A stretch of DNA of 64,000 nt from an uncultured bacterium (lineage in GTDB: Bacteria > Planctomycetota > Phycisphaerae > Phycisphaerales > UBA1924), in NCBI GenBank assembly GCA_965652425.1, contig CBFGVX010000004.1, positions 3,078 through 67,077 of the forward strand, in the 5' to 3' direction. The notes under the pieces are model-generated. The model was not told where the DNA came from and did not search any database. It was given only the letters and a program-made list of their open reading frames with translations. This document shows, piece by piece, positions 1-64,000 of this stretch. The position numbers and the translations under genes are program-made. Numbering within the stretch: the stretch's first letter is position 1; each line of letters begins with the position of its first letter.

Positions 1-1
1 G

Positions 2-1099
2 ATGCTCGCCGCGGCGGACCTGCAGCGCCCGGCGGCCATCGACCAGCTCTCGACGGTGGTCGACACGGTCAACACCGAGATCACGAGTGGCCCGCCGGTG
101 AGGTTCTACGGCGAGCACGACAAGGCCGCCGAGTACGGCAAGGCCGTAGGCGTGGCGGTCAAAGTCTGCCAGAACGCGCTGACCGAGGCGCGCAAGCAGG
201 GCATCGACACGCTGATTCTGGATACCGCCGGCCGCCTGCACATCAACGACGATCTGATGACCGAGCTGCGCGCCGTGAACAAGGCGCTGAACCCCCACCA
301 GATCCTGCTGGTGACCGACGCGATGACCGGCCAGGACGCGGTGAACTCGGCCAAAGCCTTCCACGAGCAGCTCTCGATCGACGGCGTGATCCTCACCAAG
401 TTCGACTCGGACACGCGCGGCGGCGCTGCGCTGACCGTACGCAAGGTCACGGGCGCGCCGATCAAGTTCATCGGCACCGGCGAGCATGTCGACGCGATCG
501 AGGAGTTCCACGCCGACCGGATCGCATCGCGGATTCTTGGCATGGGTGATGTGGTGTCGCTGGTCGAGAAGGCGCAGCAGGAAGTCAGCGAAGAGGAAGC
601 CGAGGAGATGGCCGCGAAGATGGCCAAGGGCGAGCTGACGATGGACGACTTTCTGAAGCAGCTGCGCACGCTGCGCCGGATGGGCTCGATGAAGCAGCTG
701 CTCGGCATGCTGCCGGGCGTGGGCTCGATGCTCAAGGATGTGCAGATCGACGACAAGCAGTTCGACCGCGTCGAGGGCATGGTGAACTCCATGACCCCCG
801 CCGAGCGGAAGAATGTCAAGAAGCTCGATCAGTCCCGGCGCAAGCGGATCGCGGCGGGCTCGGGCACGAAGGCCGAGGATGTCTCGCGCCTCACCAAGCA
901 GTTCGACATGATCTCGAAGATGAGCAAGCAGATGTCCGGCGTCGGCACCAAGGGCAAGATCAGCGCGATGCGCGAGCTCCAGAAGGGCGGCGGCTCGCTG
1001 CCCGGCATGGAGGGCATGCCCATGATGCCCGGCGGGCGCGGCTCGACGAAAAGCAAGAGCCCGAAGCGCGGCTTCAAGCAGCGCAAGAAGCGTCGCTGA
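2..1099 (+). CDS. ffh: Signal recognition particle protein Ffh (5-prime truncated by window edge)
   Basis: The ORF is open from the window edge. It shows SRP54-type GTPase motifs ([24 protein letters not shown]), a Met-rich M domain ([17 protein letters not shown]) and a basic C-terminal tail. Confidence 0.95.
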
Positions 1100-1110
1100 A
1101 TCGTTACTGC

Positions 1111-2595
1111 TCAGTCCGAATCGCCGTCGTCCGGCCCGGCCCCCCCGCCGATCGGGAGCGGGTCGGCGGCGTTGCCCTCGGCCCAGTCGCGGAACTTGGG
1201 CCAGACGATCTCGCGGATGAGGATCTTGATGCACGCCGCGACCGGGATCGCGACCAGCAGGCCGTAGAACCCGGCGAGGATGCCACCCGCGAGCGAGGCG
1301 AAGAGGACCGTCGGCGTGTCGAGGCCGGTGGACTTGCCCTGGATGAGCGGGGTGAGGACATAATCGTCGGCGGCCTGCCCGATCATGTACACGCCGATGG
1401 GCGCCAGAACGATCCACCACCACTGCGCCCGGAAGGTGTCGGCGGTGGACGGATCGACCGCGAGGAGCATCAGCACGATCGAGATCGGGATGCCCACGAG
1501 CGCCAGGTACGGCACGATCGAAAGCACGCCCACGGCGACGCCGAGGATGATCGCGGCGGGCGTGCCGATGATCAGGTAGCCGACCGAGAAGATCACGCAC
1601 TGGATGAGCATGATGGTCAGCCGGCCGCGCACGAACCCGGCGATGACCGCGTCCATCTGGCTGAGCAAGTCGACCGCGCGCCCCTGGCGACGCTCGGGGA
1701 TGAGACTGAACCAGAACGCCCGGACCCGCCCCCACCCGGTGCAGATGAAGAAGAAGAAGAACGCGGTCAGGAAGACCATGAACCCGAGCGAGAACAGCGA
1801 GACGATGGTCGCCGCGATCCAGACCAGAAGGTCAAGCCCGCTGCTGGAGAGCCGCTGCGCGATCATCCCTCGGTTCTCAGTGACCCAGTCGCTGACCTGC
1901 TCGAACAAGCCGTAGATCAGCGTGGCCTCGGCGGGCGGGATGAGTTCTGAGTCGGACGCTTCGTCGTCTGGTTCGTCCTCGACCCGGTCAGTGTCATCAG
2001 GTTGGTCAGAGGGCGCATCATTGGCATCCCCCCCCTGCCGGTTCTCCGATTCGGGGAGGGGGTTCATGCCCTGCTCCCGGCGCTGCCGCACCCGTTCGGC
2101 GGATTCGCGGATTTCAACGAGTTGGGTCGCGAGCCCCTGCCAGAACTGGCCCGGCAGACGGTCGAGTTCTTCCTCGGTCGCGCCTTTGCTGACCACATCG
2201 TCGAGGACGATGATGTTCTCGGTCAGTCGCGAGATGGTGGAGATCCCCTGCCGGGCGGCGAACGCACCGCCGACAATCGCGGGGACGATCACGACGACCA
2301 CCACCAGCACGATGATCCCCGCCGCGGCCCCCTGCCGACTGATCCACGAGACCCTGGTCACGCGCTGGACGAGCGGTTCGACCAGGTAGGCGATGAGCAT
2401 CGCTAAGAGCAGCGGCACCGTCACGACCGAGAGTTTGGCACCGAGCCAGAAGAACAGGAACACCGCGAAGAGCACGAGCAGGTCGCGCACCGGCTGGATC
2501 TGCCAGATGTGGCGGTTCGCGAGGTCGCGAAGCGAGTCGCGCCGGGAATCGGGCTTCGGGGATTCACTCATGGGCGCAGAGAATAGCACGCCCAC
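1111..2595 (-). CDS. AI-2E family transporter (PerM/UPF0118-like membrane protein)
   Basis: Multiple hydrophobic helices and a C-terminal signature (VLTPLIQGKSTGLDTPTVLFASLAGG..LLVAIPVAA) typical of the AI-2E/PerM family. It contains an acidic low-complexity insert (DANDAPSDQPDDTDRVEDEPDDEASD). The start could instead be the Met at 2571. Confidence 0.8.
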   Translation of the reverse strand: MGVLFSAPMSESPKPDSRRDSLRDLANRHIWQIQPVRDLLVLFAVFLFFWLGAKLSVVTVPLLLAMLIAYLVEPLVQRVTRVSWISRQGAAAGIIVLVVVVVIVPAIVGGAFAARQGISTISRLTENIIVLDDVVSKGATEEELDRLPGQFWQGLATQLVEIRESAERVRQRREQGMNPLPESENRQGGDANDAPSDQPDDTDRVEDEPDDEASDSELIPPAEATLIYGLFEQVSDWVTENRGMIAQRLSSSGLDLLVWIAATIVSLFSLGFMVFLTAFFFFFICTGWGRVRAFWFSLIPERRQGRAVDLLSQMDAVIAGFVRGRLTIMLIQCVIFSVGYLIIGTPAAIILGVAVGVLSIVPYLALVGIPISIVLMLLAVDPSTADTFRAQWWWIVLAPIGVYMIGQAADDYVLTPLIQGKSTGLDTPTVLFASLAGGILAGFYGLLVAIPVAACIKILIREIVWPKFRDWAEGNAADPLPIGGGAGPDDGDSD

Positions 2596-2639
2596 GCGGA
2601 GGTGGGTGTCCGGATCACGCCGCGGCGGGACGGGTCAGA

Positions 2640-3032
2640 TCAGCAGAGTTCGTGGGTGGAGCCGAAGACTTCGGGGAAGTCGTAAACATTCTGGAAGTCA
2701 GCGATGGAGTCCTGATCGGTCTTGCGGAGCAGCCCCGCCTCGATCATCGCGAAGACGATCTTGCCGAAGTCCTCAGTGCGCCGGATGTTCCACGAGTTGA
2801 GGACGGTCAGAGCGAGCAGGCCGTACTGCTGCTGGGCGTAGTCGCGCAGGCCGAGGCAGAGTTCCTGACCGGTGACATGGCGGGAGCCGTCGGTCGGGCC
2901 GTCCTCATCGATGGTGTAGAGCCGGTCGCAGGTGTGACGCAGACCTTCCTGAACGAAAATGAACGCCTGAGGCGGGTACGGCCCGGCGTGCTCACGCAGT
3001 CTGCTCCAGAGGATGTCGATTTCACTGCTCAT
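2640..3032 (-). CDS. Conserved small cytoplasmic protein resembling the Minf_1886 family of PVC bacteria
   Basis: The ORF runs 2640-3104, and I chose the internal ATG at 3032 (MSSEIDILW...). The sequence (HVTGQELCLGLRDYAQQQYGLLALTVLNSWNIRRTEDFGKIVFAMIEAGLL) matches my memory of this family. No search was run. Confidence 0.55.
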   Translation of the reverse strand: MSSEIDILWSRLREHAGPYPPQAFIFVQEGLRHTCDRLYTIDEDGPTDGSRHVTGQELCLGLRDYAQQQYGLLALTVLNSWNIRRTEDFGKIVFAMIEAGLLRKTDQDSIADFQNVYDFPEVFGSTHELC

Positions 3033-3142
3033 GCTTGGTTGTACCGTGAACGGCCACCATCGGCCTCGAAATGATATCGGCAGAACCGCACGGGACAACT
3101 TCAAATCGCATATTTATGGCTTTCAGGCCGGATTCGGAGGCC

Positions 3143-4642
3143 TCAAGCGTAGGAATGCAGGGAGGGCAGGAGCAGGTTGACCCCGAAGTAAGTCCAGAGC
3201 ATCGCGAGCAGCCCGAGCAGGTGCAGCAGCGCGACCACCACCGGGCGACGGTGGGCCGCCAGTTTCGACGCGGGGATATGCACCATGGTCAGGTACACGA
3301 GCCATGTGATGAGCGCCCATGTCTCTTTCGGATCAAAGGCCCACCAGCGCCCCCACGCCCGGTCTGCCCAGACCGCGCCGAGCAGGATGCCGAGGCCCAG
3401 CACCCAGAACACCCAAAAGCCGATGCCGACCTGAAGGCGATGGAGCGAAGAAACCTGCTCGAGCGATGCGCCCCGAGATCGCCTGTACAGCACCGCCCCA
3501 CTCACTCCGGCCCCGAGCAGGATCAGCGCGTACCCGGCGAGGATCGTGAGCACATGATATTTGAGGATCGCCGTGGACGAGAGGATGCCCGCTTCGAGTT
3601 CGAGCACACGGCCGGGTACATCGAGCCATTCCGCTGCCGCGAGCATTGCGGCACTCATCAACGCGCCGATTGAAACGAGCGTGGCATTCGGGTGTCGCGC
3701 GGTGTACACCAGCACGCCCATCGTCACCAGGGCAGCAACCGCCAGCATGGACTCGTAATGATTCTGGATCGGGACGCGATCCAGCACGAGCGCACGGACG
3801 GTCATCGCGCTGAGGTGGACGAGCAGCCCCAGCAGCATGATTGCGCGAGCCCAACCTGTGCCGGATATCACCATCGAGAGCATCGCAGCCAGGGCGTAGA
3901 GCACGATCGCGACCGTGAGGGGGTGGGCTCGTGCGAGGGTCAGCTCGGCTTTGAGTTTCAGCGGCTTGATCCCCAAGGCCGCCTGCGATTCGGTGAGCCG
4001 ACGAGCGATGGTCGCGATGGACTCGTTGATGATCGGTGCATCACCCGCCATCCACGCGGCACGGAGCCGATCGAATGCTGCGGCAAGCTCGGAATCGCTG
4101 ACCTTATCGCAAGTGAGCCATTCCTCCTTGGCGCTCGCCGGAGGCACGACGCGAAACTCCTCGGCGGCAAAGACCAGCAGCATCAGCCGTGCTTCGAGAA
4201 CCGCATCCTCGCCGGTGCGCTCGGCATCGGCTTCATTCGACGCAACCCCGAACGCCAAATCACTCAGAGCATCGCCCGCCAGACGCGGGGACGATCGTCC
4301 GCGCGAAGCGACTTCGCACCATTCGAGCGCCCGCTCCGGAACCAGCACACACTCGAGCAGCAGCGCGATCGGATCGATTTCGCGTTGTTGGATCCGCATC
4401 GGGCTTGTGCCGTGGAGATCGGTCGTGAAATCGGAAGCAAACCCGGCGAGGGGAACCACCCTCCCCCCCTGCTGGATGCCGATGTGCCGCAGCGGGGATG
4501 TGTCCACACGATCGAGAAAGTCCGGCACCCCCCCACCGGCGTTGAGAGTCGAGCACAGGATGAAGATGAGGAATGCGAACCGCTTCAAGGCATCGCTCCT
4601 TTCGAGGATCGCCCTCGACGAAGCCGTATCAGCATCGAACAA
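3143..4642 (-). CDS. ccsA: Cytochrome c biogenesis protein CcsA/ResC (system II heme handling)
   Basis: Trp-rich WWD-type motif (GAVWADRAWGRWWAFDPKETWALITWLVY) and many TM helices, located directly downstream of a ResB-like gene. An alternative TTG start at 4588 would overlap the resB stop as TTGA. Confidence 0.85.
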   Translation of the reverse strand: MFDADTASSRAILERSDALKRFAFLIFILCSTLNAGGGVPDFLDRVDTSPLRHIGIQQGGRVVPLAGFASDFTTDLHGTSPMRIQQREIDPIALLLECVLVPERALEWCEVASRGRSSPRLAGDALSDLAFGVASNEADAERTGEDAVLEARLMLLVFAAEEFRVVPPASAKEEWLTCDKVSDSELAAAFDRLRAAWMAGDAPIINESIATIARRLTESQAALGIKPLKLKAELTLARAHPLTVAIVLYALAAMLSMVISGTGWARAIMLLGLLVHLSAMTVRALVLDRVPIQNHYESMLAVAALVTMGVLVYTARHPNATLVSIGALMSAAMLAAAEWLDVPGRVLELEAGILSSTAILKYHVLTILAGYALILLGAGVSGAVLYRRSRGASLEQVSSLHRLQVGIGFWVFWVLGLGILLGAVWADRAWGRWWAFDPKETWALITWLVYLTMVHIPASKLAAHRRPVVVALLHLLGLLAMLWTYFGVNLLLPSLHSYA

Positions 4643-6513
4643 CCCGCGCCGAGCAGTATGAGCACGCCACCCGCCATAGCGGTATCAACGCCCTCCCGAG
4701 CGTTTATGGACAGGATGACGAACCGTGTCCCTTCGAAGCGAGAGTCGGTGTCCGAACGCACCCCCTCCCACCCGTGCGAATCCCACCCGATCAGAGACAA
4801 CTGGACCCGTCGGTCGCGCCCGTTGATTCTCATCCTGGTCCGCACCGGGTCGTTCAGACTCAGCGTGCGGATTTCGGAGTCGGACCCACGCAGAAATTCG
4901 AGTTCGATCCGAAAGTCCTTGGGGATGCTCCCGCGGCGAAACAGTTCGGCCTCAAAGCCTCGGTACACGACCTTCAGATCGGTCACTTCGAGTGTCGCTG
5001 GCCGGTACACCCACGACTCACCTTCAGTTGCAGCAGACTGATCCTCGAAGGCGATCCACGATCCATCGCCTTCTGATACCGCCGGATCGGCGATGCGAAC
5101 CAGAGAACCGAGTCTGGGATCGGCCAGAAGCTGAGCGTCCTCGACCAGCGGCAGTCGCTCCAGAACGGAGCGGATCGTCGACTGGGGCAAAAATGCTTTG
5201 ATCTCGACCCTCGTCATCGGACTCAGTTGCAGCACTTCTCCGTCTGTCAATGCGGGACCGGACTGCACTCCTGCCCGGTGGAAGTGAGCCCAGCCGTTCG
5301 GCGAGAGCAGGACTGCGTTTGCCTGCACATCCATGAAGGTCGCTTCGATGCCGACGGGGAGCGGTGCAAGACGCAATTCATCCTGCGATGCTGCTTGGGA
5401 ATACATCCCGGATCCCGTCGGGTCCCAGGAAGGTGCGAAGATGATCGTGGATAGAAATCCCGGACCAACCAATCTCAGGTTGGCCGTGCGACCATTCTCA
5501 AGAAAATCCGAAGTATCGAGGAACTCGGCGCGCCATTCACCATCGGGTGTTTGCAGGGCGGCGGTTTGACCGGGCACAGCTCGAAGCCACAACGGCTTTG
5601 ATGCCCCTTGAATGTCGATGCGAACCGATCCTCCTTGTCCTTGACCTGACGAACTCTCGAACCCGGCCTCGAGCAGTTCGATCGGATCGAAGCGACCTCT
5701 GAGGGCCAGCACCACGGTCCCGTCGGTCAACATCGCTCGCGCCCGGTCGGTGCCGTCCGCCACCAATGCCAGCGACCTCGTTTCGCCGCTGCGCAGCCGC
5801 TCGTTGAACTGCCAGCCGGGTGCGCCCGCATCCTCCGTCGGTGACAATCGCGGGCTCAGCCGGGCCGAGTGGGCGTACCCGGTCACGACCGCGCCGCTCG
5901 GCAGTTCGATGGACCGTGTTTCGCTCGCCCACGGCGTGCCGAAATCAGCGTATCGGGGCAGTCGAGTTCCCACTCGCGTCCGAGCGGGGTCCATGCCGGG
6001 CTTGCCAATGACCGTCCCGAGTCGATCGATCGCGGTCGAGGCGGGTTCATCGGCGAACGCCGCCATTGTGGCGTTCAATGTGCTGAGCGATGCGACCGCA
6101 GAACCGATCGCGAGGACTATGACTCCGGCATGCGTGATCAGGACGCCGGACTTTCGCCACTCCCAGCGGATCCGCAGGATTGTGGCGAGCGCCATGTTCA
6201 GGACAACTCCGGTCAAGAGTGCCGCAAACAAGGGTGTTGCAAAGTATTCACGCTCACGCAGATCGATCCATGGGAGGTGGCGCGCGGTCCGGGAGGGGTG
6301 CCAGTCCTGCCCACCCAGCCGATCGAACAGCGGCCCGAGAGGGATACTCCCCAGCGCGGCGTAGATCGCGATGAGCGCGAGCAGCACGAGGCCGAGCTTG
6401 ACGCTGCCGAGCTGCAGAAGCATCCGGTGCCACCACACTGGTCGGGCCGCACGCGTCGCAGAACGCCGGATTGGCTGATCATCCGAACAGGATGTTTCAG
6501 GAGGATTGGACAT
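4585..6513 (-). CDS. ccsB: Cytochrome c biogenesis protein ResB/Ccs1 (CcsB)
   Basis: N-terminal ResB-like segment (LGSVKLGLVLLALIAIYAALGSIP), a large periplasmic middle region and a C-terminal TM helix. Its position immediately upstream of ccsA is the canonical system II pairing. Confidence 0.75.
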   Translation of the reverse strand: MSNPPETSCSDDQPIRRSATRAARPVWWHRMLLQLGSVKLGLVLLALIAIYAALGSIPLGPLFDRLGGQDWHPSRTARHLPWIDLREREYFATPLFAALLTGVVLNMALATILRIRWEWRKSGVLITHAGVIVLAIGSAVASLSTLNATMAAFADEPASTAIDRLGTVIGKPGMDPARTRVGTRLPRYADFGTPWASETRSIELPSGAVVTGYAHSARLSPRLSPTEDAGAPGWQFNERLRSGETRSLALVADGTDRARAMLTDGTVVLALRGRFDPIELLEAGFESSSGQGQGGSVRIDIQGASKPLWLRAVPGQTAALQTPDGEWRAEFLDTSDFLENGRTANLRLVGPGFLSTIIFAPSWDPTGSGMYSQAASQDELRLAPLPVGIEATFMDVQANAVLLSPNGWAHFHRAGVQSGPALTDGEVLQLSPMTRVEIKAFLPQSTIRSVLERLPLVEDAQLLADPRLGSLVRIADPAVSEGDGSWIAFEDQSAATEGESWVYRPATLEVTDLKVVYRGFEAELFRRGSIPKDFRIELEFLRGSDSEIRTLSLNDPVRTRMRINGRDRRVQLSLIGWDSHGWEGVRSDTDSRFEGTRFVILSINAREGVDTAMAGGVLILLGAGCSMLIRLRRGRSSKGAMP

Positions 6514-6516
6514 GGA

Positions 6517-7848
6517 TCACCCGCTTTGACGCACCAGGACCGCAGGGTGTTCAGATGCCATCAGACTCAATGCGATCGCCTTTTCCGATGGGAGTGATCC
6601 GGCGGCGTCTATCTTGACCAGCGAGAGGCCATAGAGATGACGCGGCAGCCCGTCGGGAGAAAGCGAGAAACCGCTCCGATCCAGCCCCAATGCCACTCCT
6701 CCCCTCCATGTTGCCATTCCCAAGGCGGTCTCGGCATCGAGCCCGTCTCGCGACACGAGCAGCCGGGCTTCATCGAGCGTCGAGAGGCGGTCGGCCTGGG
6801 CCTCGGGGAGATTGATCACCGAGTCGGTCCCGAGCACGACATTGATCCCGGCATCGAGCATCTCCCGGTATCGGTGCGGCCCGAAGACCTCCTCTTGACG
6901 GAAGTACGCGCTGGCGCGCGGGCAATAGGCGACCGTCGTACGTGTCGATTCAAGCGTACGGATGTCCTCGTCGCTGGCGTTATTGACATGAGCCGCGATG
7001 GTACGAGAGTCAGCCAGTATTTCCCGCAGGTGGCCCGCGGGGGATGCGCCCCTCCCGAAATCTTTCGCGCAGGTTTCGTCCCACACCCCGATCTGCTCCA
7101 GCCAATCCCGTTGGAGACCATCACCCGTCGCGACGATCTGCCGCTCCTCGGGAGTCTCCGCGAGGTGGGTCATCATCGGCACGCCGCGATGTCCGCATCG
7201 GCGCGCGCAATCGTGATACACACGGAGCCCGACGGAGTACGGCGCGTGGGGCTGCCAGGTCCAGTTCATGCCCTTGGCCTGTTGCCGGATCATCTCTGCC
7301 TGCTCGGTCAGGCCACCGAGCATCTCGATGACCCGGTTCTGACGATTTCCCAGTCCGAACACCTCGATCCCGCAGATTCCGATGAGGCGGGTCTGGCTGA
7401 GCGCCCGGTACGCGTCGATCCCGAATACGCCGGCGATATCCCCTACCGCGACGACGCCTCCGGCCAAAGAACGGGCCGCGCCTTCGCGCACCGATGCCGC
7501 GATGTGCTCCGGATCGGATGGACGCTCGGCACGGATCGTGTCCACCCAATCCAGAAAGGTACGCCCCCTTGGAAACGGTCGGGGTCCGATATGTGTGAGG
7601 TCGAGGTGGGTGTGGGCGTTCACGAGCCCCGGGATGAGCACCCGGTCCTGTGCGTGGATCTCGACTGGGGAGGCCTGGGACGCGAGCGCCGGATGAGATC
7701 CGACTTCCTCGGCGGTCCCGATGGCCAGAAGGTCCATCGCTGGGAATTCGGCATCCGATGCGGATACCAGCGCGGAGCACGAACCCATCCGGGTTCCGGC
7801 ACCATCAACCGCTCCCGCAGCATGTATGAGTACCAACCGCTCTCGCAC
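6517..7848 (-). CDS. Amidohydrolase family protein (chlorohydrolase / MtaD / aminofutalosine-deaminase-like)
   Basis: Metal-binding motif PGLVNAHTHLDL, a later HLAET motif and a C-terminal GTDS motif typical of the amidohydrolase superfamily. The start is uncertain: in-frame candidates are GTG 7848 (VRERLVLIHAAG), ATG 7788 and ATG 8025. The 752-aa track ORF is over-extended upstream. Confidence 0.75.
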   Translation of the reverse strand: MRERLVLIHAAGAVDGAGTRMGSCSALVSASDAEFPAMDLLAIGTAEEVGSHPALASQASPVEIHAQDRVLIPGLVNAHTHLDLTHIGPRPFPRGRTFLDWVDTIRAERPSDPEHIAASVREGAARSLAGGVVAVGDIAGVFGIDAYRALSQTRLIGICGIEVFGLGNRQNRVIEMLGGLTEQAEMIRQQAKGMNWTWQPHAPYSVGLRVYHDCARRCGHRGVPMMTHLAETPEERQIVATGDGLQRDWLEQIGVWDETCAKDFGRGASPAGHLREILADSRTIAAHVNNASDEDIRTLESTRTTVAYCPRASAYFRQEEVFGPHRYREMLDAGINVVLGTDSVINLPEAQADRLSTLDEARLLVSRDGLDAETALGMATWRGGVALGLDRSGFSLSPDGLPRHLYGLSLVKIDAAGSLPSEKAIALSLMASEHPAVLVRQSG

Positions 7849-8058
7849 AAAAAGCCCATTCCGAACGAGGAAATATGTCGGTCCAGCCGGATTCACGCCC
7901 CAGAAAGGCAGAAGCCGATAGTCCCTGAGTCGAAGCCATCGGGGGCCGGAATGCCCCCATGCCGCTCGAACATGGTATTCTTTTGGACAGCCCGGCGTAT
8001 TTTCGGACTCTGCCGGGATCCACATTCCACCGACTTCGATCGCAGTGAGGCGAACCGC

Positions 8059-8952
8059 ATGCGTCAATTCAGGATTTCCGGAACCGCTCCTCGTCTCGGT
8101 CTGACGGCCGTCGTCCTCGGAATGGCCGGGCTGTCGCTCGGCGGCTGCGTCGCTCAGGGCGAATACGACACCACGACCACCATGGTGGATTCCCTGGAAG
8201 CTCAGAACGCCCGCCTCCTGCAGGAGAAGCAGACTGCCGAGAGCATCGCGTCTCGGAGAGCCGAACGGATCGGCGAGCTTGAAGCGGCGGTCGCCGCCAA
8301 GGATCGCCAGATCGGCGATCTCAGCACGCGTCTGGACGGCCTGACCCGGAACCTCGGCGATCTGGAAGGTCGCTTGGGCAATGTGAATGTCGGCCCCGCG
8401 CTCGATGCCCAGACCGACCTCGCTCTTCGCCAGCTCGCGGCTCGCTATCCCGATTTGCTCCAGTACGACGCCCAGAAGGGCATGATCCGGGTCGCCAGCG
8501 ACCTGACTTTTAACTCCGGCTCCGATTCGCTTCGCGATGGTGCGCAGGAAGGCCTGCGCCAGCTCGCCCGGGCTCTCAGCGGCGACTCCGCCTCCGGATA
8601 CGCGCTGCGAGTCGTAGGTCACACCGACAACCAGCCCATCTCGAACCCTGCGACCCGTCAGCGATTCGCCAACAACCGGATCCTGTCTGTGTTCCGAGCC
8701 ATCGCGGTTTCCGAAGCCCTGCAAGCGGCCGGGTTCCCGGCGGGCCGAATCGAAGTTGCCGGCTGGGGCCCCCACCGCCCGACGGTTCGCAACAACCCGA
8801 CGGGCGGCACCGCCGCGAACCGCCGCGTCGAGATCTTTGTGGTCCCGATGACGGATGCCCCGCTCTCGGACGCGCCCGCCGAGTCTTCCGCGGGTCGGGA
8901 GATCCCGCAGAGACCCGCACCGACCTCGCCGGACGACTTCCCGATCAAGTGA
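8059..8952 (+). CDS. OmpA-family lipoprotein with N-terminal coiled coil (peptidoglycan-binding OmpA/MotB C-terminal domain)
   Basis: ATG at 8059 lies within the 771-aa track ORF. Signal peptide plus lipobox (LSLGGC), a heptad-like segment (LEAQNARLLQEKQ...LEGRLGN) and an OmpA_C signature (VVGHTDNQPI...NNRILSVFRAIAV...NRRVEIFVV). Confidence 0.85.
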   Translation: MRQFRISGTAPRLGLTAVVLGMAGLSLGGCVAQGEYDTTTTMVDSLEAQNARLLQEKQTAESIASRRAERIGELEAAVAAKDRQIGDLSTRLDGLTRNLGDLEGRLGNVNVGPALDAQTDLALRQLAARYPDLLQYDAQKGMIRVASDLTFNSGSDSLRDGAQEGLRQLARALSGDSASGYALRVVGHTDNQPISNPATRQRFANNRILSVFRAIAVSEALQAAGFPAGRIEVAGWGPHRPTVRNNPTGGTAANRRVEIFVVPMTDAPLSDAPAESSAGREIPQRPAPTSPDDFPIK

Positions 8953-9018
8953 TCGGAAACATCACCTGATTCCTGGTGGATGGTCGCCGCGTACTTCGGC
9001 GCGGAGTAAGGTAGCGTT

Positions 9019-9861
9019 GTGCCCAACGCCGCCCAGAGTTCACAATCCTCCTACCCTGGCGCACTCGCCCCGATCGCTGCGTTCGGAGCGAGACTTTCGA
9101 GTCTTTTTGAACGATTCGGCGCGTTCCTGCGATTCTCATGGAGCGTGCTGTTCGCAATCATGCGGCGGCCTGACTCATGGGGCCGCTGGTCGCGGCTGGC
9201 TCAGCAGCTCGACCTGATCGGTACTCGATCAGCACCGGTGCTCGCACTGACCGGTGTCTTCATCGGAGCGGTTCTGGCCATCGAGGGGTTCGATCAGTTC
9301 GCTCAATTCGGACTGGAGCAGCGGCTCGGGGCCGTGGTCAACATCTCTGTGGTCAAGCAGATCGGTCCGGTGCTGGCCGCGGTCATGCTCGCCGGGCGTG
9401 TGGGTTGCGCTCTGGCGGCGGAACTCGGATCCATGCGGGTCACGGATCAGCTCGACGCGATGCGGGTCATGGCGGCCGATCCGGTCCGCGTGCTTGTGGC
9501 ACCGAGAGTGGTGGCCTGCGTGGTCATGATCCCCGCCCTGACGGTCATCTCGAATCTCTGCGGAATCGCGGGCGGTTGGCTGATCATCGTCGGGGTAGAG
9601 GGCGTGGGCACGGACGCGTACTGGAAGTACACGGCTCAGTACATCGACTGGTGGGATGTGATGACCGGGCTGGTCAAGGCCATATTCTTCGCCCTCGCGA
9701 TCGGGTTGATCTCCTGCTTCAAGGGCTTCACCTGCCGAGCGGGAGCGCAGGGTGTCGGCCGCGCCACCACGGACGCGTTCGTCACCAGTTTCGTTGCGAT
9801 CGTGATCATCAACTTCGTCCTGGCGAAGCTGCTCAACGATCTCGAGGCATTCTTTCAGTGA
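9019..9861 (+). CDS. mlaE: MlaE-family ABC transporter permease
   Basis: GTG start. Motifs VVKQIGPVLAAVMLAGRVGCALAAELGSMRVTDQLDAMRVMAADP and C-terminal TM helices are typical of MlaE/Ttg2B. No mlaF or mlaD is adjacent. Confidence 0.85.
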   Translation: MPNAAQSSQSSYPGALAPIAAFGARLSSLFERFGAFLRFSWSVLFAIMRRPDSWGRWSRLAQQLDLIGTRSAPVLALTGVFIGAVLAIEGFDQFAQFGLEQRLGAVVNISVVKQIGPVLAAVMLAGRVGCALAAELGSMRVTDQLDAMRVMAADPVRVLVAPRVVACVVMIPALTVISNLCGIAGGWLIIVGVEGVGTDAYWKYTAQYIDWWDVMTGLVKAIFFALAIGLISCFKGFTCRAGAQGVGRATTDAFVTSFVAIVIINFVLAKLLNDLEAFFQ

Positions 9862-9870
9862 GCGAAGAGC

Positions 9871-10413
9871 TTACCCCTTCTTGCGATGGATCCCGGTCGC
9901 CCTGATCGTGAGCACACTCTGGTTCGGACGCGCATCGACCGTGCCGACCACGATGACTTCGTCCAGCGGCTCCAGCCCTGCCGAAGTCAGTTCCGAAGAG
10001 ACCGGGTTGCCGCTTTCGTCCACGACGATCACGGTGGCGATGTTGGCGGCGATGGTTTCTGGCGTTTCGCAGCAGTAGTCCCACGGGATGGAGCAGTGAT
10101 CGTCTTCTTTGTCAGCGCAGCTGGGGATGGAGGCATCCATCATCACGAAGGCGGGCGATCCCTCGGTCATCGGCTTGACGCGACCTCCGATGCGTCCGCG
10201 CAGGACGATCTGCTCTCCCTGCTGGGCGTTCTGCTTGGCCTCGCCGATCTCCCGCCACTCGCTCGGTGCGCTGGTGAGGACCCAGGCCGGGCTGCTCGGT
10301 GTGCCTGCTGTGGAACTCGATGACGAGGACTCGCTGGACCGCTCGTTTCCGCATGCGGTCAGCATGAGGCCCGAGAAGGCCACGACGACGAACGATGTCT
10401 TGATTAGCTTCAT
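9871..10413 (-). CDS. Lipoprotein with Cys4 cluster, last gene of the ABC exporter module
   Basis: Signal peptide and lipobox (LMLTAC), a Ser-rich linker, then beta-rich segments flanking SCADKEDDHCSIPWDYCCETPE. It lies 63 nt downstream of the second FtsX-like permease on the same strand. Confidence 0.6.
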   Translation of the reverse strand: MKLIKTSFVVVAFSGLMLTACGNERSSESSSSSSTAGTPSSPAWVLTSAPSEWREIGEAKQNAQQGEQIVLRGRIGGRVKPMTEGSPAFVMMDASIPSCADKEDDHCSIPWDYCCETPETIAANIATVIVVDESGNPVSSELTSAGLEPLDEVIVVGTVDARPNQSVLTIRATGIHRKKG

Positions 10414-10476
10414 ATGAATCTCCTTGAGGAATTGTCTACTACAACGGACATATGCCTGTGGAGAGTGCCACAGGGA

Positions 10477-11649
10477 TCACAACGATTTGAGTGCAGAAGG
10501 GATCGGTAAACGCAGGCAACGAATCGACGGCGGCACCGCACCGACAAGGCCCACAAGCCCGCCGCAAAGAAGCGCCACCAGCATGACGGTCGCATCGATA
10601 TTCATTTCGAACGCGCCCATCGAGAATCTGACGGCAAAGCCGTCCAAGGCGATGTACCCGATGGCAAGACCGAGCACCGCCCCGCAGCCCGCGGCGAACA
10701 ACGATTCTTCCGTGAGGTTCAGCACGATCGCCGACCTCTTGAATCCGAGCGACTGGAGCATGCCGACTTCACGGACTCTGGCCGAGAACGCAGCGTACAT
10801 GGTGTTGAGCCCGCCGAGAAGGCCGCCGAGCGCGATGAGAACGGCGGTCACGATCACCATGATCCGGATGGGCTGGTAAAACGCGGCGATCCCCGCGTAG
10901 TACTCCGCTTCGGTCATGGACACGATTTCGAGATCCAGGCGTGTTTTGGTGAGCAGGTCGATATCCGACGGCTTGGCCGTATCGAGCGCGACAACCACGC
11001 TGGAGATGGTTCCTTCGCGTTTGGTTGCGATCTGCAGATCCGTGATGGGCATCCAGATTTCGGCATTCATGACCGTGGACGGCGCAGCGAATCTTCCGAC
11101 GATCTTCCACGCCCGATTATCGAAGTAGAGCGTTTGCCCCACTGCGAGCCGGTCGTCTGGAAGCCCGAGGCGAACGGCCGTCAGGTTGCCGACCATGATT
11201 TCTTCGCTGCCGGTTCTCGGAAGTCTCCCTTCGATCAGTTCGACCTGAGGGTGGACGAGGACCGCTATTTCTGGTCGTACTCCTCGAATCACGCTCTGGA
11301 TGACGACGCTCTCCGGCGCGGTCCGCACCGGCAGCATCGTGTTGATCTCGGGCGAGACCAGAGGCACATTTCCGGCCTGTTTCAATCCGGTCACACTGGA
11401 AGCAACGATGCCCGCCACGCTCGCGTCGATCTGCGAACGCTCGACTGATTCCTCGCTTCCAGCGCCGAGGACGATCACATTGGTGTGCAGACCATCCCCG
11501 CGGCTGAGCGTGACCTCCATACCCCTGACGAACGCGGTGGCTGCCATCGCCAGCAACACCACAAGCGTCGCGCCGATCAGCGAGGACAGAAGGCGGGTAC
11601 GGCTTCGGCCGAGGTTGCGGAAAGCGTATTCGAAGGGCAGTTGTCTCAT
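10477..11649 (-). CDS. ABC transporter permease, FtsX/MacB-like
   Basis: I chose the internal ATG at 11649 (MRQLPFEYAFRNLGRSRTRLLSS...), which is the typical MacB/FtsX N-terminus. It has a periplasmic domain followed by a C-terminal FtsX 3-TM bundle. Confidence 0.85.
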   Translation of the reverse strand: MRQLPFEYAFRNLGRSRTRLLSSLIGATLVVLLAMAATAFVRGMEVTLSRGDGLHTNVIVLGAGSEESVERSQIDASVAGIVASSVTGLKQAGNVPLVSPEINTMLPVRTAPESVVIQSVIRGVRPEIAVLVHPQVELIEGRLPRTGSEEIMVGNLTAVRLGLPDDRLAVGQTLYFDNRAWKIVGRFAAPSTVMNAEIWMPITDLQIATKREGTISSVVVALDTAKPSDIDLLTKTRLDLEIVSMTEAEYYAGIAAFYQPIRIMVIVTAVLIALGGLLGGLNTMYAAFSARVREVGMLQSLGFKRSAIVLNLTEESLFAAGCGAVLGLAIGYIALDGFAVRFSMGAFEMNIDATVMLVALLCGGLVGLVGAVPPSIRCLRLPIPSALKSL

Positions 11650-11662
11650 GCTCGGCTCTCCC

Positions 11663-12811
11663 TCAAACCGCCCTGAAGCAGGTTGCGATCTCTCGGCGAG
11701 ACGCCTGGAGCGCCGGGAAAACCCCGGCCACGACACCGAGGGCTGCGCACACCGCGAGTCCTGTCATCAGGAGCGTGGGACCGGCAAGGATCGGGATCGA
11801 CTGACCTTCGACTGACAAAGAGAAACTTGTCATGCGGCTCGCCGTGATCGCGAGAGCGCCACCGATCAGTGCACCGATCGTGGCGATGAGTGCGCCCTCT
11901 CCGACGATCAGCAGGCCGACCTGCCACCCCCGGTAGCCCAGCGTTTGCAGGATCGCGTGCTCGGCGATGCGGCTCTGCACGCTCAGCACGATCGCGTTCC
12001 CGATCAGGGCCATCACCGCGACCAGGCAGCCGATGCCCAGCCAGCGGGCAAAGCCCACCAGTTCGATCATGTCGGACGCGATCGAGGCGATGAACGAGTT
12101 CTCCGTCGCGGTCATCGTCGGCTCCTGGGCGGTTCGGAACAGTTCATCGATCTGCTCTGCCACCGGTTCGAGCTGAGAGGAATCGGTGACGCTGACATCG
12201 AACTGGGTGACCACTCCCAGCCCGGCGTTCCCCGCAAGCTGAATGAACTCGAGAGAAGCAAAGGCCGTGTTGTGGTCCTGCAGTTCGGTCGATCGGATGA
12301 TGCCTGCGACATACGCCGTAATGCCCGCGGCGTCGAAGCTGCTGCCGACTTTCAGGCCGCGTCGATTGGCGAGGGTCTCACCGACCAGCGTCGCGTCGGA
12401 TCGGCTCTTCCACTGCTCGATGGAACCGGACAGGACTTCGATCTTGCCCTGTCGGTCCTGCAGGAACGAATCCTTTGGCACACCTCGGAAGGTCACGACA
12501 TCGAGCGATGTACCGCAGTTGGTAACCACCACCTTGATGGGCAGTGCCGAGACCACACCCGGGATCCGTTCGATACGGCTCTGGTAGTCCTGCGGGAGCT
12601 GGCTTGTCGCCGGGCAGAAACGATCCTTGCGATACACCACGAGTTTGGTCTCGTCCGCGCTGGCGGTGGTCGCCTTCGTCACACCCGCCTGCATCGCCTG
12701 GATGGAGGTAAACAGGAACATCGCGATGGCCACGCCGGCGATGGTCAGCAGCGATCGTACGCGGTTGCGTGTGGCCTGCTTTACGATCAGCGGTACGAAT
12801 GAGAGTTTCAA
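11663..12811 (-). CDS. ABC transporter permease, FtsX/MacB-like
   Basis: N-terminus MKLSFVPLIVKQATRNRVRSLLTIAGVAIAMF, a periplasmic domain and a C-terminal FtsX fold (ILQTLGYRGWQV). It overlaps the upstream ATPase gene by 4 nt. Confidence 0.85.
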   Translation of the reverse strand: MKLSFVPLIVKQATRNRVRSLLTIAGVAIAMFLFTSIQAMQAGVTKATTASADETKLVVYRKDRFCPATSQLPQDYQSRIERIPGVVSALPIKVVVTNCGTSLDVVTFRGVPKDSFLQDRQGKIEVLSGSIEQWKSRSDATLVGETLANRRGLKVGSSFDAAGITAYVAGIIRSTELQDHNTAFASLEFIQLAGNAGLGVVTQFDVSVTDSSQLEPVAEQIDELFRTAQEPTMTATENSFIASIASDMIELVGFARWLGIGCLVAVMALIGNAIVLSVQSRIAEHAILQTLGYRGWQVGLLIVGEGALIATIGALIGGALAITASRMTSFSLSVEGQSIPILAGPTLLMTGLAVCAALGVVAGVFPALQASRREIATCFRAV

Positions 12812-13512
12812 ACCAGCACCTCCTGCTGATCCATGAGTTCGTCGGCCACCAGCACCCCGCCGTCGAGATGGAGCGTTCGGCCCGCGTACCTCGTCGTCCC
12901 CGGATCGTGCGTGACCATGATGATCGTTCGACCGTGCTCGCGATTGACGCGTTGCAACAGTTCCATGATGGATGCGGCGGATGACTTATCCAGATCGCCC
13001 GTTGGCTCGTCGGCCACGATGATCGTGGGGTTGGTTACAAGCGCTCGGGCGATGGCGACACGCTGTTCCTGACCACCCGACATCTGTCGGGGGAAGTGAT
13101 CAGCACGATCCGCGATGCCGACTTCCTCGAGCGCTGTCCGCACGCGGTCACGGCGTTCCTGCCGGGAGAGGTTGTGCAGCAGCAGCGGGAGTTCGATATT
13201 CTCGAACGCCGTCAGCACCGGGACGAGGTTGTAGAGCTGGAAGATGTACCCGACATGCTCCGATCGCCACGACGCGAGCTTGTTGCGGCTGAGCTTGGCG
13301 ATGTCCACACCATCGATCACAAGTGTTCCCCGCGTCGGTGAGTCGATGCCCGCGATCAGGTTCAGCAGCGTCGTCTTGCCGCTGCCGCTTGGCCCCATGA
13401 GCGCAACGAACTCCGATCGATCGACCTTCAGGTCGAGCTCGTTGAGCGGACGGATGACTTCTCCACCTTTCGTGTACTCCCGGGTCAGCTTCGTTGCTTG
13501 GATCAGTGTCAT
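12808..13512 (-). CDS. ABC transporter ATP-binding protein (MacB/LolD-type)
   Basis: Walker A GPSGSGKTT, signature MSGGQEQRVAIARAL and Walker B IIVADEPTGDLD. Confidence 0.93.
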   Translation of the reverse strand: MTLIQATKLTREYTKGGEVIRPLNELDLKVDRSEFVALMGPSGSGKTTLLNLIAGIDSPTRGTLVIDGVDIAKLSRNKLASWRSEHVGYIFQLYNLVPVLTAFENIELPLLLHNLSRQERRDRVRTALEEVGIADRADHFPRQMSGGQEQRVAIARALVTNPTIIVADEPTGDLDKSSAASIMELLQRVNREHGRTIIMVTHDPGTTRYAGRTLHLDGGVLVADELMDQQEVLV

Positions 13513-15062
13513 ATCGCCCCCCCTGCTTGTGCCATCCGGACCGTTTCGCCTTGCTGAACTTCACCGCGATCCAGTACCACCAGATCAGTCGGCCTGAGCA
13601 TCCCGCTGACCACGACGAGTGATTCGCTATCCGCGTGCGGCTCGATCACCTGAACGGGTACGCTCATGACTCGTCCGCGAAGGCCGCGACGCTCCCGAAC
13701 GACGAGCACGCTGTTCTGGTCACCGATCACCCCACGCGGCACGACGAAACGCTCCGCCGCGGTGCTTGACTCATCGGTTCGTGATGATTCGTTCCCGGCA
13801 AGAAATCGGACTCGTGTGAGCATTTCCGGCTTCAGGATCGGATCCGGATCGATGATTCGCACTTTGACCTCGAGCGTGTTGCGTTGGAGATCCGCGAGAT
13901 TAGTGATGCGGGTAACCTCCCCCCGGAACGGCCGATCGGGCAACACCTCGCAGAACACCTCGCAGGGCTGTCCGACCGAGATATGCGAGGCCTCGGCTAA
14001 TGGGACATCCGCCCGGACCTGTATCCGCTGCGGGTCGTAGATCTCAACAATGTGCGAGGATGACGGGTTGTCCATACCGAGCATGACTTTGTCGCCCGGA
14101 GACTTCAACCGGCGGAGTATCAGGCCGCTGATCGGTGCCTTCACGGTCATGCGGGAGAGTCGGAGTTCCGCTTCGGCAACCGATGCCCGCACGCGTTCCA
14201 CCCGTGCTTCCGCGGAAGCGGCGGTGGATCGTGCGCTTTCGAGGGCGAGCCGATCCCGGACGCGCAGCCGGGCGTTCTGCTCCGCCGCGTCCCGATCTGC
14301 GCGTGATCGTTCGAGTTGGGCCGATAGAATTGCCGCCTGCCGCTCCAGCGATTCGACCATCGCGGCCTGTGCCTCTCGGGCGGCCTCCGCGATGATGACT
14401 TCGATCTCGCTCGCGCTGCCGGAACGGGCGGCTTTGGAGAGAAGTTGTGCCTCCTGCGTCTTCGCGACGAGTGTGGCCTTTGCTTCCCGGATATGCGAGG
14501 GCAGTTGATCTAATCTGGCCTCCAGTTCCGCAACAGAGGCCTTCGCCATCGCCACCGCGCGGTCCAGTTCGACCGGATTCTCCCAGTCCGTCTCGGCGGC
14601 CTGCAGTTGGGCCTTGGCGAGCTGCCACTCCGCTTCAGCGAGCCGCAGTTCGGACCTTGCAGCGTTCAGAGATATCTCCGCGTCCTCGGTGACCAGTCGT
14701 GCGACCGGCTGATCCGCGCTCACGCTCTGTCCTTCGAGGACAAGAATGTCTCGCACGACACCATCGGCCAGCGCTATGGCGGCCGTGGGGTACGGGTCCG
14801 GTTCTATCCACCCGGGGGCCTGAACGGTCTTGCCGGATCGTGGTTCTGGAGCACTTGCGCCGGACGATTCCTGCGGCTGCTCGGCCACGATGGGGAGGAT
14901 TTGGGCGACCCGGACCTGCTTGACCGGGGTCAGGGACGACAGACTCGACCATCCCAACAGGCCCAAGGTGATGAGCGCCAGCGCGGTGGGAACAAGGATG
15001 TGAGGGGCCGGAAGCAGCGACCGTTTCGCGCGGACTGGTCCCGGAAGTGAATTCGGGTTCAT
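13509..15062 (-). CDS. HlyD/MacA-type periplasmic adaptor (membrane fusion protein)
   Basis: N-terminal TM anchor, a long alanine-rich coiled-coil hairpin, and beta-barrel and lipoyl-like segments (VKAPISGLI). It overlaps the ATPase gene by 4 nt. Confidence 0.85.
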   Translation of the reverse strand: MNPNSLPGPVRAKRSLLPAPHILVPTALALITLGLLGWSSLSSLTPVKQVRVAQILPIVAEQPQESSGASAPEPRSGKTVQAPGWIEPDPYPTAAIALADGVVRDILVLEGQSVSADQPVARLVTEDAEISLNAARSELRLAEAEWQLAKAQLQAAETDWENPVELDRAVAMAKASVAELEARLDQLPSHIREAKATLVAKTQEAQLLSKAARSGSASEIEVIIAEAAREAQAAMVESLERQAAILSAQLERSRADRDAAEQNARLRVRDRLALESARSTAASAEARVERVRASVAEAELRLSRMTVKAPISGLILRRLKSPGDKVMLGMDNPSSSHIVEIYDPQRIQVRADVPLAEASHISVGQPCEVFCEVLPDRPFRGEVTRITNLADLQRNTLEVKVRIIDPDPILKPEMLTRVRFLAGNESSRTDESSTAAERFVVPRGVIGDQNSVLVVRERRGLRGRVMSVPVQVIEPHADSESLVVVSGMLRPTDLVVLDRGEVQQGETVRMAQAGGAI

Positions 15063-15126
15063 GGGTTGCCTTCAGTGCGTATGCCGAGTGACCATCGGTG
15101 CGCGTGCGCGCACCTCCACTACGGAA

Positions 15127-15558
15127 TCAGCACTGAGGCGGACGCAGAAGATCGAACCTCTGATCCCTGGATCGGATCCGGCTGTCTGAGACAGCGATGC
15201 GGGTCACACGGGTGGCGGTCCACATCACCTCGGCATCCTGATCTATCTGCAACGGATGATGCAGGGCGACGCGGCAAATCGTGCAGCGGCAATCGCCGTC
15301 GCACGGAGCATCAGAAGGATCTGAGCCGGGGGTTTGCGGCTCCGGGACAGGAGAACACGGATCACGCTCATCGTCGGATCGACTGTCCTGCTCGCAGCAG
15401 GACTGGGCCTCCCCAGATCCATCTTGCAGGGAAGCGATCGGAGTCGTCACGAGGGGGGGCTGTACGCAGCATGTAGTGAGCGTCTTCAACGCCGGCGACA
15501 GGTGCGCACCGATAAGTACGGCAACCAGTACAACAAATTGAAGCGGGAGACACTTCAT
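15127..15558 (-). CDS. Small secreted Cys-rich protein (hypothetical), first gene of the exporter module
   Basis: Clear signal peptide (MKCLPLQFVVLVAVLIGAHLSPA). The mature part has 10 Cys, including CC, CC and CDGDCRCTIC followed by HH. It lies 64 nt upstream of the adaptor gene. Coding status was judged only from the signal peptide and position. Confidence 0.5.
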   Translation of the reverse strand: MKCLPLQFVVLVAVLIGAHLSPALKTLTTCCVQPPLVTTPIASLQDGSGEAQSCCEQDSRSDDERDPCSPVPEPQTPGSDPSDAPCDGDCRCTICRVALHHPLQIDQDAEVMWTATRVTRIAVSDSRIRSRDQRFDLLRPPQC

Positions 15559-15675
15559 CGGTAAGAGTGTACGGTCAACACCGCGAGAATGTTCCGGATT
15601 CCCCCGCCGCAGGATGGGAAGGCATTCTCAACTGGATCATGCCTTTAGCATGGCCCAGAGGGGAGCGTCTTATAA

Positions 15676-15692
15676 GTGGGCGAACTCGGACT
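15676..15692. repeat. attL core: GTGGGCGAACTCGGACT (duplicate of the tRNA-Val 3-prime end)
   Basis: Read directly from the sequence and identical to 25077-25093. Confidence 0.8.
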
Positions 15693-15750
15693 ACAACATA
15701 GGCCAGATTCCGGCGTAGGTACGGGAGATTCCGAAAGCGGTTCGCAAAAT

Positions 15751-15768
15751 GGCAACACTGGTGACACA
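15751..15768. repeat. 18-bp repeat GGCAACACTGGTGACACA (left-arm copy), candidate arm-type recombinase site
   Basis: Identical 18-mer at 24924-24941. A partial copy GGCAACAC lies at 24947-24954 and an inverted 11-mer at 19668-19678. Confidence 0.45.
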
Positions 15769-16007
15769 ACCCCACTATGCGAGGACTTGGAACGCATCGC
15801 TGAGGCGTGGCCACACCTGACCGAACCGATCCGGGCTGCGATCCTGTCATTGATCCAGACAGGCCCGCAGGCCGTTTCTATGGCCGACTGAGCCGCGAGA
15901 CATTCCCGACACCCCTACCACCGTCGGGTGGCCTGTACCGGGCTGCTCGGCGGTGTTTTCATGGGCGTGATAGTCTGCGACGCGAACCCCTAGACGGAGC
16001 GCGACAT

Positions 16008-16436
16008 ATGCCCACCTATCGAGTCGAAGTGTTGGCCCGCGATGGATCAACCGTCGACCCTCTCATCATCGAAGCGCCGGACGCGCAAGCGGCCAAAGCG
16101 ATCGCCAGCGACCGGGGATGGATCGTGGGCAAGGCAGAGCCGATCATGCCAGAGATGGTTGAGCGGCCAGCCGCTACCCCTGTCGTCGATGACAATGATG
16201 AGGCGAATGAGCGGTTCGGTGTAATGAGCATGATTCCGCTGTTCTCGGCAGTGGTGATCATTGTGGGAGTGATATGGGTTCTCGCGTCTTGGCAGATGTC
16301 CACCACGAGCGGCAGCACCTACAACATTGGATTGATCGCTGACCGCGAAGCCGCCTTAGGCATAGGCCGCACGATTCTGACTTGTGGCGTGATTGGGCTG
16401 ATCGGCTCGGAGATCATCCGCGCGATCAAGGGGTGA
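16008..16436 (+). CDS. Small membrane protein (soluble N-terminal domain plus 2 TM helices), island cargo
   Basis: ATG at 16008 within track ORF 15807-16436. N-terminus MPTYRVEVLARDGSTVDPLIIEAPDAQAAKAIASDRGWIVGKAEP, followed by two hydrophobic helices. Confidence 0.5.
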   Translation: MPTYRVEVLARDGSTVDPLIIEAPDAQAAKAIASDRGWIVGKAEPIMPEMVERPAATPVVDDNDEANERFGVMSMIPLFSAVVIIVGVIWVLASWQMSTTSGSTYNIGLIADREAALGIGRTILTCGVIGLIGSEIIRAIKG

Positions 16437-16907
16437 TCGGCGTTTGTCTTTTCATCGGCGCTGACACCGACACGGCTGGCGGGGTCAAAAACGCGGTCTG
16501 TGTCAGTGCGAACGCGAGGGATGCTGACCGACTCGCAACCGGGCCGAATCCCGAAGATTGCCAGCGACAGCCGAAGGCGCTCAGGTTTTCGCACCTGATC
16601 ACCTTCGAGAGCATCTTCAGCACACCTTCGAGGCGAACACCCACAACCGACAACCGATGGCCCACGCGACACCCGGCACACTGACGGTTCGCAAGCGCTC
16701 AAAGTGTCACCCGAACTACTGGCCCGCTGCCCGAACCCGCTACGGGGTTAACGGGAAAAAACCGCACAGACCCGCACAGAGAAACAATGCCCGGAGAACG
16801 CCCGGATTCGTTCAGCATTCGCGCGCGCCCATGCGTTAGAAGTGTGCATTCACTTCACTTGCCGCAGGTGCGGCGCTTCGCGCAGGGCGCGAGAAAGCGA
16901 GAACACG

Positions 16908-17690
16908 ATGACGAATGCAGTAGCAGCCGTGCGGCAACGATTCGCCGCGAAACGAACCGAAGAATCGACTGCCCGCGAGCGCATCGAGGAAGCCGCTGCG
17001 AAGGCGGCAACGGGCGGCAAGGTCGACGATGCGAAGATCGTGGCCGACCTAGAACTCGCTGGGCTGACCGATGCGGACTTCGCACGCAAGGCCGCGCGGT
17101 ACACCGAACGCGCCGAACTGGCAAAGCGGCTGGGCGATAAGACAGAGGCCCGGCTCCGCACCACCGAAGCCCGGAACACCCTGCTCGCCGCGTCCCGCAA
17201 AGCCCGGTACGCGATCGCTGACATACTCGAAGAATTCATAAAGGCCGCTACCGAGTATCAAGCCGTGGCACAAGCGATCCAGTCCGACGAGCAAGCCGAA
17301 AAGCAACTGCTGGCCACGCTGCCCGATCCGATCCGTCGAGCGTATGAACACGCTATCGAGCAAGAGAGCAACGCCAACTCAGCGAGGCGATCGGCTGAGT
17401 TTCGCGTACTGGCGAATCACGATGAGATCAATGTCTTTGTCGGCATCCTTCACCAATCCAAACAGGCGCTTTGCTCGCACGATCCGACGATGGCAACGGG
17501 TGTGACGCATGAACTGGCCCGATGGATCGGGACGCTGAACACCACACGGGATACCGAGGTTCCGACCGTCCCCACGAACGCCACAAGCAAGCAACTTGTG
17601 CGGCTCCGCAAACTGGCCCGCGAGGTGCGCCCGAGCGTGGCCGAACTCCCGAAGATCGCCCGAAACACCCAAGCGAAAGCGAGCAACTGA
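16908..17690 (+). CDS. Alpha-helical/coiled-coil hypothetical protein (scaffold-like composition)
   Basis: ATG at 16908 within track ORF 16842-17690. The sequence is rich in A/E/R/K with heptad-like stretches. It lies two genes upstream of the prohead protease homolog. Confidence 0.5.
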   Translation: MTNAVAAVRQRFAAKRTEESTARERIEEAAAKAATGGKVDDAKIVADLELAGLTDADFARKAARYTERAELAKRLGDKTEARLRTTEARNTLLAASRKARYAIADILEEFIKAATEYQAVAQAIQSDEQAEKQLLATLPDPIRRAYEHAIEQESNANSARRSAEFRVLANHDEINVFVGILHQSKQALCSHDPTMATGVTHELARWIGTLNTTRDTEVPTVPTNATSKQLVRLRKLAREVRPSVAELPKIARNTQAKASN

Positions 17691-17691
17691 T

Positions 17692-17994
17692 ATGGCCCGC
17701 AAACTGTCCGAACGCGCTGCGAAGGAACTTGGACTTCCCCGTCGACCGTGGAAGACATTCGACCTACCCGAAGACGCTGGCGATACCTGGCTCGAATACC
17801 ACGCGACGCTGCGCTCGCTGGGCGATCCGATCGACTGTGTATCACGCTGGGCCACGAAAGACGGAGAGCGGGTGCTACGCGTCTCAGTCGGCGCGAGCGA
17901 TGTCCGCTGGTTCCGCGAGTGTGTAAAGGCCGATGAGGGGCTGCCCGCATCCGTCAAGCGTGTGATCGTCGCGAAGATCGGCGGCGCGCCATGA
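17692..17994 (+). CDS. Hypothetical protein
   Basis: ATG at 17692, 1 nt after the previous stop. Its stop overlaps the next start as ATGA. Confidence 0.45.
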   Translation: MARKLSERAAKELGLPRRPWKTFDLPEDAGDTWLEYHATLRSLGDPIDCVSRWATKDGERVLRVSVGASDVRWFRECVKADEGLPASVKRVIVAKIGGAP

Positions 17995-18509
17995 TGCACA
18001 AGTTTTCAGGCGTGGCGACCGCTGAAACCGTCGACTTGGACGGCGATGTCATTGTTGCCGCTGGCGTGGCGTGGCCCTACTGGGCGAGAATGAAGACGCT
18101 GTACACCGACCACGAATACACCGTCAACACGGCAATCGGACGGATGACGGGGATTCGTCTGGACGCGCAGAACAAGCGAGTTCTGGTTGACTTCGAGGTC
18201 GATGACAGTACCGAACTCGGACGCGATACCGTCGCAAAGATCAAGGCCCGTATCGTCAATGGCCTATCCATCGGGTTCCGGGCGCTCGACAGCGCGCCAC
18301 CGAGCCGCGAGGAATCGAAGAAGTGGCCCGGCGTTCGGCAAGTGATTCACCGCTGTGAACTGCTCGAATGCAGCGTCACCGCGATGCCGTGCAACGATCG
18401 CGCGATGATCTTCCCCACCACCAAGAAAACCATCGTGATCCCGTCGGCTACCGGCTCCGTGCTGCCGTGGCGCAAGCCGGTTGCCAAGAGAACGATCGTT
18501 CTGGTCTGA
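17991..18509 (+). CDS. HK97-family prohead (maturation) serine protease homolog
   Basis: The pattern FSGVATAETVDLDGDVI..AG......LYTDHE....AIGR.......V.F.V.D.ELGRDT..KI..RI.NGLSIGF....... followed by CELLECSVTAMPCNDRAMI matches the conserved blocks of the Peptidase_S78 (U35) family as I remember them. Confidence 0.7.
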   Translation: MMHKFSGVATAETVDLDGDVIVAAGVAWPYWARMKTLYTDHEYTVNTAIGRMTGIRLDAQNKRVLVDFEVDDSTELGRDTVAKIKARIVNGLSIGFRALDSAPPSREESKKWPGVRQVIHRCELLECSVTAMPCNDRAMIFPTTKKTIVIPSATGSVLPWRKPVAKRTIVLV

Positions 18510-18518
18510 GGTACTGCT

Positions 18519-18854
18519 ATGCCGATTGTGCGACGCGATGAGAATGGCAAGTTTGTACCCGGCACAACCGGGGGACCGGGCCGACCGAAACGGGCGAACG
18601 ATCTTCGGCAGGCCATGCTCGAAGCCGTCACCGAAGCCGACATCCTCGAAGTGTTGGCGCGACTGCTCGAAGCTGCGAAGAACGGCGACCCGTGGGCAGT
18701 GAAGGAACTGCTTGACCGTGCGACCGGCAAGCCGCAATCCATCCTTGACCCCGATGATGACGGCAATGTCCGCGCGATCCAGATTCGATATGTCGTCGAT
18801 CCCGGTCCCGGACATCGCGACCTGATCGACACGAAAGCATTCGATGCCGACTGA
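18519..18854 (+). CDS. Small phage-type protein with GxPGRPK motif (DUF5681-like)
   Basis: FVPGTTGGPGRPKRANDL followed by AKNGDPWAVKELLDRATGKP. I recall this motif pair from small phage and terminase-associated proteins. No search was run. Confidence 0.45.
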   Translation: MPIVRRDENGKFVPGTTGGPGRPKRANDLRQAMLEAVTEADILEVLARLLEAAKNGDPWAVKELLDRATGKPQSILDPDDDGNVRAIQIRYVVDPGPGHRDLIDTKAFDAD

Positions 18855-19263
18855 CCCGTCCGGCGAGTTGCGGCTATGGCGTACCCGGCTGACGCTGGCC
18901 CACGATGCCAAGCGAGGCATCTTCGAGGCCGCAGGCGTGGCCGATAGTGTCCGTACCCTTGTCGACCTGGCTACCGAGGCACTTGACACCGTGGGGGCTG
19001 ACGACACCGACACCGAGAACGATGTCGAAGTGATCGTCACCGAGGCCATGCAACGCTTCGAGTTGGCATGGATGCGATACACGAATCATCCCGGAGCCGA
19101 CACACACCCGGCAGTAATGGAACAGGCGCGGCTGCTCGAAGAAGCGGCGATGTCTGCCGCCCGAATCGCCAAGTGGCGACACTTGCGGATGCTGGCCCGT
19201 ATCGAGCAACTGGAAGCCGCTGTAGCCACGCTGAGCGAGCCGAGGATGTCGACCGATGACTAA
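18844..19263 (+). CDS. Hypothetical protein
   Basis: Same strand as its neighbours, overlapping the upstream ORF by 11 nt. No motif recognised. Confidence 0.4.
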   Translation: MPTDPSGELRLWRTRLTLAHDAKRGIFEAAGVADSVRTLVDLATEALDTVGADDTDTENDVEVIVTEAMQRFELAWMRYTNHPGADTHPAVMEQARLLEEAAMSAARIAKWRHLRMLARIEQLEAAVATLSEPRMSTDD

Positions 19264-19648
19264 TGCCGCCGAAGTGAAGACGGCGATCCTGAAGCGTCTA
19301 CTGGCCATTCACGGCGACCTGCTCACCGCTGGTCTGTCTGGTCCGGTTCAGGAACTTGTCGAACTCGCGTTCGACGGTCTGGACCGTCTGGCCGGTCCTG
19401 TGCTGCCCACCGACGAACTACGCCAACGCCAGATAGCCGCGTCCGAACGCTGGGCTGAGGTGCGCCACCACCTAGCCGGTCTGCCCGATGAGGCCCGGAC
19501 GGACATCGCGGAAGCCGTCGACGAACTCGAACGCGTCACCCATGCCGCGCAGCGAGCCGCTGCACTGAATCACCTGATCCACCTGTGCCACGCCGATCAA
19601 CTCGAAGCCCGGATTCGTGATATGACCGAAGCCGATGATGGGGGCTGA
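19256..19648 (+). CDS. Hypothetical protein
   Basis: Overlaps the upstream ORF by 8 nt. Helical composition, no motif recognised. Confidence 0.4.
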   Translation: MTNAAEVKTAILKRLLAIHGDLLTAGLSGPVQELVELAFDGLDRLAGPVLPTDELRQRQIAASERWAEVRHHLAGLPDEARTDIAEAVDELERVTHAAQRAAALNHLIHLCHADQLEARIRDMTEADDGG

Positions 19649-19929
19649 AACGGGCTGATCTGTGCCGCCAGTGTTGCCATTCTGGTGGCCGATGGCACAG
19701 AACCCGCGATTCTGGCCCGCTGGGGGCGGGTGTTGGAATCCGGCGCGGACCACAACCGCCACGAACCGGCAAAATGTGGATGACCTGACGAAGACCGAAA
19801 ACACGGCTTCCGGTTCGGTAGAATGAACATAACAAACGGGCCGGGATTTGCTCCCCGGTCTGGCGAGGGCGTACCCGGTTCCCTTCCGTACCGGGTGCGA
19901 CCCCCGCACCATCCACGGAAGGATTCGAC

Positions 19930-20763
19930 ATGGTCGAACAGGTAGAAGCCCCCGCTCCCGGTCACATTGTCCAGTTTGTCGAGACTGCGGAACGAATAAT
20001 GGCGGATCAACTTCCCGACCTTGTCGACGATTCAAGCAATGACGGCGACTTGGTAAACGCGGTCCAGACTCTCGTCACACTGATACGCGCACTCGAAGGC
20101 CCGGTGTCTGGTCGAGTCGGCTGGCGATTCATAGCCGTCGGCGAACGGGTGGACAAACTGAAGGTTCGGTCGGGTGCTGTGCTGACCCTGTTGCAGGATC
20201 GTCTGTGCGGGATCGCTGAAGACTTGGGCTTAGACGAGTCGCCGCTGTTCCGTTTGGGGTGCGGAAACTTCGGTGACGACGAAACAGACCGGCTTCTTGA
20301 GAAGATGCGTAGGCGATGCGATAGACGGGATGGAACATCGCCACCCATTGACCCCGATGCCCTGCTCGCAATTGAGTGGGCATGGAACGAAATCAACAAA
20401 AAGAAACTCGAAGTGAAGCCGTTGCCGTCCGAACCCGTCAAGAATGGCGGGATATCGGCTCCGAAACTCGCCCCAAGATACGAGACAGCGATGCTTGCTA
20501 TCGGCTGGGCGCGCAAGGCGCGACCAGACTTGGTTGGCGACGATGGTGAAGTCGAAGTAACGGACCAGTTGTATGAACTGCTCAAGGAAGAATGCCCGCT
20601 TTATCGGTCCGAAGATGACAAGGATTCAGGCAAGCCGAAACTGCCGAACAAGAAATCGTTCGGGCGATACTTGCGCGCGGTCAAGGAAGCCAGCGAGGGG
20701 CCGCGTATCACAGCCGTAGCGAGGGATCACGGCTCATCAGTCGCAAAGGTAGGACGGATTTAG
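19930..20763 (+). CDS. Hypothetical protein (277 aa)
   Basis: First ORF after a 281-bp structured noncoding gap. No motif recognised. Confidence 0.45.
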   Translation: MVEQVEAPAPGHIVQFVETAERIMADQLPDLVDDSSNDGDLVNAVQTLVTLIRALEGPVSGRVGWRFIAVGERVDKLKVRSGAVLTLLQDRLCGIAEDLGLDESPLFRLGCGNFGDDETDRLLEKMRRRCDRRDGTSPPIDPDALLAIEWAWNEINKKKLEVKPLPSEPVKNGGISAPKLAPRYETAMLAIGWARKARPDLVGDDGEVEVTDQLYELLKEECPLYRSEDDKDSGKPKLPNKKSFGRYLRAVKEASEGPRITAVARDHGSSVAKVGRI

Positions 20764-20854
20764 CAGGTCGCGGATTCCTGAAAAAAACTTTCGGGCATCC
20801 ATTGCATTTTAGGACCGTCCGCGAACCATCCGCACCGTCCGTTCCCCGGTATTC

Positions 20855-21079
20855 ATGGCAACTGCTCATGAATATCGGGATCAGCCCGGCGACTCGCGAC
20901 TGCTCAATGCTCGCGAACTCGCTGCCCTGATCGGGACTACTCCGAGAACCATCCTCAACTGGAAGCGCGAAGGGATCATCCCGGCTATCCAAGTCGGGCA
21001 GCGATTCGTCCGGTTCGATGCTGACAAGGTATTCGCCGCACTGGGCGAGGCCGACGACCGGCGGGGGGTGGGCCAATGA
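20855..21079 (+). CDS. Excisionase/AlpA-type helix-turn-helix DNA-binding protein
   Basis: LLNARELAALIGTTPRTILNWKREGIIPAIQVGQRFVRFDADKV is the classic excisionase-family (HTH_17/MerR-like) pattern. Confidence 0.7.
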   Translation: MATAHEYRDQPGDSRLLNARELAALIGTTPRTILNWKREGIIPAIQVGQRFVRFDADKVFAALGEADDRRGVGQ

Positions 21080-21375
21080 GCCGCACCCAAAATGCCCCCC
21101 GGCAGTCGCCAAACTCGCGGGGGACTAGTGATCATGTCGCTGACATTCTATCACGCCGCGAAGCCCGTAAGTATTCCGAAGCGCTCGAAGTCGGTTCACC
21201 GTACCGCACCACGCAACAAACATGCGCGATCCTGCAATGCAGCGAATCCGGTCTTCGCAATCTGCGCAACCGAGGCCACCTGAGCGCGTACACGATCGAC
21301 GGCGTGGGCGTGCGGTTCCACATTGAAGACATCGAGGCGTTTGTTCGCCGCTGCCGAGAAGGGGGCCAGCAATGA
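21076..21375 (+). CDS. Second excisionase-type HTH protein
   Basis: YRTTQQTCAILQCSESGLRNLRNRGHLSAYTIDGVGVRFHIEDIEAFV. It overlaps both neighbours by 4 nt. Confidence 0.55.
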   Translation: MSRTQNAPRQSPNSRGTSDHVADILSRREARKYSEALEVGSPYRTTQQTCAILQCSESGLRNLRNRGHLSAYTIDGVGVRFHIEDIEAFVRRCREGGQQ

Positions 21376-23456
21376 ACCACACCCTCGAAGACGCATTCGA
21401 CTTGGCGCACCGTGGATTCAGCGTGATCCCGGTTCCGCACTGTAAGAAGGGGCCGACGCTGAAGGGTTGGCAAAACCTAAGACTGACCGCCGATGACTTG
21501 CCCCGATACTTCAATGGCCAGCCGTCCAACTTCGGCATCCTGCTCGGCGAGCCGTCCGGCTATCTGGTGGATGTTGACTTGGACTGCCCCGAAGCCGTGG
21601 AACTCGCCCCGAAGTATCTGCCCACTACCGGCGCGATCTTCGGACGCGAAAGCAATCCGCGCTCGCACTGGCTGTTCCGGGTTGGCACTGACATCGAGAC
21701 GACACGGCACAAAGACCCGCACGACGGGACCACCATCATCGAACTCCGTGGCATCGGCGCGCAGACCGTGGCCCCCGGCTCGGTTCACCCAAGCGGCGAG
21801 GCCGTCCGATGGGACGAGGGCGACGATCCAGCCGTGGTCGATGCCGATGAACTGCTCAAGGCCGTAGAAGCGATCTACAGGGCTGTCCTACGCAAGCGTG
21901 GAAGGCCGATCCCCGAAGCCGACCCAAGCCCCCCGCTACCCGTTGAGACGCGGCACACGGCGACCACGGCGACGCTACAGGCCACCGACGATCCGAAGGT
22001 GATCGACCGTGCCGCGAAGTATCTGGATGCGATGCCGCCTTGTATCGAAAAGCAAAGCGGAGATGACCACCTACTGTACGCGGCGTGCCGCCTGACAAAC
22101 GGATTCGCATTGACCGACGATGCCGCGCTAGATCTGCTCCGAACTGTCTTCAACCCGCGATGCCAACCGCCGTGGCCAGACCATCGACTTGTTTACAAGG
22201 TAGAGCAATCGCGAAAGGTATCGCACAACGAACCGCGCGGTCACCTGCTCAACGATGACCGGCCAGAGGCATCGAAGCCGACATCATCGACCGGCAAAAA
22301 CGAACCAGACCGACCGAAGCAAGCCCCCGCGAGTCTGATCGTCCGCAACTTCGCGGACATCGAACGCGAGGAAATCGACTGGCTTTGGGAAGGCGTGATC
22401 GCGCGCGGCAAGTTGACCATGTTCGCGGGTGATCCCGGACTTGGGAAATCGTTCCTGACTTGCGACCTAGCGGCGAGGGTATCGAGCGGCCGGAACTTCC
22501 CGTGCGGCATGGTCAACCCGAACGGACCCGGACGCGTGCTGATGCTCAACTGTGAAGACGACGCTGGCGACACGATGAAGGGCCGACTCGAAGACGCTGG
22601 GGCGAATGTCGCACTTGTGGACTGGATCGACGGCGCAAAGGTCGGCGAGCGTGATCAGGGGTTCCAGATTGACGCGCACCTGGACCTGCTCGAAGCGTAC
22701 ATTCGCGATCATCCCGATACGCGTCTGGTGACGATCGACCCGGTGACGGCGTTTGGTGGCGATAAAGACTCGGACAAAAACCACGATGTCCGATCGCTGC
22801 TCCGTCCGTTGCAGGAAATGGCAACGCGTACCGGCGTGGCCGTGGTGATCGTGTCGCACTTCAACAAGTCTTCAGGCGCATCAAAGGCGTACCGGACGAA
22901 TGGCAGCATCGGCTGGACCGCTGCGGTTCGCATGGCGTGGGGGTTCGCTGCTGACCCCGACGACGAATCACGGCGGATCATGTTCCCGATCAAGTCCAAC
23001 ATCGCCGCGAATGATGGCGGGTTCGCGTTCACCATCGCCGAAGACGGCGCGGGCCGGGTGGCGCTCGCGTGGGAAGCCGATCGGGTGATCGTCAACGCCG
23101 ACGAACTGCTCCAACCGTCGACTGGGCGCGAGATGTCCGAAGAGATGGCCGAGGCCGTCGCGTTCCTGCAAACCGAACTGGCCCACGGAAGCATGCGATC
23201 CAAGGATCTGTACCGTGCGGCGAGCGAGGCCGGAATCTCAAAATCGACACTGCAACGGGCGAAGGCAAGGGCTGGCGTGGTGTCGGATAAAGACAAAGGA
23301 ACGCTCAACGGCGGCTGGCGATGGATGCTCGCGCCGAAGATGTCCTCGAAGATGCCCACGCGCCAGAACCTGAGCGCCTTCGGCTCAGACGGCGAATCTT
23401 CGGGATTCGAGGGCGATCCGTCCCCCGAAGATGATCAGGACGATCTGCCTGTCTGA
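21372..23456 (+). CDS. Bifunctional AEP primase-polymerase / RecA-fold (AAA_25, RepA-like) helicase
   Basis: N-terminal Prim-Pol motifs (FSVIPV..KKGP..GWQ, DxD in YLVDVDLD, sxH in PGSVHPSG). The central and C-terminal part has Walker A GDPGLGKS and a RecA-like core (VLMLNCEDD, VVIVSHFNKS). Confidence 0.85.
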   Translation: MNHTLEDAFDLAHRGFSVIPVPHCKKGPTLKGWQNLRLTADDLPRYFNGQPSNFGILLGEPSGYLVDVDLDCPEAVELAPKYLPTTGAIFGRESNPRSHWLFRVGTDIETTRHKDPHDGTTIIELRGIGAQTVAPGSVHPSGEAVRWDEGDDPAVVDADELLKAVEAIYRAVLRKRGRPIPEADPSPPLPVETRHTATTATLQATDDPKVIDRAAKYLDAMPPCIEKQSGDDHLLYAACRLTNGFALTDDAALDLLRTVFNPRCQPPWPDHRLVYKVEQSRKVSHNEPRGHLLNDDRPEASKPTSSTGKNEPDRPKQAPASLIVRNFADIEREEIDWLWEGVIARGKLTMFAGDPGLGKSFLTCDLAARVSSGRNFPCGMVNPNGPGRVLMLNCEDDAGDTMKGRLEDAGANVALVDWIDGAKVGERDQGFQIDAHLDLLEAYIRDHPDTRLVTIDPVTAFGGDKDSDKNHDVRSLLRPLQEMATRTGVAVVIVSHFNKSSGASKAYRTNGSIGWTAAVRMAWGFAADPDDESRRIMFPIKSNIAANDGGFAFTIAEDGAGRVALAWEADRVIVNADELLQPSTGREMSEEMAEAVAFLQTELAHGSMRSKDLYRAASEAGISKSTLQRAKARAGVVSDKDKGTLNGGWRWMLAPKMSSKMPTRQNLSAFGSDGESSGFEGDPSPEDDQDDLPV

Positions 23457-23550
23457 AACAGTGTTGAAAGCGGCTGGGGGTGGCCTGCCGGCTCCCCCCG
23501 GCTTTACCGGGTATAGTGTTTCTGTGTCTGAGAAACAGAAGGGAGGATAC

Positions 23551-23814
23551 ATGGCGAAGAAGACATCGGCGAAGAAGCCGATCCGCGTTCCAGTGTTGGA
23601 GCGTGCGCTGCTCGCGAGGATCAACCGGACCATCGAGACCGATGGATTGTTCCTACGGCGTAGCCGACCCGGTACGCGATCCTTCGAGGTGCTGGGCCGC
23701 TACCACCTAGCCAACCGAGACACGATGGCCGTACTCGAAGCGGACATCGACCTAGAGAACTATGCCCGCGAACTGGGGCTGCTCGCTGACCACGAATACT
23801 TGGAGATCAACTGA
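23551..23814 (+). CDS. Hypothetical small basic protein
   Basis: ATG at 23551 preceded by GGGAGGA. Its stop overlaps the integrase start as TGATG. Confidence 0.45.
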   Translation: MAKKTSAKKPIRVPVLERALLARINRTIETDGLFLRRSRPGTRSFEVLGRYHLANRDTMAVLEADIDLENYARELGLLADHEYLEIN

Positions 23815-25118
23815 TGGCAAGTCTGTACGGAAACACGAAAGACGGATGGCGCATCACCTACTACCACGATGGCAAGCGGAAGGCGTTCCGGTTCATGGGA
23901 CCGAAGAACACGGCGCAGACCCTGCAGCGCCGCGTTGAAGAACTGGTTCTGTGCCGCGAGGCCGGGTCAGCGATGACCGTCGACTGCGCGCGCTGGCTCG
24001 CGTCCGTCGGCGAGAAGACACTCGACAAACTGGAACGGGTGGGGCTGATCGAACCCGAAGACCGGCCACAGAAGAAGGAACGGAAGACGCTGCAACAGGT
24101 GGTCGACGCGTTTCTCGCCGATCATGCGGGCAAGGATTCGACGCTGACCCGGAAGACTCAGGCAACCGACAACATGATCGAACGGCTGGACGGCTCGAAG
24201 ATGGCCGACCGTATCACCCCCACCGATGCCGAAGGGTTCGTTCGCGATATGCGGAAGACCTACGCCCGCGCCACAACCGCCCGCACCGTCGGCTACGCGA
24301 AACAGGTGTTTCAGTACGCCAAGCGGCAGGGATGGGTGGAGTCCAACCCCTTCGAGGAAGTGAAGGGCGGATCGACCACGAACGCGACCCGGCAGCACTT
24401 TGTGAAGCGGGAAACGATCGACCGGGTGATCCAGTCCGCTCCGTCTGCACAGTGGCGGCTCATCATCGCACTCAGCCGCTACGGGGGGCTGCGATGCCCG
24501 TCCGAGGTACTGGACCTGACTTGGGCTGACATCGACTTCGAGACGGGCCGGATGCGCGTCCGGTCCCGGAAGACCGAACACCATGAGGGGGGCGCGTATC
24601 GGGATGTCCCGCTGTTCGCCGAAGTCCGTGGCCCTCTCATGGATGTCTTCGATATGGCCGAACCCGGTACGGAACGGGTGATCACCGACTATCAACCGGG
24701 GGCGAACCTGTTTACACACTTCCGGCGGATCGTCAAGCGGGCAGGGGTGAAGCCGTGGCCGCGCTTGTTCCACAACATGCGAGCGACCCGGCAGACCGAA
24801 CTGGCCAGCGAGTATCCGCTCGCCACCGTCTGCGCTTGGATCGGGAACACCCGCGCAATCGCGGCTGGTCATTACCTGCAACTGACCGATGCCGACTGGC
24901 AACGCGCTACGGGCTGTGACAGTGGCAACACTGGTGACACAGATTCGGCAACACAGGCGGCAACGCACACATCCTCACGGATCAGCACAGAGCCGCACGA
25001 CGAATCGGAAGTGTCCGAAACGCAAGGGGATATGGTGAACTGTGCGGAACCGTGCGGCTCCGTGCGGAAGCAAAAGGTGGGCGAACTCGGACTCGAACCG
25101 AGGACCTCGCGGGTGTAA
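23814..25118 (+). CDS. int: Tyrosine recombinase (phage-type integrase)
   Basis: Catalytic-domain pattern RYGGLRCPSEVLDLTWADID, HNMRATRQTELA and AAGHYLQ (R..HxxR..Y). The low-complexity tail runs into the tRNA gene and terminates inside it. Confidence 0.9.
   Translation: MASLYGNTKDGWRITYYHDGKRKAFRFMGPKNTAQTLQRRVEELVLCREAGSAMTVDCARWLASVGEKTLDKLERVGLIEPEDRPQKKERKTLQQVVDAFLADHAGKDSTLTRKTQATDNMIERLDGSKMADRITPTDAEGFVRDMRKTYARATTARTVGYAKQVFQYAKRQGWVESNPFEEVKGGSTTNATRQHFVKRETIDRVIQSAPSAQWRLIIALSRYGGLRCPSEVLDLTWADIDFETGRMRVRSRKTEHHEGGAYRDVPLFAEVRGPLMDVFDMAEPGTERVITDYQPGANLFTHFRRIVKRAGVKPWPRLFHNMRATRQTELASEYPLATVCAWIGNTRAIAAGHYLQLTDADWQRATGCDSGNTGDTDSATQAATHTSSRISTEPHDESEVSETQGDMVNCAEPCGSVRKQKVGELGLEPRTSRV
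24924..24941. repeat. 18-bp repeat GGCAACACTGGTGACACA (right-arm copy)
   Basis: Identical to 15751-15768, followed by the partial copy GGCAACAC at 24947-24954. Confidence 0.45.
25077..25093. repeat. attR core: GTGGGCGAACTCGGACT within the tRNA-Val 3-prime end
   Basis: Identical to 15676-15692. It covers the discriminator base, the 3-prime acceptor strand and part of the T arm. Confidence 0.8.
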
Positions 25119-25151
25119 ACCGAGCGCTCTAGCCAACTGAGCTATTCGCCC
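25078..25151 (-). tRNA. tRNA-Val (anticodon TAC)
   Basis: Hand-folded 74-nt cloverleaf: acceptor GGGCGAA/TTCGCCC, D arm GCTC-AGTTGGCTA-GAGC, anticodon stem CTCGG/CCGCG (one U-C mismatch) with loop TTTACAC, and T arm CTCGG-TTCGAGT-CCGAG. CCA is not fully encoded. Confidence 0.8.
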
Positions 25152-25195
25152 CACAGAGTATGTATCGCCCCAGTGTAGCGATTTACCGGCTCTGA

Positions 25196-26683
<1,488 letters not shown>

Positions 26684-26710
26684 TCTTCACGATTCCATAA
26701 CACGATGCGG

Positions 26711-26739
26711 AGGCGAGCCCACAGCGGCTCGCCTTTTTC
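26711..26739 (+). terminator. Rho-independent terminator after gdhA
   Basis: AGGCGAGCC-CACAGC-GGCTCGCCT stem-loop followed by TTTTT. Confidence 0.75.
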
Positions 26740-26760
26740 ATCCACGCTACACTTGCCCCG

Positions 26761-27669
26761 ATGAAAATCGACCGTCGCACACCCTCGCCCGCGGTGGCAC
26801 TGGAAACAACGCTCCTCCTGCACGGCGTGCCGAAGTCGAGCGCGCTCGATCTGCACCGGGGTCTGTCGAGTATCTGCCTGGAGCACGGGGCCAACCCGGG
26901 GCTGGTGGGGTTACTCGACGGAGTCCCGACCGTCGGGATTACCGAGGATGAACTGAACGGTCTTCTGAAAGAGGACTCAGTTCCGAAAGCGAACACATCG
27001 AATCTCGGGGTGCTGAGGTATTGGGGGGCGAACGCCGCAACCACGGTCAGCGCGACTATGGAGATCGCATCATGTGCGGGACTGTCCGTGTTCGCCACGG
27101 GCGGCCTCGGAGGCGTGCACCAGAATCTGTTCAGCGGAGAGGCGACATGCAATCTCGACATCTCTGCGGACCTCGCCGCGATGAGCCGGTACCCCGTTGC
27201 CGTGGTTTCCAGCGGCGTGAAATCGATCCTCGATGTGGTCGCCACGCGCGAAGCGCTCGAGTCGCTCGGGGTTTGCGTGGTGGGATATCGAACGGACCGA
27301 TTCCCGGCCTTCTATTCGCGGTCCTCGGACGCGGGAGTCGATGCGCGATTCGATGATCCGGACGCTCTTGCATCGTTTCTCCGAATGGAACTGAACAGAA
27401 CCACGCGCGGGGTGTTGGTCGTCAACCCGATACCTGAACAATTCGAAATCCCAGATCGCCAATTCGGGGAGTATGTTGAGCAAGCCACCGCGGAAGCGAC
27501 AGCATCCGGTGCGACCGGCCGCTCGGTGACACCCGCGATTCTGGACGCCCTTCACCGAATATCTGGCGGGAAAACACTCGAAGCCAACATCGAACTGGTC
27601 CGATCGAACACGGCGCTCGCCGCGCAGCTTGCATCACGGATGCAACCAAGGAGAGGAACCACGGAATGA
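26761..27669 (+). CDS. psuG: Pseudouridine-5-prime-phosphate glycosidase
   Basis: Indigoidine-synthase-A-like pattern: VALETTLLLHGVP, ATMEIASCAGLSVFATGGLGGVH, DISADL and VVSSGVKSILD. Confidence 0.88.
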   Translation: MKIDRRTPSPAVALETTLLLHGVPKSSALDLHRGLSSICLEHGANPGLVGLLDGVPTVGITEDELNGLLKEDSVPKANTSNLGVLRYWGANAATTVSATMEIASCAGLSVFATGGLGGVHQNLFSGEATCNLDISADLAAMSRYPVAVVSSGVKSILDVVATREALESLGVCVVGYRTDRFPAFYSRSSDAGVDARFDDPDALASFLRMELNRTTRGVLVVNPIPEQFEIPDRQFGEYVEQATAEATASGATGRSVTPAILDALHRISGGKTLEANIELVRSNTALAAQLASRMQPRRGTTE

Positions 27670-29012
27670 ATTACAAAATTGCGATGATCGCGTTGGTGTG
27701 GAGCACCGCGGCTGCATTGGGTGCGCTCCAACCGATTACCATCGACGGCCAGTTCGATGACTGGACCGCTGCGGATATCGTCGCCGTCGATCCCGCCGGT
27801 GATGCCGATGGGATCTTCGATCTGACCCGACTGTATGCCAGGAGCAACGGGCCGCTGGTGTTTCTGCGATTCGATACCGGGATCGTCCGCAACCTGCAGT
27901 CCGGTTCGAGGGAAGAAGGGACGCTGGTTTTTCGCTTCACGAACCTTCGAACAAATCAGGAACTTCTCATCGATACCCGGGGTCGATCGGTCTCTCACCG
28001 GAACGAGGCGGGGGAACTGTCCGAGGTCGGGTGGTATAGCGCGAACTATCGGAGTGGTCCCACCTACGCGCATCACGAATTCGAACTGCAGGCGGACCTT
28101 TCGGTCCTGGGTACGCTCAGCGGTGACTCCATCCGACTTGCCGTCTCCGGCAGCGACGCGTTTGACGAGCCCATCGAGCTGGCGATTTCTGACCCTGTAG
28201 ACACATCATCTCCTGTCTCGATCGATATGTCGCGTGCGGACACCACGATCCTTCGCGCGGCGAGTCTGAACACGCTGCGCAACGGCATCGTGGATGGGTC
28301 ACGGTCCGGCGCATTGCTGCGGTTGCTCGGTTCGGCAAAGCCCGATGTCGTTCTCCTTCAGGAGGAATACAACACATCCGCAGAAGATGTGCAGACTCGG
28401 TTGGAATCCGGTCTTGGCGGGAAGTGGAATGTGGCCAAGGTTCGTGACACGGTGGTGGCGAGTCGATATCCGGTCCGCAAACTGCAGAGTCTCGATGATT
28501 CGTATACCGCCGCGATCGTCGAAACCCCGACTCACGGGCCCGCGCTGGTGTTCAGCGTGCACCCCAAATGCTGCGGCACGATTGGATCCGAAGAAGACGA
28601 GCGGCGGATCCACCAGACCCGGGCGATGATCGAAACCATCCGCATCGCGAGATCGCGGTTTGGTACAGACATTCCGATTCTACTCGCCGGCGATTGGAAC
28701 ATGGTGGGATCGCGGTCGCCCCTCGATCTGCTCACCGATCCGACCGGGCCGAGCATGCACCATATCGATGCACGGCATCAGGGTAGTCGCGAGGTGTACA
28801 CATGGTTCGCGCCGGATTCAGCGTTCGCGCCGGGCGTGCTCGACCTCGCCGCAGTGGACGCCCTCAGCGCGAGCGCGTCTGCGGGATTCCTTCTCGACAC
28901 GCGCACGGTTCGTCCCGAAGACCTCAGAAAGCACGGTCTGCATGCGGACGATTCCGCTGCAACGGATCATCTCCTGATGGTCATCGATCTCGGTCGGGAC
29001 GCCGTGGAGTGA
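27666..29012 (+). CDS. Secreted endonuclease/exonuclease/phosphatase (EEP) family protein with N-terminal extra domain
   Basis: Signal peptide. EEP blocks: LRAASLN, PDVVLLQEE, LAGDWN and a C-terminal SDHLLMVIDL. The start overlaps the psuG stop (ATGA). Confidence 0.75.
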   Translation: MNYKIAMIALVWSTAAALGALQPITIDGQFDDWTAADIVAVDPAGDADGIFDLTRLYARSNGPLVFLRFDTGIVRNLQSGSREEGTLVFRFTNLRTNQELLIDTRGRSVSHRNEAGELSEVGWYSANYRSGPTYAHHEFELQADLSVLGTLSGDSIRLAVSGSDAFDEPIELAISDPVDTSSPVSIDMSRADTTILRAASLNTLRNGIVDGSRSGALLRLLGSAKPDVVLLQEEYNTSAEDVQTRLESGLGGKWNVAKVRDTVVASRYPVRKLQSLDDSYTAAIVETPTHGPALVFSVHPKCCGTIGSEEDERRIHQTRAMIETIRIARSRFGTDIPILLAGDWNMVGSRSPLDLLTDPTGPSMHHIDARHQGSREVYTWFAPDSAFAPGVLDLAAVDALSASASAGFLLDTRTVRPEDLRKHGLHADDSAATDHLLMVIDLGRDAVE

Positions 29013-29018
29013 TCTGCC

Positions 29019-29624
29019 TTACTCGCTCCTGCGGCGGCGGTTCATGAGTCCGACCGAACCCAGGACCAGCAGCGATGCAGAGCCGGGGGATGGGATCGCG
29101 AAACCGGTCATTGGCTGGGCATAGTCATTCTGATCGAAGTTGATCGTAACGGTGCCGAAGCCGCCAGACAGCCGGGGGGGATCGTACGCGGAAACGACCG
29201 AGCCCACTTCATCGAAGTCGTTCCATGGGTGCTCGCTTTCCAGCATGACAAAGTTATCGCGAGCATGCGGCAGCGGGAACTGAACCAGCGCATCGGCGAT
29301 ATCGGATTGAGAGACCAGACGCTTGAAGTCGTGGGCAGGGGTCTTCAGGACCGGAGCAACCGGCGTGAGAATCCGATCGAAGTCGGGGAAGCCGGTGCTG
29401 GCCCGTGGCAGATCGGGCACATCGGTATGAAGCCGGACCGGTTCCTGATCGCCGGATCTGAGCCGGATGGGCTTTCCGGATTGCCTCGCAAACTCACTGA
29501 TGTCGATCGTAATTTCCCGATCCGGTATGGGCTCGTGCTGTGAGACAAGCAGCGGCGAAGCGACCGCGCTGAGGCCAAAGACCAGTGAGGAGGCGCCCCC
29601 GAATAAACAGCTGGAGTATTTCAT
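29019..29624 (-). CDS. PEP-CTERM-type sorting-domain protein (variant PSP motif)
   Basis: I chose the internal ATG at 29624 (MKYSSCLFGG...signal peptide). The C-terminus FAIPSPGSASLLVLGSVGLMNRRRRSE has the motif, TM helix and Arg cluster architecture of PEP-CTERM. Confidence 0.7.
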   Translation of the reverse strand: MKYSSCLFGGASSLVFGLSAVASPLLVSQHEPIPDREITIDISEFARQSGKPIRLRSGDQEPVRLHTDVPDLPRASTGFPDFDRILTPVAPVLKTPAHDFKRLVSQSDIADALVQFPLPHARDNFVMLESEHPWNDFDEVGSVVSAYDPPRLSGGFGTVTINFDQNDYAQPMTGFAIPSPGSASLLVLGSVGLMNRRRRSE

Positions 29625-30934
29625 GAGCGAACTCCCGAGTCTCCGGTGCAGCGAGCGTTTTCCAGGATTGTCCATCCGGTGCGCTGGAACGCGGGGAATC
29701 TTGACATGGTTGCAACGATAAGCGTCTGATCCGCCGGATCGATGTTCATATCGAGCGAAAGACCGGTGCGTTCAGACAATGTGTTGTGAAGCGAGAGCTG
29801 CATGGAATACACACGCTCGCGCATGGCCCAATTGTCCAGACTCTCTGCGACATCCAACGCGGAGCCGAGAAGGGATTTCATCGCCGCCTGCAGTTCTGGG
29901 CCATCGAGCGATCGCAGCGCTATGTTGGTCCCGAAAATGCAGGTCCATCCCCAGCTCTCGAGCCAATCTCCCTTGGGCCATGGATCGGTCGAAAGCGCCG
30001 CTTCGACACGATGAATCAGTTCTGAGACAACCGCAGCGCCATCCAGGTCGCCTCGATAGGCGAGACATTCCTGTAAACCCGCCTCGCAGGTGTTGGCAAT
30101 GCCAGCGATCTGCCTGTCACCCAATCGCTCGGCAAGCATCAGATACATGTCGCGTGAGCGTGTGAGGTCATCGATGGCCAGATCGCAGTGCCGCGATGCC
30201 TCTTCTGGCTCCGCGGCCATGAGGCGTCTGCGGATGTTGCCACGCAGATAATGCACGAATGCGACTCGCTTGTGATCAACATCGCGTTCGGGCGGGTTTG
30301 ATTCGTAGTGGTTGGCGAGTAGCTCGGCCGTACCCAGGGCCGGCTCAAGATCCCACAGACTGTACCAGGCGTTAGCGAGCGTCGACCTGAGAATGTTTCG
30401 GGTGTAGGAACTGACTCCGGTGCTGGCCAGTCCCCTGCGACAAGCGTCCACCTCCTGAGTGTATCGGCCAAGACCGTCCCAGCCCGATGCCTCCATCGCA
30501 CACGCGAAGGCACGCCGCTCCTGGCTGTCGGCCACGGCGTACATCCGCATCGCACGATCGATCATGTCGCGATACCGGCCGTCGTCGTGCGCTTCGCGTG
30601 CTTCGGCGTACAGGAACTCGAAATCCTTCTGGGGTTTCGATTCGCCCCCGTTCTTCCGGGATTTGAACTCGACCATCGCGATCGGGGGCTGAGACATGCC
30701 GTTCAGCGCCGACCCATTCCAGATGGTTTCGAGGACTGAACCGACGGGCCAATCCAGCGCCCTGGCCAGAGCGACGACGAAGTCGCTCTTCGGGTTGCCG
30801 CTCTCGGGGTAAACCTTGGTGGGATCCCGACGCAGTTGACGAGCGAGTTCGGCCCTGCTCCACCCACGGGTAGTTCTGGCGAGGTCGATCAGGCGATGAA
30901 GGCGCTCGGTCCGAGCTTTATCCTGGGTCGTCAT
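29621..30934 (-). CDS. XRE-type HTH regulator with large helical-repeat (TPR-like) C-terminal domain
   Basis: I chose the internal ATG at 30934 (MTTQDKARTERLHRLIDLARTTRGWSRAELARQL). The stop overlaps the start of the PEP-CTERM gene (ATGA). Confidence 0.55.
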   Translation of the reverse strand: MTTQDKARTERLHRLIDLARTTRGWSRAELARQLRRDPTKVYPESGNPKSDFVVALARALDWPVGSVLETIWNGSALNGMSQPPIAMVEFKSRKNGGESKPQKDFEFLYAEAREAHDDGRYRDMIDRAMRMYAVADSQERRAFACAMEASGWDGLGRYTQEVDACRRGLASTGVSSYTRNILRSTLANAWYSLWDLEPALGTAELLANHYESNPPERDVDHKRVAFVHYLRGNIRRRLMAAEPEEASRHCDLAIDDLTRSRDMYLMLAERLGDRQIAGIANTCEAGLQECLAYRGDLDGAAVVSELIHRVEAALSTDPWPKGDWLESWGWTCIFGTNIALRSLDGPELQAAMKSLLGSALDVAESLDNWAMRERVYSMQLSLHNTLSERTGLSLDMNIDPADQTLIVATMSRFPAFQRTGWTILENARCTGDSGVRS

Positions 30935-31074
30935 GAATCCTCCAAGGCAACAGCGCCTGCTTCCGGTCTTGGCACCACCGTATACGCACCGCAGCGTCGT
31001 GCCGTTCCACAATCATGAGACACAAACCGGTCGCAGACAAGGATTTTTTCAGACCGAGACCTAACCAATCCCTA

Positions 31075-33702
<2,628 letters not shown>

Positions 33703-34082
33703 GGGCTACCCCCCTTTCAGCGGCGGTTACCACGAACTCTGCAACACCTATACCGAAACCAGTTTCGCCAATCATGCTGTATCTGGCTGTTTCTTTGTCC
33801 CGTCAATATAGTTTGGAACTGCCATTGCCCGACCAGACTGCCGCTCTGGCAGCCGGTGTTCACTACTTAGGGCCAATATTGCCCACTCTGAACTGGGCAA
33901 AATCTGTTCCAAGGCAGATCTTCCAGTGGCTGCGAAGAGGGCAGCCCAAAGGATCCCCGAACCGAGTTCTTCAGAAAGAACTGAGTCCTCCCGTCGAATC
34001 CAACACCTGATGCAGAGGGTCTATACTCACCACTTCTGCAATTGCCGGGTGGCTGCGGAGCGGGTTCCACCGCATTGAGGGC

Positions 34083-35456
34083 GTGAGCGTGAAGAAAGCG
34101 GATCAGTCGACGCAGCGAAAAGGGTCGGCGGCGGTTCGTTTGGGGCTGCGGTTGCTTGCGGGCTTGGCCGTGTTTCTGTTGTGTTTGACGGCATTTCAGG
34201 TGCTCAGGAGCAACAGGCCGCAACCCGCGCAAGTTCAGGACAGGGTTCAGACTCGTTTGGTGGAAGCCATCCCAGCGAGCATCCAGGAGGTTCAGCGAAG
34301 CTTCGTCGGGTACGGCAGCACATCTGCCGTTCGATCGACGACGGTCGCCTCTCAGATCACGGCTCAGGTCGTCGATCGCCCGGACGCGATCCGGGTCGGG
34401 GCCTGGGTCCGTGAGGGTGACCTGCTCGTCCGGCTGGAGAGCGATGTGTTCCGGGAACGCGAGCGTTCCTCAGCTTCGACCGTTGCCGCGCTGGAATCGG
34501 ATCTGGACGCATTGGATGTCGAATTGGAATCGTCGCAGGAGCGCCTGCGGCTTGCCGATCTCAACATTGAGCTCATCGACAACGAGATTGCCGATCTCGT
34601 GTCCGCGGTGGAACGCGGGGGCGCCCGCCAGATCGAGGTTGACCGCCTGAGACGGCAGAAAACCACCCTCGAACTCGAACGAGAATCACTTCGCCAAATC
34701 ATCGATGGCATTCCTTCCCGCCGATCGGCTCTGGAGTCACGGATCGCAGCACAACGAGCGGAACTCGCTCTGGCTCAGATCGATCTGGCTCGTGCAGGCA
34801 TCGTTTCACCGATCAGTGGGTTCATCTCGGAAATCTACGCCGATGCAGGAGATTCGCTGTCCTCCGGCCAGTCCGTGGCAAGGATCGTCGATCTACGGCT
34901 GATCGAAGTCCCCCTGCGGATCAACGCCTCGGCGACGGCGATGCTCAGGGTCGGGGATCGAGCGACGGTCGAGCCGTCATCAGGCTCGGCTTCGTACGAA
35001 GGCGTCGTGAAGCGAATCGCCCCGGAGATTGACCCTGCTTCCAGAACCGTGACGGTCTTTGTCGAGATCGAGCAGGATGTCGATACATCGAGCACGGTGA
35101 ATCCGAGCGAACTGCTCCTCCCCGGACAGTTTGTTTCCGGGAGAGTCATCTCTTCTCAAGCGATCCGGGCTTTTCTACTGCCGAGGGTCGCGGTGCGTGC
35201 GGATCGGGTCATGGTGATCGATCCGGATACGAGCACCGCCCAGCCGCGAACCGCTCTTGTCGAGTTTTACACCGAAGGGGATCAGGAAAGCGGTCGGCGC
35301 ACGCAGTGGGCAGCGGTGAGCGCAGAAGCTGCTCGAATTCCCGATTGGATGCCCCCGCTGCTGCGAGAAGGCGATCTGGTCATAATCAGCAATCTTGACG
35401 GCCTTCCGTCCGGAACACCGGTCCGCACCCTCAACGAGAGCGGACAGACCCCATGA
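34083..35456 (+). CDS. Efflux RND transporter periplasmic adaptor subunit
   Basis: GTG start, N-terminal TM anchor, coiled-coil hairpin and lipoyl-like motif (IVSPISGFISEI). It overlaps the RND pump gene by 4 nt. Confidence 0.85.
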   Translation: MSVKKADQSTQRKGSAAVRLGLRLLAGLAVFLLCLTAFQVLRSNRPQPAQVQDRVQTRLVEAIPASIQEVQRSFVGYGSTSAVRSTTVASQITAQVVDRPDAIRVGAWVREGDLLVRLESDVFRERERSSASTVAALESDLDALDVELESSQERLRLADLNIELIDNEIADLVSAVERGGARQIEVDRLRRQKTTLELERESLRQIIDGIPSRRSALESRIAAQRAELALAQIDLARAGIVSPISGFISEIYADAGDSLSSGQSVARIVDLRLIEVPLRINASATAMLRVGDRATVEPSSGSASYEGVVKRIAPEIDPASRTVTVFVEIEQDVDTSSTVNPSELLLPGQFVSGRVISSQAIRAFLLPRVAVRADRVMVIDPDTSTAQPRTALVEFYTEGDQESGRRTQWAAVSAEAARIPDWMPPLLREGDLVIISNLDGLPSGTPVRTLNESGQTP

Positions 35457-38400
35457 GTCTCGCTGCTTTCGGTGTCCGCAAACCAGTAGTCGCCAACCTT
35501 GTGATGTTCGCGATCATCGGTGCGGGGGTGGTGTTCGGGCTGAGTCTCCGGCGCGAATTTTTCCCTGAATCCGAAGCCCGCCAGATCGTCATCAACGCGC
35601 CGTACCCCGGTGCCTCACCGGATGAGGTCGAGCGCACACTGGCGATCAAAATCGAGGATGCGGTCGCGGACCTCGATGACATTAAAGAGTTGACCTCCTC
35701 GGTCTCGGAAGGCATCGCGAGCATCACGATCGAATTCCGTGATGGTGTCGACATCAACGAAATGCTCTTCGAGGTCAAACGCGAGATGGACGCGCTGCAG
35801 GACCTGCCAGAAGAATCCGAGCGGATCGTCGTTGACAAGTTTGAACCGAATCTTCCGGTCTGCGTGCTCTCGATCTACGGCAACGCCGACGAGCGCACGA
35901 TGAAGGAGGCCATCCAGCAGATCCGCGATGACCTCGAAACCCTTCCGGGAATGGGCGACATCACCATCAGCGGCGTACGAACCGACGAAGTCACCGTCGA
36001 AGTTCCAGAACGCGAACTCCTCAAGCACGGTCTGAGTCTTCCTGCGATCAGCGACGCGATCTCGCAGGCCATGCGTGAACTACCCGCGGGATCCGTCCGA
36101 TCGGAATCCCTGAATACGGCTATCCGCACGATGGGGGTCGAGGACCGGGTCGATTCCATCCGCAGCATCATCATCAAAGCCGGAAACGGCCAGTCCTTGC
36201 GGCTCGGCGACATCGCCCAGGTCCGCGCGGGATTCGCCGATGTCGATTTGCGAACTCGCCTGAACGGCGAACCGAGCGTTTCACTGACCGTGTTCAAGGT
36301 CGGTTCTCAGGACGCGGTTGAGATGGCGGACATGGTCAAGGCCTACAAGCTCGGGCGGGAAGTCGCCGCCGGCCGAGCGGAACCGATCACACTGACGCCG
36401 CTCGAATTCATCCGAGCCAAGTTCCGTCCTCAAGAAGATACAACGCCTCCGTCAGATCGGATCGCTGCCTACGAACTCGGACTTTCCCGCACCACCCCGC
36501 CACCTGGCGAACTCGCCATCACCACGGATCTTGCGCGATTCATCGTAGGCAGACTCGACCTGCTCACTCGGAACGCGCTGGCCGGGGGCGTGCTGGTCCT
36601 GCTCGTACTGGTTCTCTTCCTGAACCTGCGTGTCGCATTCTGGACCGCGGTCGGACTGGGCGTTTCGCTGCTCGGAACCCTCGCCGCAATGAGTCTGCTG
36701 GGTTACACGCTGAATCTGCTGACCATGTTCGGGCTGATCATCGTGGTCGGTCTGCTCGTGGACGACGCGATCGTGGTGGCGGAGAACATCACCCGGAGGT
36801 ACGAAGAAGGTGACGACCCGGACACAGCCGCGGTCGACGGAACCAACCAGGTGAACTGGCCTGTCGTCGCGACGATCGTCACAACGATCTGCGCGTTCCT
36901 GCCGCTCGCGCTGATCGAGGGGCAGATCGGCGATCTGCTCGGCTCCCTTCCCGTGGTTGTGGCGTGTGCGCTCATTGTGTCGCTCGCGGAGGCGCTGTTC
37001 ATTCTCCCCGTTCACATGGCGCACAGTCTTCACAAGCACAGGCGCGCCAGCGGCGCTCAGGACAACGGCGTCATCGCACGCGCCGAAGCCGTCGCAGACC
37101 GATACCGCACCCGGTTTTTCAGCGGCCTGCTGATCCCGCTCTACACTTCCACCGTCCGCATCCTGCTCCGTGCGCGATACCTGACGGTGACCTGCGCACT
37201 TTCTTCTTTGATCCTCTGCTTCGGTTTGGTGGCTGGCGGCATCGTGGAATCCACCTTCCTCGAATCATCCGATGCGGAAACCGTGAACATCGAGCTCCAG
37301 ATGCCGATCGGCACGCCAGCATCCCGCACGGATGAGTATGTCAAGCGAATAGAACGAGCTGCGGTGGCTCAGGACGAAGTATCCGCCGTGTTCGCGCAGG
37401 TCGGTGCGGTCAATTCCATCGATGGCGGCAGCGAAAGTTCGCAGCAGTCTCATATCGCTCAGGCGATCCTCGAACTCAAGCCCGTCGAGCAGCGCGACCG
37501 ATCCAGCGAGCAGGTGATCAACGCGATCCGCGAACAGATCGGAGAGCTTCCGGGCATCAAATCCCTGAGAATCGAAGAGCTCTCCGGCGGCCCCGGTGGA
37601 CCGCCCATCACGCTCACAGTCACCGGTGAGAACCCCGCCCGCATGATGCCGGTCGTCGATGCGATCAAGTCCGCTCTCGCCGATTACGACGGCGTAAGGG
37701 ATATCGCCGACAACTCGGACTCCGGCCGTCGCGAGCTTCAGATCACCCTGAAAGACACCGGGCGCGAACTCGGATTCACGCAGACCTCTCTCGGTCAGCA
37801 GATTCGCGGGGCGGTCTTCGGTCTGGAGGCGTACACCTTCGCCGGTGTTCGCGAAGATGTTGATGTCCGCGTCATGCTTCCCGAGGACTCGCGTCGTTCG
37901 CTCGCCGCGATCGAACAGATGCGTGTATTCAGTCCGGTGGGCATCGCGGTGCCGCTTCAGGAGATCGCGGAGTTGCGCGACACCGATGGGTACGCGACGA
38001 TCCGTCGCCTGAACCGCGCCCGTGCGATCAGCGTCACGGCGGAAGTGAACCGTGCCCTCGTCAATCCAGAGCAACTCATCGCCGACCTCAGGCCACGACT
38101 GCGAGAACTCGAGAACGCGAACCCCGGAATACGAATTCTTGAGCGTGGACGCCAGCAGGACAACGCCGAGTCGCTCGCCTCGCTCCCGATCGGAATGCTG
38201 GTCGCCATCGGCCTGATCTACTTCACCCTGGCGTGGTTGTTCGGGAGTTATGTGCAGCCGTTCATCGTCCTCAGCGCGGTCCCGTTCGCCGCGATCGGCA
38301 TGATCCTCGGACACCTTGTGCTCGGTTTCACGATGACGATTCTCTCGTTCATCGGTTTTATTGCGCTCAGCGGTATCGTGGTCAACGACTCACTGATCTA

Positions 38401-38767
38401 CATGTCGTTCTACAACCGTCTCCGCGATTCCGGCATGCACATCGAGGACGCCTGCGTGGAAACCGGACGCGCGAGACTGCGGGCGATCCTGCTGACGACG
38501 GTCACCACCGTACTTGGCCTTCTCCCGCTGCTGCTTGAGCAATCCTTCCAGGCGCGCTTCCTCATCCCGATGGCCATCACGATCGCAGGAGGCCTCGTCT
38601 CCGCGACGCTCATCATCCTCGTCGCACTCCCGTGCCTGCTGATGATCTTCGACGACATCCGCCGCTTTGTACGATGGGCGTGGTCGGGCGGACGCGAACC
38701 CTTGGCCCGAGCCGAACCGACCGGCGAAGGCATGGGCGTTCTGACTGCACGCTTCGATGATGCCTGA
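35453..38767 (+). CDS. Efflux RND transporter permease (AcrB/CzcA superfamily)
   Basis: 1104 aa with a 12-TM two-fold repeat architecture and motifs such as GLIIVVGLLVDDAIVVAENI and ALSGIVVNDSLIYM. Confidence 0.93.
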   Translation: MSLAAFGVRKPVVANLVMFAIIGAGVVFGLSLRREFFPESEARQIVINAPYPGASPDEVERTLAIKIEDAVADLDDIKELTSSVSEGIASITIEFRDGVDINEMLFEVKREMDALQDLPEESERIVVDKFEPNLPVCVLSIYGNADERTMKEAIQQIRDDLETLPGMGDITISGVRTDEVTVEVPERELLKHGLSLPAISDAISQAMRELPAGSVRSESLNTAIRTMGVEDRVDSIRSIIIKAGNGQSLRLGDIAQVRAGFADVDLRTRLNGEPSVSLTVFKVGSQDAVEMADMVKAYKLGREVAAGRAEPITLTPLEFIRAKFRPQEDTTPPSDRIAAYELGLSRTTPPPGELAITTDLARFIVGRLDLLTRNALAGGVLVLLVLVLFLNLRVAFWTAVGLGVSLLGTLAAMSLLGYTLNLLTMFGLIIVVGLLVDDAIVVAENITRRYEEGDDPDTAAVDGTNQVNWPVVATIVTTICAFLPLALIEGQIGDLLGSLPVVVACALIVSLAEALFILPVHMAHSLHKHRRASGAQDNGVIARAEAVADRYRTRFFSGLLIPLYTSTVRILLRARYLTVTCALSSLILCFGLVAGGIVESTFLESSDAETVNIELQMPIGTPASRTDEYVKRIERAAVAQDEVSAVFAQVGAVNSIDGGSESSQQSHIAQAILELKPVEQRDRSSEQVINAIREQIGELPGIKSLRIEELSGGPGGPPITLTVTGENPARMMPVVDAIKSALADYDGVRDIADNSDSGRRELQITLKDTGRELGFTQTSLGQQIRGAVFGLEAYTFAGVREDVDVRVMLPEDSRRSLAAIEQMRVFSPVGIAVPLQEIAELRDTDGYATIRRLNRARAISVTAEVNRALVNPEQLIADLRPRLRELENANPGIRILERGRQQDNAESLASLPIGMLVAIGLIYFTLAWLFGSYVQPFIVLSAVPFAAIGMILGHLVLGFTMTILSFIGFIALSGIVVNDSLIYMSFYNRLRDSGMHIEDACVETGRARLRAILLTTVTTVLGLLPLLLEQSFQARFLIPMAITIAGGLVSATLIILVALPCLLMIFDDIRRFVRWAWSGGREPLARAEPTGEGMGVLTARFDDA

Positions 38768-38781
38768 AATGAGAGACTGAC

Positions 38782-40641
38782 ATGATGCCATCCCTTCGAC
38801 GCACGGTTTTCCTGGCACTTTGCGTGGCGTTGTTCGCTCCATACCACCAAGTCATCGCGGCAGAAACAACAGACCCCGCCTCGCCACGGCCGTTCGGTAT
38901 CTTCGTGAAGACCGTTCCTCACCAACCGGTCGATCCGAATTCGGACGACGACCTGCCCGGATTCAGCATCGTTCTCCCGATGGGCGAAGTCCGATCTCTG
39001 CCTTCCCGCGGATCCGTAGAACTCGTCTCCGGCTCATCAACCACACAACTCAGCGACCAGTTGAACGCACTCGGTATCGATCTGCATCGTCCGACCGGTC
39101 TGGCTTGGGACGGCACTTCCATCTGGATCATCGACACCGGCCATCGCCGCATTGTGCGAGCGGTCATGAGTAACGATCAGGCCCGCGTTCTTCGGGCCGA
39201 GGAAATCAATCACGATCAGATGCGCCGCCCGATCGGGGCTACCTGGAACAACGAGACCTCCGAGCTTTTCGTCTCCGATGCATGGTCCGACCGGATCTTC
39301 GTGTTCGACTCGGAGGGCAGAATGACACGCACCATCTCCGAGCACGGTTCCCAGCGAGGATTCCTGTCCGGTCCGATGGGGCTCGCATGCAGCGACGGCA
39401 TCCTATATGTCGCGGACTCACGCAACAGCAGGGTCCAGGCATTCCGCATCGCCGACGGATCGTTTCACTCAGAATTCGGTCTGCATGTCATCCGGCCGCA
39501 CGAAGCCGAGGGACGCCTTCACTACCCCTCCCATGTTCGCTTTGGAGACGGAAACAGCGAACTGATCATTGATGAACCGTGGGAGCGACGAAGCCAGATC
39601 TTTCGAAGGGCCGCGGACTCCGAATCCGTTCCCGAGCGACTCCCGCTCGGCGCGGACGACTTCGTTCATTACGGGCCGGGCATCGATGCCTACGACCGGC
39701 TGCTGGCCATCACCGATCCGGACACCCATACCGTCCGTGTGTTCGATTTATCGCTCGAAACACCCGTCCTCATCGGCGTAGTGGGCGGATACGGCTCGGC
39801 ACCGCACCAGTTCATCCACCCCGCATCGGTGGCCTTCCTGCCGCCGACCGATGACCTTCCGCTGCGTCTCGTGGTGGCCGATCGGGGCAACGCCCGCCTC
39901 GCGCTGTTCAGTCTCGACTGGTCCCCGGAGGAAACACTCCGTTTCCGTCCCAGACTCGCCTCGCTCGTCCGCACCGTTGACCTGAGCGTGTTGCACGCGA
40001 GATACAAAGATCAGTCTCTCGATGCCCCGATCGACCCGGTTTCGGTTGTCGCCACAGATTTGGGTTCCATTGCGGTGCTGGATGAGGCCAACAGCGCGGT
40101 GGTCGATTTCGATACCCGGCTTCGGATGCGAAGCATCGCTCCGTTGCCACCAGTAATCCCAGATACGCCTTCCCTATGGCAACGGCTGCGTGCGCATGCA
40201 GAAGTGGGCCTGTTTGCTGTGGATTCCGCGTCTGCACGCGTCGTGCGGCTCCGACTCGATCCAAACGGCGATGCGCACGATCTCACCACCATCGAGCTCT
40301 CAGACTGGTGCGAAGATCCGTCCGATATCGTCTGGAACGATGGCACGATTCTTGTCGTCGATCGCAGAGCCCACCGGCTGGTTCAGTTCGATCCCGACTT
40401 CCGACCGATCGCATACATCGGTCAGGAAGGTCTCCATGGAGGTGAGTTCTTCAGCCCGACTTCCGTACTCCAACTGGAGGGCGAACAGATCGCCGTAGTG
40501 GACCGAGGGAACCATCGGCTCCAAATATTCACCGATGATTGGAAACTCAAAACCATCGCTGGTCCCCGCCTGTACCTTCTCGATGCGGTTATCGGCGCAG
40601 AGCCGATCCGATCCGACATTCCCCGGCCAGATTCGGACTGA
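38782..40641 (+). CDS. Secreted NHL-repeat beta-propeller protein
   Basis: Signal peptide and repeated NHL-like units (GPMGLACSDGILYVADSRNSRVQAF, PASVAFL...LVVADRGNARLALF, PTSVLQLEGEQIAVVDRGNHRLQIF). Confidence 0.75.
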   Translation: MMPSLRRTVFLALCVALFAPYHQVIAAETTDPASPRPFGIFVKTVPHQPVDPNSDDDLPGFSIVLPMGEVRSLPSRGSVELVSGSSTTQLSDQLNALGIDLHRPTGLAWDGTSIWIIDTGHRRIVRAVMSNDQARVLRAEEINHDQMRRPIGATWNNETSELFVSDAWSDRIFVFDSEGRMTRTISEHGSQRGFLSGPMGLACSDGILYVADSRNSRVQAFRIADGSFHSEFGLHVIRPHEAEGRLHYPSHVRFGDGNSELIIDEPWERRSQIFRRAADSESVPERLPLGADDFVHYGPGIDAYDRLLAITDPDTHTVRVFDLSLETPVLIGVVGGYGSAPHQFIHPASVAFLPPTDDLPLRLVVADRGNARLALFSLDWSPEETLRFRPRLASLVRTVDLSVLHARYKDQSLDAPIDPVSVVATDLGSIAVLDEANSAVVDFDTRLRMRSIAPLPPVIPDTPSLWQRLRAHAEVGLFAVDSASARVVRLRLDPNGDAHDLTTIELSDWCEDPSDIVWNDGTILVVDRRAHRLVQFDPDFRPIAYIGQEGLHGGEFFSPTSVLQLEGEQIAVVDRGNHRLQIFTDDWKLKTIAGPRLYLLDAVIGAEPIRSDIPRPDSD

Positions 40642-40678
40642 TCTGAGCCGGAGCATGTTCCGGTGCTAATATTGCTGC

Positions 40679-41212
40679 GTGAGCCAGTTGATTCGCCACA
40701 GCGCAACCCGACTCGCCGCTGCCTGCATTGGAGGATGCCTGGCGGCTGTTGTTTGGTCATGCGAAACCGAAGATGCGGCATCGCTCGACTCAAGCCAAAC
40801 CGAGTCGAGTTTCATCGCTGCTCTTGATCTCGAAGATGAGTATTGCGGCGACCCCGATGCCCTACCCCCACCGATGGTCTTGGAAGCGAGTACCGCGTCC
40901 GGGGATTACCGCGTGCGATTGATTGATATCCCAAATCCCGTACCATCGCACCGGATTTTTCCACTTCGAATCGAAGTCCAATCCAACGGGACTGTTCTTC
41001 CTGACGATCTTCTTCTCAGAGCCGACGCCGCGATGCCACATCACGGCCACGGCATGACTGTTGAACCGGTTGTCCGTCGGCTTGATTCCACCCCCGCCGT
41101 ATTCGATGTCTCGGGCATGATGTTCCACATGCCCGGCGAGTGGGAGGTCTATATCGATATCGTTGACGGTCCGTACACGGAACGGGTTACCTTCAATGTG
41201 TTCGCGCGCTAG
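40679..41212 (+). CDS. YtkA/FixH-like small lipoprotein with His/Met-rich motif
   Basis: GTG start and probable lipoprotein signal. FPLRIEVQSNGTVLPDDLLLRADAAMPHHGHGMTVEP....GMMFHMPGEWEVYIDIV resembles the YtkA-like Ig-fold domain. Confidence 0.5.
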   Translation: MSQLIRHSATRLAAACIGGCLAAVVWSCETEDAASLDSSQTESSFIAALDLEDEYCGDPDALPPPMVLEASTASGDYRVRLIDIPNPVPSHRIFPLRIEVQSNGTVLPDDLLLRADAAMPHHGHGMTVEPVVRRLDSTPAVFDVSGMMFHMPGEWEVYIDIVDGPYTERVTFNVFAR

Positions 41213-42614
41213 TCACAGATTTCCGAGGAAGGGCAATCGGCGAACCCTCTGTGCGGGCCTGATCCTCTCAGCTTCTGCCTCGCTGGCTTCGATCGGCTGC
41301 GAGGATCGTGATGCGTCGCCCCCTGAAGTTCAGCAGCCAGTCGTCACGATGCTTACGGTTTCACCGGAGACCGCTTCGATCCTCAGAACCCTTACCCCCG
41401 CTCCCCGCCTCCCGCAGGATCCGACGAATCGGTATGCAGACGATCCTGCCGCGGCTCACTTTGGACAATTCCTGTTCTTCGACACAGCGCTCTCGGCCAG
41501 CGGGGCACTCAGCTGCGCTACCTGCCACAAGCCCGAAATGGCTTTTGCCGACGGTCTACCCCGAGCGGTTGCGAGCGAAGAGGGGCGACGCAACACACCC
41601 TCGATCATCAACGCCGCACATTTCGCGTGGCTCAACTGGGACGGCAGCGCGGACACGCTCTGGGGTCAAGCGGCTCGTCCGTTTGAAGCCGATCATGAAC
41701 TTGCAACGACCCGCACCAGCATCGCCAGACTCATCGGCACCGATCCCGATCGGCGGGCCGCCTACGAAGCCATCTTCGAGTCACTCCCTCCGGTCACCTA
41801 CTTTGAAGCACTGCCCGAACGCGCCATGCCGGTACTCAACGATCCCAAGCACCCGGACCAACTCGCGTGGGATTCAATGACCGATGAGCAGAAAACCGTC
41901 GTCAACAGCGTGTTCGTCAACCTCTGCAAAGCCATCGCGGCGTATCAGATGCAACTCGTCGCAGCCAACTCTCCGTTTGACCGCTTCGCACAAACCGTGA
42001 GAAGCGCGGACAGGCAACATTGGGTTGGACGAGAAGTGAACGGGTTTGGAATCGCCGAATTGCGCGGGCTCGAACTGTTCACCGGCGATGCCGGTTGCAT
42101 CGCCTGCCACGCCGGTCCGATGTTCAGCGATTTCACCTTCCACGGTGTCCGGGTCCCGCCGTTTCATGGTGGCGCCCCCGACGATTCAGGACGATTCGAA
42201 GGTCTGGGGGCTTTGCTGGAAAACCCACTCAACAGCGCGGGGCCGTTCAGCGATGCACCAGATGCTCCGGTCGCCGAGCGACTCAGATTCATGAAAGCGA
42301 GCTCTGAGAGCTGGGGAATGTTCCGAACACCGTCGCTCCGCAATGTTGCTCTGACGGATCCCTATATGCACGCAGGGCAATTCGAGGATCTGGATAGGGT
42401 GCTGGACCATTATTCGACCTTTGAGGGAGCCCTGCCCCCCGATCACCACGCGATCGGAAATCAGCTTCTGAGACCCCTCAATCTCAGTAGCGAGCAGAAG
42501 TCTGACCTCAAGGCATTTCTGCTCTCGCTGACCGATACGAACATTCCACAGCACCTCACGCGTCCCCCGGAAGCGCCTCTGCCGGTCGATCCGCAGGCCA
42601 AAACCGGTCGATAA
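41196..42614 (+). CDS. Di-heme cytochrome c peroxidase family protein (CCP/MauG superfamily), lipoprotein
   Basis: Two heme motifs, CATCH and CIACH. The block FRTPSLRNVALTDPYMHAGQF is typical of bacterial CCPs. Lipobox LASIGC. I preferred the ATG at 41196 over the track start at 41163. Confidence 0.88.
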   Translation: MCSRASHRFPRKGNRRTLCAGLILSASASLASIGCEDRDASPPEVQQPVVTMLTVSPETASILRTLTPAPRLPQDPTNRYADDPAAAHFGQFLFFDTALSASGALSCATCHKPEMAFADGLPRAVASEEGRRNTPSIINAAHFAWLNWDGSADTLWGQAARPFEADHELATTRTSIARLIGTDPDRRAAYEAIFESLPPVTYFEALPERAMPVLNDPKHPDQLAWDSMTDEQKTVVNSVFVNLCKAIAAYQMQLVAANSPFDRFAQTVRSADRQHWVGREVNGFGIAELRGLELFTGDAGCIACHAGPMFSDFTFHGVRVPPFHGGAPDDSGRFEGLGALLENPLNSAGPFSDAPDAPVAERLRFMKASSESWGMFRTPSLRNVALTDPYMHAGQFEDLDRVLDHYSTFEGALPPDHHAIGNQLLRPLNLSSEQKSDLKAFLLSLTDTNIPQHLTRPPEAPLPVDPQAKTGR

Positions 42615-42666
42615 GCGCTTTCTGATCGCACCGGTGACCCTCTCGGATACATTTGAGCCGGACACG

Positions 42667-45003
42667 ATGATTCAGAAAGCAGGCCATCGGATGAACCGCA
42701 CCACATCGAACGGACTCGTACTCGCGCTGCTCGCGGGGGGACTCTGCGGCCTCATTCCATCCACACTGCACGCCCACCCCGATGACCCGAAGATTCTCGA
42801 TGCACAGCCACCCGTCGTGGCCGAACCATATCGGCGCGATTCTTCCGAAGCCGCACTTCGCGGTGCTCCCGATTTCGAAGCGCTGGATATCGAACTGCTG
42901 AGTTGGCTCCCCGTCAACACCTTCGGGCTTGGATCGGCCGGCGCGGCGGACATCTGGGGATACACCTCCCCGTCCGGACGCGAATACGCCCTCATCACGC
43001 TCTCGAACGGCCTTTCATTCGTCGATATCACGAATCCGGGCAACGCTCAGATTGTGCAGAGCTTCAGTGGCCCGTCCAGTCTGTGGCACGATGTCAAGGT
43101 CTATGGCCACTATGCGTATGCCGTCAGCGAAGGCGGACAGGGCATCCGCATCTACGACATGCAGAACATCGACAGCGGGCAGGTTGCATCCCGCGGAACC
43201 GTCCTGACCGGCGGCGTGGAAGCAACCCACAATGTCGCCATCAACACGGACTCCGGCTACCTGTACCGCACAGGTGGCCAGAACAACGGTCTGAGAATCT
43301 ACTCGCTTGCCAACCCGGCTTCGCCTCAGTTTGTCGGCTCCTGGAGTGACCGGTATGTCCATGACGCGCAGATCGTTTCGTACGAATCGGTTCAGGTGGG
43401 CGGCCAGACCCTTCTGAACCGGGAGATCGCCTTCTGCTGCTCCGGCTTCAACGGCGGATCAGTGGACACCGGCTTGACGATCGTCGATGTAACTGACAAG
43501 TCGAACCCCGTCGTCCTGTCGCAGACCGCGTACTCCTCGCGTGCGTACTCGCATCAGGCGTGGCTCAGCGAGGATCGTCAGTACCTCTATCTGAACGACG
43601 AACTCGACGAGCAGAACTTTGGGTCATCGACAACAACACGCGTTTTCAATGTGAACGATCTGGCAAATCCGATCGAGGTCACGACCTTCACGAACGGGAG
43701 CAGCGCGATCGATCACAACCTGTATGTGAAGGACGATCTTCTGTACGCCGCGAACTATCGTTCGGGCCTGCGCATCTTCGATGTCAGCAACCCTCTGCAG
43801 GCCCAGGAGATCGCCTACTTCGACACCTACCCCGGTTCCGACAGCGCGAACTTCAACGGTGCGTGGAGCGTGTACCCCTTCTTCCGGTCGGGCAGCATCG
43901 TGGTCAGCGATATCGAGCGCGGGTTATTCGTGCTCCGCTACCGTCCACGCCAGCTTGAAATCACCGTTTCAGAGATCCCACAGCCGACGATTCAACCCAG
44001 CAAGGCAACGGCATCGCTCAGCATCTCTGAGGTCAACGGCGGATCTCTTATCAGCGCTTCGCCCCGTCTCGTGCTGAACCGTGGACAGGGAATAGAAACA
44101 TTCCCGTTGCTCTCCCTCGGCGGTGAGGAGTACCAGGCGGTGTTTCCCGAACTCGAATGCTACACCACCGTGGAGTACTACTTTGCCGCGGATGCCGCGA
44201 ACGGGACCACCGTCACCCTTCCAGCGAACGCGGAGACCCTCGGCGGATTCGAAGCGACCGTCGCCACAGCAGCTGTGGATGTTTTTGCGGACAACTTCGA
44301 TTCGGACACCGGCTGGTCCACTTTCGCACCCGGCGACAACGCGACCAGCGGCATCTGGGAGCGGGTGAATCCTGTGGGCACCATCGCTCAACCCAACGGC
44401 GCGCTCTTCGGCGAATTCTGCTTCGTCACCGGCCAGCACCCCGCTGGCGGCTCAGCCGGTTCCAGCGATGTCGATAACGGCAGAACCACCCTCACCTCGC
44501 CTGCTCTCGACCTCACTGAACACGAAAACGGCACATACGAGATCGCGTATTGGCGCTGGTACTCCAACGACGCAGGCGCCAGTCCCAACAGCGATACATT
44601 CAACATCGATATCTCCTCCGACAACGGACAGACCTGGACAAGTGTGGAGATCATCGGACCGGGCGGACCGCAGACCAGCGGCGGCTGGTTCGAGCACCGC
44701 TTCAATCCCGACGACTTCGTCGAACGAAGCTCAAGCGTCCGACTCCGGTTTGTTGCTTCCGATTTCAACCCGCAGTCACTCGTCGAAGCCGCGGTCGATG
44801 GTTTCCAACTGGTCCGCTACGAGTGCGAGCAGAACCCGCCGCTGCCCGGCGATGTCAACGGCGACGGCGCGGTCGATCTCGACGACCTGAACATCGTCCT
44901 CAGCAACTTCGGCCAGTCCACGAGCCAAGGTGATTCAGATGGCAACGGGGTCGTGAACCTCGACGACCTCAACACCGTTCTGAGCAATTTCGGACAACCC
45001 TGA
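42667..45003 (+). CDS. Secreted choice-of-anchor-B / LVIVD-repeat-like beta-propeller protein with tandem dockerin-like C-terminal module
   Basis: Signal peptide (alternative start 42691). HPDDPKILD, WGYTSPSGREYALI, LSFVDITNP, WHDVKVYGHYAYAVSE and GLRIFDVSNP are LVIVD-type propeller repeats. The C-terminus has 2 x GD(V/S)(N/D)G(D/N)GxV(D/N)LDDLNxVLSNFGQ. Confidence 0.7.
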   Translation: MIQKAGHRMNRTTSNGLVLALLAGGLCGLIPSTLHAHPDDPKILDAQPPVVAEPYRRDSSEAALRGAPDFEALDIELLSWLPVNTFGLGSAGAADIWGYTSPSGREYALITLSNGLSFVDITNPGNAQIVQSFSGPSSLWHDVKVYGHYAYAVSEGGQGIRIYDMQNIDSGQVASRGTVLTGGVEATHNVAINTDSGYLYRTGGQNNGLRIYSLANPASPQFVGSWSDRYVHDAQIVSYESVQVGGQTLLNREIAFCCSGFNGGSVDTGLTIVDVTDKSNPVVLSQTAYSSRAYSHQAWLSEDRQYLYLNDELDEQNFGSSTTTRVFNVNDLANPIEVTTFTNGSSAIDHNLYVKDDLLYAANYRSGLRIFDVSNPLQAQEIAYFDTYPGSDSANFNGAWSVYPFFRSGSIVVSDIERGLFVLRYRPRQLEITVSEIPQPTIQPSKATASLSISEVNGGSLISASPRLVLNRGQGIETFPLLSLGGEEYQAVFPELECYTTVEYYFAADAANGTTVTLPANAETLGGFEATVATAAVDVFADNFDSDTGWSTFAPGDNATSGIWERVNPVGTIAQPNGALFGEFCFVTGQHPAGGSAGSSDVDNGRTTLTSPALDLTEHENGTYEIAYWRWYSNDAGASPNSDTFNIDISSDNGQTWTSVEIIGPGGPQTSGGWFEHRFNPDDFVERSSSVRLRFVASDFNPQSLVEAAVDGFQLVRYECEQNPPLPGDVNGDGAVDLDDLNIVLSNFGQSTSQGDSDGNGVVNLDDLNTVLSNFGQP

Positions 45004-45024
45004 GCAACACAGACTGGTCCATGA

Positions 45025-48000
45025 TCAATGAGCGTGGGTGTATTCCCGCCAACTCTTGATTTCAAGAACCGCTTCGCCGCGACGCACGGACCACATCGCC
45101 TCCGACAGGCGCTCGCCGATCTGCCGGTTGGTGATCAGCGGCACATTGAAGTCGATCGCCGCACGCCGGATCCGATACCCGTTGGTCAGCTCGTCTTCCT
45201 TGTCCGCTGAGGGGATATTGATCACAAGGTCGATCTCGCCGCCCCGGATGCGCTCCACGGCGTTCCGAGACGAGTCGGATTCCAGCGGCCACTCTGCCAG
45301 TTCAGACTCGATCCCCCGCTCGGCCAGGAACTTGTGCGTTCCTTCTGTGGCGAACAGCGTGATGCCCATCGCCTTGAACCGCTCGAACGAACTGAGCATC
45401 CCGCTCTTGTTCTCGATCGTACCCACGCTGAGAAGGATCGAGCGGACCGGTCGCCTGTAACCGACGCTGAGCAGACTCTTGATGAACGCCTCGTTGAAGT
45501 CGCCGCCGAGGCAGCCGACCTCACCGGTGGACGCCATCTCGACACCCGTCGTCGGGTCGGCACCATCAAGACGCGTGAAGCTGAACTGGGGCGCCTTCAC
45601 GCCGACATGGTTCAGTTCGAAACTCCGCTTGTCCGGCTTCTCGTAGGGCTGGCCCATGATCACCCGCGTCGCCAGCTCGATGAAGTTCTGATTGATCACC
45701 TTCGAGACGAACGGGAACGATCGCGATGCGCGCAGGTTGCACTCGATCACACGGACCCGGTTGTCCTTGGCGATGAACTGGATGTTGAACGGCCCGGTGA
45801 TCTTCAGCCGCTGCGCAATCTGCGTCGAGATCCGCCGGATCCGGCGGATCGTCTCCAGATAGGTCCGCTGCGCGGGGAACACCAGCGTGGCATCCCCGGA
45901 GTGCACGCCCGCGTTCTCGACATGCTCGGAAATCGCGTACGCGACGATCTCACCGTTGTCGGCGACCGCGTCGAATTCGATCTCCTTGGCGTTATCGAGG
46001 AACTTCGAGATCACCGTCGGATACTCGGGCGACACCTTGGCCGCCACCTTGAGATACTTCGTGAGTTCCGCGTCGCTGCTGGCCACCGCCATCGCGGCAC
46101 CCGACAGCACATACGACGGGCGCACAAGGACCGGATACCCCACCTTTTCGGCGAAGCCGAGCGCGTCCTCGATCGTTGAAAGTTCCGACCACAGCGGCTG
46201 GTCGATCTTCAACTCATCCAGCAGCGCGCTGAACTTGTGACGATTCTCCGCGTTATCGATGGAAGAGGGCGCCGTACCGAGCACCCGGATTCCCGAACGC
46301 TCAAGCTTGACCGCCAGGTTGTTGGCGATCTGCCCGCCCATGGCCACGATCACGCCCTTCGGCTTGACGATCGCGCAGATGTCCTGGACGGTTTCGAAGC
46401 TGATCTCATCGAAGAAAAGCTGATGGAACTCGTCGTAGTCCGTCGAAACGGTCTCCGGGTTGTAGTTCAGCATCACCGCCTTGTAGCCCATCTTCTTGAG
46501 CGTCAGCCCCGCGGTCACGCAGCACCAGTCGAACTCCACCGAGCATCCGATGCGGTACGCGCCCGAGCCCAGCAGCAGCACGGCGTTCTCGACAGGGAAC
46601 TTCCCGTCGCTGCCGCCACCGTGATAACTCAGGTAGAGGTAATTCGTCTTCGCGGGATACTCCGCGGCGAGCGTGTCGATCTGGCGGACCGTCGGCTTGA
46701 TGCCGTGCTCCAGACGCTGCGCCCGCACCCGATCATCGGTCGTGCCGACGAGCCGCGCGATCGCCTTGTCCGAGAATCCCGCCCGCTTGGCGCGGAGCAG
46801 CGTCTGCTTGTCAAAGTCCTCATCGTCGATCTGCTCCAGATCGGCCGCGATCGCCACAATCGAAGCAAGCTTGTCGAGGAACCAGCAATCGATGAAGCTC
46901 AGTTCGTGGATCCGCTCGACGCTGTACCCGCGCCGGATCGCTTCAATCACAGCGAAGATGCGGTCGTCCGTCGGATTCTTCAGGTCGTCATCCAACTCAC
47001 CCGACGCGGACTGAACCTCATACGGGTCGTTCCCGACCACGCCGTGCTTGCCCACATCCAGCATGCGGCAGGCCTTCTGGATCGCCTCCTCGAAGGTCCG
47101 CCCGATCGACATCACCTCGCCGACCGACTTCATGCCCGAACCCAGCCGCCTCGATACGCCGCGGAATTTCTTGAGATCCCAGCGAGGCATCTTCACCACG
47201 CAGTAGTCGAGCGCCGGCTCAAAGAACGCGGAAGTCACCTGCGTGATCGAGTTCTTCAGTTCGTGCAGCCCGTACCCGAGAGCCAGCTTCGCGGCGACGA
47301 ACGCCAGCGGGTAGCCCGTCGCTTTCGACGCCAGCGCCGAAGACCTCGACAGGCGTGCGTTCACCTCGATGATCCGGTAGTCCTCGCTCTTCGGATCGAG
47401 CGCGAACTGGATGTTGCACTCACCCACGATCCCCAGGTGGCGGATCACCCGGATCGAGATCTCACGCAGCTTGTGGTATTCGCTGTTGCTCAGCGTCTGC
47501 GACGGGCACACCACGATCGACTCGCCCGTGTGGATGCCCAGCGGGTCGAAATTCTCCATGTTGCAGACCGTCAGGCAGTTGCCGTACCGGTCGCGCACGA
47601 CCTCGTATTCGATCTCTTTCCAACCCTCAAGGTACTCCTCGATCAGGATCTGGTTCGTGTGCGCGAGGCCGCGCCCGGCAAGATCCCGCACTTCTTTCTC
47701 GGTGCGGCAGACACCCGATCCCAGCCCGCCCAGCGCGTAGGCGACCCGGATCATCACCGGGTATCCGATCGCTTCCGCAGCCGCGACCGCTTCCTGCACC
47801 GTCTTGGCCGCCTTCGAGCGCGCCGACTTCGCATCTACCTCGTTCAGCCGCTTGACGAAAAGCTCCCGGTCTTCCGTATCGCGGATCGTCTCCACCGGGG
47901 TGCCGAGCACCTGCACGCCGTGCTTCTCGAGCACGCCCGAGTCGTGCAGTTTCAGACCGCAGTTCAGCGCGGTCTGTCCACCGAAGGACAGAAGCAGGCT

Positions 48001-48252
48001 GTCCGGCTTCTCCTTGGCGATCACCTCCTCGACGAAGTCGGGAGTGATCGGGAGAAAGTACACCTCGTCGGCCAGGTAGTCGCTGGTCTGGATCGTCGCG
48101 ATATTGGGGTTGATCAGGACGGTCTTGATCCCCTCCTGCTTGAGCGCTTTGATCGCCTGAGAACCGGAGTAATCAAACTCACCGGCCTCGCCGATCTTGA
48201 GCGCCGACGAACCGAGAATCAGAACCTTGCGTGGCTTGGTGTGGGTGATCAT
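45025..48252 (-). CDS. carB: Carbamoyl-phosphate synthase large subunit
   Basis: 1075 aa with duplicated ATP-grasp halves, an oligomerisation domain and an MGS-like C-terminal domain. The N-terminus KVLILGSSALKIGEAGEFDYSGSQA is canonical. Confidence 0.97.
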   Translation of the reverse strand: MITHTKPRKVLILGSSALKIGEAGEFDYSGSQAIKALKQEGIKTVLINPNIATIQTSDYLADEVYFLPITPDFVEEVIAKEKPDSLLLSFGGQTALNCGLKLHDSGVLEKHGVQVLGTPVETIRDTEDRELFVKRLNEVDAKSARSKAAKTVQEAVAAAEAIGYPVMIRVAYALGGLGSGVCRTEKEVRDLAGRGLAHTNQILIEEYLEGWKEIEYEVVRDRYGNCLTVCNMENFDPLGIHTGESIVVCPSQTLSNSEYHKLREISIRVIRHLGIVGECNIQFALDPKSEDYRIIEVNARLSRSSALASKATGYPLAFVAAKLALGYGLHELKNSITQVTSAFFEPALDYCVVKMPRWDLKKFRGVSRRLGSGMKSVGEVMSIGRTFEEAIQKACRMLDVGKHGVVGNDPYEVQSASGELDDDLKNPTDDRIFAVIEAIRRGYSVERIHELSFIDCWFLDKLASIVAIAADLEQIDDEDFDKQTLLRAKRAGFSDKAIARLVGTTDDRVRAQRLEHGIKPTVRQIDTLAAEYPAKTNYLYLSYHGGGSDGKFPVENAVLLLGSGAYRIGCSVEFDWCCVTAGLTLKKMGYKAVMLNYNPETVSTDYDEFHQLFFDEISFETVQDICAIVKPKGVIVAMGGQIANNLAVKLERSGIRVLGTAPSSIDNAENRHKFSALLDELKIDQPLWSELSTIEDALGFAEKVGYPVLVRPSYVLSGAAMAVASSDAELTKYLKVAAKVSPEYPTVISKFLDNAKEIEFDAVADNGEIVAYAISEHVENAGVHSGDATLVFPAQRTYLETIRRIRRISTQIAQRLKITGPFNIQFIAKDNRVRVIECNLRASRSFPFVSKVINQNFIELATRVIMGQPYEKPDKRSFELNHVGVKAPQFSFTRLDGADPTTGVEMASTGEVGCLGGDFNEAFIKSLLSVGYRRPVRSILLSVGTIENKSGMLSSFERFKAMGITLFATEGTHKFLAERGIESELAEWPLESDSSRNAVERIRGGEIDLVINIPSADKEDELTNGYRIRRAAIDFNVPLITNRQIGERLSEAMWSVRRGEAVLEIKSWREYTHAH

Positions 48253-48262
48253 CGTGTAGGGC

Positions 48263-49465
48263 TCACTTGCTCAGCATGCGGAGGAATTCGTCGAAGAGAT
48301 ACGCCGTGTCCACCGGACCGGGACACGCCTCGGGGTGGAACTGCACCGATCGGAAGGGTTTCCACGCGTGGCGGATGCCCTCGTTCGTGCGGTCGTTGAG
48401 GTTCTCGAACCAGGGGCGCCAATCCTCGGGCAGCGATTCCGTATCCACCGCGAAACCGTGGTTCTGGCTCGTCACGAAGCAGTTGTTCGTGCCGCATTCG
48501 ATGACCGGCTGGTTCTGGCCTCGGTGCCCGTACTTCAGTTTGTAGGTCTTGGCTCCGATCGCCAGCGACAGCAACTGATTCCCGAGGCAGATCCCGAACA
48601 GGGGCACATCCTTCGCGAGAGCCGCGCGGATCATCTCAACTGTCTTGCCGCACATCGTCGGGTCACCGGGACCATTGGAGAGCATAATGCCGTCATACTG
48701 GTCGAGTTCGCCGCTGACATCAGCATCCCACGGCACACGCGTCACGGTCGCTCCGCGCGAGGCGAGCGAACGGATGATGTTGTACTTCGCACCGGTATCG
48801 AAGAGCAGGATCTTCTTGTCCCCGCTCCCGAAGACGCCACGGTCTGCGATCGAAACCTCCTCGACAAGATTCCGCAGATTGGGGTCATCGAATTCGGCCG
48901 GCTCGCATCCCTCGACCTCGATCCGGCCCAGCATGGAGCCGTGCTCACGCAGCCGCTGAGTGAGAGCGCGGGTGTCGATGCCCGTGATGCCGGGTATGCC
49001 CTCTGTATCCAGCCAATCGCTGAGCGACTGCTGCGCGTTCCAGTGGCTGTAGCGCTCCGAGTAATCCGCAACAACCAGCCCCTTCGCGTGGATGGCGTAC
49101 GATTCACGCGTGAGCGAGAGCCCGTAAGGCCCGTTCACATCCTCCCGAGGCACCCCGTAATTTCCCACCAGCGGGTAAGTGCTCACCAGGATCTGCCCGC
49201 GATAGCTCGGATCCGTCAGTGACTCGACATACCCCACCATGCCGGTGTTGAACACGACCTCGCCCGCGATCGAGCGCTGCGAACCGAACGCACGCCCGGC
49301 GTACTCGGTGCCGTCTTCAAGCACGAGCTTCGCCCGGACTCGCTGATCGCCCCTCCTCGGAGCTTCGATCGCATCGGCATACTGAGCTTCGGTCATCGGT
49401 CTTTCTCCCGGCGATTTGGGCTCGATGGTGGCTTCGGCCCGGTTGATCTTGTTCTGTGTGGTCAT
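48263..49465 (-). CDS. carA: Carbamoyl-phosphate synthase small (glutaminase) subunit
   Basis: I chose the internal ATG at 49465. CPSase small-chain N-terminal domain plus class I GATase motifs (LFGICLGNQLL, SQNHGFAV, FSVQFHPE). Confidence 0.93.
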   Translation of the reverse strand: MTTQNKINRAEATIEPKSPGERPMTEAQYADAIEAPRRGDQRVRAKLVLEDGTEYAGRAFGSQRSIAGEVVFNTGMVGYVESLTDPSYRGQILVSTYPLVGNYGVPREDVNGPYGLSLTRESYAIHAKGLVVADYSERYSHWNAQQSLSDWLDTEGIPGITGIDTRALTQRLREHGSMLGRIEVEGCEPAEFDDPNLRNLVEEVSIADRGVFGSGDKKILLFDTGAKYNIIRSLASRGATVTRVPWDADVSGELDQYDGIMLSNGPGDPTMCGKTVEMIRAALAKDVPLFGICLGNQLLSLAIGAKTYKLKYGHRGQNQPVIECGTNNCFVTSQNHGFAVDTESLPEDWRPWFENLNDRTNEGIRHAWKPFRSVQFHPEACPGPVDTAYLFDEFLRMLSK

Positions 49466-49503
49466 GATGGAATCGCCCCTTTGTTCGACGCCCCGCGTAG
49501 GGA

Positions 49504-50121
49504 TCACCCCGGTCGGCTGCCCGGCTTCTCGACCGGGATGCCCGCTTTCACAAGCGGACACTCGGATTCCGGCCATGTGTTGAAGTGCAGTTCGCAGAGC
49601 GCCCAGGCCCCGATCGGTTTGCCCTCGCGGTTCTGCCCCGGATCAAATGTGCCGCGGCTGCGATCCACGACCGCGGCGAACCCGACCGGGATCGCACCGG
49701 CTTCTTCAATGATGGGCAGCAACTCTTTCACGCTCTTGCCCGTCGTAATCACATCTTCGGCTAGCAGAACATGCTCGCCTTCCTGCAGCGCAAAGCCGCG
49801 CCGAAGCGCGAACTCGCCGTCCTTGCGCTCGGCGAACAGCGACCGTGCTCCACACGCCCGAGCGAGTTCATACCCCCAGATCACGCCGCCGAGCGCCGGA
49901 GCCAGCACCACATCGATACGCAGCTTTCGAGGCAAGGAATCCCGCATGAGCTTCGCAACCATGCCTCCCGCGGCGGGATCCTCGAAGAGCTTCGCGCACT
50001 GGCAGTAGCGATCCGAATGCAGGCCGCTGCTGAGCTTGAAGTGACCATTCAGCAGGGCACCCGTCCGCTCGAGCAGCTTCTCCACTTCAACGGAAATCGC
50101 CGGATCAACCGACACGCTCAT
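49504..50121 (-). CDS. pyrE: Orotate phosphoribosyltransferase
   Basis: GHFKLSSGLHSDRYCQCAKLF and the PRPP-binding loop VLLAEDVITTGKS. Confidence 0.9.
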   Translation of the reverse strand: MSVSVDPAISVEVEKLLERTGALLNGHFKLSSGLHSDRYCQCAKLFEDPAAGGMVAKLMRDSLPRKLRIDVVLAPALGGVIWGYELARACGARSLFAERKDGEFALRRGFALQEGEHVLLAEDVITTGKSVKELLPIIEEAGAIPVGFAAVVDRSRGTFDPGQNREGKPIGAWALCELHFNTWPESECPLVKAGIPVEKPGSRPG

Positions 50122-50987
50122 GGTTTCGCCCCTTCACTGACGGCCTCGGACATCGCCGCTTGCAGATGACCGGCAAATCGCTGTGTGTTCTCCCGGATGA
50201 CCGTACCGATGTCCCGACCGGCATCGTCCTTTCCGGGAAGAAGCCCGCGCGTGGAGTGCAGCAGGAGTCCGGCGTCAAGAAAACCGCCAGCACCTCCCGA
50301 TGCGCTGCTTCCCCGCATCCTTCCCGCTTCGAATACCGTACTGGCATCGCCACCCTGAGCCCCGAGACCCGGAACAAGGAAGGGAATTTCAGGCGCAGCA
50401 GCGCGGATCTCCGTGATCTCCGCGGCTCCCTTCGTCGCACCCACGACCAGACCGCAGTTGCCTCCCGAATCCCAGGATCCGACATGCTCGGCGATCCTCA
50501 GATACAGCTTGTCCGGCTGGAGAAAATCCTTCGCACCGGGATTCGAAGTCAGGGCCAGAAAGTAGGTCAGGCGATCCGAATACTCCAGAAACGGCTCAGC
50601 GCTGTCGCGTCCCATCAACGGATTCACCGTTGTAGAGTCCGCGGCGAGCTCCTCGTAAATCGACTTCGCGTAATGCTTGGCGGTGGTTCCTATGTCACCA
50701 CGCTTCGCATCCATGATCACCACGGAATGTTCGGGAATCAGAGCGCGGACACGATGGAGCAGGCGAGTGCCCTCGATTCCCTGGGACTCGAAGAAGGCCA
50801 GGTTGAACTTGTACGCCGCGACGAGATCGTGCGTCGATTCGATGAGCAGACTGAAAAAGGAGAAGTAGCCGTCCGGCGTCGGTTCGAAGGCCTCGGAAGG
50901 GAGGTAATCAGGCGCGGGCTCGATCCCGGCGGAAATCGCACAGCCAGTCCGTGCGATCGCCGAGCGGAGTTTCTCGTGAGTGTTCAT
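50118..50987 (-). CDS. pyrF: Orotidine 5-prime-phosphate decarboxylase (type 2)
   Basis: I chose the internal ATG at 50987, preceded by GGGAGGAT. Motifs AYKFNLAFFE, VIMDAKRGDIGTTA and LVPGLGAQGG. The stop overlaps the pyrE start. Confidence 0.85.
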   Translation of the reverse strand: MNTHEKLRSAIARTGCAISAGIEPAPDYLPSEAFEPTPDGYFSFFSLLIESTHDLVAAYKFNLAFFESQGIEGTRLLHRVRALIPEHSVVIMDAKRGDIGTTAKHYAKSIYEELAADSTTVNPLMGRDSAEPFLEYSDRLTYFLALTSNPGAKDFLQPDKLYLRIAEHVGSWDSGGNCGLVVGATKGAAEITEIRAAAPEIPFLVPGLGAQGGDASTVFEAGRMRGSSASGGAGGFLDAGLLLHSTRGLLPGKDDAGRDIGTVIRENTQRFAGHLQAAMSEAVSEGAKP

Positions 50988-51046
50988 GAGATCCTCCCAA
51001 ATCGAGGGACAGGCCGAGTTGCAACGACCCGCAGGAATTGCCAGAT

Positions 51047-51071
51047 ACAAAACAGGCCCGCCGAGCGGGCC
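51047..51071 (-). terminator. Intrinsic-terminator-like hairpin about 60 nt upstream of pyrF (possible attenuator)
   Basis: Read on the minus strand: GGCCCGC-TCG-GCGGGCC followed by TGTTTTGT. It lies inside the 325-bp pyrC-pyrF gap. Confidence 0.55.
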
Positions 51072-51312
51072 ATCGAAGCCGATTCCTTGCCGGAAAACGG
51101 CAAAACCAATCCACCACTCCCCCGCCGTTGTCCCGGCCGAGGCGGTTCAGGTTCGCAGAAAAAGCCGGCGATCATGCTGCCGTGGGGACCGGCATGACGC
51201 CCGCATCGATTGGTACTGCTCATGAAAGCAGGATTCTAGCAATTGCCATCCGTTCACGCACGACCACGGGCGGCGTGCGAAGCACAAAATATGCTCGATT
51301 TCCAAGCCGCGA

Positions 51313-52686
51313 CTACACGGGAAAGGGGGATCCCGAGGACGCCGCGAACGCGATGCGCCCACCGGCAATCGTGCCGACCACTCGCCCGATCATGCGCTCC
51401 CCGATCCAGGGGCAGTTGCGGCTTCTGGAGCCGAGATCGGATTCTTCAAAGGTCCATTCGGCACCGGGATCGATCAGCACCAGATCCGCTCTCCGGCCGA
51501 CCTTGAGCGATCCAAAGCTGTCCCAGCCCATCACCCGCGCCGGTGCAACAGCCATTTTCTCGACAAGGAACTCCAGGGACCATCGGCCCGACACCACAAA
51601 GCCGGTGTGAAGACTGCAGAACGCGGTCTCCAGACCGATGATCCCGAATGGGGCATCCTCGAACGGCCTGCTCTTGGATTCCGGATGGTGAGGGGCGTGA
51701 TCCGTCGCGATGCAGTCGATCGTGCCGTCTTCCAAGGCAAGAATCAGAGATTCCCGATCGGACTCGTCGCACAGGGGCGGCTTCATCTTCGCGTGCGTAT
51801 CCCCGAGCCCCGGTGAGTCTGCCCGACGCACGCGCTCATCCGTAAACAGCAGGTGATGCGGACTGACCTCCGCCGTCACCGGGGCCCCCCTGCTCTTGAA
51901 GAACCGAATCACTTCCACCGAATCTTTCGTTGACACATGGCAGATGTGAAGCCGGCAGCCAGTCTCCAGACTCAGAGCGCAATCCCTGGCGATGCCCACC
52001 GCTTCCGAGGTCCGCGGGATGCCGGCAAGCCCGAGATCCGCCGAAACACGCCCCTCGTGCATGACACCCGGCCCGGTCAGGGACATGTCCTCGCAGTGAT
52101 CGAGCACCACCGGCTTGCCGCCCCACTCATTGGCGGGAATATCGACCAGCGCCTGCATCGCTCGGCGCATCATGCCCGCGTGGGCGACCGGCAGGCCGTC
52201 ATCGCTGAACGCCCCGGCCCCTGCCTCCCAGAGCGCTCCGAAATCGGTAAGCCGTTCGCTCTTCATGCCTTGCGAAACACAGGCCACCGGATGCACCCGA
52301 ACCCCCGCACCCACTCCTCCGGATCGCTCGTGCTCGGCAGCACGATCCAGGATGTACCGGGTGACCAGCGTCGAATCGATCGTCGGAGAAGTGTTTGGCA
52401 TGCACCAGACATTGGTGAACCCACCCTTCGCGGCTGCCGCGCACCCGCTCGCCACGGTCTCGCTGATCTCTCCACCCGGTTCGCGGAAATGCACATGGAT
52501 GTCGGCGAATGCCGGGCAGAGAACGAGACCGTCGGCATCGATCACCCGCTCGTTCGGCCGAACCTGCAGATCGGTCCCGATCGCAGCCACGGTCCCGCTT
52601 TCCACCCGCAGATCGGACCGTCCGGAGAGGTTCTGAGACGGATCCAGAACGGTGGCGCCTCGAATCACAAAGCTGGAACTATCCAC
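51313..52686 (-). CDS. pyrC: Dihydroorotase
   Basis: Amidohydrolase motifs DIHVHFREPG, DHCED and ATDHAPH. I chose the GTG at 52686 (VDSSSFVIRGATVLDP) because it overlaps the pyrB stop by only 8 nt. The ATG at 52710 is an alternative. Confidence 0.88.
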   Translation of the reverse strand: MDSSSFVIRGATVLDPSQNLSGRSDLRVESGTVAAIGTDLQVRPNERVIDADGLVLCPAFADIHVHFREPGGEISETVASGCAAAAKGGFTNVWCMPNTSPTIDSTLVTRYILDRAAEHERSGGVGAGVRVHPVACVSQGMKSERLTDFGALWEAGAGAFSDDGLPVAHAGMMRRAMQALVDIPANEWGGKPVVLDHCEDMSLTGPGVMHEGRVSADLGLAGIPRTSEAVGIARDCALSLETGCRLHICHVSTKDSVEVIRFFKSRGAPVTAEVSPHHLLFTDERVRRADSPGLGDTHAKMKPPLCDESDRESLILALEDGTIDCIATDHAPHHPESKSRPFEDAPFGIIGLETAFCSLHTGFVVSGRWSLEFLVEKMAVAPARVMGWDSFGSLKVGRRADLVLIDPGAEWTFEESDLGSRSRNCPWIGERMIGRVVGTIAGGRIAFAASSGSPFPV

Positions 52687-53665
52687 GCCGCATCTCCCGC
52701 CTCGCGTCATCAAGCACACTCAGAACCGCCATACGCACCCAGACTCCGTTGGCGACCTGCTGCTCGACAAGGCAACGCGGATCGGCCATGACAGAGCAAT
52801 CAATCTCGACACCGCGGTTCACCGGACCCGGATGCAACACCACCGCTCCGGGGCAGTGGCGATCAAGCCGATCCAAGGTCAGTCCGTAGTGGCGCCGGTA
52901 CTCACCGGGCGAAGGATACATCACCCCCGACTGCCGCTCGGTCTGCACCCGAAGCGCATAGACCACATCCGCGCCCGAAATCCCGGACTTCAGATCGCGG
53001 CGGATCGTCCACCCGAGTTCCGCAAACCCTTCCGGAACAAACGCCTTCGGCCCGACCAGCGTCACCGTGGCCCCGGCCATCGACCACAACGCCAGATTGG
53101 ACCGGGCGACGCGGCTGTGCGCCACATCCCCCACCATCGCGATCCGCAACCCTCTCATGTCCGCGAGGCGGTTCAACCGGAAATGCTGCCGGATGGTCAG
53201 GGCATCCAGCAACGCCTGGGTGGGGTGCTCTCTCGCGCCGTCCCCGGCGTTGATGACCGAGGCGTCGGTGTGGGCCGCGACGAGTTCGGGCGTTCCGGCC
53301 CGCTGATGACGGACCACAAGGAAATCAGGAGACATCATCGAGATCGTGCGGATGGTGTCCCCGAGCGACTCGCCCTTGGATAACGAGCTGGAGTTGACCT
53401 CCAGATTCAGTGTGTCCATCCCGAGACGACGGGCAGCAATCTCGAACGAAGTCCGGGTCCTGGTGGAATTTTCGAAGAACAGAGTGAGCACCAGAGCGTT
53501 CCGCCGCACCTGAGAAGATGTGCTGCTCCCGAATTCCATGGCCAGGGCAAGGTATTTTTCGAGTTGCTCTGCATCGGCACCACGAAGAGCGCAAAGCGAT
53601 GGAGCGCTGCGAACCTCAGTGGGCTTCGAACATCGATGTGCGGAGACAGAACTCACTCTCGCCAT
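52679..53665 (-). CDS. pyrB: Aspartate carbamoyltransferase catalytic subunit
   Basis: Carbamoyl-phosphate-binding STRTR (FENSTRTRTSFE), HPTQALLD and HPGPVNRG. Confidence 0.93.
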   Translation of the reverse strand: MARVSSVSAHRCSKPTEVRSAPSLCALRGADAEQLEKYLALAMEFGSSTSSQVRRNALVLTLFFENSTRTRTSFEIAARRLGMDTLNLEVNSSSLSKGESLGDTIRTISMMSPDFLVVRHQRAGTPELVAAHTDASVINAGDGAREHPTQALLDALTIRQHFRLNRLADMRGLRIAMVGDVAHSRVARSNLALWSMAGATVTLVGPKAFVPEGFAELGWTIRRDLKSGISGADVVYALRVQTERQSGVMYPSPGEYRRHYGLTLDRLDRHCPGAVVLHPGPVNRGVEIDCSVMADPRCLVEQQVANGVWVRMAVLSVLDDARREMRRG

Positions 53666-53897
53666 TTCCTATACAGAGAACGACATTCCGACGGTTTCTG
53701 GCCCCGAAAAGGCGAGGATTCTGCCCAATATCGGATTCATGCCCAAAACGCCATACCCACGCCTTGCCATTCCTGTCGATGGGGGAACAGTACAGGAAGT
53801 ATGACTGGCGGGCCACCCGCCGAGAGTGAAGAGCCCGGGGGTTATCGGGTCTTCTTGAGCATCATCCGGCTTTGGCCGGGATTTGGGAGAACAACAG

Positions 53898-55568
53898 ATG
53901 CGATTTCGAGATCAAGTGAAAGCACTGCTCGGGGCAGCCGGCATTGTCGCCGCCTCACTTGCGGTGACAACGGCCTCCGCTGACCCGATGGTCACCCCTG
54001 AATTCCACAGCGATGTTCTGAACTCGCTGTCGATCACCGACGGTGAGCTGACCAGTATCGATCTTTCCCGGATGAACAATGGGAATTTCAGTTTCACCAT
54101 CCCGCTGGAGGGGGATCAGGTCGGTATCGAGATCTGGTCGCACGATATCCGCAGCGCTGGCTACCGCTTGATCGAGCAGATTGAGGACGGTTCCTATGTC
54201 GATGTGGAGCCGGGTCCGGTCTCGACTTTCCGGGGCATCGTCTCGGAGATCCCGGATGCGGTGGTTGCCGCTTCGGTCATGGATGGCCAGATTTATGCGC
54301 TGATCCTCATGCCCGACGGGACCCGTCACTGGGTTGAGCCGCTTTCCTCGCGATTCCCGGAAGTCGACCGGAACCTGCACGCGGTGTACGCCCAGGAAGA
54401 TGTGATCCCGTCTCTCGGTATGTGCGCGGTGGTCGACTCGTTCATCGAGAAGACCCAGGCCATGCAGGAACCCGAGGTCACCCTTGATCGTGGAGGCGGA
54501 GACTGCGGCGGCATGTGCGTGGCCGAACTCGGCGCTGATGCCGATTTCGAGTTCTACCAGGCCTTCGGCAGCAGCACATTTGCCGTTGAGAACGCCATCA
54601 ACAGCATCATCAACTCGGTGAATGTCCTGTATGAAAACCAGGTCGGCATCACGCACGAGATCACCGGCATCATCGTTCGGACCTCCGAGCCGGACCCCTA
54701 CTCCACGACCAACGCCGGCTCGCTGCTTGATCAGTTCCGTCAGCACTGGCTTGTGAATGTGGGCGGCAGTATCCCCCACGACACCGCCCAGCTCTTCACC
54801 GGTAAGAACCTCAACGGTTCGACCATCGGTATCGCGTTCCTCGGCGGCGTGTGCAACAGTCTCCGCTATTCGCTGGTCGAGACGACCTGCTGCGGCAGCT
54901 TCGCCTGCCGGACCGACCTGTCCGCTCACGAGCTCGGTCACAACTGGGACAGCGAGCACCACAACGGCAGCAACAGCACCATGAACCCGGGACTGGTGTG
55001 TGCGAACAACTTCATCACGCCATCCCGCGACGCGATCATCGCGTTCCGCAACTCCCGGAACTGCCTCAGCCCCCTGCCGCAGTTGGACCCTCCCGGTTCG
55101 TTCAACCTCGTTTCTCCCGCCAACGGAGCGGTGGAAGTGCCGCGGAACCCCACCATCCAGTGGAGCGGTGCCGCAGACGCGAACTTCTATCGTGTGACCT
55201 TGGCAGACAACCCCGAATTCGTCAGCCCGAAGATCAGCAACTTCAACACCACCTCGACGCAGATCTCGACCCTGCCTCCCAACTTCCTCGATGAGGGTGT
55301 CACCTACTACTGGAAGGTCGTGGCCTTCAACGACGCCGGAACCACCGATTCGACACCGCAAATCGCGAGCTTCACCGTGGAAGGATCGCTGCCCGAGCCC
55401 TGCCCGGGCGATGTCGACGGCAACCAGATTGTGAACCTCGATGACCTGAACATCGTGCTTTCCAACTTCGGGCAGAGCACCGATGATGGCGATGTGGACG
55501 GGAACGGCTCGGTCGACCTCGACGATCTGAACATTGTTCTCTCCAACTTCGGGAACAGCTGCGAATAA
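53898..55568 (+). CDS. Secreted zinc metalloprotease (reprolysin/M12B-like, HExxHxxxxxH) with FN3-like domain and tandem dockerin-like C-terminal module
   Basis: ATG at 53898 preceded by GGGAGA. Signal peptide, zinc motif HELGHNWDSEHH and C-terminus CPGDVDGNQIVNLDDLNIVLSNFGQSTDDGDVDGNGSVDLDDLNIVLSNFGNSCE. Confidence 0.75.
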   Translation: MRFRDQVKALLGAAGIVAASLAVTTASADPMVTPEFHSDVLNSLSITDGELTSIDLSRMNNGNFSFTIPLEGDQVGIEIWSHDIRSAGYRLIEQIEDGSYVDVEPGPVSTFRGIVSEIPDAVVAASVMDGQIYALILMPDGTRHWVEPLSSRFPEVDRNLHAVYAQEDVIPSLGMCAVVDSFIEKTQAMQEPEVTLDRGGGDCGGMCVAELGADADFEFYQAFGSSTFAVENAINSIINSVNVLYENQVGITHEITGIIVRTSEPDPYSTTNAGSLLDQFRQHWLVNVGGSIPHDTAQLFTGKNLNGSTIGIAFLGGVCNSLRYSLVETTCCGSFACRTDLSAHELGHNWDSEHHNGSNSTMNPGLVCANNFITPSRDAIIAFRNSRNCLSPLPQLDPPGSFNLVSPANGAVEVPRNPTIQWSGAADANFYRVTLADNPEFVSPKISNFNTTSTQISTLPPNFLDEGVTYYWKVVAFNDAGTTDSTPQIASFTVEGSLPEPCPGDVDGNQIVNLDDLNIVLSNFGQSTDDGDVDGNGSVDLDDLNIVLSNFGNSCE

Positions 55569-55598
55569 ATCCCGCCCTTTCGGCACGGATCAGCCCTC

Positions 55599-55625
55599 AG
55601 CCCGGCCTTCGAGCCGGGCTTTTTC
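55599..55625 (+). terminator. Rho-independent terminator after the metalloprotease gene
   Basis: AGCCCGGC-CTTCGA-GCCGGGCT followed by TTTTTC. Confidence 0.75.
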
Positions 55626-55755
55626 GTCGAAACCCTTCGAGATGTCTCGAAAGTCAACGATCGGGACATGACCGGCTGATTCCCAGAAGTTCATATGATG
55701 CACACCGGGAGCGGCTCGCTTCCGCATCACGCTGAATCCCTTGAGGAGGCCGGAC

Positions 55756-56361
55756 ATGCAGATTTTGATCGCGCTGGGTATCGCTCTCGTCGTGCTGATC
55801 ATCCTGATCGCTTTGGTGATCGCGATATACAACAAACTTGTCACCCTGAAGAACCGGTACGAGAACGCGTTCGCTCAGATCGAGGTGCAGCTCAAGCGCC
55901 GGTACGACCTGATCCCGAATCTGGTCGAAACCGCCAAGGGATACATGAGCCACGAGCGTGAGACGCTCGAGGCGGTGATCGCGGCACGCAATCAGGCCGT
56001 GAGCGGCTTGCAGCAGGCCGCGGCGAATCCGGGAGATCCCAACGCGATGCAGTCCCTTGCCGGTGCCGAGGGCATGCTGGGCGGGGCCTTGAGCCGCCTG
56101 ATGGCCGTCGTTGAGTCGTACCCTGACCTGAAAGCCAATCAGAACATGATGTCGCTTCAGGAGGAGATCACGGCGACCGAGAACAAGGTGGCGTTCAGCC
56201 GTCAGTCGTTCAACGATTCGGTGACGACTTACAACACCTACCGCCAATCCTTCCCACCGGTCATCTTCGCGGGCTTCTTCGGTCACGGCTCGGATGCCGC
56301 CTTGCTCGAGTTCGCGGATTCGGAGCAGATCCAAGCCGCGCCGAAGGTCAGCTTCAACTGA
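55756..56361 (+). CDS. lemA: LemA family protein
   Basis: ATG at 55756 preceded by GAGGAGG. N-terminal TM helix, then YNKLVTLKNRYENAFAQIEVQLKRRYDLIPNLVETAKGYMSHERETL, the hallmark LemA sequence. Confidence 0.9.
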   Translation: MQILIALGIALVVLIILIALVIAIYNKLVTLKNRYENAFAQIEVQLKRRYDLIPNLVETAKGYMSHERETLEAVIAARNQAVSGLQQAAANPGDPNAMQSLAGAEGMLGGALSRLMAVVESYPDLKANQNMMSLQEEITATENKVAFSRQSFNDSVTTYNTYRQSFPPVIFAGFFGHGSDAALLEFADSEQIQAAPKVSFN

Positions 56362-56389
56362 TCAGACTGAACTGGGAGAGATCCTTACG

Positions 56390-58348
56390 ATGCAACCCGG
56401 TCGGGCCACGATGGACTTTTTCGGTGAGCAGGATGCAGCCAGAAAACGCACGAGGCAACTCGTGCTGCTTTACGGCCTCGCGGTCCTGCTGATGTGCGGC
56501 GTTGTCGCCGGGGTCACGGGGCTGGTGTTCGGAGCGTCGAATAACGGCGAGCCCGCCGCGATCTTCGTCCCGGCGGCGATCGCGGCGATCGTGACCGGTC
56601 TGATCATCGCCGGGGGATCGGCCTACCGCATCGCCCAGCTTCGCGGCGGGGGCAGTTCGGTCGCGCTGGCTCTGGGGGGTAAGAGAATCGCTCCGGATTC
56701 GACTGATCCCCACGAGCGCCGAGTGCTCAATGTCGTCGAAGAGATGGCCATCGCCTCGGGCGTGCCTGTCCCACCGGTCTACATGCTCGGTCAGGAAACG
56801 GCGATCAATGCGTTCGCCGCGGGATACAGCACGGGCGATGCGGTCATCGGCGTCACCCACGGCTGCGTCGTGGGGCTGACGCGGGATGAACTGCAGGGGG
56901 TGATGGCCCACGAATTCAGCCACATCCTCAACGGTGACATGCGCCTGAACATCCGAATGATCGGTCTGATCAACGGCATCGTGCTGCTGAGTCTGATGGG
57001 CCATATGGTCATGCGATCGGCCCTGTACGCCCCGCGAGGACGCGGCAAAAACGACAGCACACTCCCTCTACTGGTCATCGGTGTCGTCCTGCTGATCGTG
57101 GGTTCGCTGGGCTCGGTGATGGGCCGGTTCATCCAGGCCGCGGTAAGCCGGCAGCGGGAGTTCCTGGCCGATGCCGCGGCGGTGCAGTTCACCCGCAATC
57201 CGGATGGTATCGCCAACGCCCTGCGCAGGATCGGTGGCGCGACCGGTCGGGGACGGCTGAAGAGCCCCCATGCCGAGGAAGCGAACCACATGCTCTTCGG
57301 GGAGGGGATCCGGGCATCGTCGCTGTTTGGCTCGGCCCTCGCCTCACACCCGCCTCTGCCCAAGCGCATCCGAGCGATCAACCCGAGTTGGGATGGAACC
57401 ATGCTCGAACCCATCGTCGACGCGAACAGGGAGCGGATCGAGCGCGAGGGAACGCCGGCGGACCGGATCAACAAACATTTACGGGATCGACTCGACAGCC
57501 AGAAGCAGCCCGACGCAGTGCTGGAGCTGCTCCCGTTGCTGGCTCTGGCCGGGAACGCGACTCCTGCTCATCTCGAACACGCGCGACGGGTTCTCAGCGC
57601 GATCCCGAAACCGCTCAAGGATGCCGCTCACGATATCTACGGCGCACGCGCGGTGGTCTACTGCCTGCTGCTCGACTCGCGACCGCAATACCTCAACAGG
57701 CAGATGGATATCCTCCGCTCCAAGGGTGGCTCTGGCATCGCGAAGCTGGTTGAGGACCTCCGTCCCCTCGCCTTGCCGCTGGACCGGCATCTGCGCTTGC
57801 CGCTGCTGGACATGACCCTCGGAACGCTGGCCGAACTCTCTGCGCAGCAGCACCGAGAGTTCAGAGCGAATGTCCGGGCTCTGGTCGATGCCGATGAGCA
57901 ACTCGACCTTTTCGAGTGGGTCAGTCTCAAGGTGCTCGAGCACCACCTCGACGAGCGATTCGAGGAGAGCAGTCGCCCGATTACGCAGTACTACTCGCTT
58001 GCGAAACTCGGCGAACCGATCGGTGTGCTCCTCTCGACGATGGTCCATGCCGGCACCGAACAGCCGGAGCACGCCGCGAAAGCGTTCGGACTGGCGGCGA
58101 GGCCGCTCAAGATCGAAGGGATCCGCTTTATCCCGCGTCCGGACTGCACTTTAGCCAGTCTTGAATCGGCTCTGGATGTGCTCCGAACCGTCGCCCCGCG
58201 GCTCAAACAGGAAGTCTTCAAGGCCTGCGCCATCGCCGCGGGCAGCGACCGGGTCATCACTCCGGATGAAGCTGAGCTTCTTCGCGCGATCGGAGACATC
58301 CTGGGTGTGCCGACCCCCCCGCTCCTGCCCGGCCAGCGCCTGGTCTGA
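56390..58348 (+). CDS. M48-family (HtpX-like) zinc metallopeptidase with long C-terminal domain
   Basis: ATG at 56390 within the track ORF. TM helices flank the HEFSHILNGD zinc motif, with a downstream EFLADAAAVQFT block. About 300 aa of unassigned C-terminal sequence follows. Confidence 0.85.
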   Translation: MQPGRATMDFFGEQDAARKRTRQLVLLYGLAVLLMCGVVAGVTGLVFGASNNGEPAAIFVPAAIAAIVTGLIIAGGSAYRIAQLRGGGSSVALALGGKRIAPDSTDPHERRVLNVVEEMAIASGVPVPPVYMLGQETAINAFAAGYSTGDAVIGVTHGCVVGLTRDELQGVMAHEFSHILNGDMRLNIRMIGLINGIVLLSLMGHMVMRSALYAPRGRGKNDSTLPLLVIGVVLLIVGSLGSVMGRFIQAAVSRQREFLADAAAVQFTRNPDGIANALRRIGGATGRGRLKSPHAEEANHMLFGEGIRASSLFGSALASHPPLPKRIRAINPSWDGTMLEPIVDANRERIEREGTPADRINKHLRDRLDSQKQPDAVLELLPLLALAGNATPAHLEHARRVLSAIPKPLKDAAHDIYGARAVVYCLLLDSRPQYLNRQMDILRSKGGSGIAKLVEDLRPLALPLDRHLRLPLLDMTLGTLAELSAQQHREFRANVRALVDADEQLDLFEWVSLKVLEHHLDERFEESSRPITQYYSLAKLGEPIGVLLSTMVHAGTEQPEHAAKAFGLAARPLKIEGIRFIPRPDCTLASLESALDVLRTVAPRLKQEVFKACAIAAGSDRVITPDEAELLRAIGDILGVPTPPLLPGQRLV

Positions 58349-58401
58349 GCGGCAAAGCCCTGAACCGACGAACGGAGCAGGTTTCGCGGTATCGTGCTGT
58401 C

Positions 58402-58917
58402 ATGAAACCAGTCCTGCTCGCCGTTCTCGCCGGTCTCTGCTGGGGCATCGGGGAGGTCTTCACCCGGAGCGTGCTTCATTCCAAGGAGATCGGTCCGTTC
58501 GCCGCGATCGCGATCCGGTCGACCGTGGCCATCCCGGCGATCTGGGCGGCCTACTACATCGCGGCCCATGTCCTTCGATCGCCGATGGAGGTCGAAGGGT
58601 GGTTCACGCAGGCGTCGGCGCGGACCTGGTTCAAACTGATCGTCGGGTCCGGTCTGATCGCCGGTGCCGCAGCGATGATCTTCTTTTACGCCGCATTGAG
58701 TCTGGGTGAGGTGTCGAGGATCAAACCGATCGCGTTCGCCTTGGCTCCGGCCACCGCTGTCCTGCTCGGGTGGCTCACGCTTGGGGAATCGCTCACCGTT
58801 CGAAAAGTGATCGCGCTGGTTCTGATCCTGACCGGTGTCGTGCTGCTGACCGGTCAACCCAAGGCCAAGCGTGCCGAATCGCTGCCGGGCGATCAGTCGA
58901 TCCGCACGAATTCGTAG
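58402..58917 (+). CDS. Small EamA-like (DMT superfamily) membrane protein, single-domain
   Basis: About five hydrophobic helices, with an N-terminus (LAVLAGLCWGIGEVFTR) and C-terminal half (LGESLTVRKVIALVLILTGVVLL) typical of an EamA domain. Confidence 0.65.
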   Translation: MKPVLLAVLAGLCWGIGEVFTRSVLHSKEIGPFAAIAIRSTVAIPAIWAAYYIAAHVLRSPMEVEGWFTQASARTWFKLIVGSGLIAGAAAMIFFYAALSLGEVSRIKPIAFALAPATAVLLGWLTLGESLTVRKVIALVLILTGVVLLTGQPKAKRAESLPGDQSIRTNS

Positions 58918-59567
58918 CCGCCCTCGGTCGCCCCCCAAACTTGCTGGTCCTGAGCGTTATAGCCCCGGTCCCAGGTCAGAAGCATATCGGGAGTGATGGT
59001 GACTTCGCTCATGACATAGGCCGCACCACGCAGCGTGCTGGCGCAGGTCCCGGAATCGGTTGATCCGACGAACGATCCGCTTTGTTCGTCATATCGCAGG
59101 GTGACCGCGCACCCTTCGAGTTCGGTCAGATCAGCGGGCCGAAACTCCGAGAATCGCTGCGGCGATTTCCACCACCCTGCGTACTGCAGCGCCGGCTGGG
59201 GCAACTCGTAGACCTCGCTCCTGAAGCGATTCTCGTCTATTCGAGTGACTCGGTAGACGCGTTGGCGGTACGGACGATCGATCGCCGCAGCGGTGGCCTG
59301 CTCGACATACAACCACGCTTCACCGGGATCGCGGTCCGGCCAAATCCGGACCATCTTGAGCCGGATATCGAAGTACTGATCGTCCCTCTCCGACTGGGCC
59401 GCGCTGCTGAACGAACCGGTCATCCAAGACACGAGGCGTGCGAACTCCTGATCCTGCGCGGCCGAGCCGGTGTTCGGTGTGGTGGACTTTGACGCGCAAC
59501 CGCCGCTCACGAGGGCGGCGAGAAGAATGCCCCAGCCCATGAATTGTCTGATTGCGAAAGTTGGCAT
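58893..59567 (-). CDS. CpcT/CpeT-like (DUF1001, lipocalin-fold) lipoprotein
   Basis: I chose the internal ATG at 59567. Lipobox LVSGGC. WMTGSFSSAAQSERDDQYFDIRL...WLYVEQATAAAIDRPYRQRVYRV matches the CpcT/CpeT family pattern. Confidence 0.65.
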   Translation of the reverse strand: MPTFAIRQFMGWGILLAALVSGGCASKSTTPNTGSAAQDQEFARLVSWMTGSFSSAAQSERDDQYFDIRLKMVRIWPDRDPGEAWLYVEQATAAAIDRPYRQRVYRVTRIDENRFRSEVYELPQPALQYAGWWKSPQRFSEFRPADLTELEGCAVTLRYDEQSGSFVGSTDSGTCASTLRGAAYVMSEVTITPDMLLTWDRGYNAQDQQVWGATEGGYEFVRID

Positions 59568-59621
59568 GCGCCGCCTCCTGTTGCAGTGATGATTGTTCGA
59601 CAACACCGTACACTCGTTGCC

Positions 59622-60410
59622 ATGCGAGTGACCACCTGGAATGTCAACGGTCTGCGTGCCGCACTGCGAAAGGGGTTCGCTTCGACCATCGATCGGATCC
59701 GGCCCGATGTGCTTCTGTTGCAGGAGGTGCGGGCCAATCCGGAGCAGCTCCCCGGCGAGTGGCAGCGGCCCGACGGCTGGCATGTGCACTGGCACCCGGC
59801 AGAGAAACCGGGCTACTCCGGGACCGCGATCTGGTCCAGACACCCGATCGAGATTCTCGGCACGGGGCACGGAATCGCGGATTCCTCGCTCGGCCCGGGA
59901 GACCCCGAGGGTCGGCTGGTGCTGGCCAAGACCGGCCCAGTCCGGGTAGCGAGTGTGTACTTGCCATCAGGGTCATCCGGGGTGCACCGGCAAGCGCAGA
60001 AGGACCTCTGGCTGCACGCCTTCGAGCGTTGGGCGACCGGCACCTGCAAGGGCCGCACCCCCACGCTGCTCGGCGGCGATTTCAACATCGCCCACACGGA
60101 AAATGACATTTTCCACGCCAAATCCAACCAGAACACTTCCGGCTTCCTGCCCCATGAGCGGGAGTGGATCGGCAAGCTCTTCGAGTCGGGTTGGCAGGAC
60201 TTTGTCCGCATGCAGGCCGGTGAGCGTCCCGGCCCGTACACCTGGTGGAGCAACCGTGGGAGAGCCAGAGAACTGGATCGGGGCTGGCGGATCGATTACC
60301 TGCTCGGCAACAAGGCCGCCTCGCGGATCGCCGGCCCCACGCACATCGACCGGGAGGCCGGAATCACCGTTTCCGACCACGCCCCGGTCTCCATCGATCT
60401 TGATGTCTGA
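59622..60410 (+). CDS. xthA: Exodeoxyribonuclease III
   Basis: ATG at 59622 (MRVTTWNVNGLRAALRKGF). Motifs LLLQEVR, GDFNIAH, WWSNRGRARELDRGWRIDY and SDHAPV. Confidence 0.92.
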   Translation: MRVTTWNVNGLRAALRKGFASTIDRIRPDVLLLQEVRANPEQLPGEWQRPDGWHVHWHPAEKPGYSGTAIWSRHPIEILGTGHGIADSSLGPGDPEGRLVLAKTGPVRVASVYLPSGSSGVHRQAQKDLWLHAFERWATGTCKGRTPTLLGGDFNIAHTENDIFHAKSNQNTSGFLPHEREWIGKLFESGWQDFVRMQAGERPGPYTWWSNRGRARELDRGWRIDYLLGNKAASRIAGPTHIDREAGITVSDHAPVSIDLDV

Positions 60411-60428
60411 TCGCCGCTCCCCGGTCGG

Positions 60429-61499
60429 TCAGCAGGCGACACCGAAATTCGTGAGTACGAGATTCAGATCGTCGAGATCGACCGTACCGCTCTCGTCGAC
60501 ATCCCCTTCCTCGCTGTTTGTGCCGAAATTCGTCAGCACGATGTTGAGATCATCAAGGTTCACGAGGTCATCGCCGTTGGCATCGCCCGGACAGTTCAGG
60601 ACCTCATCGATGAGCGCGGGCCCGGTGATCGTCAGGGTGGTCGGCTGGGCCTCTGAGAATCGATCCCACTGCGAGGTCACGAAGTAGTAGGTCGTGCCTT
60701 CGAAGAGCAGGATGTCGATCTTGGATTGCCCCTGAGGCAGCCCGAACGGCCCGAAACCGTTGCCCAGCGAATAGTCGAGCAGGTTTTCAAGCGGGGCATC
60801 GGGGTCGAACGAGCCCTCGTATATGTAGGTGAAATTGTTCCCGGATTCGACGATCGAGTCGAAGGTGTAGCCACCGGAGACCGGCACCGTGAAGGGAATG
60901 ACATCGAACGAAACCGGTCCGAGCGTCGAAACGCCTTCGATGAAGAACGGTCGGTTCCACTGCTCCTTGGAGTCCGCAATCCGGAATCGTGTCTCGGACT
61001 GATCCTCGACCGTGGTCGTCAGGTAGAAGACCGCACCGTCAAGGCCGATCACCCAAGGCGAAGGATTGCCGGAGTCGATGTTGAAACTGATCGTCCCGCC
61101 AGAGCTCAGGTCCACCTCGCTTGAGAAAAGCGGCCCGGAGAAATCCGCGATCGGGTAGTCCGCTATAGTGACATCGCCGGCGATGGGGTTCCCCCAGCTC
61201 AATGACTGCCCGCCCGGCCCGGTCGCACTGATGGACATATCGATGGACCAAGGGCGTACCCCGTTCTGCGTATCGGCGACGATCGCCGTCCAGAGGGCGG
61301 TCAGACCGATCCCGGTGACCGGCTCGGACACCGGATCGAACAACAGATCCACGGTCAGCCCGCTTGAGTTGATCACAAGATCACCGGCGGACACGCTGGC
61401 GATCACCTTCTCAGCGCCGAGGGCGGCCCCGCTCATGGCACACACAGAGGCCGCGGCGATCCCGATCAACCCGGCCCGGTTGAAATTGGCGAAATTCAT
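60429..61499 (-). CDS. Secreted hypothetical protein with tandem dockerin-like C-terminal module
   Basis: I chose the internal ATG at 61499 (MNFANFNRAGLIGIAAASVCAMSGAALGA signal peptide). C-terminus CPGDANGDDLVNLDDLNIVLTNFGTNSEEGDVDESGTVDLDDLNLVLTNFGVAC. Confidence 0.6.
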   Translation of the reverse strand: MNFANFNRAGLIGIAAASVCAMSGAALGAEKVIASVSAGDLVINSSGLTVDLLFDPVSEPVTGIGLTALWTAIVADTQNGVRPWSIDMSISATGPGGQSLSWGNPIAGDVTIADYPIADFSGPLFSSEVDLSSGGTISFNIDSGNPSPWVIGLDGAVFYLTTTVEDQSETRFRIADSKEQWNRPFFIEGVSTLGPVSFDVIPFTVPVSGGYTFDSIVESGNNFTYIYEGSFDPDAPLENLLDYSLGNGFGPFGLPQGQSKIDILLFEGTTYYFVTSQWDRFSEAQPTTLTITGPALIDEVLNCPGDANGDDLVNLDDLNIVLTNFGTNSEEGDVDESGTVDLDDLNLVLTNFGVAC

Positions 61500-61712
61500 G
61501 TTTCTCCCCTCTCCTGGAACTTGTGTATGAGGACAGGTCAAGCATACTCCCGCACGCACGCGTCTCGCGATATTCAGCACGGATTTCTGGCAAAGAGTCG
61601 CAGGAATTTGGCAATTTTCGGGGCAGATTGCCCCCTGATTGGGAGGCCGACTCCGAGCCCCCGACCGTACAATGCAGTTCAGATTCCTTCTCCGCGAAAG
61701 GTGATTGTCAAG

Positions 61713-63116
61713 ATGGCCTACTACACCAAGCTCGGCACCATTCCCAAGAAGAGACATACCCAGTTCCGCCGCCCCGACGGCGCCCTGTACTCCGAAGAGG
61801 TCTTCGGCACCGAGGGCTTCGTCGGACCGACCTCCACGCTGTACCACATCCACCCGCCAACTCAGGTCTCAGGATGGAAAGCGCTGTATTCGACCGCTCC
61901 CGAGTATGTTGAGAAGAGCGTGATGCGCATGCGCCATCTGGTCTCCAAGGGGCTTGCGGTGGAGGGCGATCCGGTCACCGGACGCAAGGTCGTCCTGGGC
62001 AACGCGGATGTCGAGATCGCCATCTGTATCCCAGCGGAAGCCAAGACGCCATATTTTTACAAGAACGGCCAGGGCGACGAGTGCCTGTTCATCCACTACG
62101 GCTCCGGCGAGTGCCGCACCATGTTCGGCACCCTCAAGTTCGGTCCCAAGGACTACATCGTCATCCCCAAGGGCACGATCTACGAGATCGAGTTCAACCC
62201 GCTCTCGGATGCCGAGCGCCCCGAGGGGGTCACTGCCGACGACATGCCGTACGGCAAGTTCCTTGTCATCGAGACCTGCAACGCGAGCCACATCGCCCCG
62301 CCGCCTCGCTATCTCTCGAAGCAGACCGCGCAGTTCCTGGAGCACGCTCCTTACTGCGAGCGCGACCTGCGCCTGCCCGAGATGCCCATGACCTGGGACG
62401 AGGAAGGCGAGTTCGAGGTCCGCGTGAAGGCCCGCGACTGCATGCACTCGTACACCTACCACTACCACCCGCTCGATGTGGTCGGATGGGACGGCTGCTA
62501 CTACCCGTACTGCTTCAATGTGGACGATTTCAGCCCGATCACCGGCGAGCTGCATATGCCGCCGCCGATCCACCAGACCTTTGAAGCGCACAACTTCGTG
62601 ATCTGCTCGTTCTGCCCGCGCATGCTCGACACGCACCCGCGTGCGATCAAGGTCCCCTACAACCACTCCAACCTCGACTCCGATGAGGTGCTCTACTATG
62701 TCGAGGGCAACTTCGGCTCGCGCAAGGGCATCGATGTCGGCTCGTTCACCTGCCATCCGCAGGGTATCCCCCACGGCCCCCACCCCGGCACGATCGAGGC
62801 CTCGATGGCCCACGATTACACCGCCGAACTCGCCGTGATGGTCGACACCTTCCGCCCGCTGTTCCCGACCAAACTCGCGGTCGACATGGACGACCCCAAG
62901 TACCCGGCGAGTTGGGAGGGCGAACACTTCCCCGGCGCATCGAAGGCCCGCCTGAACGGCAAGGCCGGTAAACCCAAGTTCCCCGCAACCCAGGACGACA
63001 ACGCAGAACTCCTGCGCGTCGATCGCATCGAACTGCGCTCGGGCAAGCCCACCGGGCGTCCGCATGAGCAGCCCGGTCGCATCGAGGATTCCATCGAGAC
63101 CCCCGCCCACCAGTGA
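61713..63116 (+). CDS. hmgA: Homogentisate 1,2-dioxygenase family protein
   Basis: ATG at 61713 (MAYYTKLGTIPKKRHTQFRRPDGALYSEEVFGTEGF). The cupin-like core with FEAHNF..S..PR.LD.H and PYNHSNLDSDEVLYYVEG resembles bacterial HgmA-family enzymes. The C-terminal about 60 aa is an unassigned extension. Confidence 0.75.
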   Translation: MAYYTKLGTIPKKRHTQFRRPDGALYSEEVFGTEGFVGPTSTLYHIHPPTQVSGWKALYSTAPEYVEKSVMRMRHLVSKGLAVEGDPVTGRKVVLGNADVEIAICIPAEAKTPYFYKNGQGDECLFIHYGSGECRTMFGTLKFGPKDYIVIPKGTIYEIEFNPLSDAERPEGVTADDMPYGKFLVIETCNASHIAPPPRYLSKQTAQFLEHAPYCERDLRLPEMPMTWDEEGEFEVRVKARDCMHSYTYHYHPLDVVGWDGCYYPYCFNVDDFSPITGELHMPPPIHQTFEAHNFVICSFCPRMLDTHPRAIKVPYNHSNLDSDEVLYYVEGNFGSRKGIDVGSFTCHPQGIPHGPHPGTIEASMAHDYTAELAVMVDTFRPLFPTKLAVDMDDPKYPASWEGEHFPGASKARLNGKAGKPKFPATQDDNAELLRVDRIELRSGKPTGRPHEQPGRIEDSIETPAHQ

Positions 63117-63162
63117 TACCACCTTCGCCCCTGCGGCCATGACTATTCGAAAGCAGGTACCC

Positions 63163-64000
63163 ATGCCCCGATTTTTCCGTCCTCTGAGCATCTGCATCAC
63201 CGCGACCGCCATCGGGCTGTCCGTGGGGACCCTTGCGCCCGAATCCATCGCGCAGTCGAGATCACCCCGCGATCGAGCCACCGAGCAGGCCAGCCCGCAG
63301 CAGCAGCTCGACGAGGCCATCCGGAAACAGATCGAGAGCATCCTGCACCCCGCAGGCATCGAGGGAGAGCCGCTCTCCGGGACGCAGTTCACCGCCGCTC
63401 TTTCCGCTGTGGAATCGCTGCACGAAATCGCGGCGTGGTACATCGATCGATCCAACGCCGAACTCTTCCGCGACCTCGCACGCACGACCCGTCTGCTTCG
63501 CCTCATGGTCGACGGTCGGCAGACCAACAACGCCGAACTCTGGGCGATGTTCATGGAGCACGAGGCGCTGGCCGACGCCATCGCTTTCGCGATCGAGCCG
63601 GGTCGCGACAGTCTGCCCGATGCCATGCTTGTCCTGAATTCGCTCCGCAATCAGTTCGGGCCAGAACGGCTCGCCGCGTTCTCAAACCTGACCGCCGCGA
63701 TCTGCGCCGTGCACGACCAGCCACCCACCCCTCCGGGCCGGCGCCCGACCACCGCCGCCGGCCCCAACGAGCTCTGGGCGTACTACGCATCGAACGAGAA
63801 TCGCATGCAGTTCGGCGTACGCAACATGCCGGTGGATTTGCTCGCGCATGTGGTCGATGTGACGGCTTCGATCGAGGAACTGCAGTGGGCCGTCCAGCGC
63901 TACGGCCGTGACCAGCAGGTCGGGAACCGATACGCAGAGATCACCTACGACGACAACGCCTTCCAGACCGGTGCACCCAAACGCATCGATGCACTTCCCT
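63163..64000 (+). CDS. Secreted hypothetical protein (3-prime truncated by window edge; not in supplied ORF track)
   Basis: I translated from the ATG at 63163: MPRFFRPLSICITATAIGLSVGTLAPESIAQS (signal peptide). The frame stays open to base 64000. No family was recognised with confidence. Confidence 0.5.
   Translation, partial: MPRFFRPLSICITATAIGLSVGTLAPESIAQSRSPRDRATEQASPQQQLDEAIRKQIESILHPAGIEGEPLSGTQFTAALSAVESLHEIAAWYIDRSNAELFRDLARTTRLLRLMVDGRQTNNAELWAMFMEHEALADAIAFAIEPGRDSLPDAMLVLNSLRNQFGPERLAAFSNLTAAICAVHDQPPTPPGRRPTTAAGPNELWAYYASNENRMQFGVRNMPVDLLAHVVDVTASIEELQWAVQRYGRDQQVGNRYAEITYDDNAFQTGAPKRIDALP

Follow-up and report, generated by a model that had tools for sequence, protein, structure and literature searches.

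The window analysed here, a 64-kb stretch of DNA, consists of housekeeping genes and an insert of 9,401 bp (15676-25093), which is flanked by an exact 17-bp direct repeat corresponding to the 3' end of a tRNA-Val(TAC) gene. The insert carries 13 credible genes, all on the plus strand, and in addition a 71-codon ORF at 15676-15891, which is the detached tail of the integrase gene located at the opposite end. The CarB protein encoded in the window belongs to the same cluster of at least 90% identity as a CarB whose name refers to a MAG of the Phycisphaerales. Judged by this marker, the host is Phycisphaerales-like and thus Planctomycetota-like, the latter as the first-pass annotation had supposed.

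Attachment sites and mobility of the insert

The 17-mer GTGGGCGAACTCGGACT is present in exactly two copies within the window, representing the attL core (15676-15692, plus strand) and the attR core (25077-25093, plus strand); two matches to this 17-mer were obtained in 0 of 100 shuffles. ARAGORN and Rfam detected a minus-strand tRNA-Val(tac) at 25076/25078-25151, and the second copy of the 17-mer therefore is the 3' end of the tRNA. The target gene (25076-25151, minus strand) is intact. An uninterrupted site containing one copy of the repeat was found in a near-identical strain (L088/L089). Since the flanks of this empty site differ from the window at only 8 of about 1243 nt, the insertion is recent. 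Furthermore, a related element, L082, was assembled as a circle, in which a 30-nt terminal overlap yields a length of 8613 bp. Its attP corresponds to the sequence left of attR in the window, followed by the core and the sequence right of attL; the junction was thus observed in the relative and not in the window element itself. The circular contig of L082 shows excision or episomal replication, not packaging.

Taken together, direct repeats, an empty attB, an attP (in L082) and an integrase are all in place, as expected for a tRNA-targeting element of the tyrosine-recombinase type. The data show that the 17-bp core was recombined with the 3' end of tRNA-Val by the tyrosine integrase and that the element restores this end. 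The insert is a site-specific integrative element able to integrate, which confirms the initial proposal, including the repeat coordinates, the overlap with the tRNA, the empty site in a related genome and the circular junction anticipated therein. The element can probably also replicate, as it carries its own replicase.

Several further DNA sites accompany the att cores. Three copies of the 19-mer TGGCAACACTGGTGACACA are present in the window. The copies at 15750-15768 and 24923-24941 (both plus strand) are candidate P' and P arm-type sites, respectively, the latter residing inside the int coding region. The third copy (19661-19679) is inverted, i.e. on the minus strand, and intergenic, following the structural-like block. 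L082 likewise possesses three copies at syntenic places (the third at 2294-2312), while none was found in L081, whose Int differs. A strong terminator-like hairpin of 17 pairs followed by TTTTC (15919-15955, plus strand) is located just 3' of the stop codon of the integrase tail and is kept in L082. One arm of a 77-nt inverted repeat (16545-16621, plus strand) occupies the leader upstream of the gene for a helical protein and has its partner in the 3' end of the primase-replicase gene; the arms are 78% complementary and the position is conserved in L082. Finally, a GC-rich 13-bp hairpin (23472-23503, plus strand), which separates the replicase gene from the small gene preceding int, is invariant in all three elements, and its pattern did not occur in IMG/VR.

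The integrase gene spans the attachment site

In its integrated form, the tyrosine integrase comprises 434 aa (23814-25118, plus strand) and matches Phage_integrase (1e-7) as well as phrog_1 (9e-32). The catalytic residues R...HxxR...W...Y are present, as read by eye from the sequence. The gene had been described as abutting the tRNA; its location at the tRNA was correct, but the ORF in fact enters the tRNA gene by 43 nt and derives its last codons from it, ending with the stop codon at 25118.

Unexpectedly, the att core lies within the integrase ORF, and integration exchanges a conserved C-terminal tail. In the circular form, the 71-codon tail ORF (15676-15891, plus strand) rejoins int across attP. 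The resulting composite ORF encodes 492 aa and aligns without gaps with the 492-aa Int of L082. Within the conserved block of the tail, all four substitutions between the window and L082 are synonymous. The tail ends with the conserved motif WPHLTEPIRAAILSLIQ, which is also found in the Int of L081 despite an identity of only 40%. Consequently, Int has 492 aa and carries the C-terminal motif when encoded by the excised form, but has 434 aa and lacks the motif when encoded by the integrated form, and this switch may bias the direction of recombination.

An att core within the int ORF and splitting of the gene upon integration are also features of the archaeal SSV-type 'suicidal' integrases (PMC8371274), and gene-disrupting integrases are considered exclusive to Archaea in that review. 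However, the SSV type does not apply here: the core is located 3' of the catalytic domain, and the codon for the catalytic tyrosine precedes the split by about 65 codons. The window integrase thus loses only its C-terminal tail and keeps a complete catalytic domain when integrated, and its host is a bacterium.

Gene content and a conserved head-related block

The first-pass annotation had counted 14 ORFs on the same strand, mostly overlapping or tightly spaced. The same-strand chain is real, but it consists of the 13 genes plus the integrase tail and is interrupted by four sizeable gaps of 471, 281, 91 and 94 nt. The assigned prohead protease, GRPK protein, two HTH proteins, primase-helicase and integrase were all borne out by family matches in Pfam/PHROGs. 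HMM searches on both strands of the window element yielded no match for capsid, portal, large terminase (TerL), tail, lysis or relaxase genes, in agreement with the earlier reading, and neither strand yielded a coupling protein or any transfer function that could be recognised. L082 likewise lacks capsid, portal, TerL, tail, lysis and relaxase genes, and because it was assembled as a complete circle, the gene inventory of the element is complete. None of the element's proteins was matched by PADLOC, i.e. no known defence genes were detected, and no pseudogenes were seen.

The first gene (16008-16436, plus strand) encodes a small membrane protein of 142 aa with hydrophobic segments at approximately residues 68-100 and 115-140. 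It is 61% identical in L082, absent from L081 and hence not part of the core. It is followed by a gene (16908-17690, plus strand) for a presumably helical, Ala/Arg/Glu-rich protein of 260 aa (18.8% Ala, 5.4% Pro+Gly) with a conserved N-terminus of 100 aa and dN/dS ratios of 0.36-0.49. This protein has no family or PDB match, and we infer it to be a candidate scaffold or size-determination factor. A family-specific orphan of 100 aa (17692-17994, plus strand) is translationally coupled to the downstream protease gene. Only three homologues were found in the protein database, and a fold search with its AF2 model (pLDDT 74; beta-alpha-beta-beta-alpha-alpha) gave no significant match.

The adjacent gene (17991-18509, plus strand) encodes a homologue of HK97-type prohead serine proteases (S78; Peptidase_S78 in Pfam, 1.1e-9; phrog_80, 8.7e-16). 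The Pfam score of 39 bits is above the cut-off of 21, while the TIGR01543 score is below its cut-off. The catalytic residues His41 and Ser93 are invariant across 16 sequences, consistent with membership of the family, and dN/dS is 0.30-0.38. The protein lacks the N-terminal extension of roughly 40-50 aa present in its phage relatives. Its nearest outgroup is encoded in the head module of a phage, flanked upstream by a 442-aa ORF in the portal position and on the other side by a Phage_capsid gene.

Next in order is a DUF5681-like GRPK protein (18519-18854, plus strand), whose Pfam match of 1.8e-5 is just under the gathering score and which retrieves PF18932 proteins in a profile search. Relatives are encoded directly upstream of TerL/portal genes in L085, Xanthomonas phage PBR31 and Acetobacter phage phiAX1, i.e. 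in the TerS slot in all three phage contexts with readable adjacent genes. The AF2 model has a three-helix core, and its top matches in BFVD are a TerS and DUF5681 proteins, none of them significant. Gene position in distant relatives and the sub-threshold Pfam match make this protein a candidate small terminase. Downstream, three separate unknowns had been annotated; two of these (18844-19263 and 19256-19648, plus strand) are tandem paralogues encoding helical orphans, as revealed by alignment. L081 and L082 each have one copy only, orthologous to the second (paralogue B), which exhibits a dN/dS of 0.32-0.43. Neither the helical and 100-aa proteins nor the two paralogues have detectable homologues outside the family or fold matches.

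A variable region follows, encoding an accessory protein of 277 aa (19930-20763, plus strand) that is not conserved in L081 or L082. Two small HTH_17 proteins are encoded thereafter: a MerR-like DNA-binding protein, predicted to be an excisionase/AlpA-like regulator (20855-21079, plus strand), and an excisionase/AlpA-like protein common to all three elements (21076-21375, plus strand; Pfam 1.5e-9). Both have weak MerR matches, while Pfam Phage_AlpA was not matched. The replicase (21372-23456, plus strand) is a fusion of a Prim-Pol primase-polymerase (1.3e-17) with an AAA_25/DnaB-like helicase (6.9e-39). It is 85% identical in L082 and replaced by a DUF3987 module in L081. A conserved 87-aa protein (23551-23814, plus strand), whose gene overlaps the start codon of int, is kept in all family members.

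Only three syntenic members of this family, the window element, L081 and L082, were found among billions of proteins searched, with sizes of 8.6-11.1 kb. Common to all three are the helical protein, the 100-aa orphan, the S78 protease, the DUF5681-like protein, a helical orphan, an HTH_17 regulator, a replicase of varying type, the small protein and the integrase, whereas the regions between these core genes vary. The core genes have dN/dS ratios of 0.17-0.49, indicating purifying selection. The cargo, described at first as mostly unrecognisable, is not a random set of unknowns, but a conserved block under selection. The family is modular: L081 has a swapped replicase, and dS amounts to about 0.35 in the rep-int part, compared with about 1.0-1.4 in the head-related block. 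Scans of IMG/VR and JGI metagenomes recovered no member of the family and accordingly give no sign of encapsidation. Neither a helper phage nor virion-derived reads nor a pac/cos link came to light.

Relation to phage satellites and competing explanations

The satellite interpretation of the first-pass annotation is the best available reading, albeit an inferred one. In the terms of PMC10085698, only three of the five PICI core components are recognisable by homology in the window element (Type C). By the SatelliteFinder definition, an integrase and a primase-replicase (Prim-Pol plus AAA_25) are present and tail, holin, portal and head-tail connector genes are all absent. For the capsid-morphogenesis gene no homologue was found, only functional candidates (the protease and the helical protein). 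Also shared with PICI (PMC10085698) are a size below 15 kb, a putative small HTH regulator of the AlpA/MerR/excisionase type, a candidate terS without terL and replicase modules swapped between members. In contrast to PICI, which have divergent int/stl genes, all genes of the window element run in one direction and int comes last, at the 3' end. The element moreover lacks a known capsid-morphogenesis homologue, has a presumptive terS, and carries a stand-alone S78 protease and four family-specific orphans. More than 99.9% of PICI reside in Proteobacteria or Firmicutes (PMC10085698), whereas the host of the window element belongs to the Planctomycetota. An HK97-type prohead serine protease beside int, regulator and pri-rep is a feature shared with cfPICI. 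However, these are defined by their own major capsid protein, portal, head-tail adaptor and connector, and terL (PMC10085698). As only the protease of this capsid set is present, the element is not a cfPICI and, as read from its genes, cannot build a capsid of its own.

P4-like satellites are likewise tRNA-integrating elements of roughly 10 kb with int, an AlpA-like HTH protein and a primase-helicase, and the helical proteins are of Sid-like size and could act on helper capsids, which is a resemblance only. Membership is not supported, since no PHROG/Pfam match to sid, psu, delta, epsilon or the alpha primase was obtained; the replicase is of the Prim-Pol plus AAA_25 and not of the P4 alpha type, and L081 uses the DUF3987 module. 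VEIMEs (PMC9618062) are similar in being small environmental integrative elements with int, primase/helicase and AlpA/excisionase, but no major capsid gene. Some also carry terS or serine proteases, and the group is spread over many phyla, among them PVC (Verrucomicrobia). However, they were defined by sequencing as concatemers from virions, the IMG/VR scans contained no member of the present family, and the serine proteases of VEIME module 2 are described as periplasmic, not S78 (PMC9618062). Virion-encapsidated satellites are already on record outside Proteobacteria and Firmicutes, for instance from Verrucomicrobia, Cyanobacteria and Flavobacteria (PMC9618062), and the initial suggestion that a satellite-type element in a PVC/Planctomycetota-like genome would be new biology was therefore overstated.

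With moderate confidence, we consider the element most likely a phage satellite whose helper is an HK97-type tailed phage infecting Phycisphaerales-like Planctomycetota. In favour of this are the retained protease and small-terminase-like gene together with the absence of virion or conjugation genes, the defined boundaries and mobility (repeats, empty site, 8613-bp circle), the S78 homology with invariant His/Ser, an outgroup in a phage head module and purifying selection on the core, the DUF5681 relatives in the TerS slot, replicase modularity and the toggling of the integrase tail. The combination of int, HTH regulator, pri-rep and candidate packaging/morphogenesis genes without forbidden genes fits the PICI description (PMC10085698). 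On the other hand, no helper phage and no IMG/VR or JGI member was found, the fold matches of the TerS candidate are not significant, and the core components given for satellite families do not include a lone prohead protease (PMC10085698).

The evidence for mobility and replication would apply equally to a non-packaged, integrative plasmid-like replicative element whose phage-derived block is an anti-phage device, with a decoy protease and a terminase-like protein sabotaging capsid maturation or packaging of infecting phages, and which spreads mostly vertically or by unknown means. We regard this as less likely. It agrees with the lack of packaging evidence and of IMG/VR matches, with the differing inter-core regions, and with a close DUF5681-like relative (60% identity) adjoining an MmeI-type restriction-modification gene in L095, which shows that the DUF5681-like gene travels with defence cargo. 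However, PADLOC matched none of the proteins, and an 8.6-kb element without transfer genes is present in at least three divergent lineages at the same tRNA site. Moreover, interference and hitch-hiking are usually combined in PICI, P4 and PLE, and a TerS-like gene without TerL is a classic signature of packaging redirection.

Small size, an integrase, an own replicase and the absence of virion genes could also point to an integrative mobilisable element that depends on a conjugative helper for its transfer and contains phage-like genes incidentally. This appears improbable, as neither relaxase, coupling protein nor transfer function was found on either strand and selection acts on a conserved core related to phage heads. 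Likewise, no match for relaxase/oriT, or for a coupling protein plus type IV secretion, assigns the element to the integrative mobilisable/conjugative class. A decaying remnant of an HK97-type prophage, suggested by a prohead protease and a TerS-like gene accompanying a tRNA-located integrase, is effectively refuted: the att repeats are exact, the tRNA is intact and insertion is recent, given a strain without the insert differing at 8 of about 1243 flank nt. Furthermore, the gene set recurs in a relative that forms a complete circle of 8.6 kb, and synteny is kept with dN/dS below 0.5 across members at a dS of about 1 and without pseudogenes.

According to the satellite reading, a signal from the helper phage would lead to excision by the HTH_17 proteins and Int, and the Prim-Pol/helicase would replicate the excised element. 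The conserved block (helical, 100-aa, S78, DUF5681-like and helical-orphan proteins) would act on head assembly of the helper. Herein, the DUF5681-like protein may serve as small terminase steering the helper's large terminase to satellite DNA, and the protease, perhaps assisted by the helical protein in a scaffold-like role, may process or remodel the procapsids of the helper. We tentatively propose an as yet undescribed satellite family of Planctomycetota, combining a hijacking module (prohead protease, scaffold-like helical protein and DUF5681-type TerS) with an int gene that spans attP and toggles a conserved C-terminal Int domain. If true, this would represent a variant of the archaeal att-in-int arrangement that occurs in bacteria and is not suicidal, and provide the element with built-in directionality or a state switch.

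Site-specific insertion at tRNA-Val and circular relatives

The 17-mer GTGGGCGAACTCGGACT is present in exactly two copies in the window (15676-15692 and 25077-25093), a number of matches reached in 0 of 100 dinucleotide-preserving shuffles. The sole tRNA of the window, a tRNA-Val(tac) on the minus strand (25076-25151), was detected by ARAGORN and also by Rfam (63 bits). As the right-hand 17-mer coincides with the end of this tRNA, it represents the tRNA-Val 3' end. The first-pass annotation had proposed an integrative element between the two copies and named an empty attB and a circular attP junction as its expected traces. Two Logan assemblies hold a cluster-mate (at least 90% identity) of the flanking HlyD-like protein, and in contigs L088 and L089, derived from a near-identical strain, the left flank, a single 17-mer, the remaining tRNA-Val and the right flank are directly joined, with 8 differences from the window flanks in about 1243 aligned bases. 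This uninterrupted attB defines an insert of 9,401 bp.

The circular junction was found in a relative of the window element. The ends of contig L082 share an exact 30-nt overlap and the contig thus represents a circle of 8,613 bp. Its attP can be aligned left of the core to the element half of the window attR (core 25077-25093) and right of the core to the element half of attL (core 15676-15692). A second relative, contig L081, has a 9-nt overlap of its ends, and closure at this overlap fuses its integrase ORF, in frame, with a tail that is a homologue of the left-end ORF of the window element; L081 is probably circular as well. Taken together, the repeat at the tRNA end, the empty site and the circular relative prove the integrative element and show that a tyrosine integrase inserts it site-specifically at tRNA-Val. 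The insertion is real and recently mobile, and an excised or episomal state exists in a relative.

Outside the element, the window is ordinary chromosome coding for ClpB, AcrB, CarB and peptidases, and the element does not differ from its flanks in G+C content. CarB shares a cluster at 90% identity or more with a protein named from a MAG of the Phycisphaerales, an order of the Planctomycetota within the PVC group, and a more distant relative of the DUF5681-like element protein carries a name from a Planctomycetes MAG. The assignment to a PVC/Planctomycetota-like host made from the sequence alone therefore holds. The flanking glutamate dehydrogenase was uninformative for both empty site and taxonomy, its best match in the contig scan being 66% identical and from unrelated phyla, and contigs carrying the IndA-like right-flank protein end within the dehydrogenase gene, before reaching the tRNA. 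In related strains, four independent Logan contigs (L086, L087, L088 and L089) break near window position 25670-25740, inside the dehydrogenase gene beside the tRNA, which suggests strain-level variation or a repeat.

The att core within the integrase reading frame

The integrase gene of the window (23814-25118) crosses the core and 25 nt more of the tRNA, yielding a protein of 434 aa, while a 71-codon ORF (15676-15891) begins with the first base of the left-hand 17-mer. Joined over the reconstructed attP, both ORFs encode 492 aa, which equal the L082 Int (6007-7485) in length and align to it without gaps. The excised-form Int of L081, from 9843-11153 joined to 1-215, comprises 505 aa. Integration hence exchanges the last 66 Int codons for 8 that the tRNA gene supplies and leaves the catalytic domain untouched. 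The last conserved block, EAWPHLTEPIRAAILSLIQTGPQA, contains four nucleotide differences, each at a third codon position and synonymous, and an indel is present past the stop codon. The motif WPHL[ST]EPIRxAIxxLI, which ends the excised-form Int, is retained in L081 although its integrase is only 40% identical to that of the window, and a terminator-like hairpin of 17 pairs directly follows the tail stop codon. These data indicate that the Int tail is translated. The idea of a mere chance extension of int was rejected on account of the equal length without indels, the synonymous motif changes, the retention of the motif and the terminator. The tail contains no Pfam domain, and we speculate that it may bias integration versus excision. 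To our knowledge, an att core inside a bacterial integrase ORF with exchange of a conserved C-terminal tail is new for Bacteria. According to a review, the "suicidal" integrase arrangement is exclusive to Archaea (PMC8371274); the element does not represent this arrangement, since all catalytic residues of its Int are located upstream of the core.

At the level of protein sequence, the Int stretch from the catalytic domain to the motif evolves fast, with 8 synonymous versus 26 non-synonymous changes. Within this stretch, two direct copies of the 19-mer TGGCAACACTGGTGACACA flank the core (window 15750-15768 and 24923-24941, plus strand), both encoding GNTGDT within Int, and an inverted third copy follows the structural-like block (19661-19679, minus strand). 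All three are syntenic with copies in L082 (7344, 7116 and 2294). The 19-mer is absent from L081, whose integrase differs. This distribution fits arm-type sites co-varying with the integrase, but regulatory sites are likewise a likely role.

Gene content and divergence of the element family

A chain of plus-strand genes fills the space between the two 17-mers. The first-pass annotation had listed 14 ORFs, mostly overlapping or closely spaced; the same-strand chain stands, but we count 13 credible genes in five blocks, which are separated by 471, 281, 91 and 94 nt. Family matches largely agree with the identities proposed there: an S78 prohead protease (17991-18509; Pfam, 1.1e-9; phrog_80, 8.7e-16), a GRPK-motif DUF5681-like protein (18519-18854; Pfam, 1.8e-5, slightly below the gathering score), two HTH_17 proteins, a replicase with Prim-Pol and AAA_25 domains (21372-23456) and the tyrosine integrase (phrog_1, 9e-32). 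Family searches on both strands of the element detected no genes for capsid, portal, TerL, tail, lysis, relaxase or known defence functions, bearing out the earlier reading of a lack of phage structural, lysis and relaxase genes. The inventory is complete, as the circular L082 shows. PADLOC gave no match for the nine non-replicase proteins of the element and a marginal mads_8 match for the replicase (E 0.0093), Rfam found nothing besides the tRNA in the window, and a search for sigma-70-like promoters found none.

The element family is rare in current data. Only two relatives of the protease were found in a database of 5.8 billion proteins, both on small syntenic contigs (L081, 11.2 kb; L082, 8.6 kb). 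A full HMMER search with the protease profile across 1.84 billion representatives retrieved two subfamily clusters only (E 1e-113 and 1e-90) before values fall to 5e-24, and the 100-aa protein (17692-17994) has no homologues beyond the family. Exact look-ups of the window pri-rep and protease in the contig index returned no record, and JGI metagenome scans with alignments of the DUF5681-like and helical proteins found nothing. IMG/VR scans with protease, DUF5681-like protein, helical protein, pri-rep and a conserved hairpin returned distant phage relatives only, or nothing.

Local tblastn and alignments established the same core order in the window element, L081 and L082: an Ala/Arg/Glu-rich helical protein (~260 aa; window 16908-17690), the 100-aa protein, protease, DUF5681-like protein and a ~130-aa helical protein are followed by a variable region, HTH_17, replicase, a ~87-aa protein (window 23551-23814) and integrase. 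The ~130-aa helical gene is present as tandem paralogues in the window (18844-19263 and 19256-19648) and as a single copy in L081 and L082, and the membrane protein is common to the window and L082 only. In L081, a 218-aa protein and a DUF3987 protein (7211-9449) replace Prim-Pol/AAA_25, while the flanking core genes are kept. Between window and L082, dS is ~0.35 from replicase through integrase (window 21372-25118) and 0.8-1.4, mostly ~1.0-1.4, from membrane protein through HTH_17 (16008-21375). The two halves of the element thus have different histories, and this mosaic divergence indicates recombination between element lineages. All core genes exhibit dN/dS of 0.17-0.49, ratios that are rough because dS is near saturation.

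Non-coding features are also conserved. A 77-nt inverted repeat (78% complementary; window 16545-16621 versus 23333-23409) has one arm in the non-coding leader that precedes the helical-protein gene and the other in the 3' end of the replicase gene. L082 retains this repeat (8031-8108 versus 5527-5604), and L081 has an analogous 47-nt pair (2419-2465 versus 9446-9492); the repeat might serve RNA-RNA pairing, as an origin, as a packaging signal or as an attenuator. A GC-rich 13-bp hairpin, located after the replicase gene and ahead of the small gene preceding int (window 23472-23503; L082 ~5668-5699; L081 ~9514-9545), is invariant in all three elements despite the different replicase of L081, and therefore offers no covariation; it might likewise be an origin, packaging site or attenuator, and its pattern was not found in IMG/VR. 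The leader of the helical-protein gene (window 16830-16905; L081 2560-2650) contains the conserved palindromes GAAGTG-N5-CACTTC and GCCGCAGGTGCGGC, which could be operator sites of the structural-like operon.

Phage-related genes and the predicted satellite lifestyle

His41 and Ser93 of the protease do not vary across an alignment that includes 13 outgroup proteases. These outgroups measure ~220-235 aa and carry an N-terminal extension of ~40-50 aa, which all three element proteases lack. One outgroup protease belongs to a phage head module, with a 442-aa ORF in portal position upstream and a Phage_capsid gene on the other side. Compared to L081 and L082, ~25 aa are deleted from the C-terminal tail of the window protease. 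As far as we know, S78 enzymes have a single established function, the processing of capsid and scaffold proteins within procapsids. No protein of a cultured phage exceeds 30% identity to the protease, and the DUF5681-like protein of the window has no match among these phages.

Profile search ties the DUF5681-like protein to PF18932 proteins. Phage genes of the DUF5681 family with readable neighbours immediately precede and overlap either the large terminase gene or the ORF in front of the portal gene, as seen in IMG/VR contig L085, Xanthomonas phage PBR31 (orf018-orf019) and Acetobacter phage phiAX1; in a fourth contig (L084), 3.4 kb separate the gene from TerL downstream. The AF2 model has a confident three-helix core, and its top BFVD matches include an annotated small terminase and many DUF5681 proteins. 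None of these is significant, and the protein is therefore kept as a candidate, rather than established, small terminase. Three other contexts (L092-L094) were uninformative. In contig L095 (573-3920), the gene of the closest relative outside the three elements (60% identity) is followed directly by one for an MmeI-type restriction-modification enzyme, and no protease is encoded close by, so this gene also travels with defence cargo. For the helical, 100-aa and paralogous orphans and the 277-aa accessory protein, no match was obtained in Pfam, PHROGs, NCBIfam, PADLOC and PDB sequence searches. PDB sequence searches with five alignments and fold searches with two AF2 models, including the 100-aa protein, yielded nothing significant.

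A selected, apparently active protease and a TerS-like gene in an element without a capsid or terminase motor of its own are hard to explain unless the element meets foreign capsids. For this reason we rank first, and lean towards, a phage satellite, the best-supported mechanism predicted from the genes. The HTH_17 proteins would serve as excisionase or AlpA-like regulators, the Prim-Pol/helicase would replicate the element circle, and the conserved block would exploit or disturb an HK97-type helper at the stages of head assembly and packaging. The satellite proposal of the first-pass annotation is thereby upheld as a prediction, not as a demonstrated lifestyle. The main rival is that the same element deploys its phage-derived genes solely to block phages, which we consider rather unlikely, as interference and hitch-hiking go together in known satellites. 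Conjugative mobilisation finds little support and appears quite improbable. Least credible of all, with almost no support, is a decaying prophage, since the att sites are exact, the insertion is recent, a complete circular relative exists and the genes are under purifying selection.

PICI are described by core components including a capsid-morphogenesis gene and terS, and by forbidden genes (PMC10085698). The element shares int and pri-rep with them, has a regulator-like HTH and carries no forbidden gene, but its terS is only a candidate and a known capsid-morphogenesis homologue is lacking. At best it would represent a "Type C" PICI-like cluster, a class regarded as uncertain by its own authors (PMC10085698). 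It is excluded from cfPICI, having no capsid, portal, connectors or terL, and from P4-like satellites, having no sid, psu or delta. Gene content resembles that of the environmental VEIMEs, although these are defined by recovery from virions (PMC9618062). VEIME-type elements have already been reported in Verrucomicrobia and other phyla (PMC9618062), which tempers the earlier claim that a satellite-type element in a PVC/Planctomycetota-like genome would be new. A search of the open-access literature retrieved no paper mentioning phage satellites together with Planctomycetes.

We know of almost no characterised phages or mobile elements of Planctomycetota. As its ends are exact, an empty site and a circular relative are known and its gene list is complete, the element provides a tractable entry point to this mobilome. 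Independent of the satellite question, the att-in-int arrangement is open to direct in vitro testing, and the DUF5681 family gains a positional argument for a small-terminase role. Should the element prove to be a satellite, it would widen the range of satellites by another phylum and would hijack its helper by supplying a maturation protease, instead of or besides a scaffold, a strategy not listed among known families.
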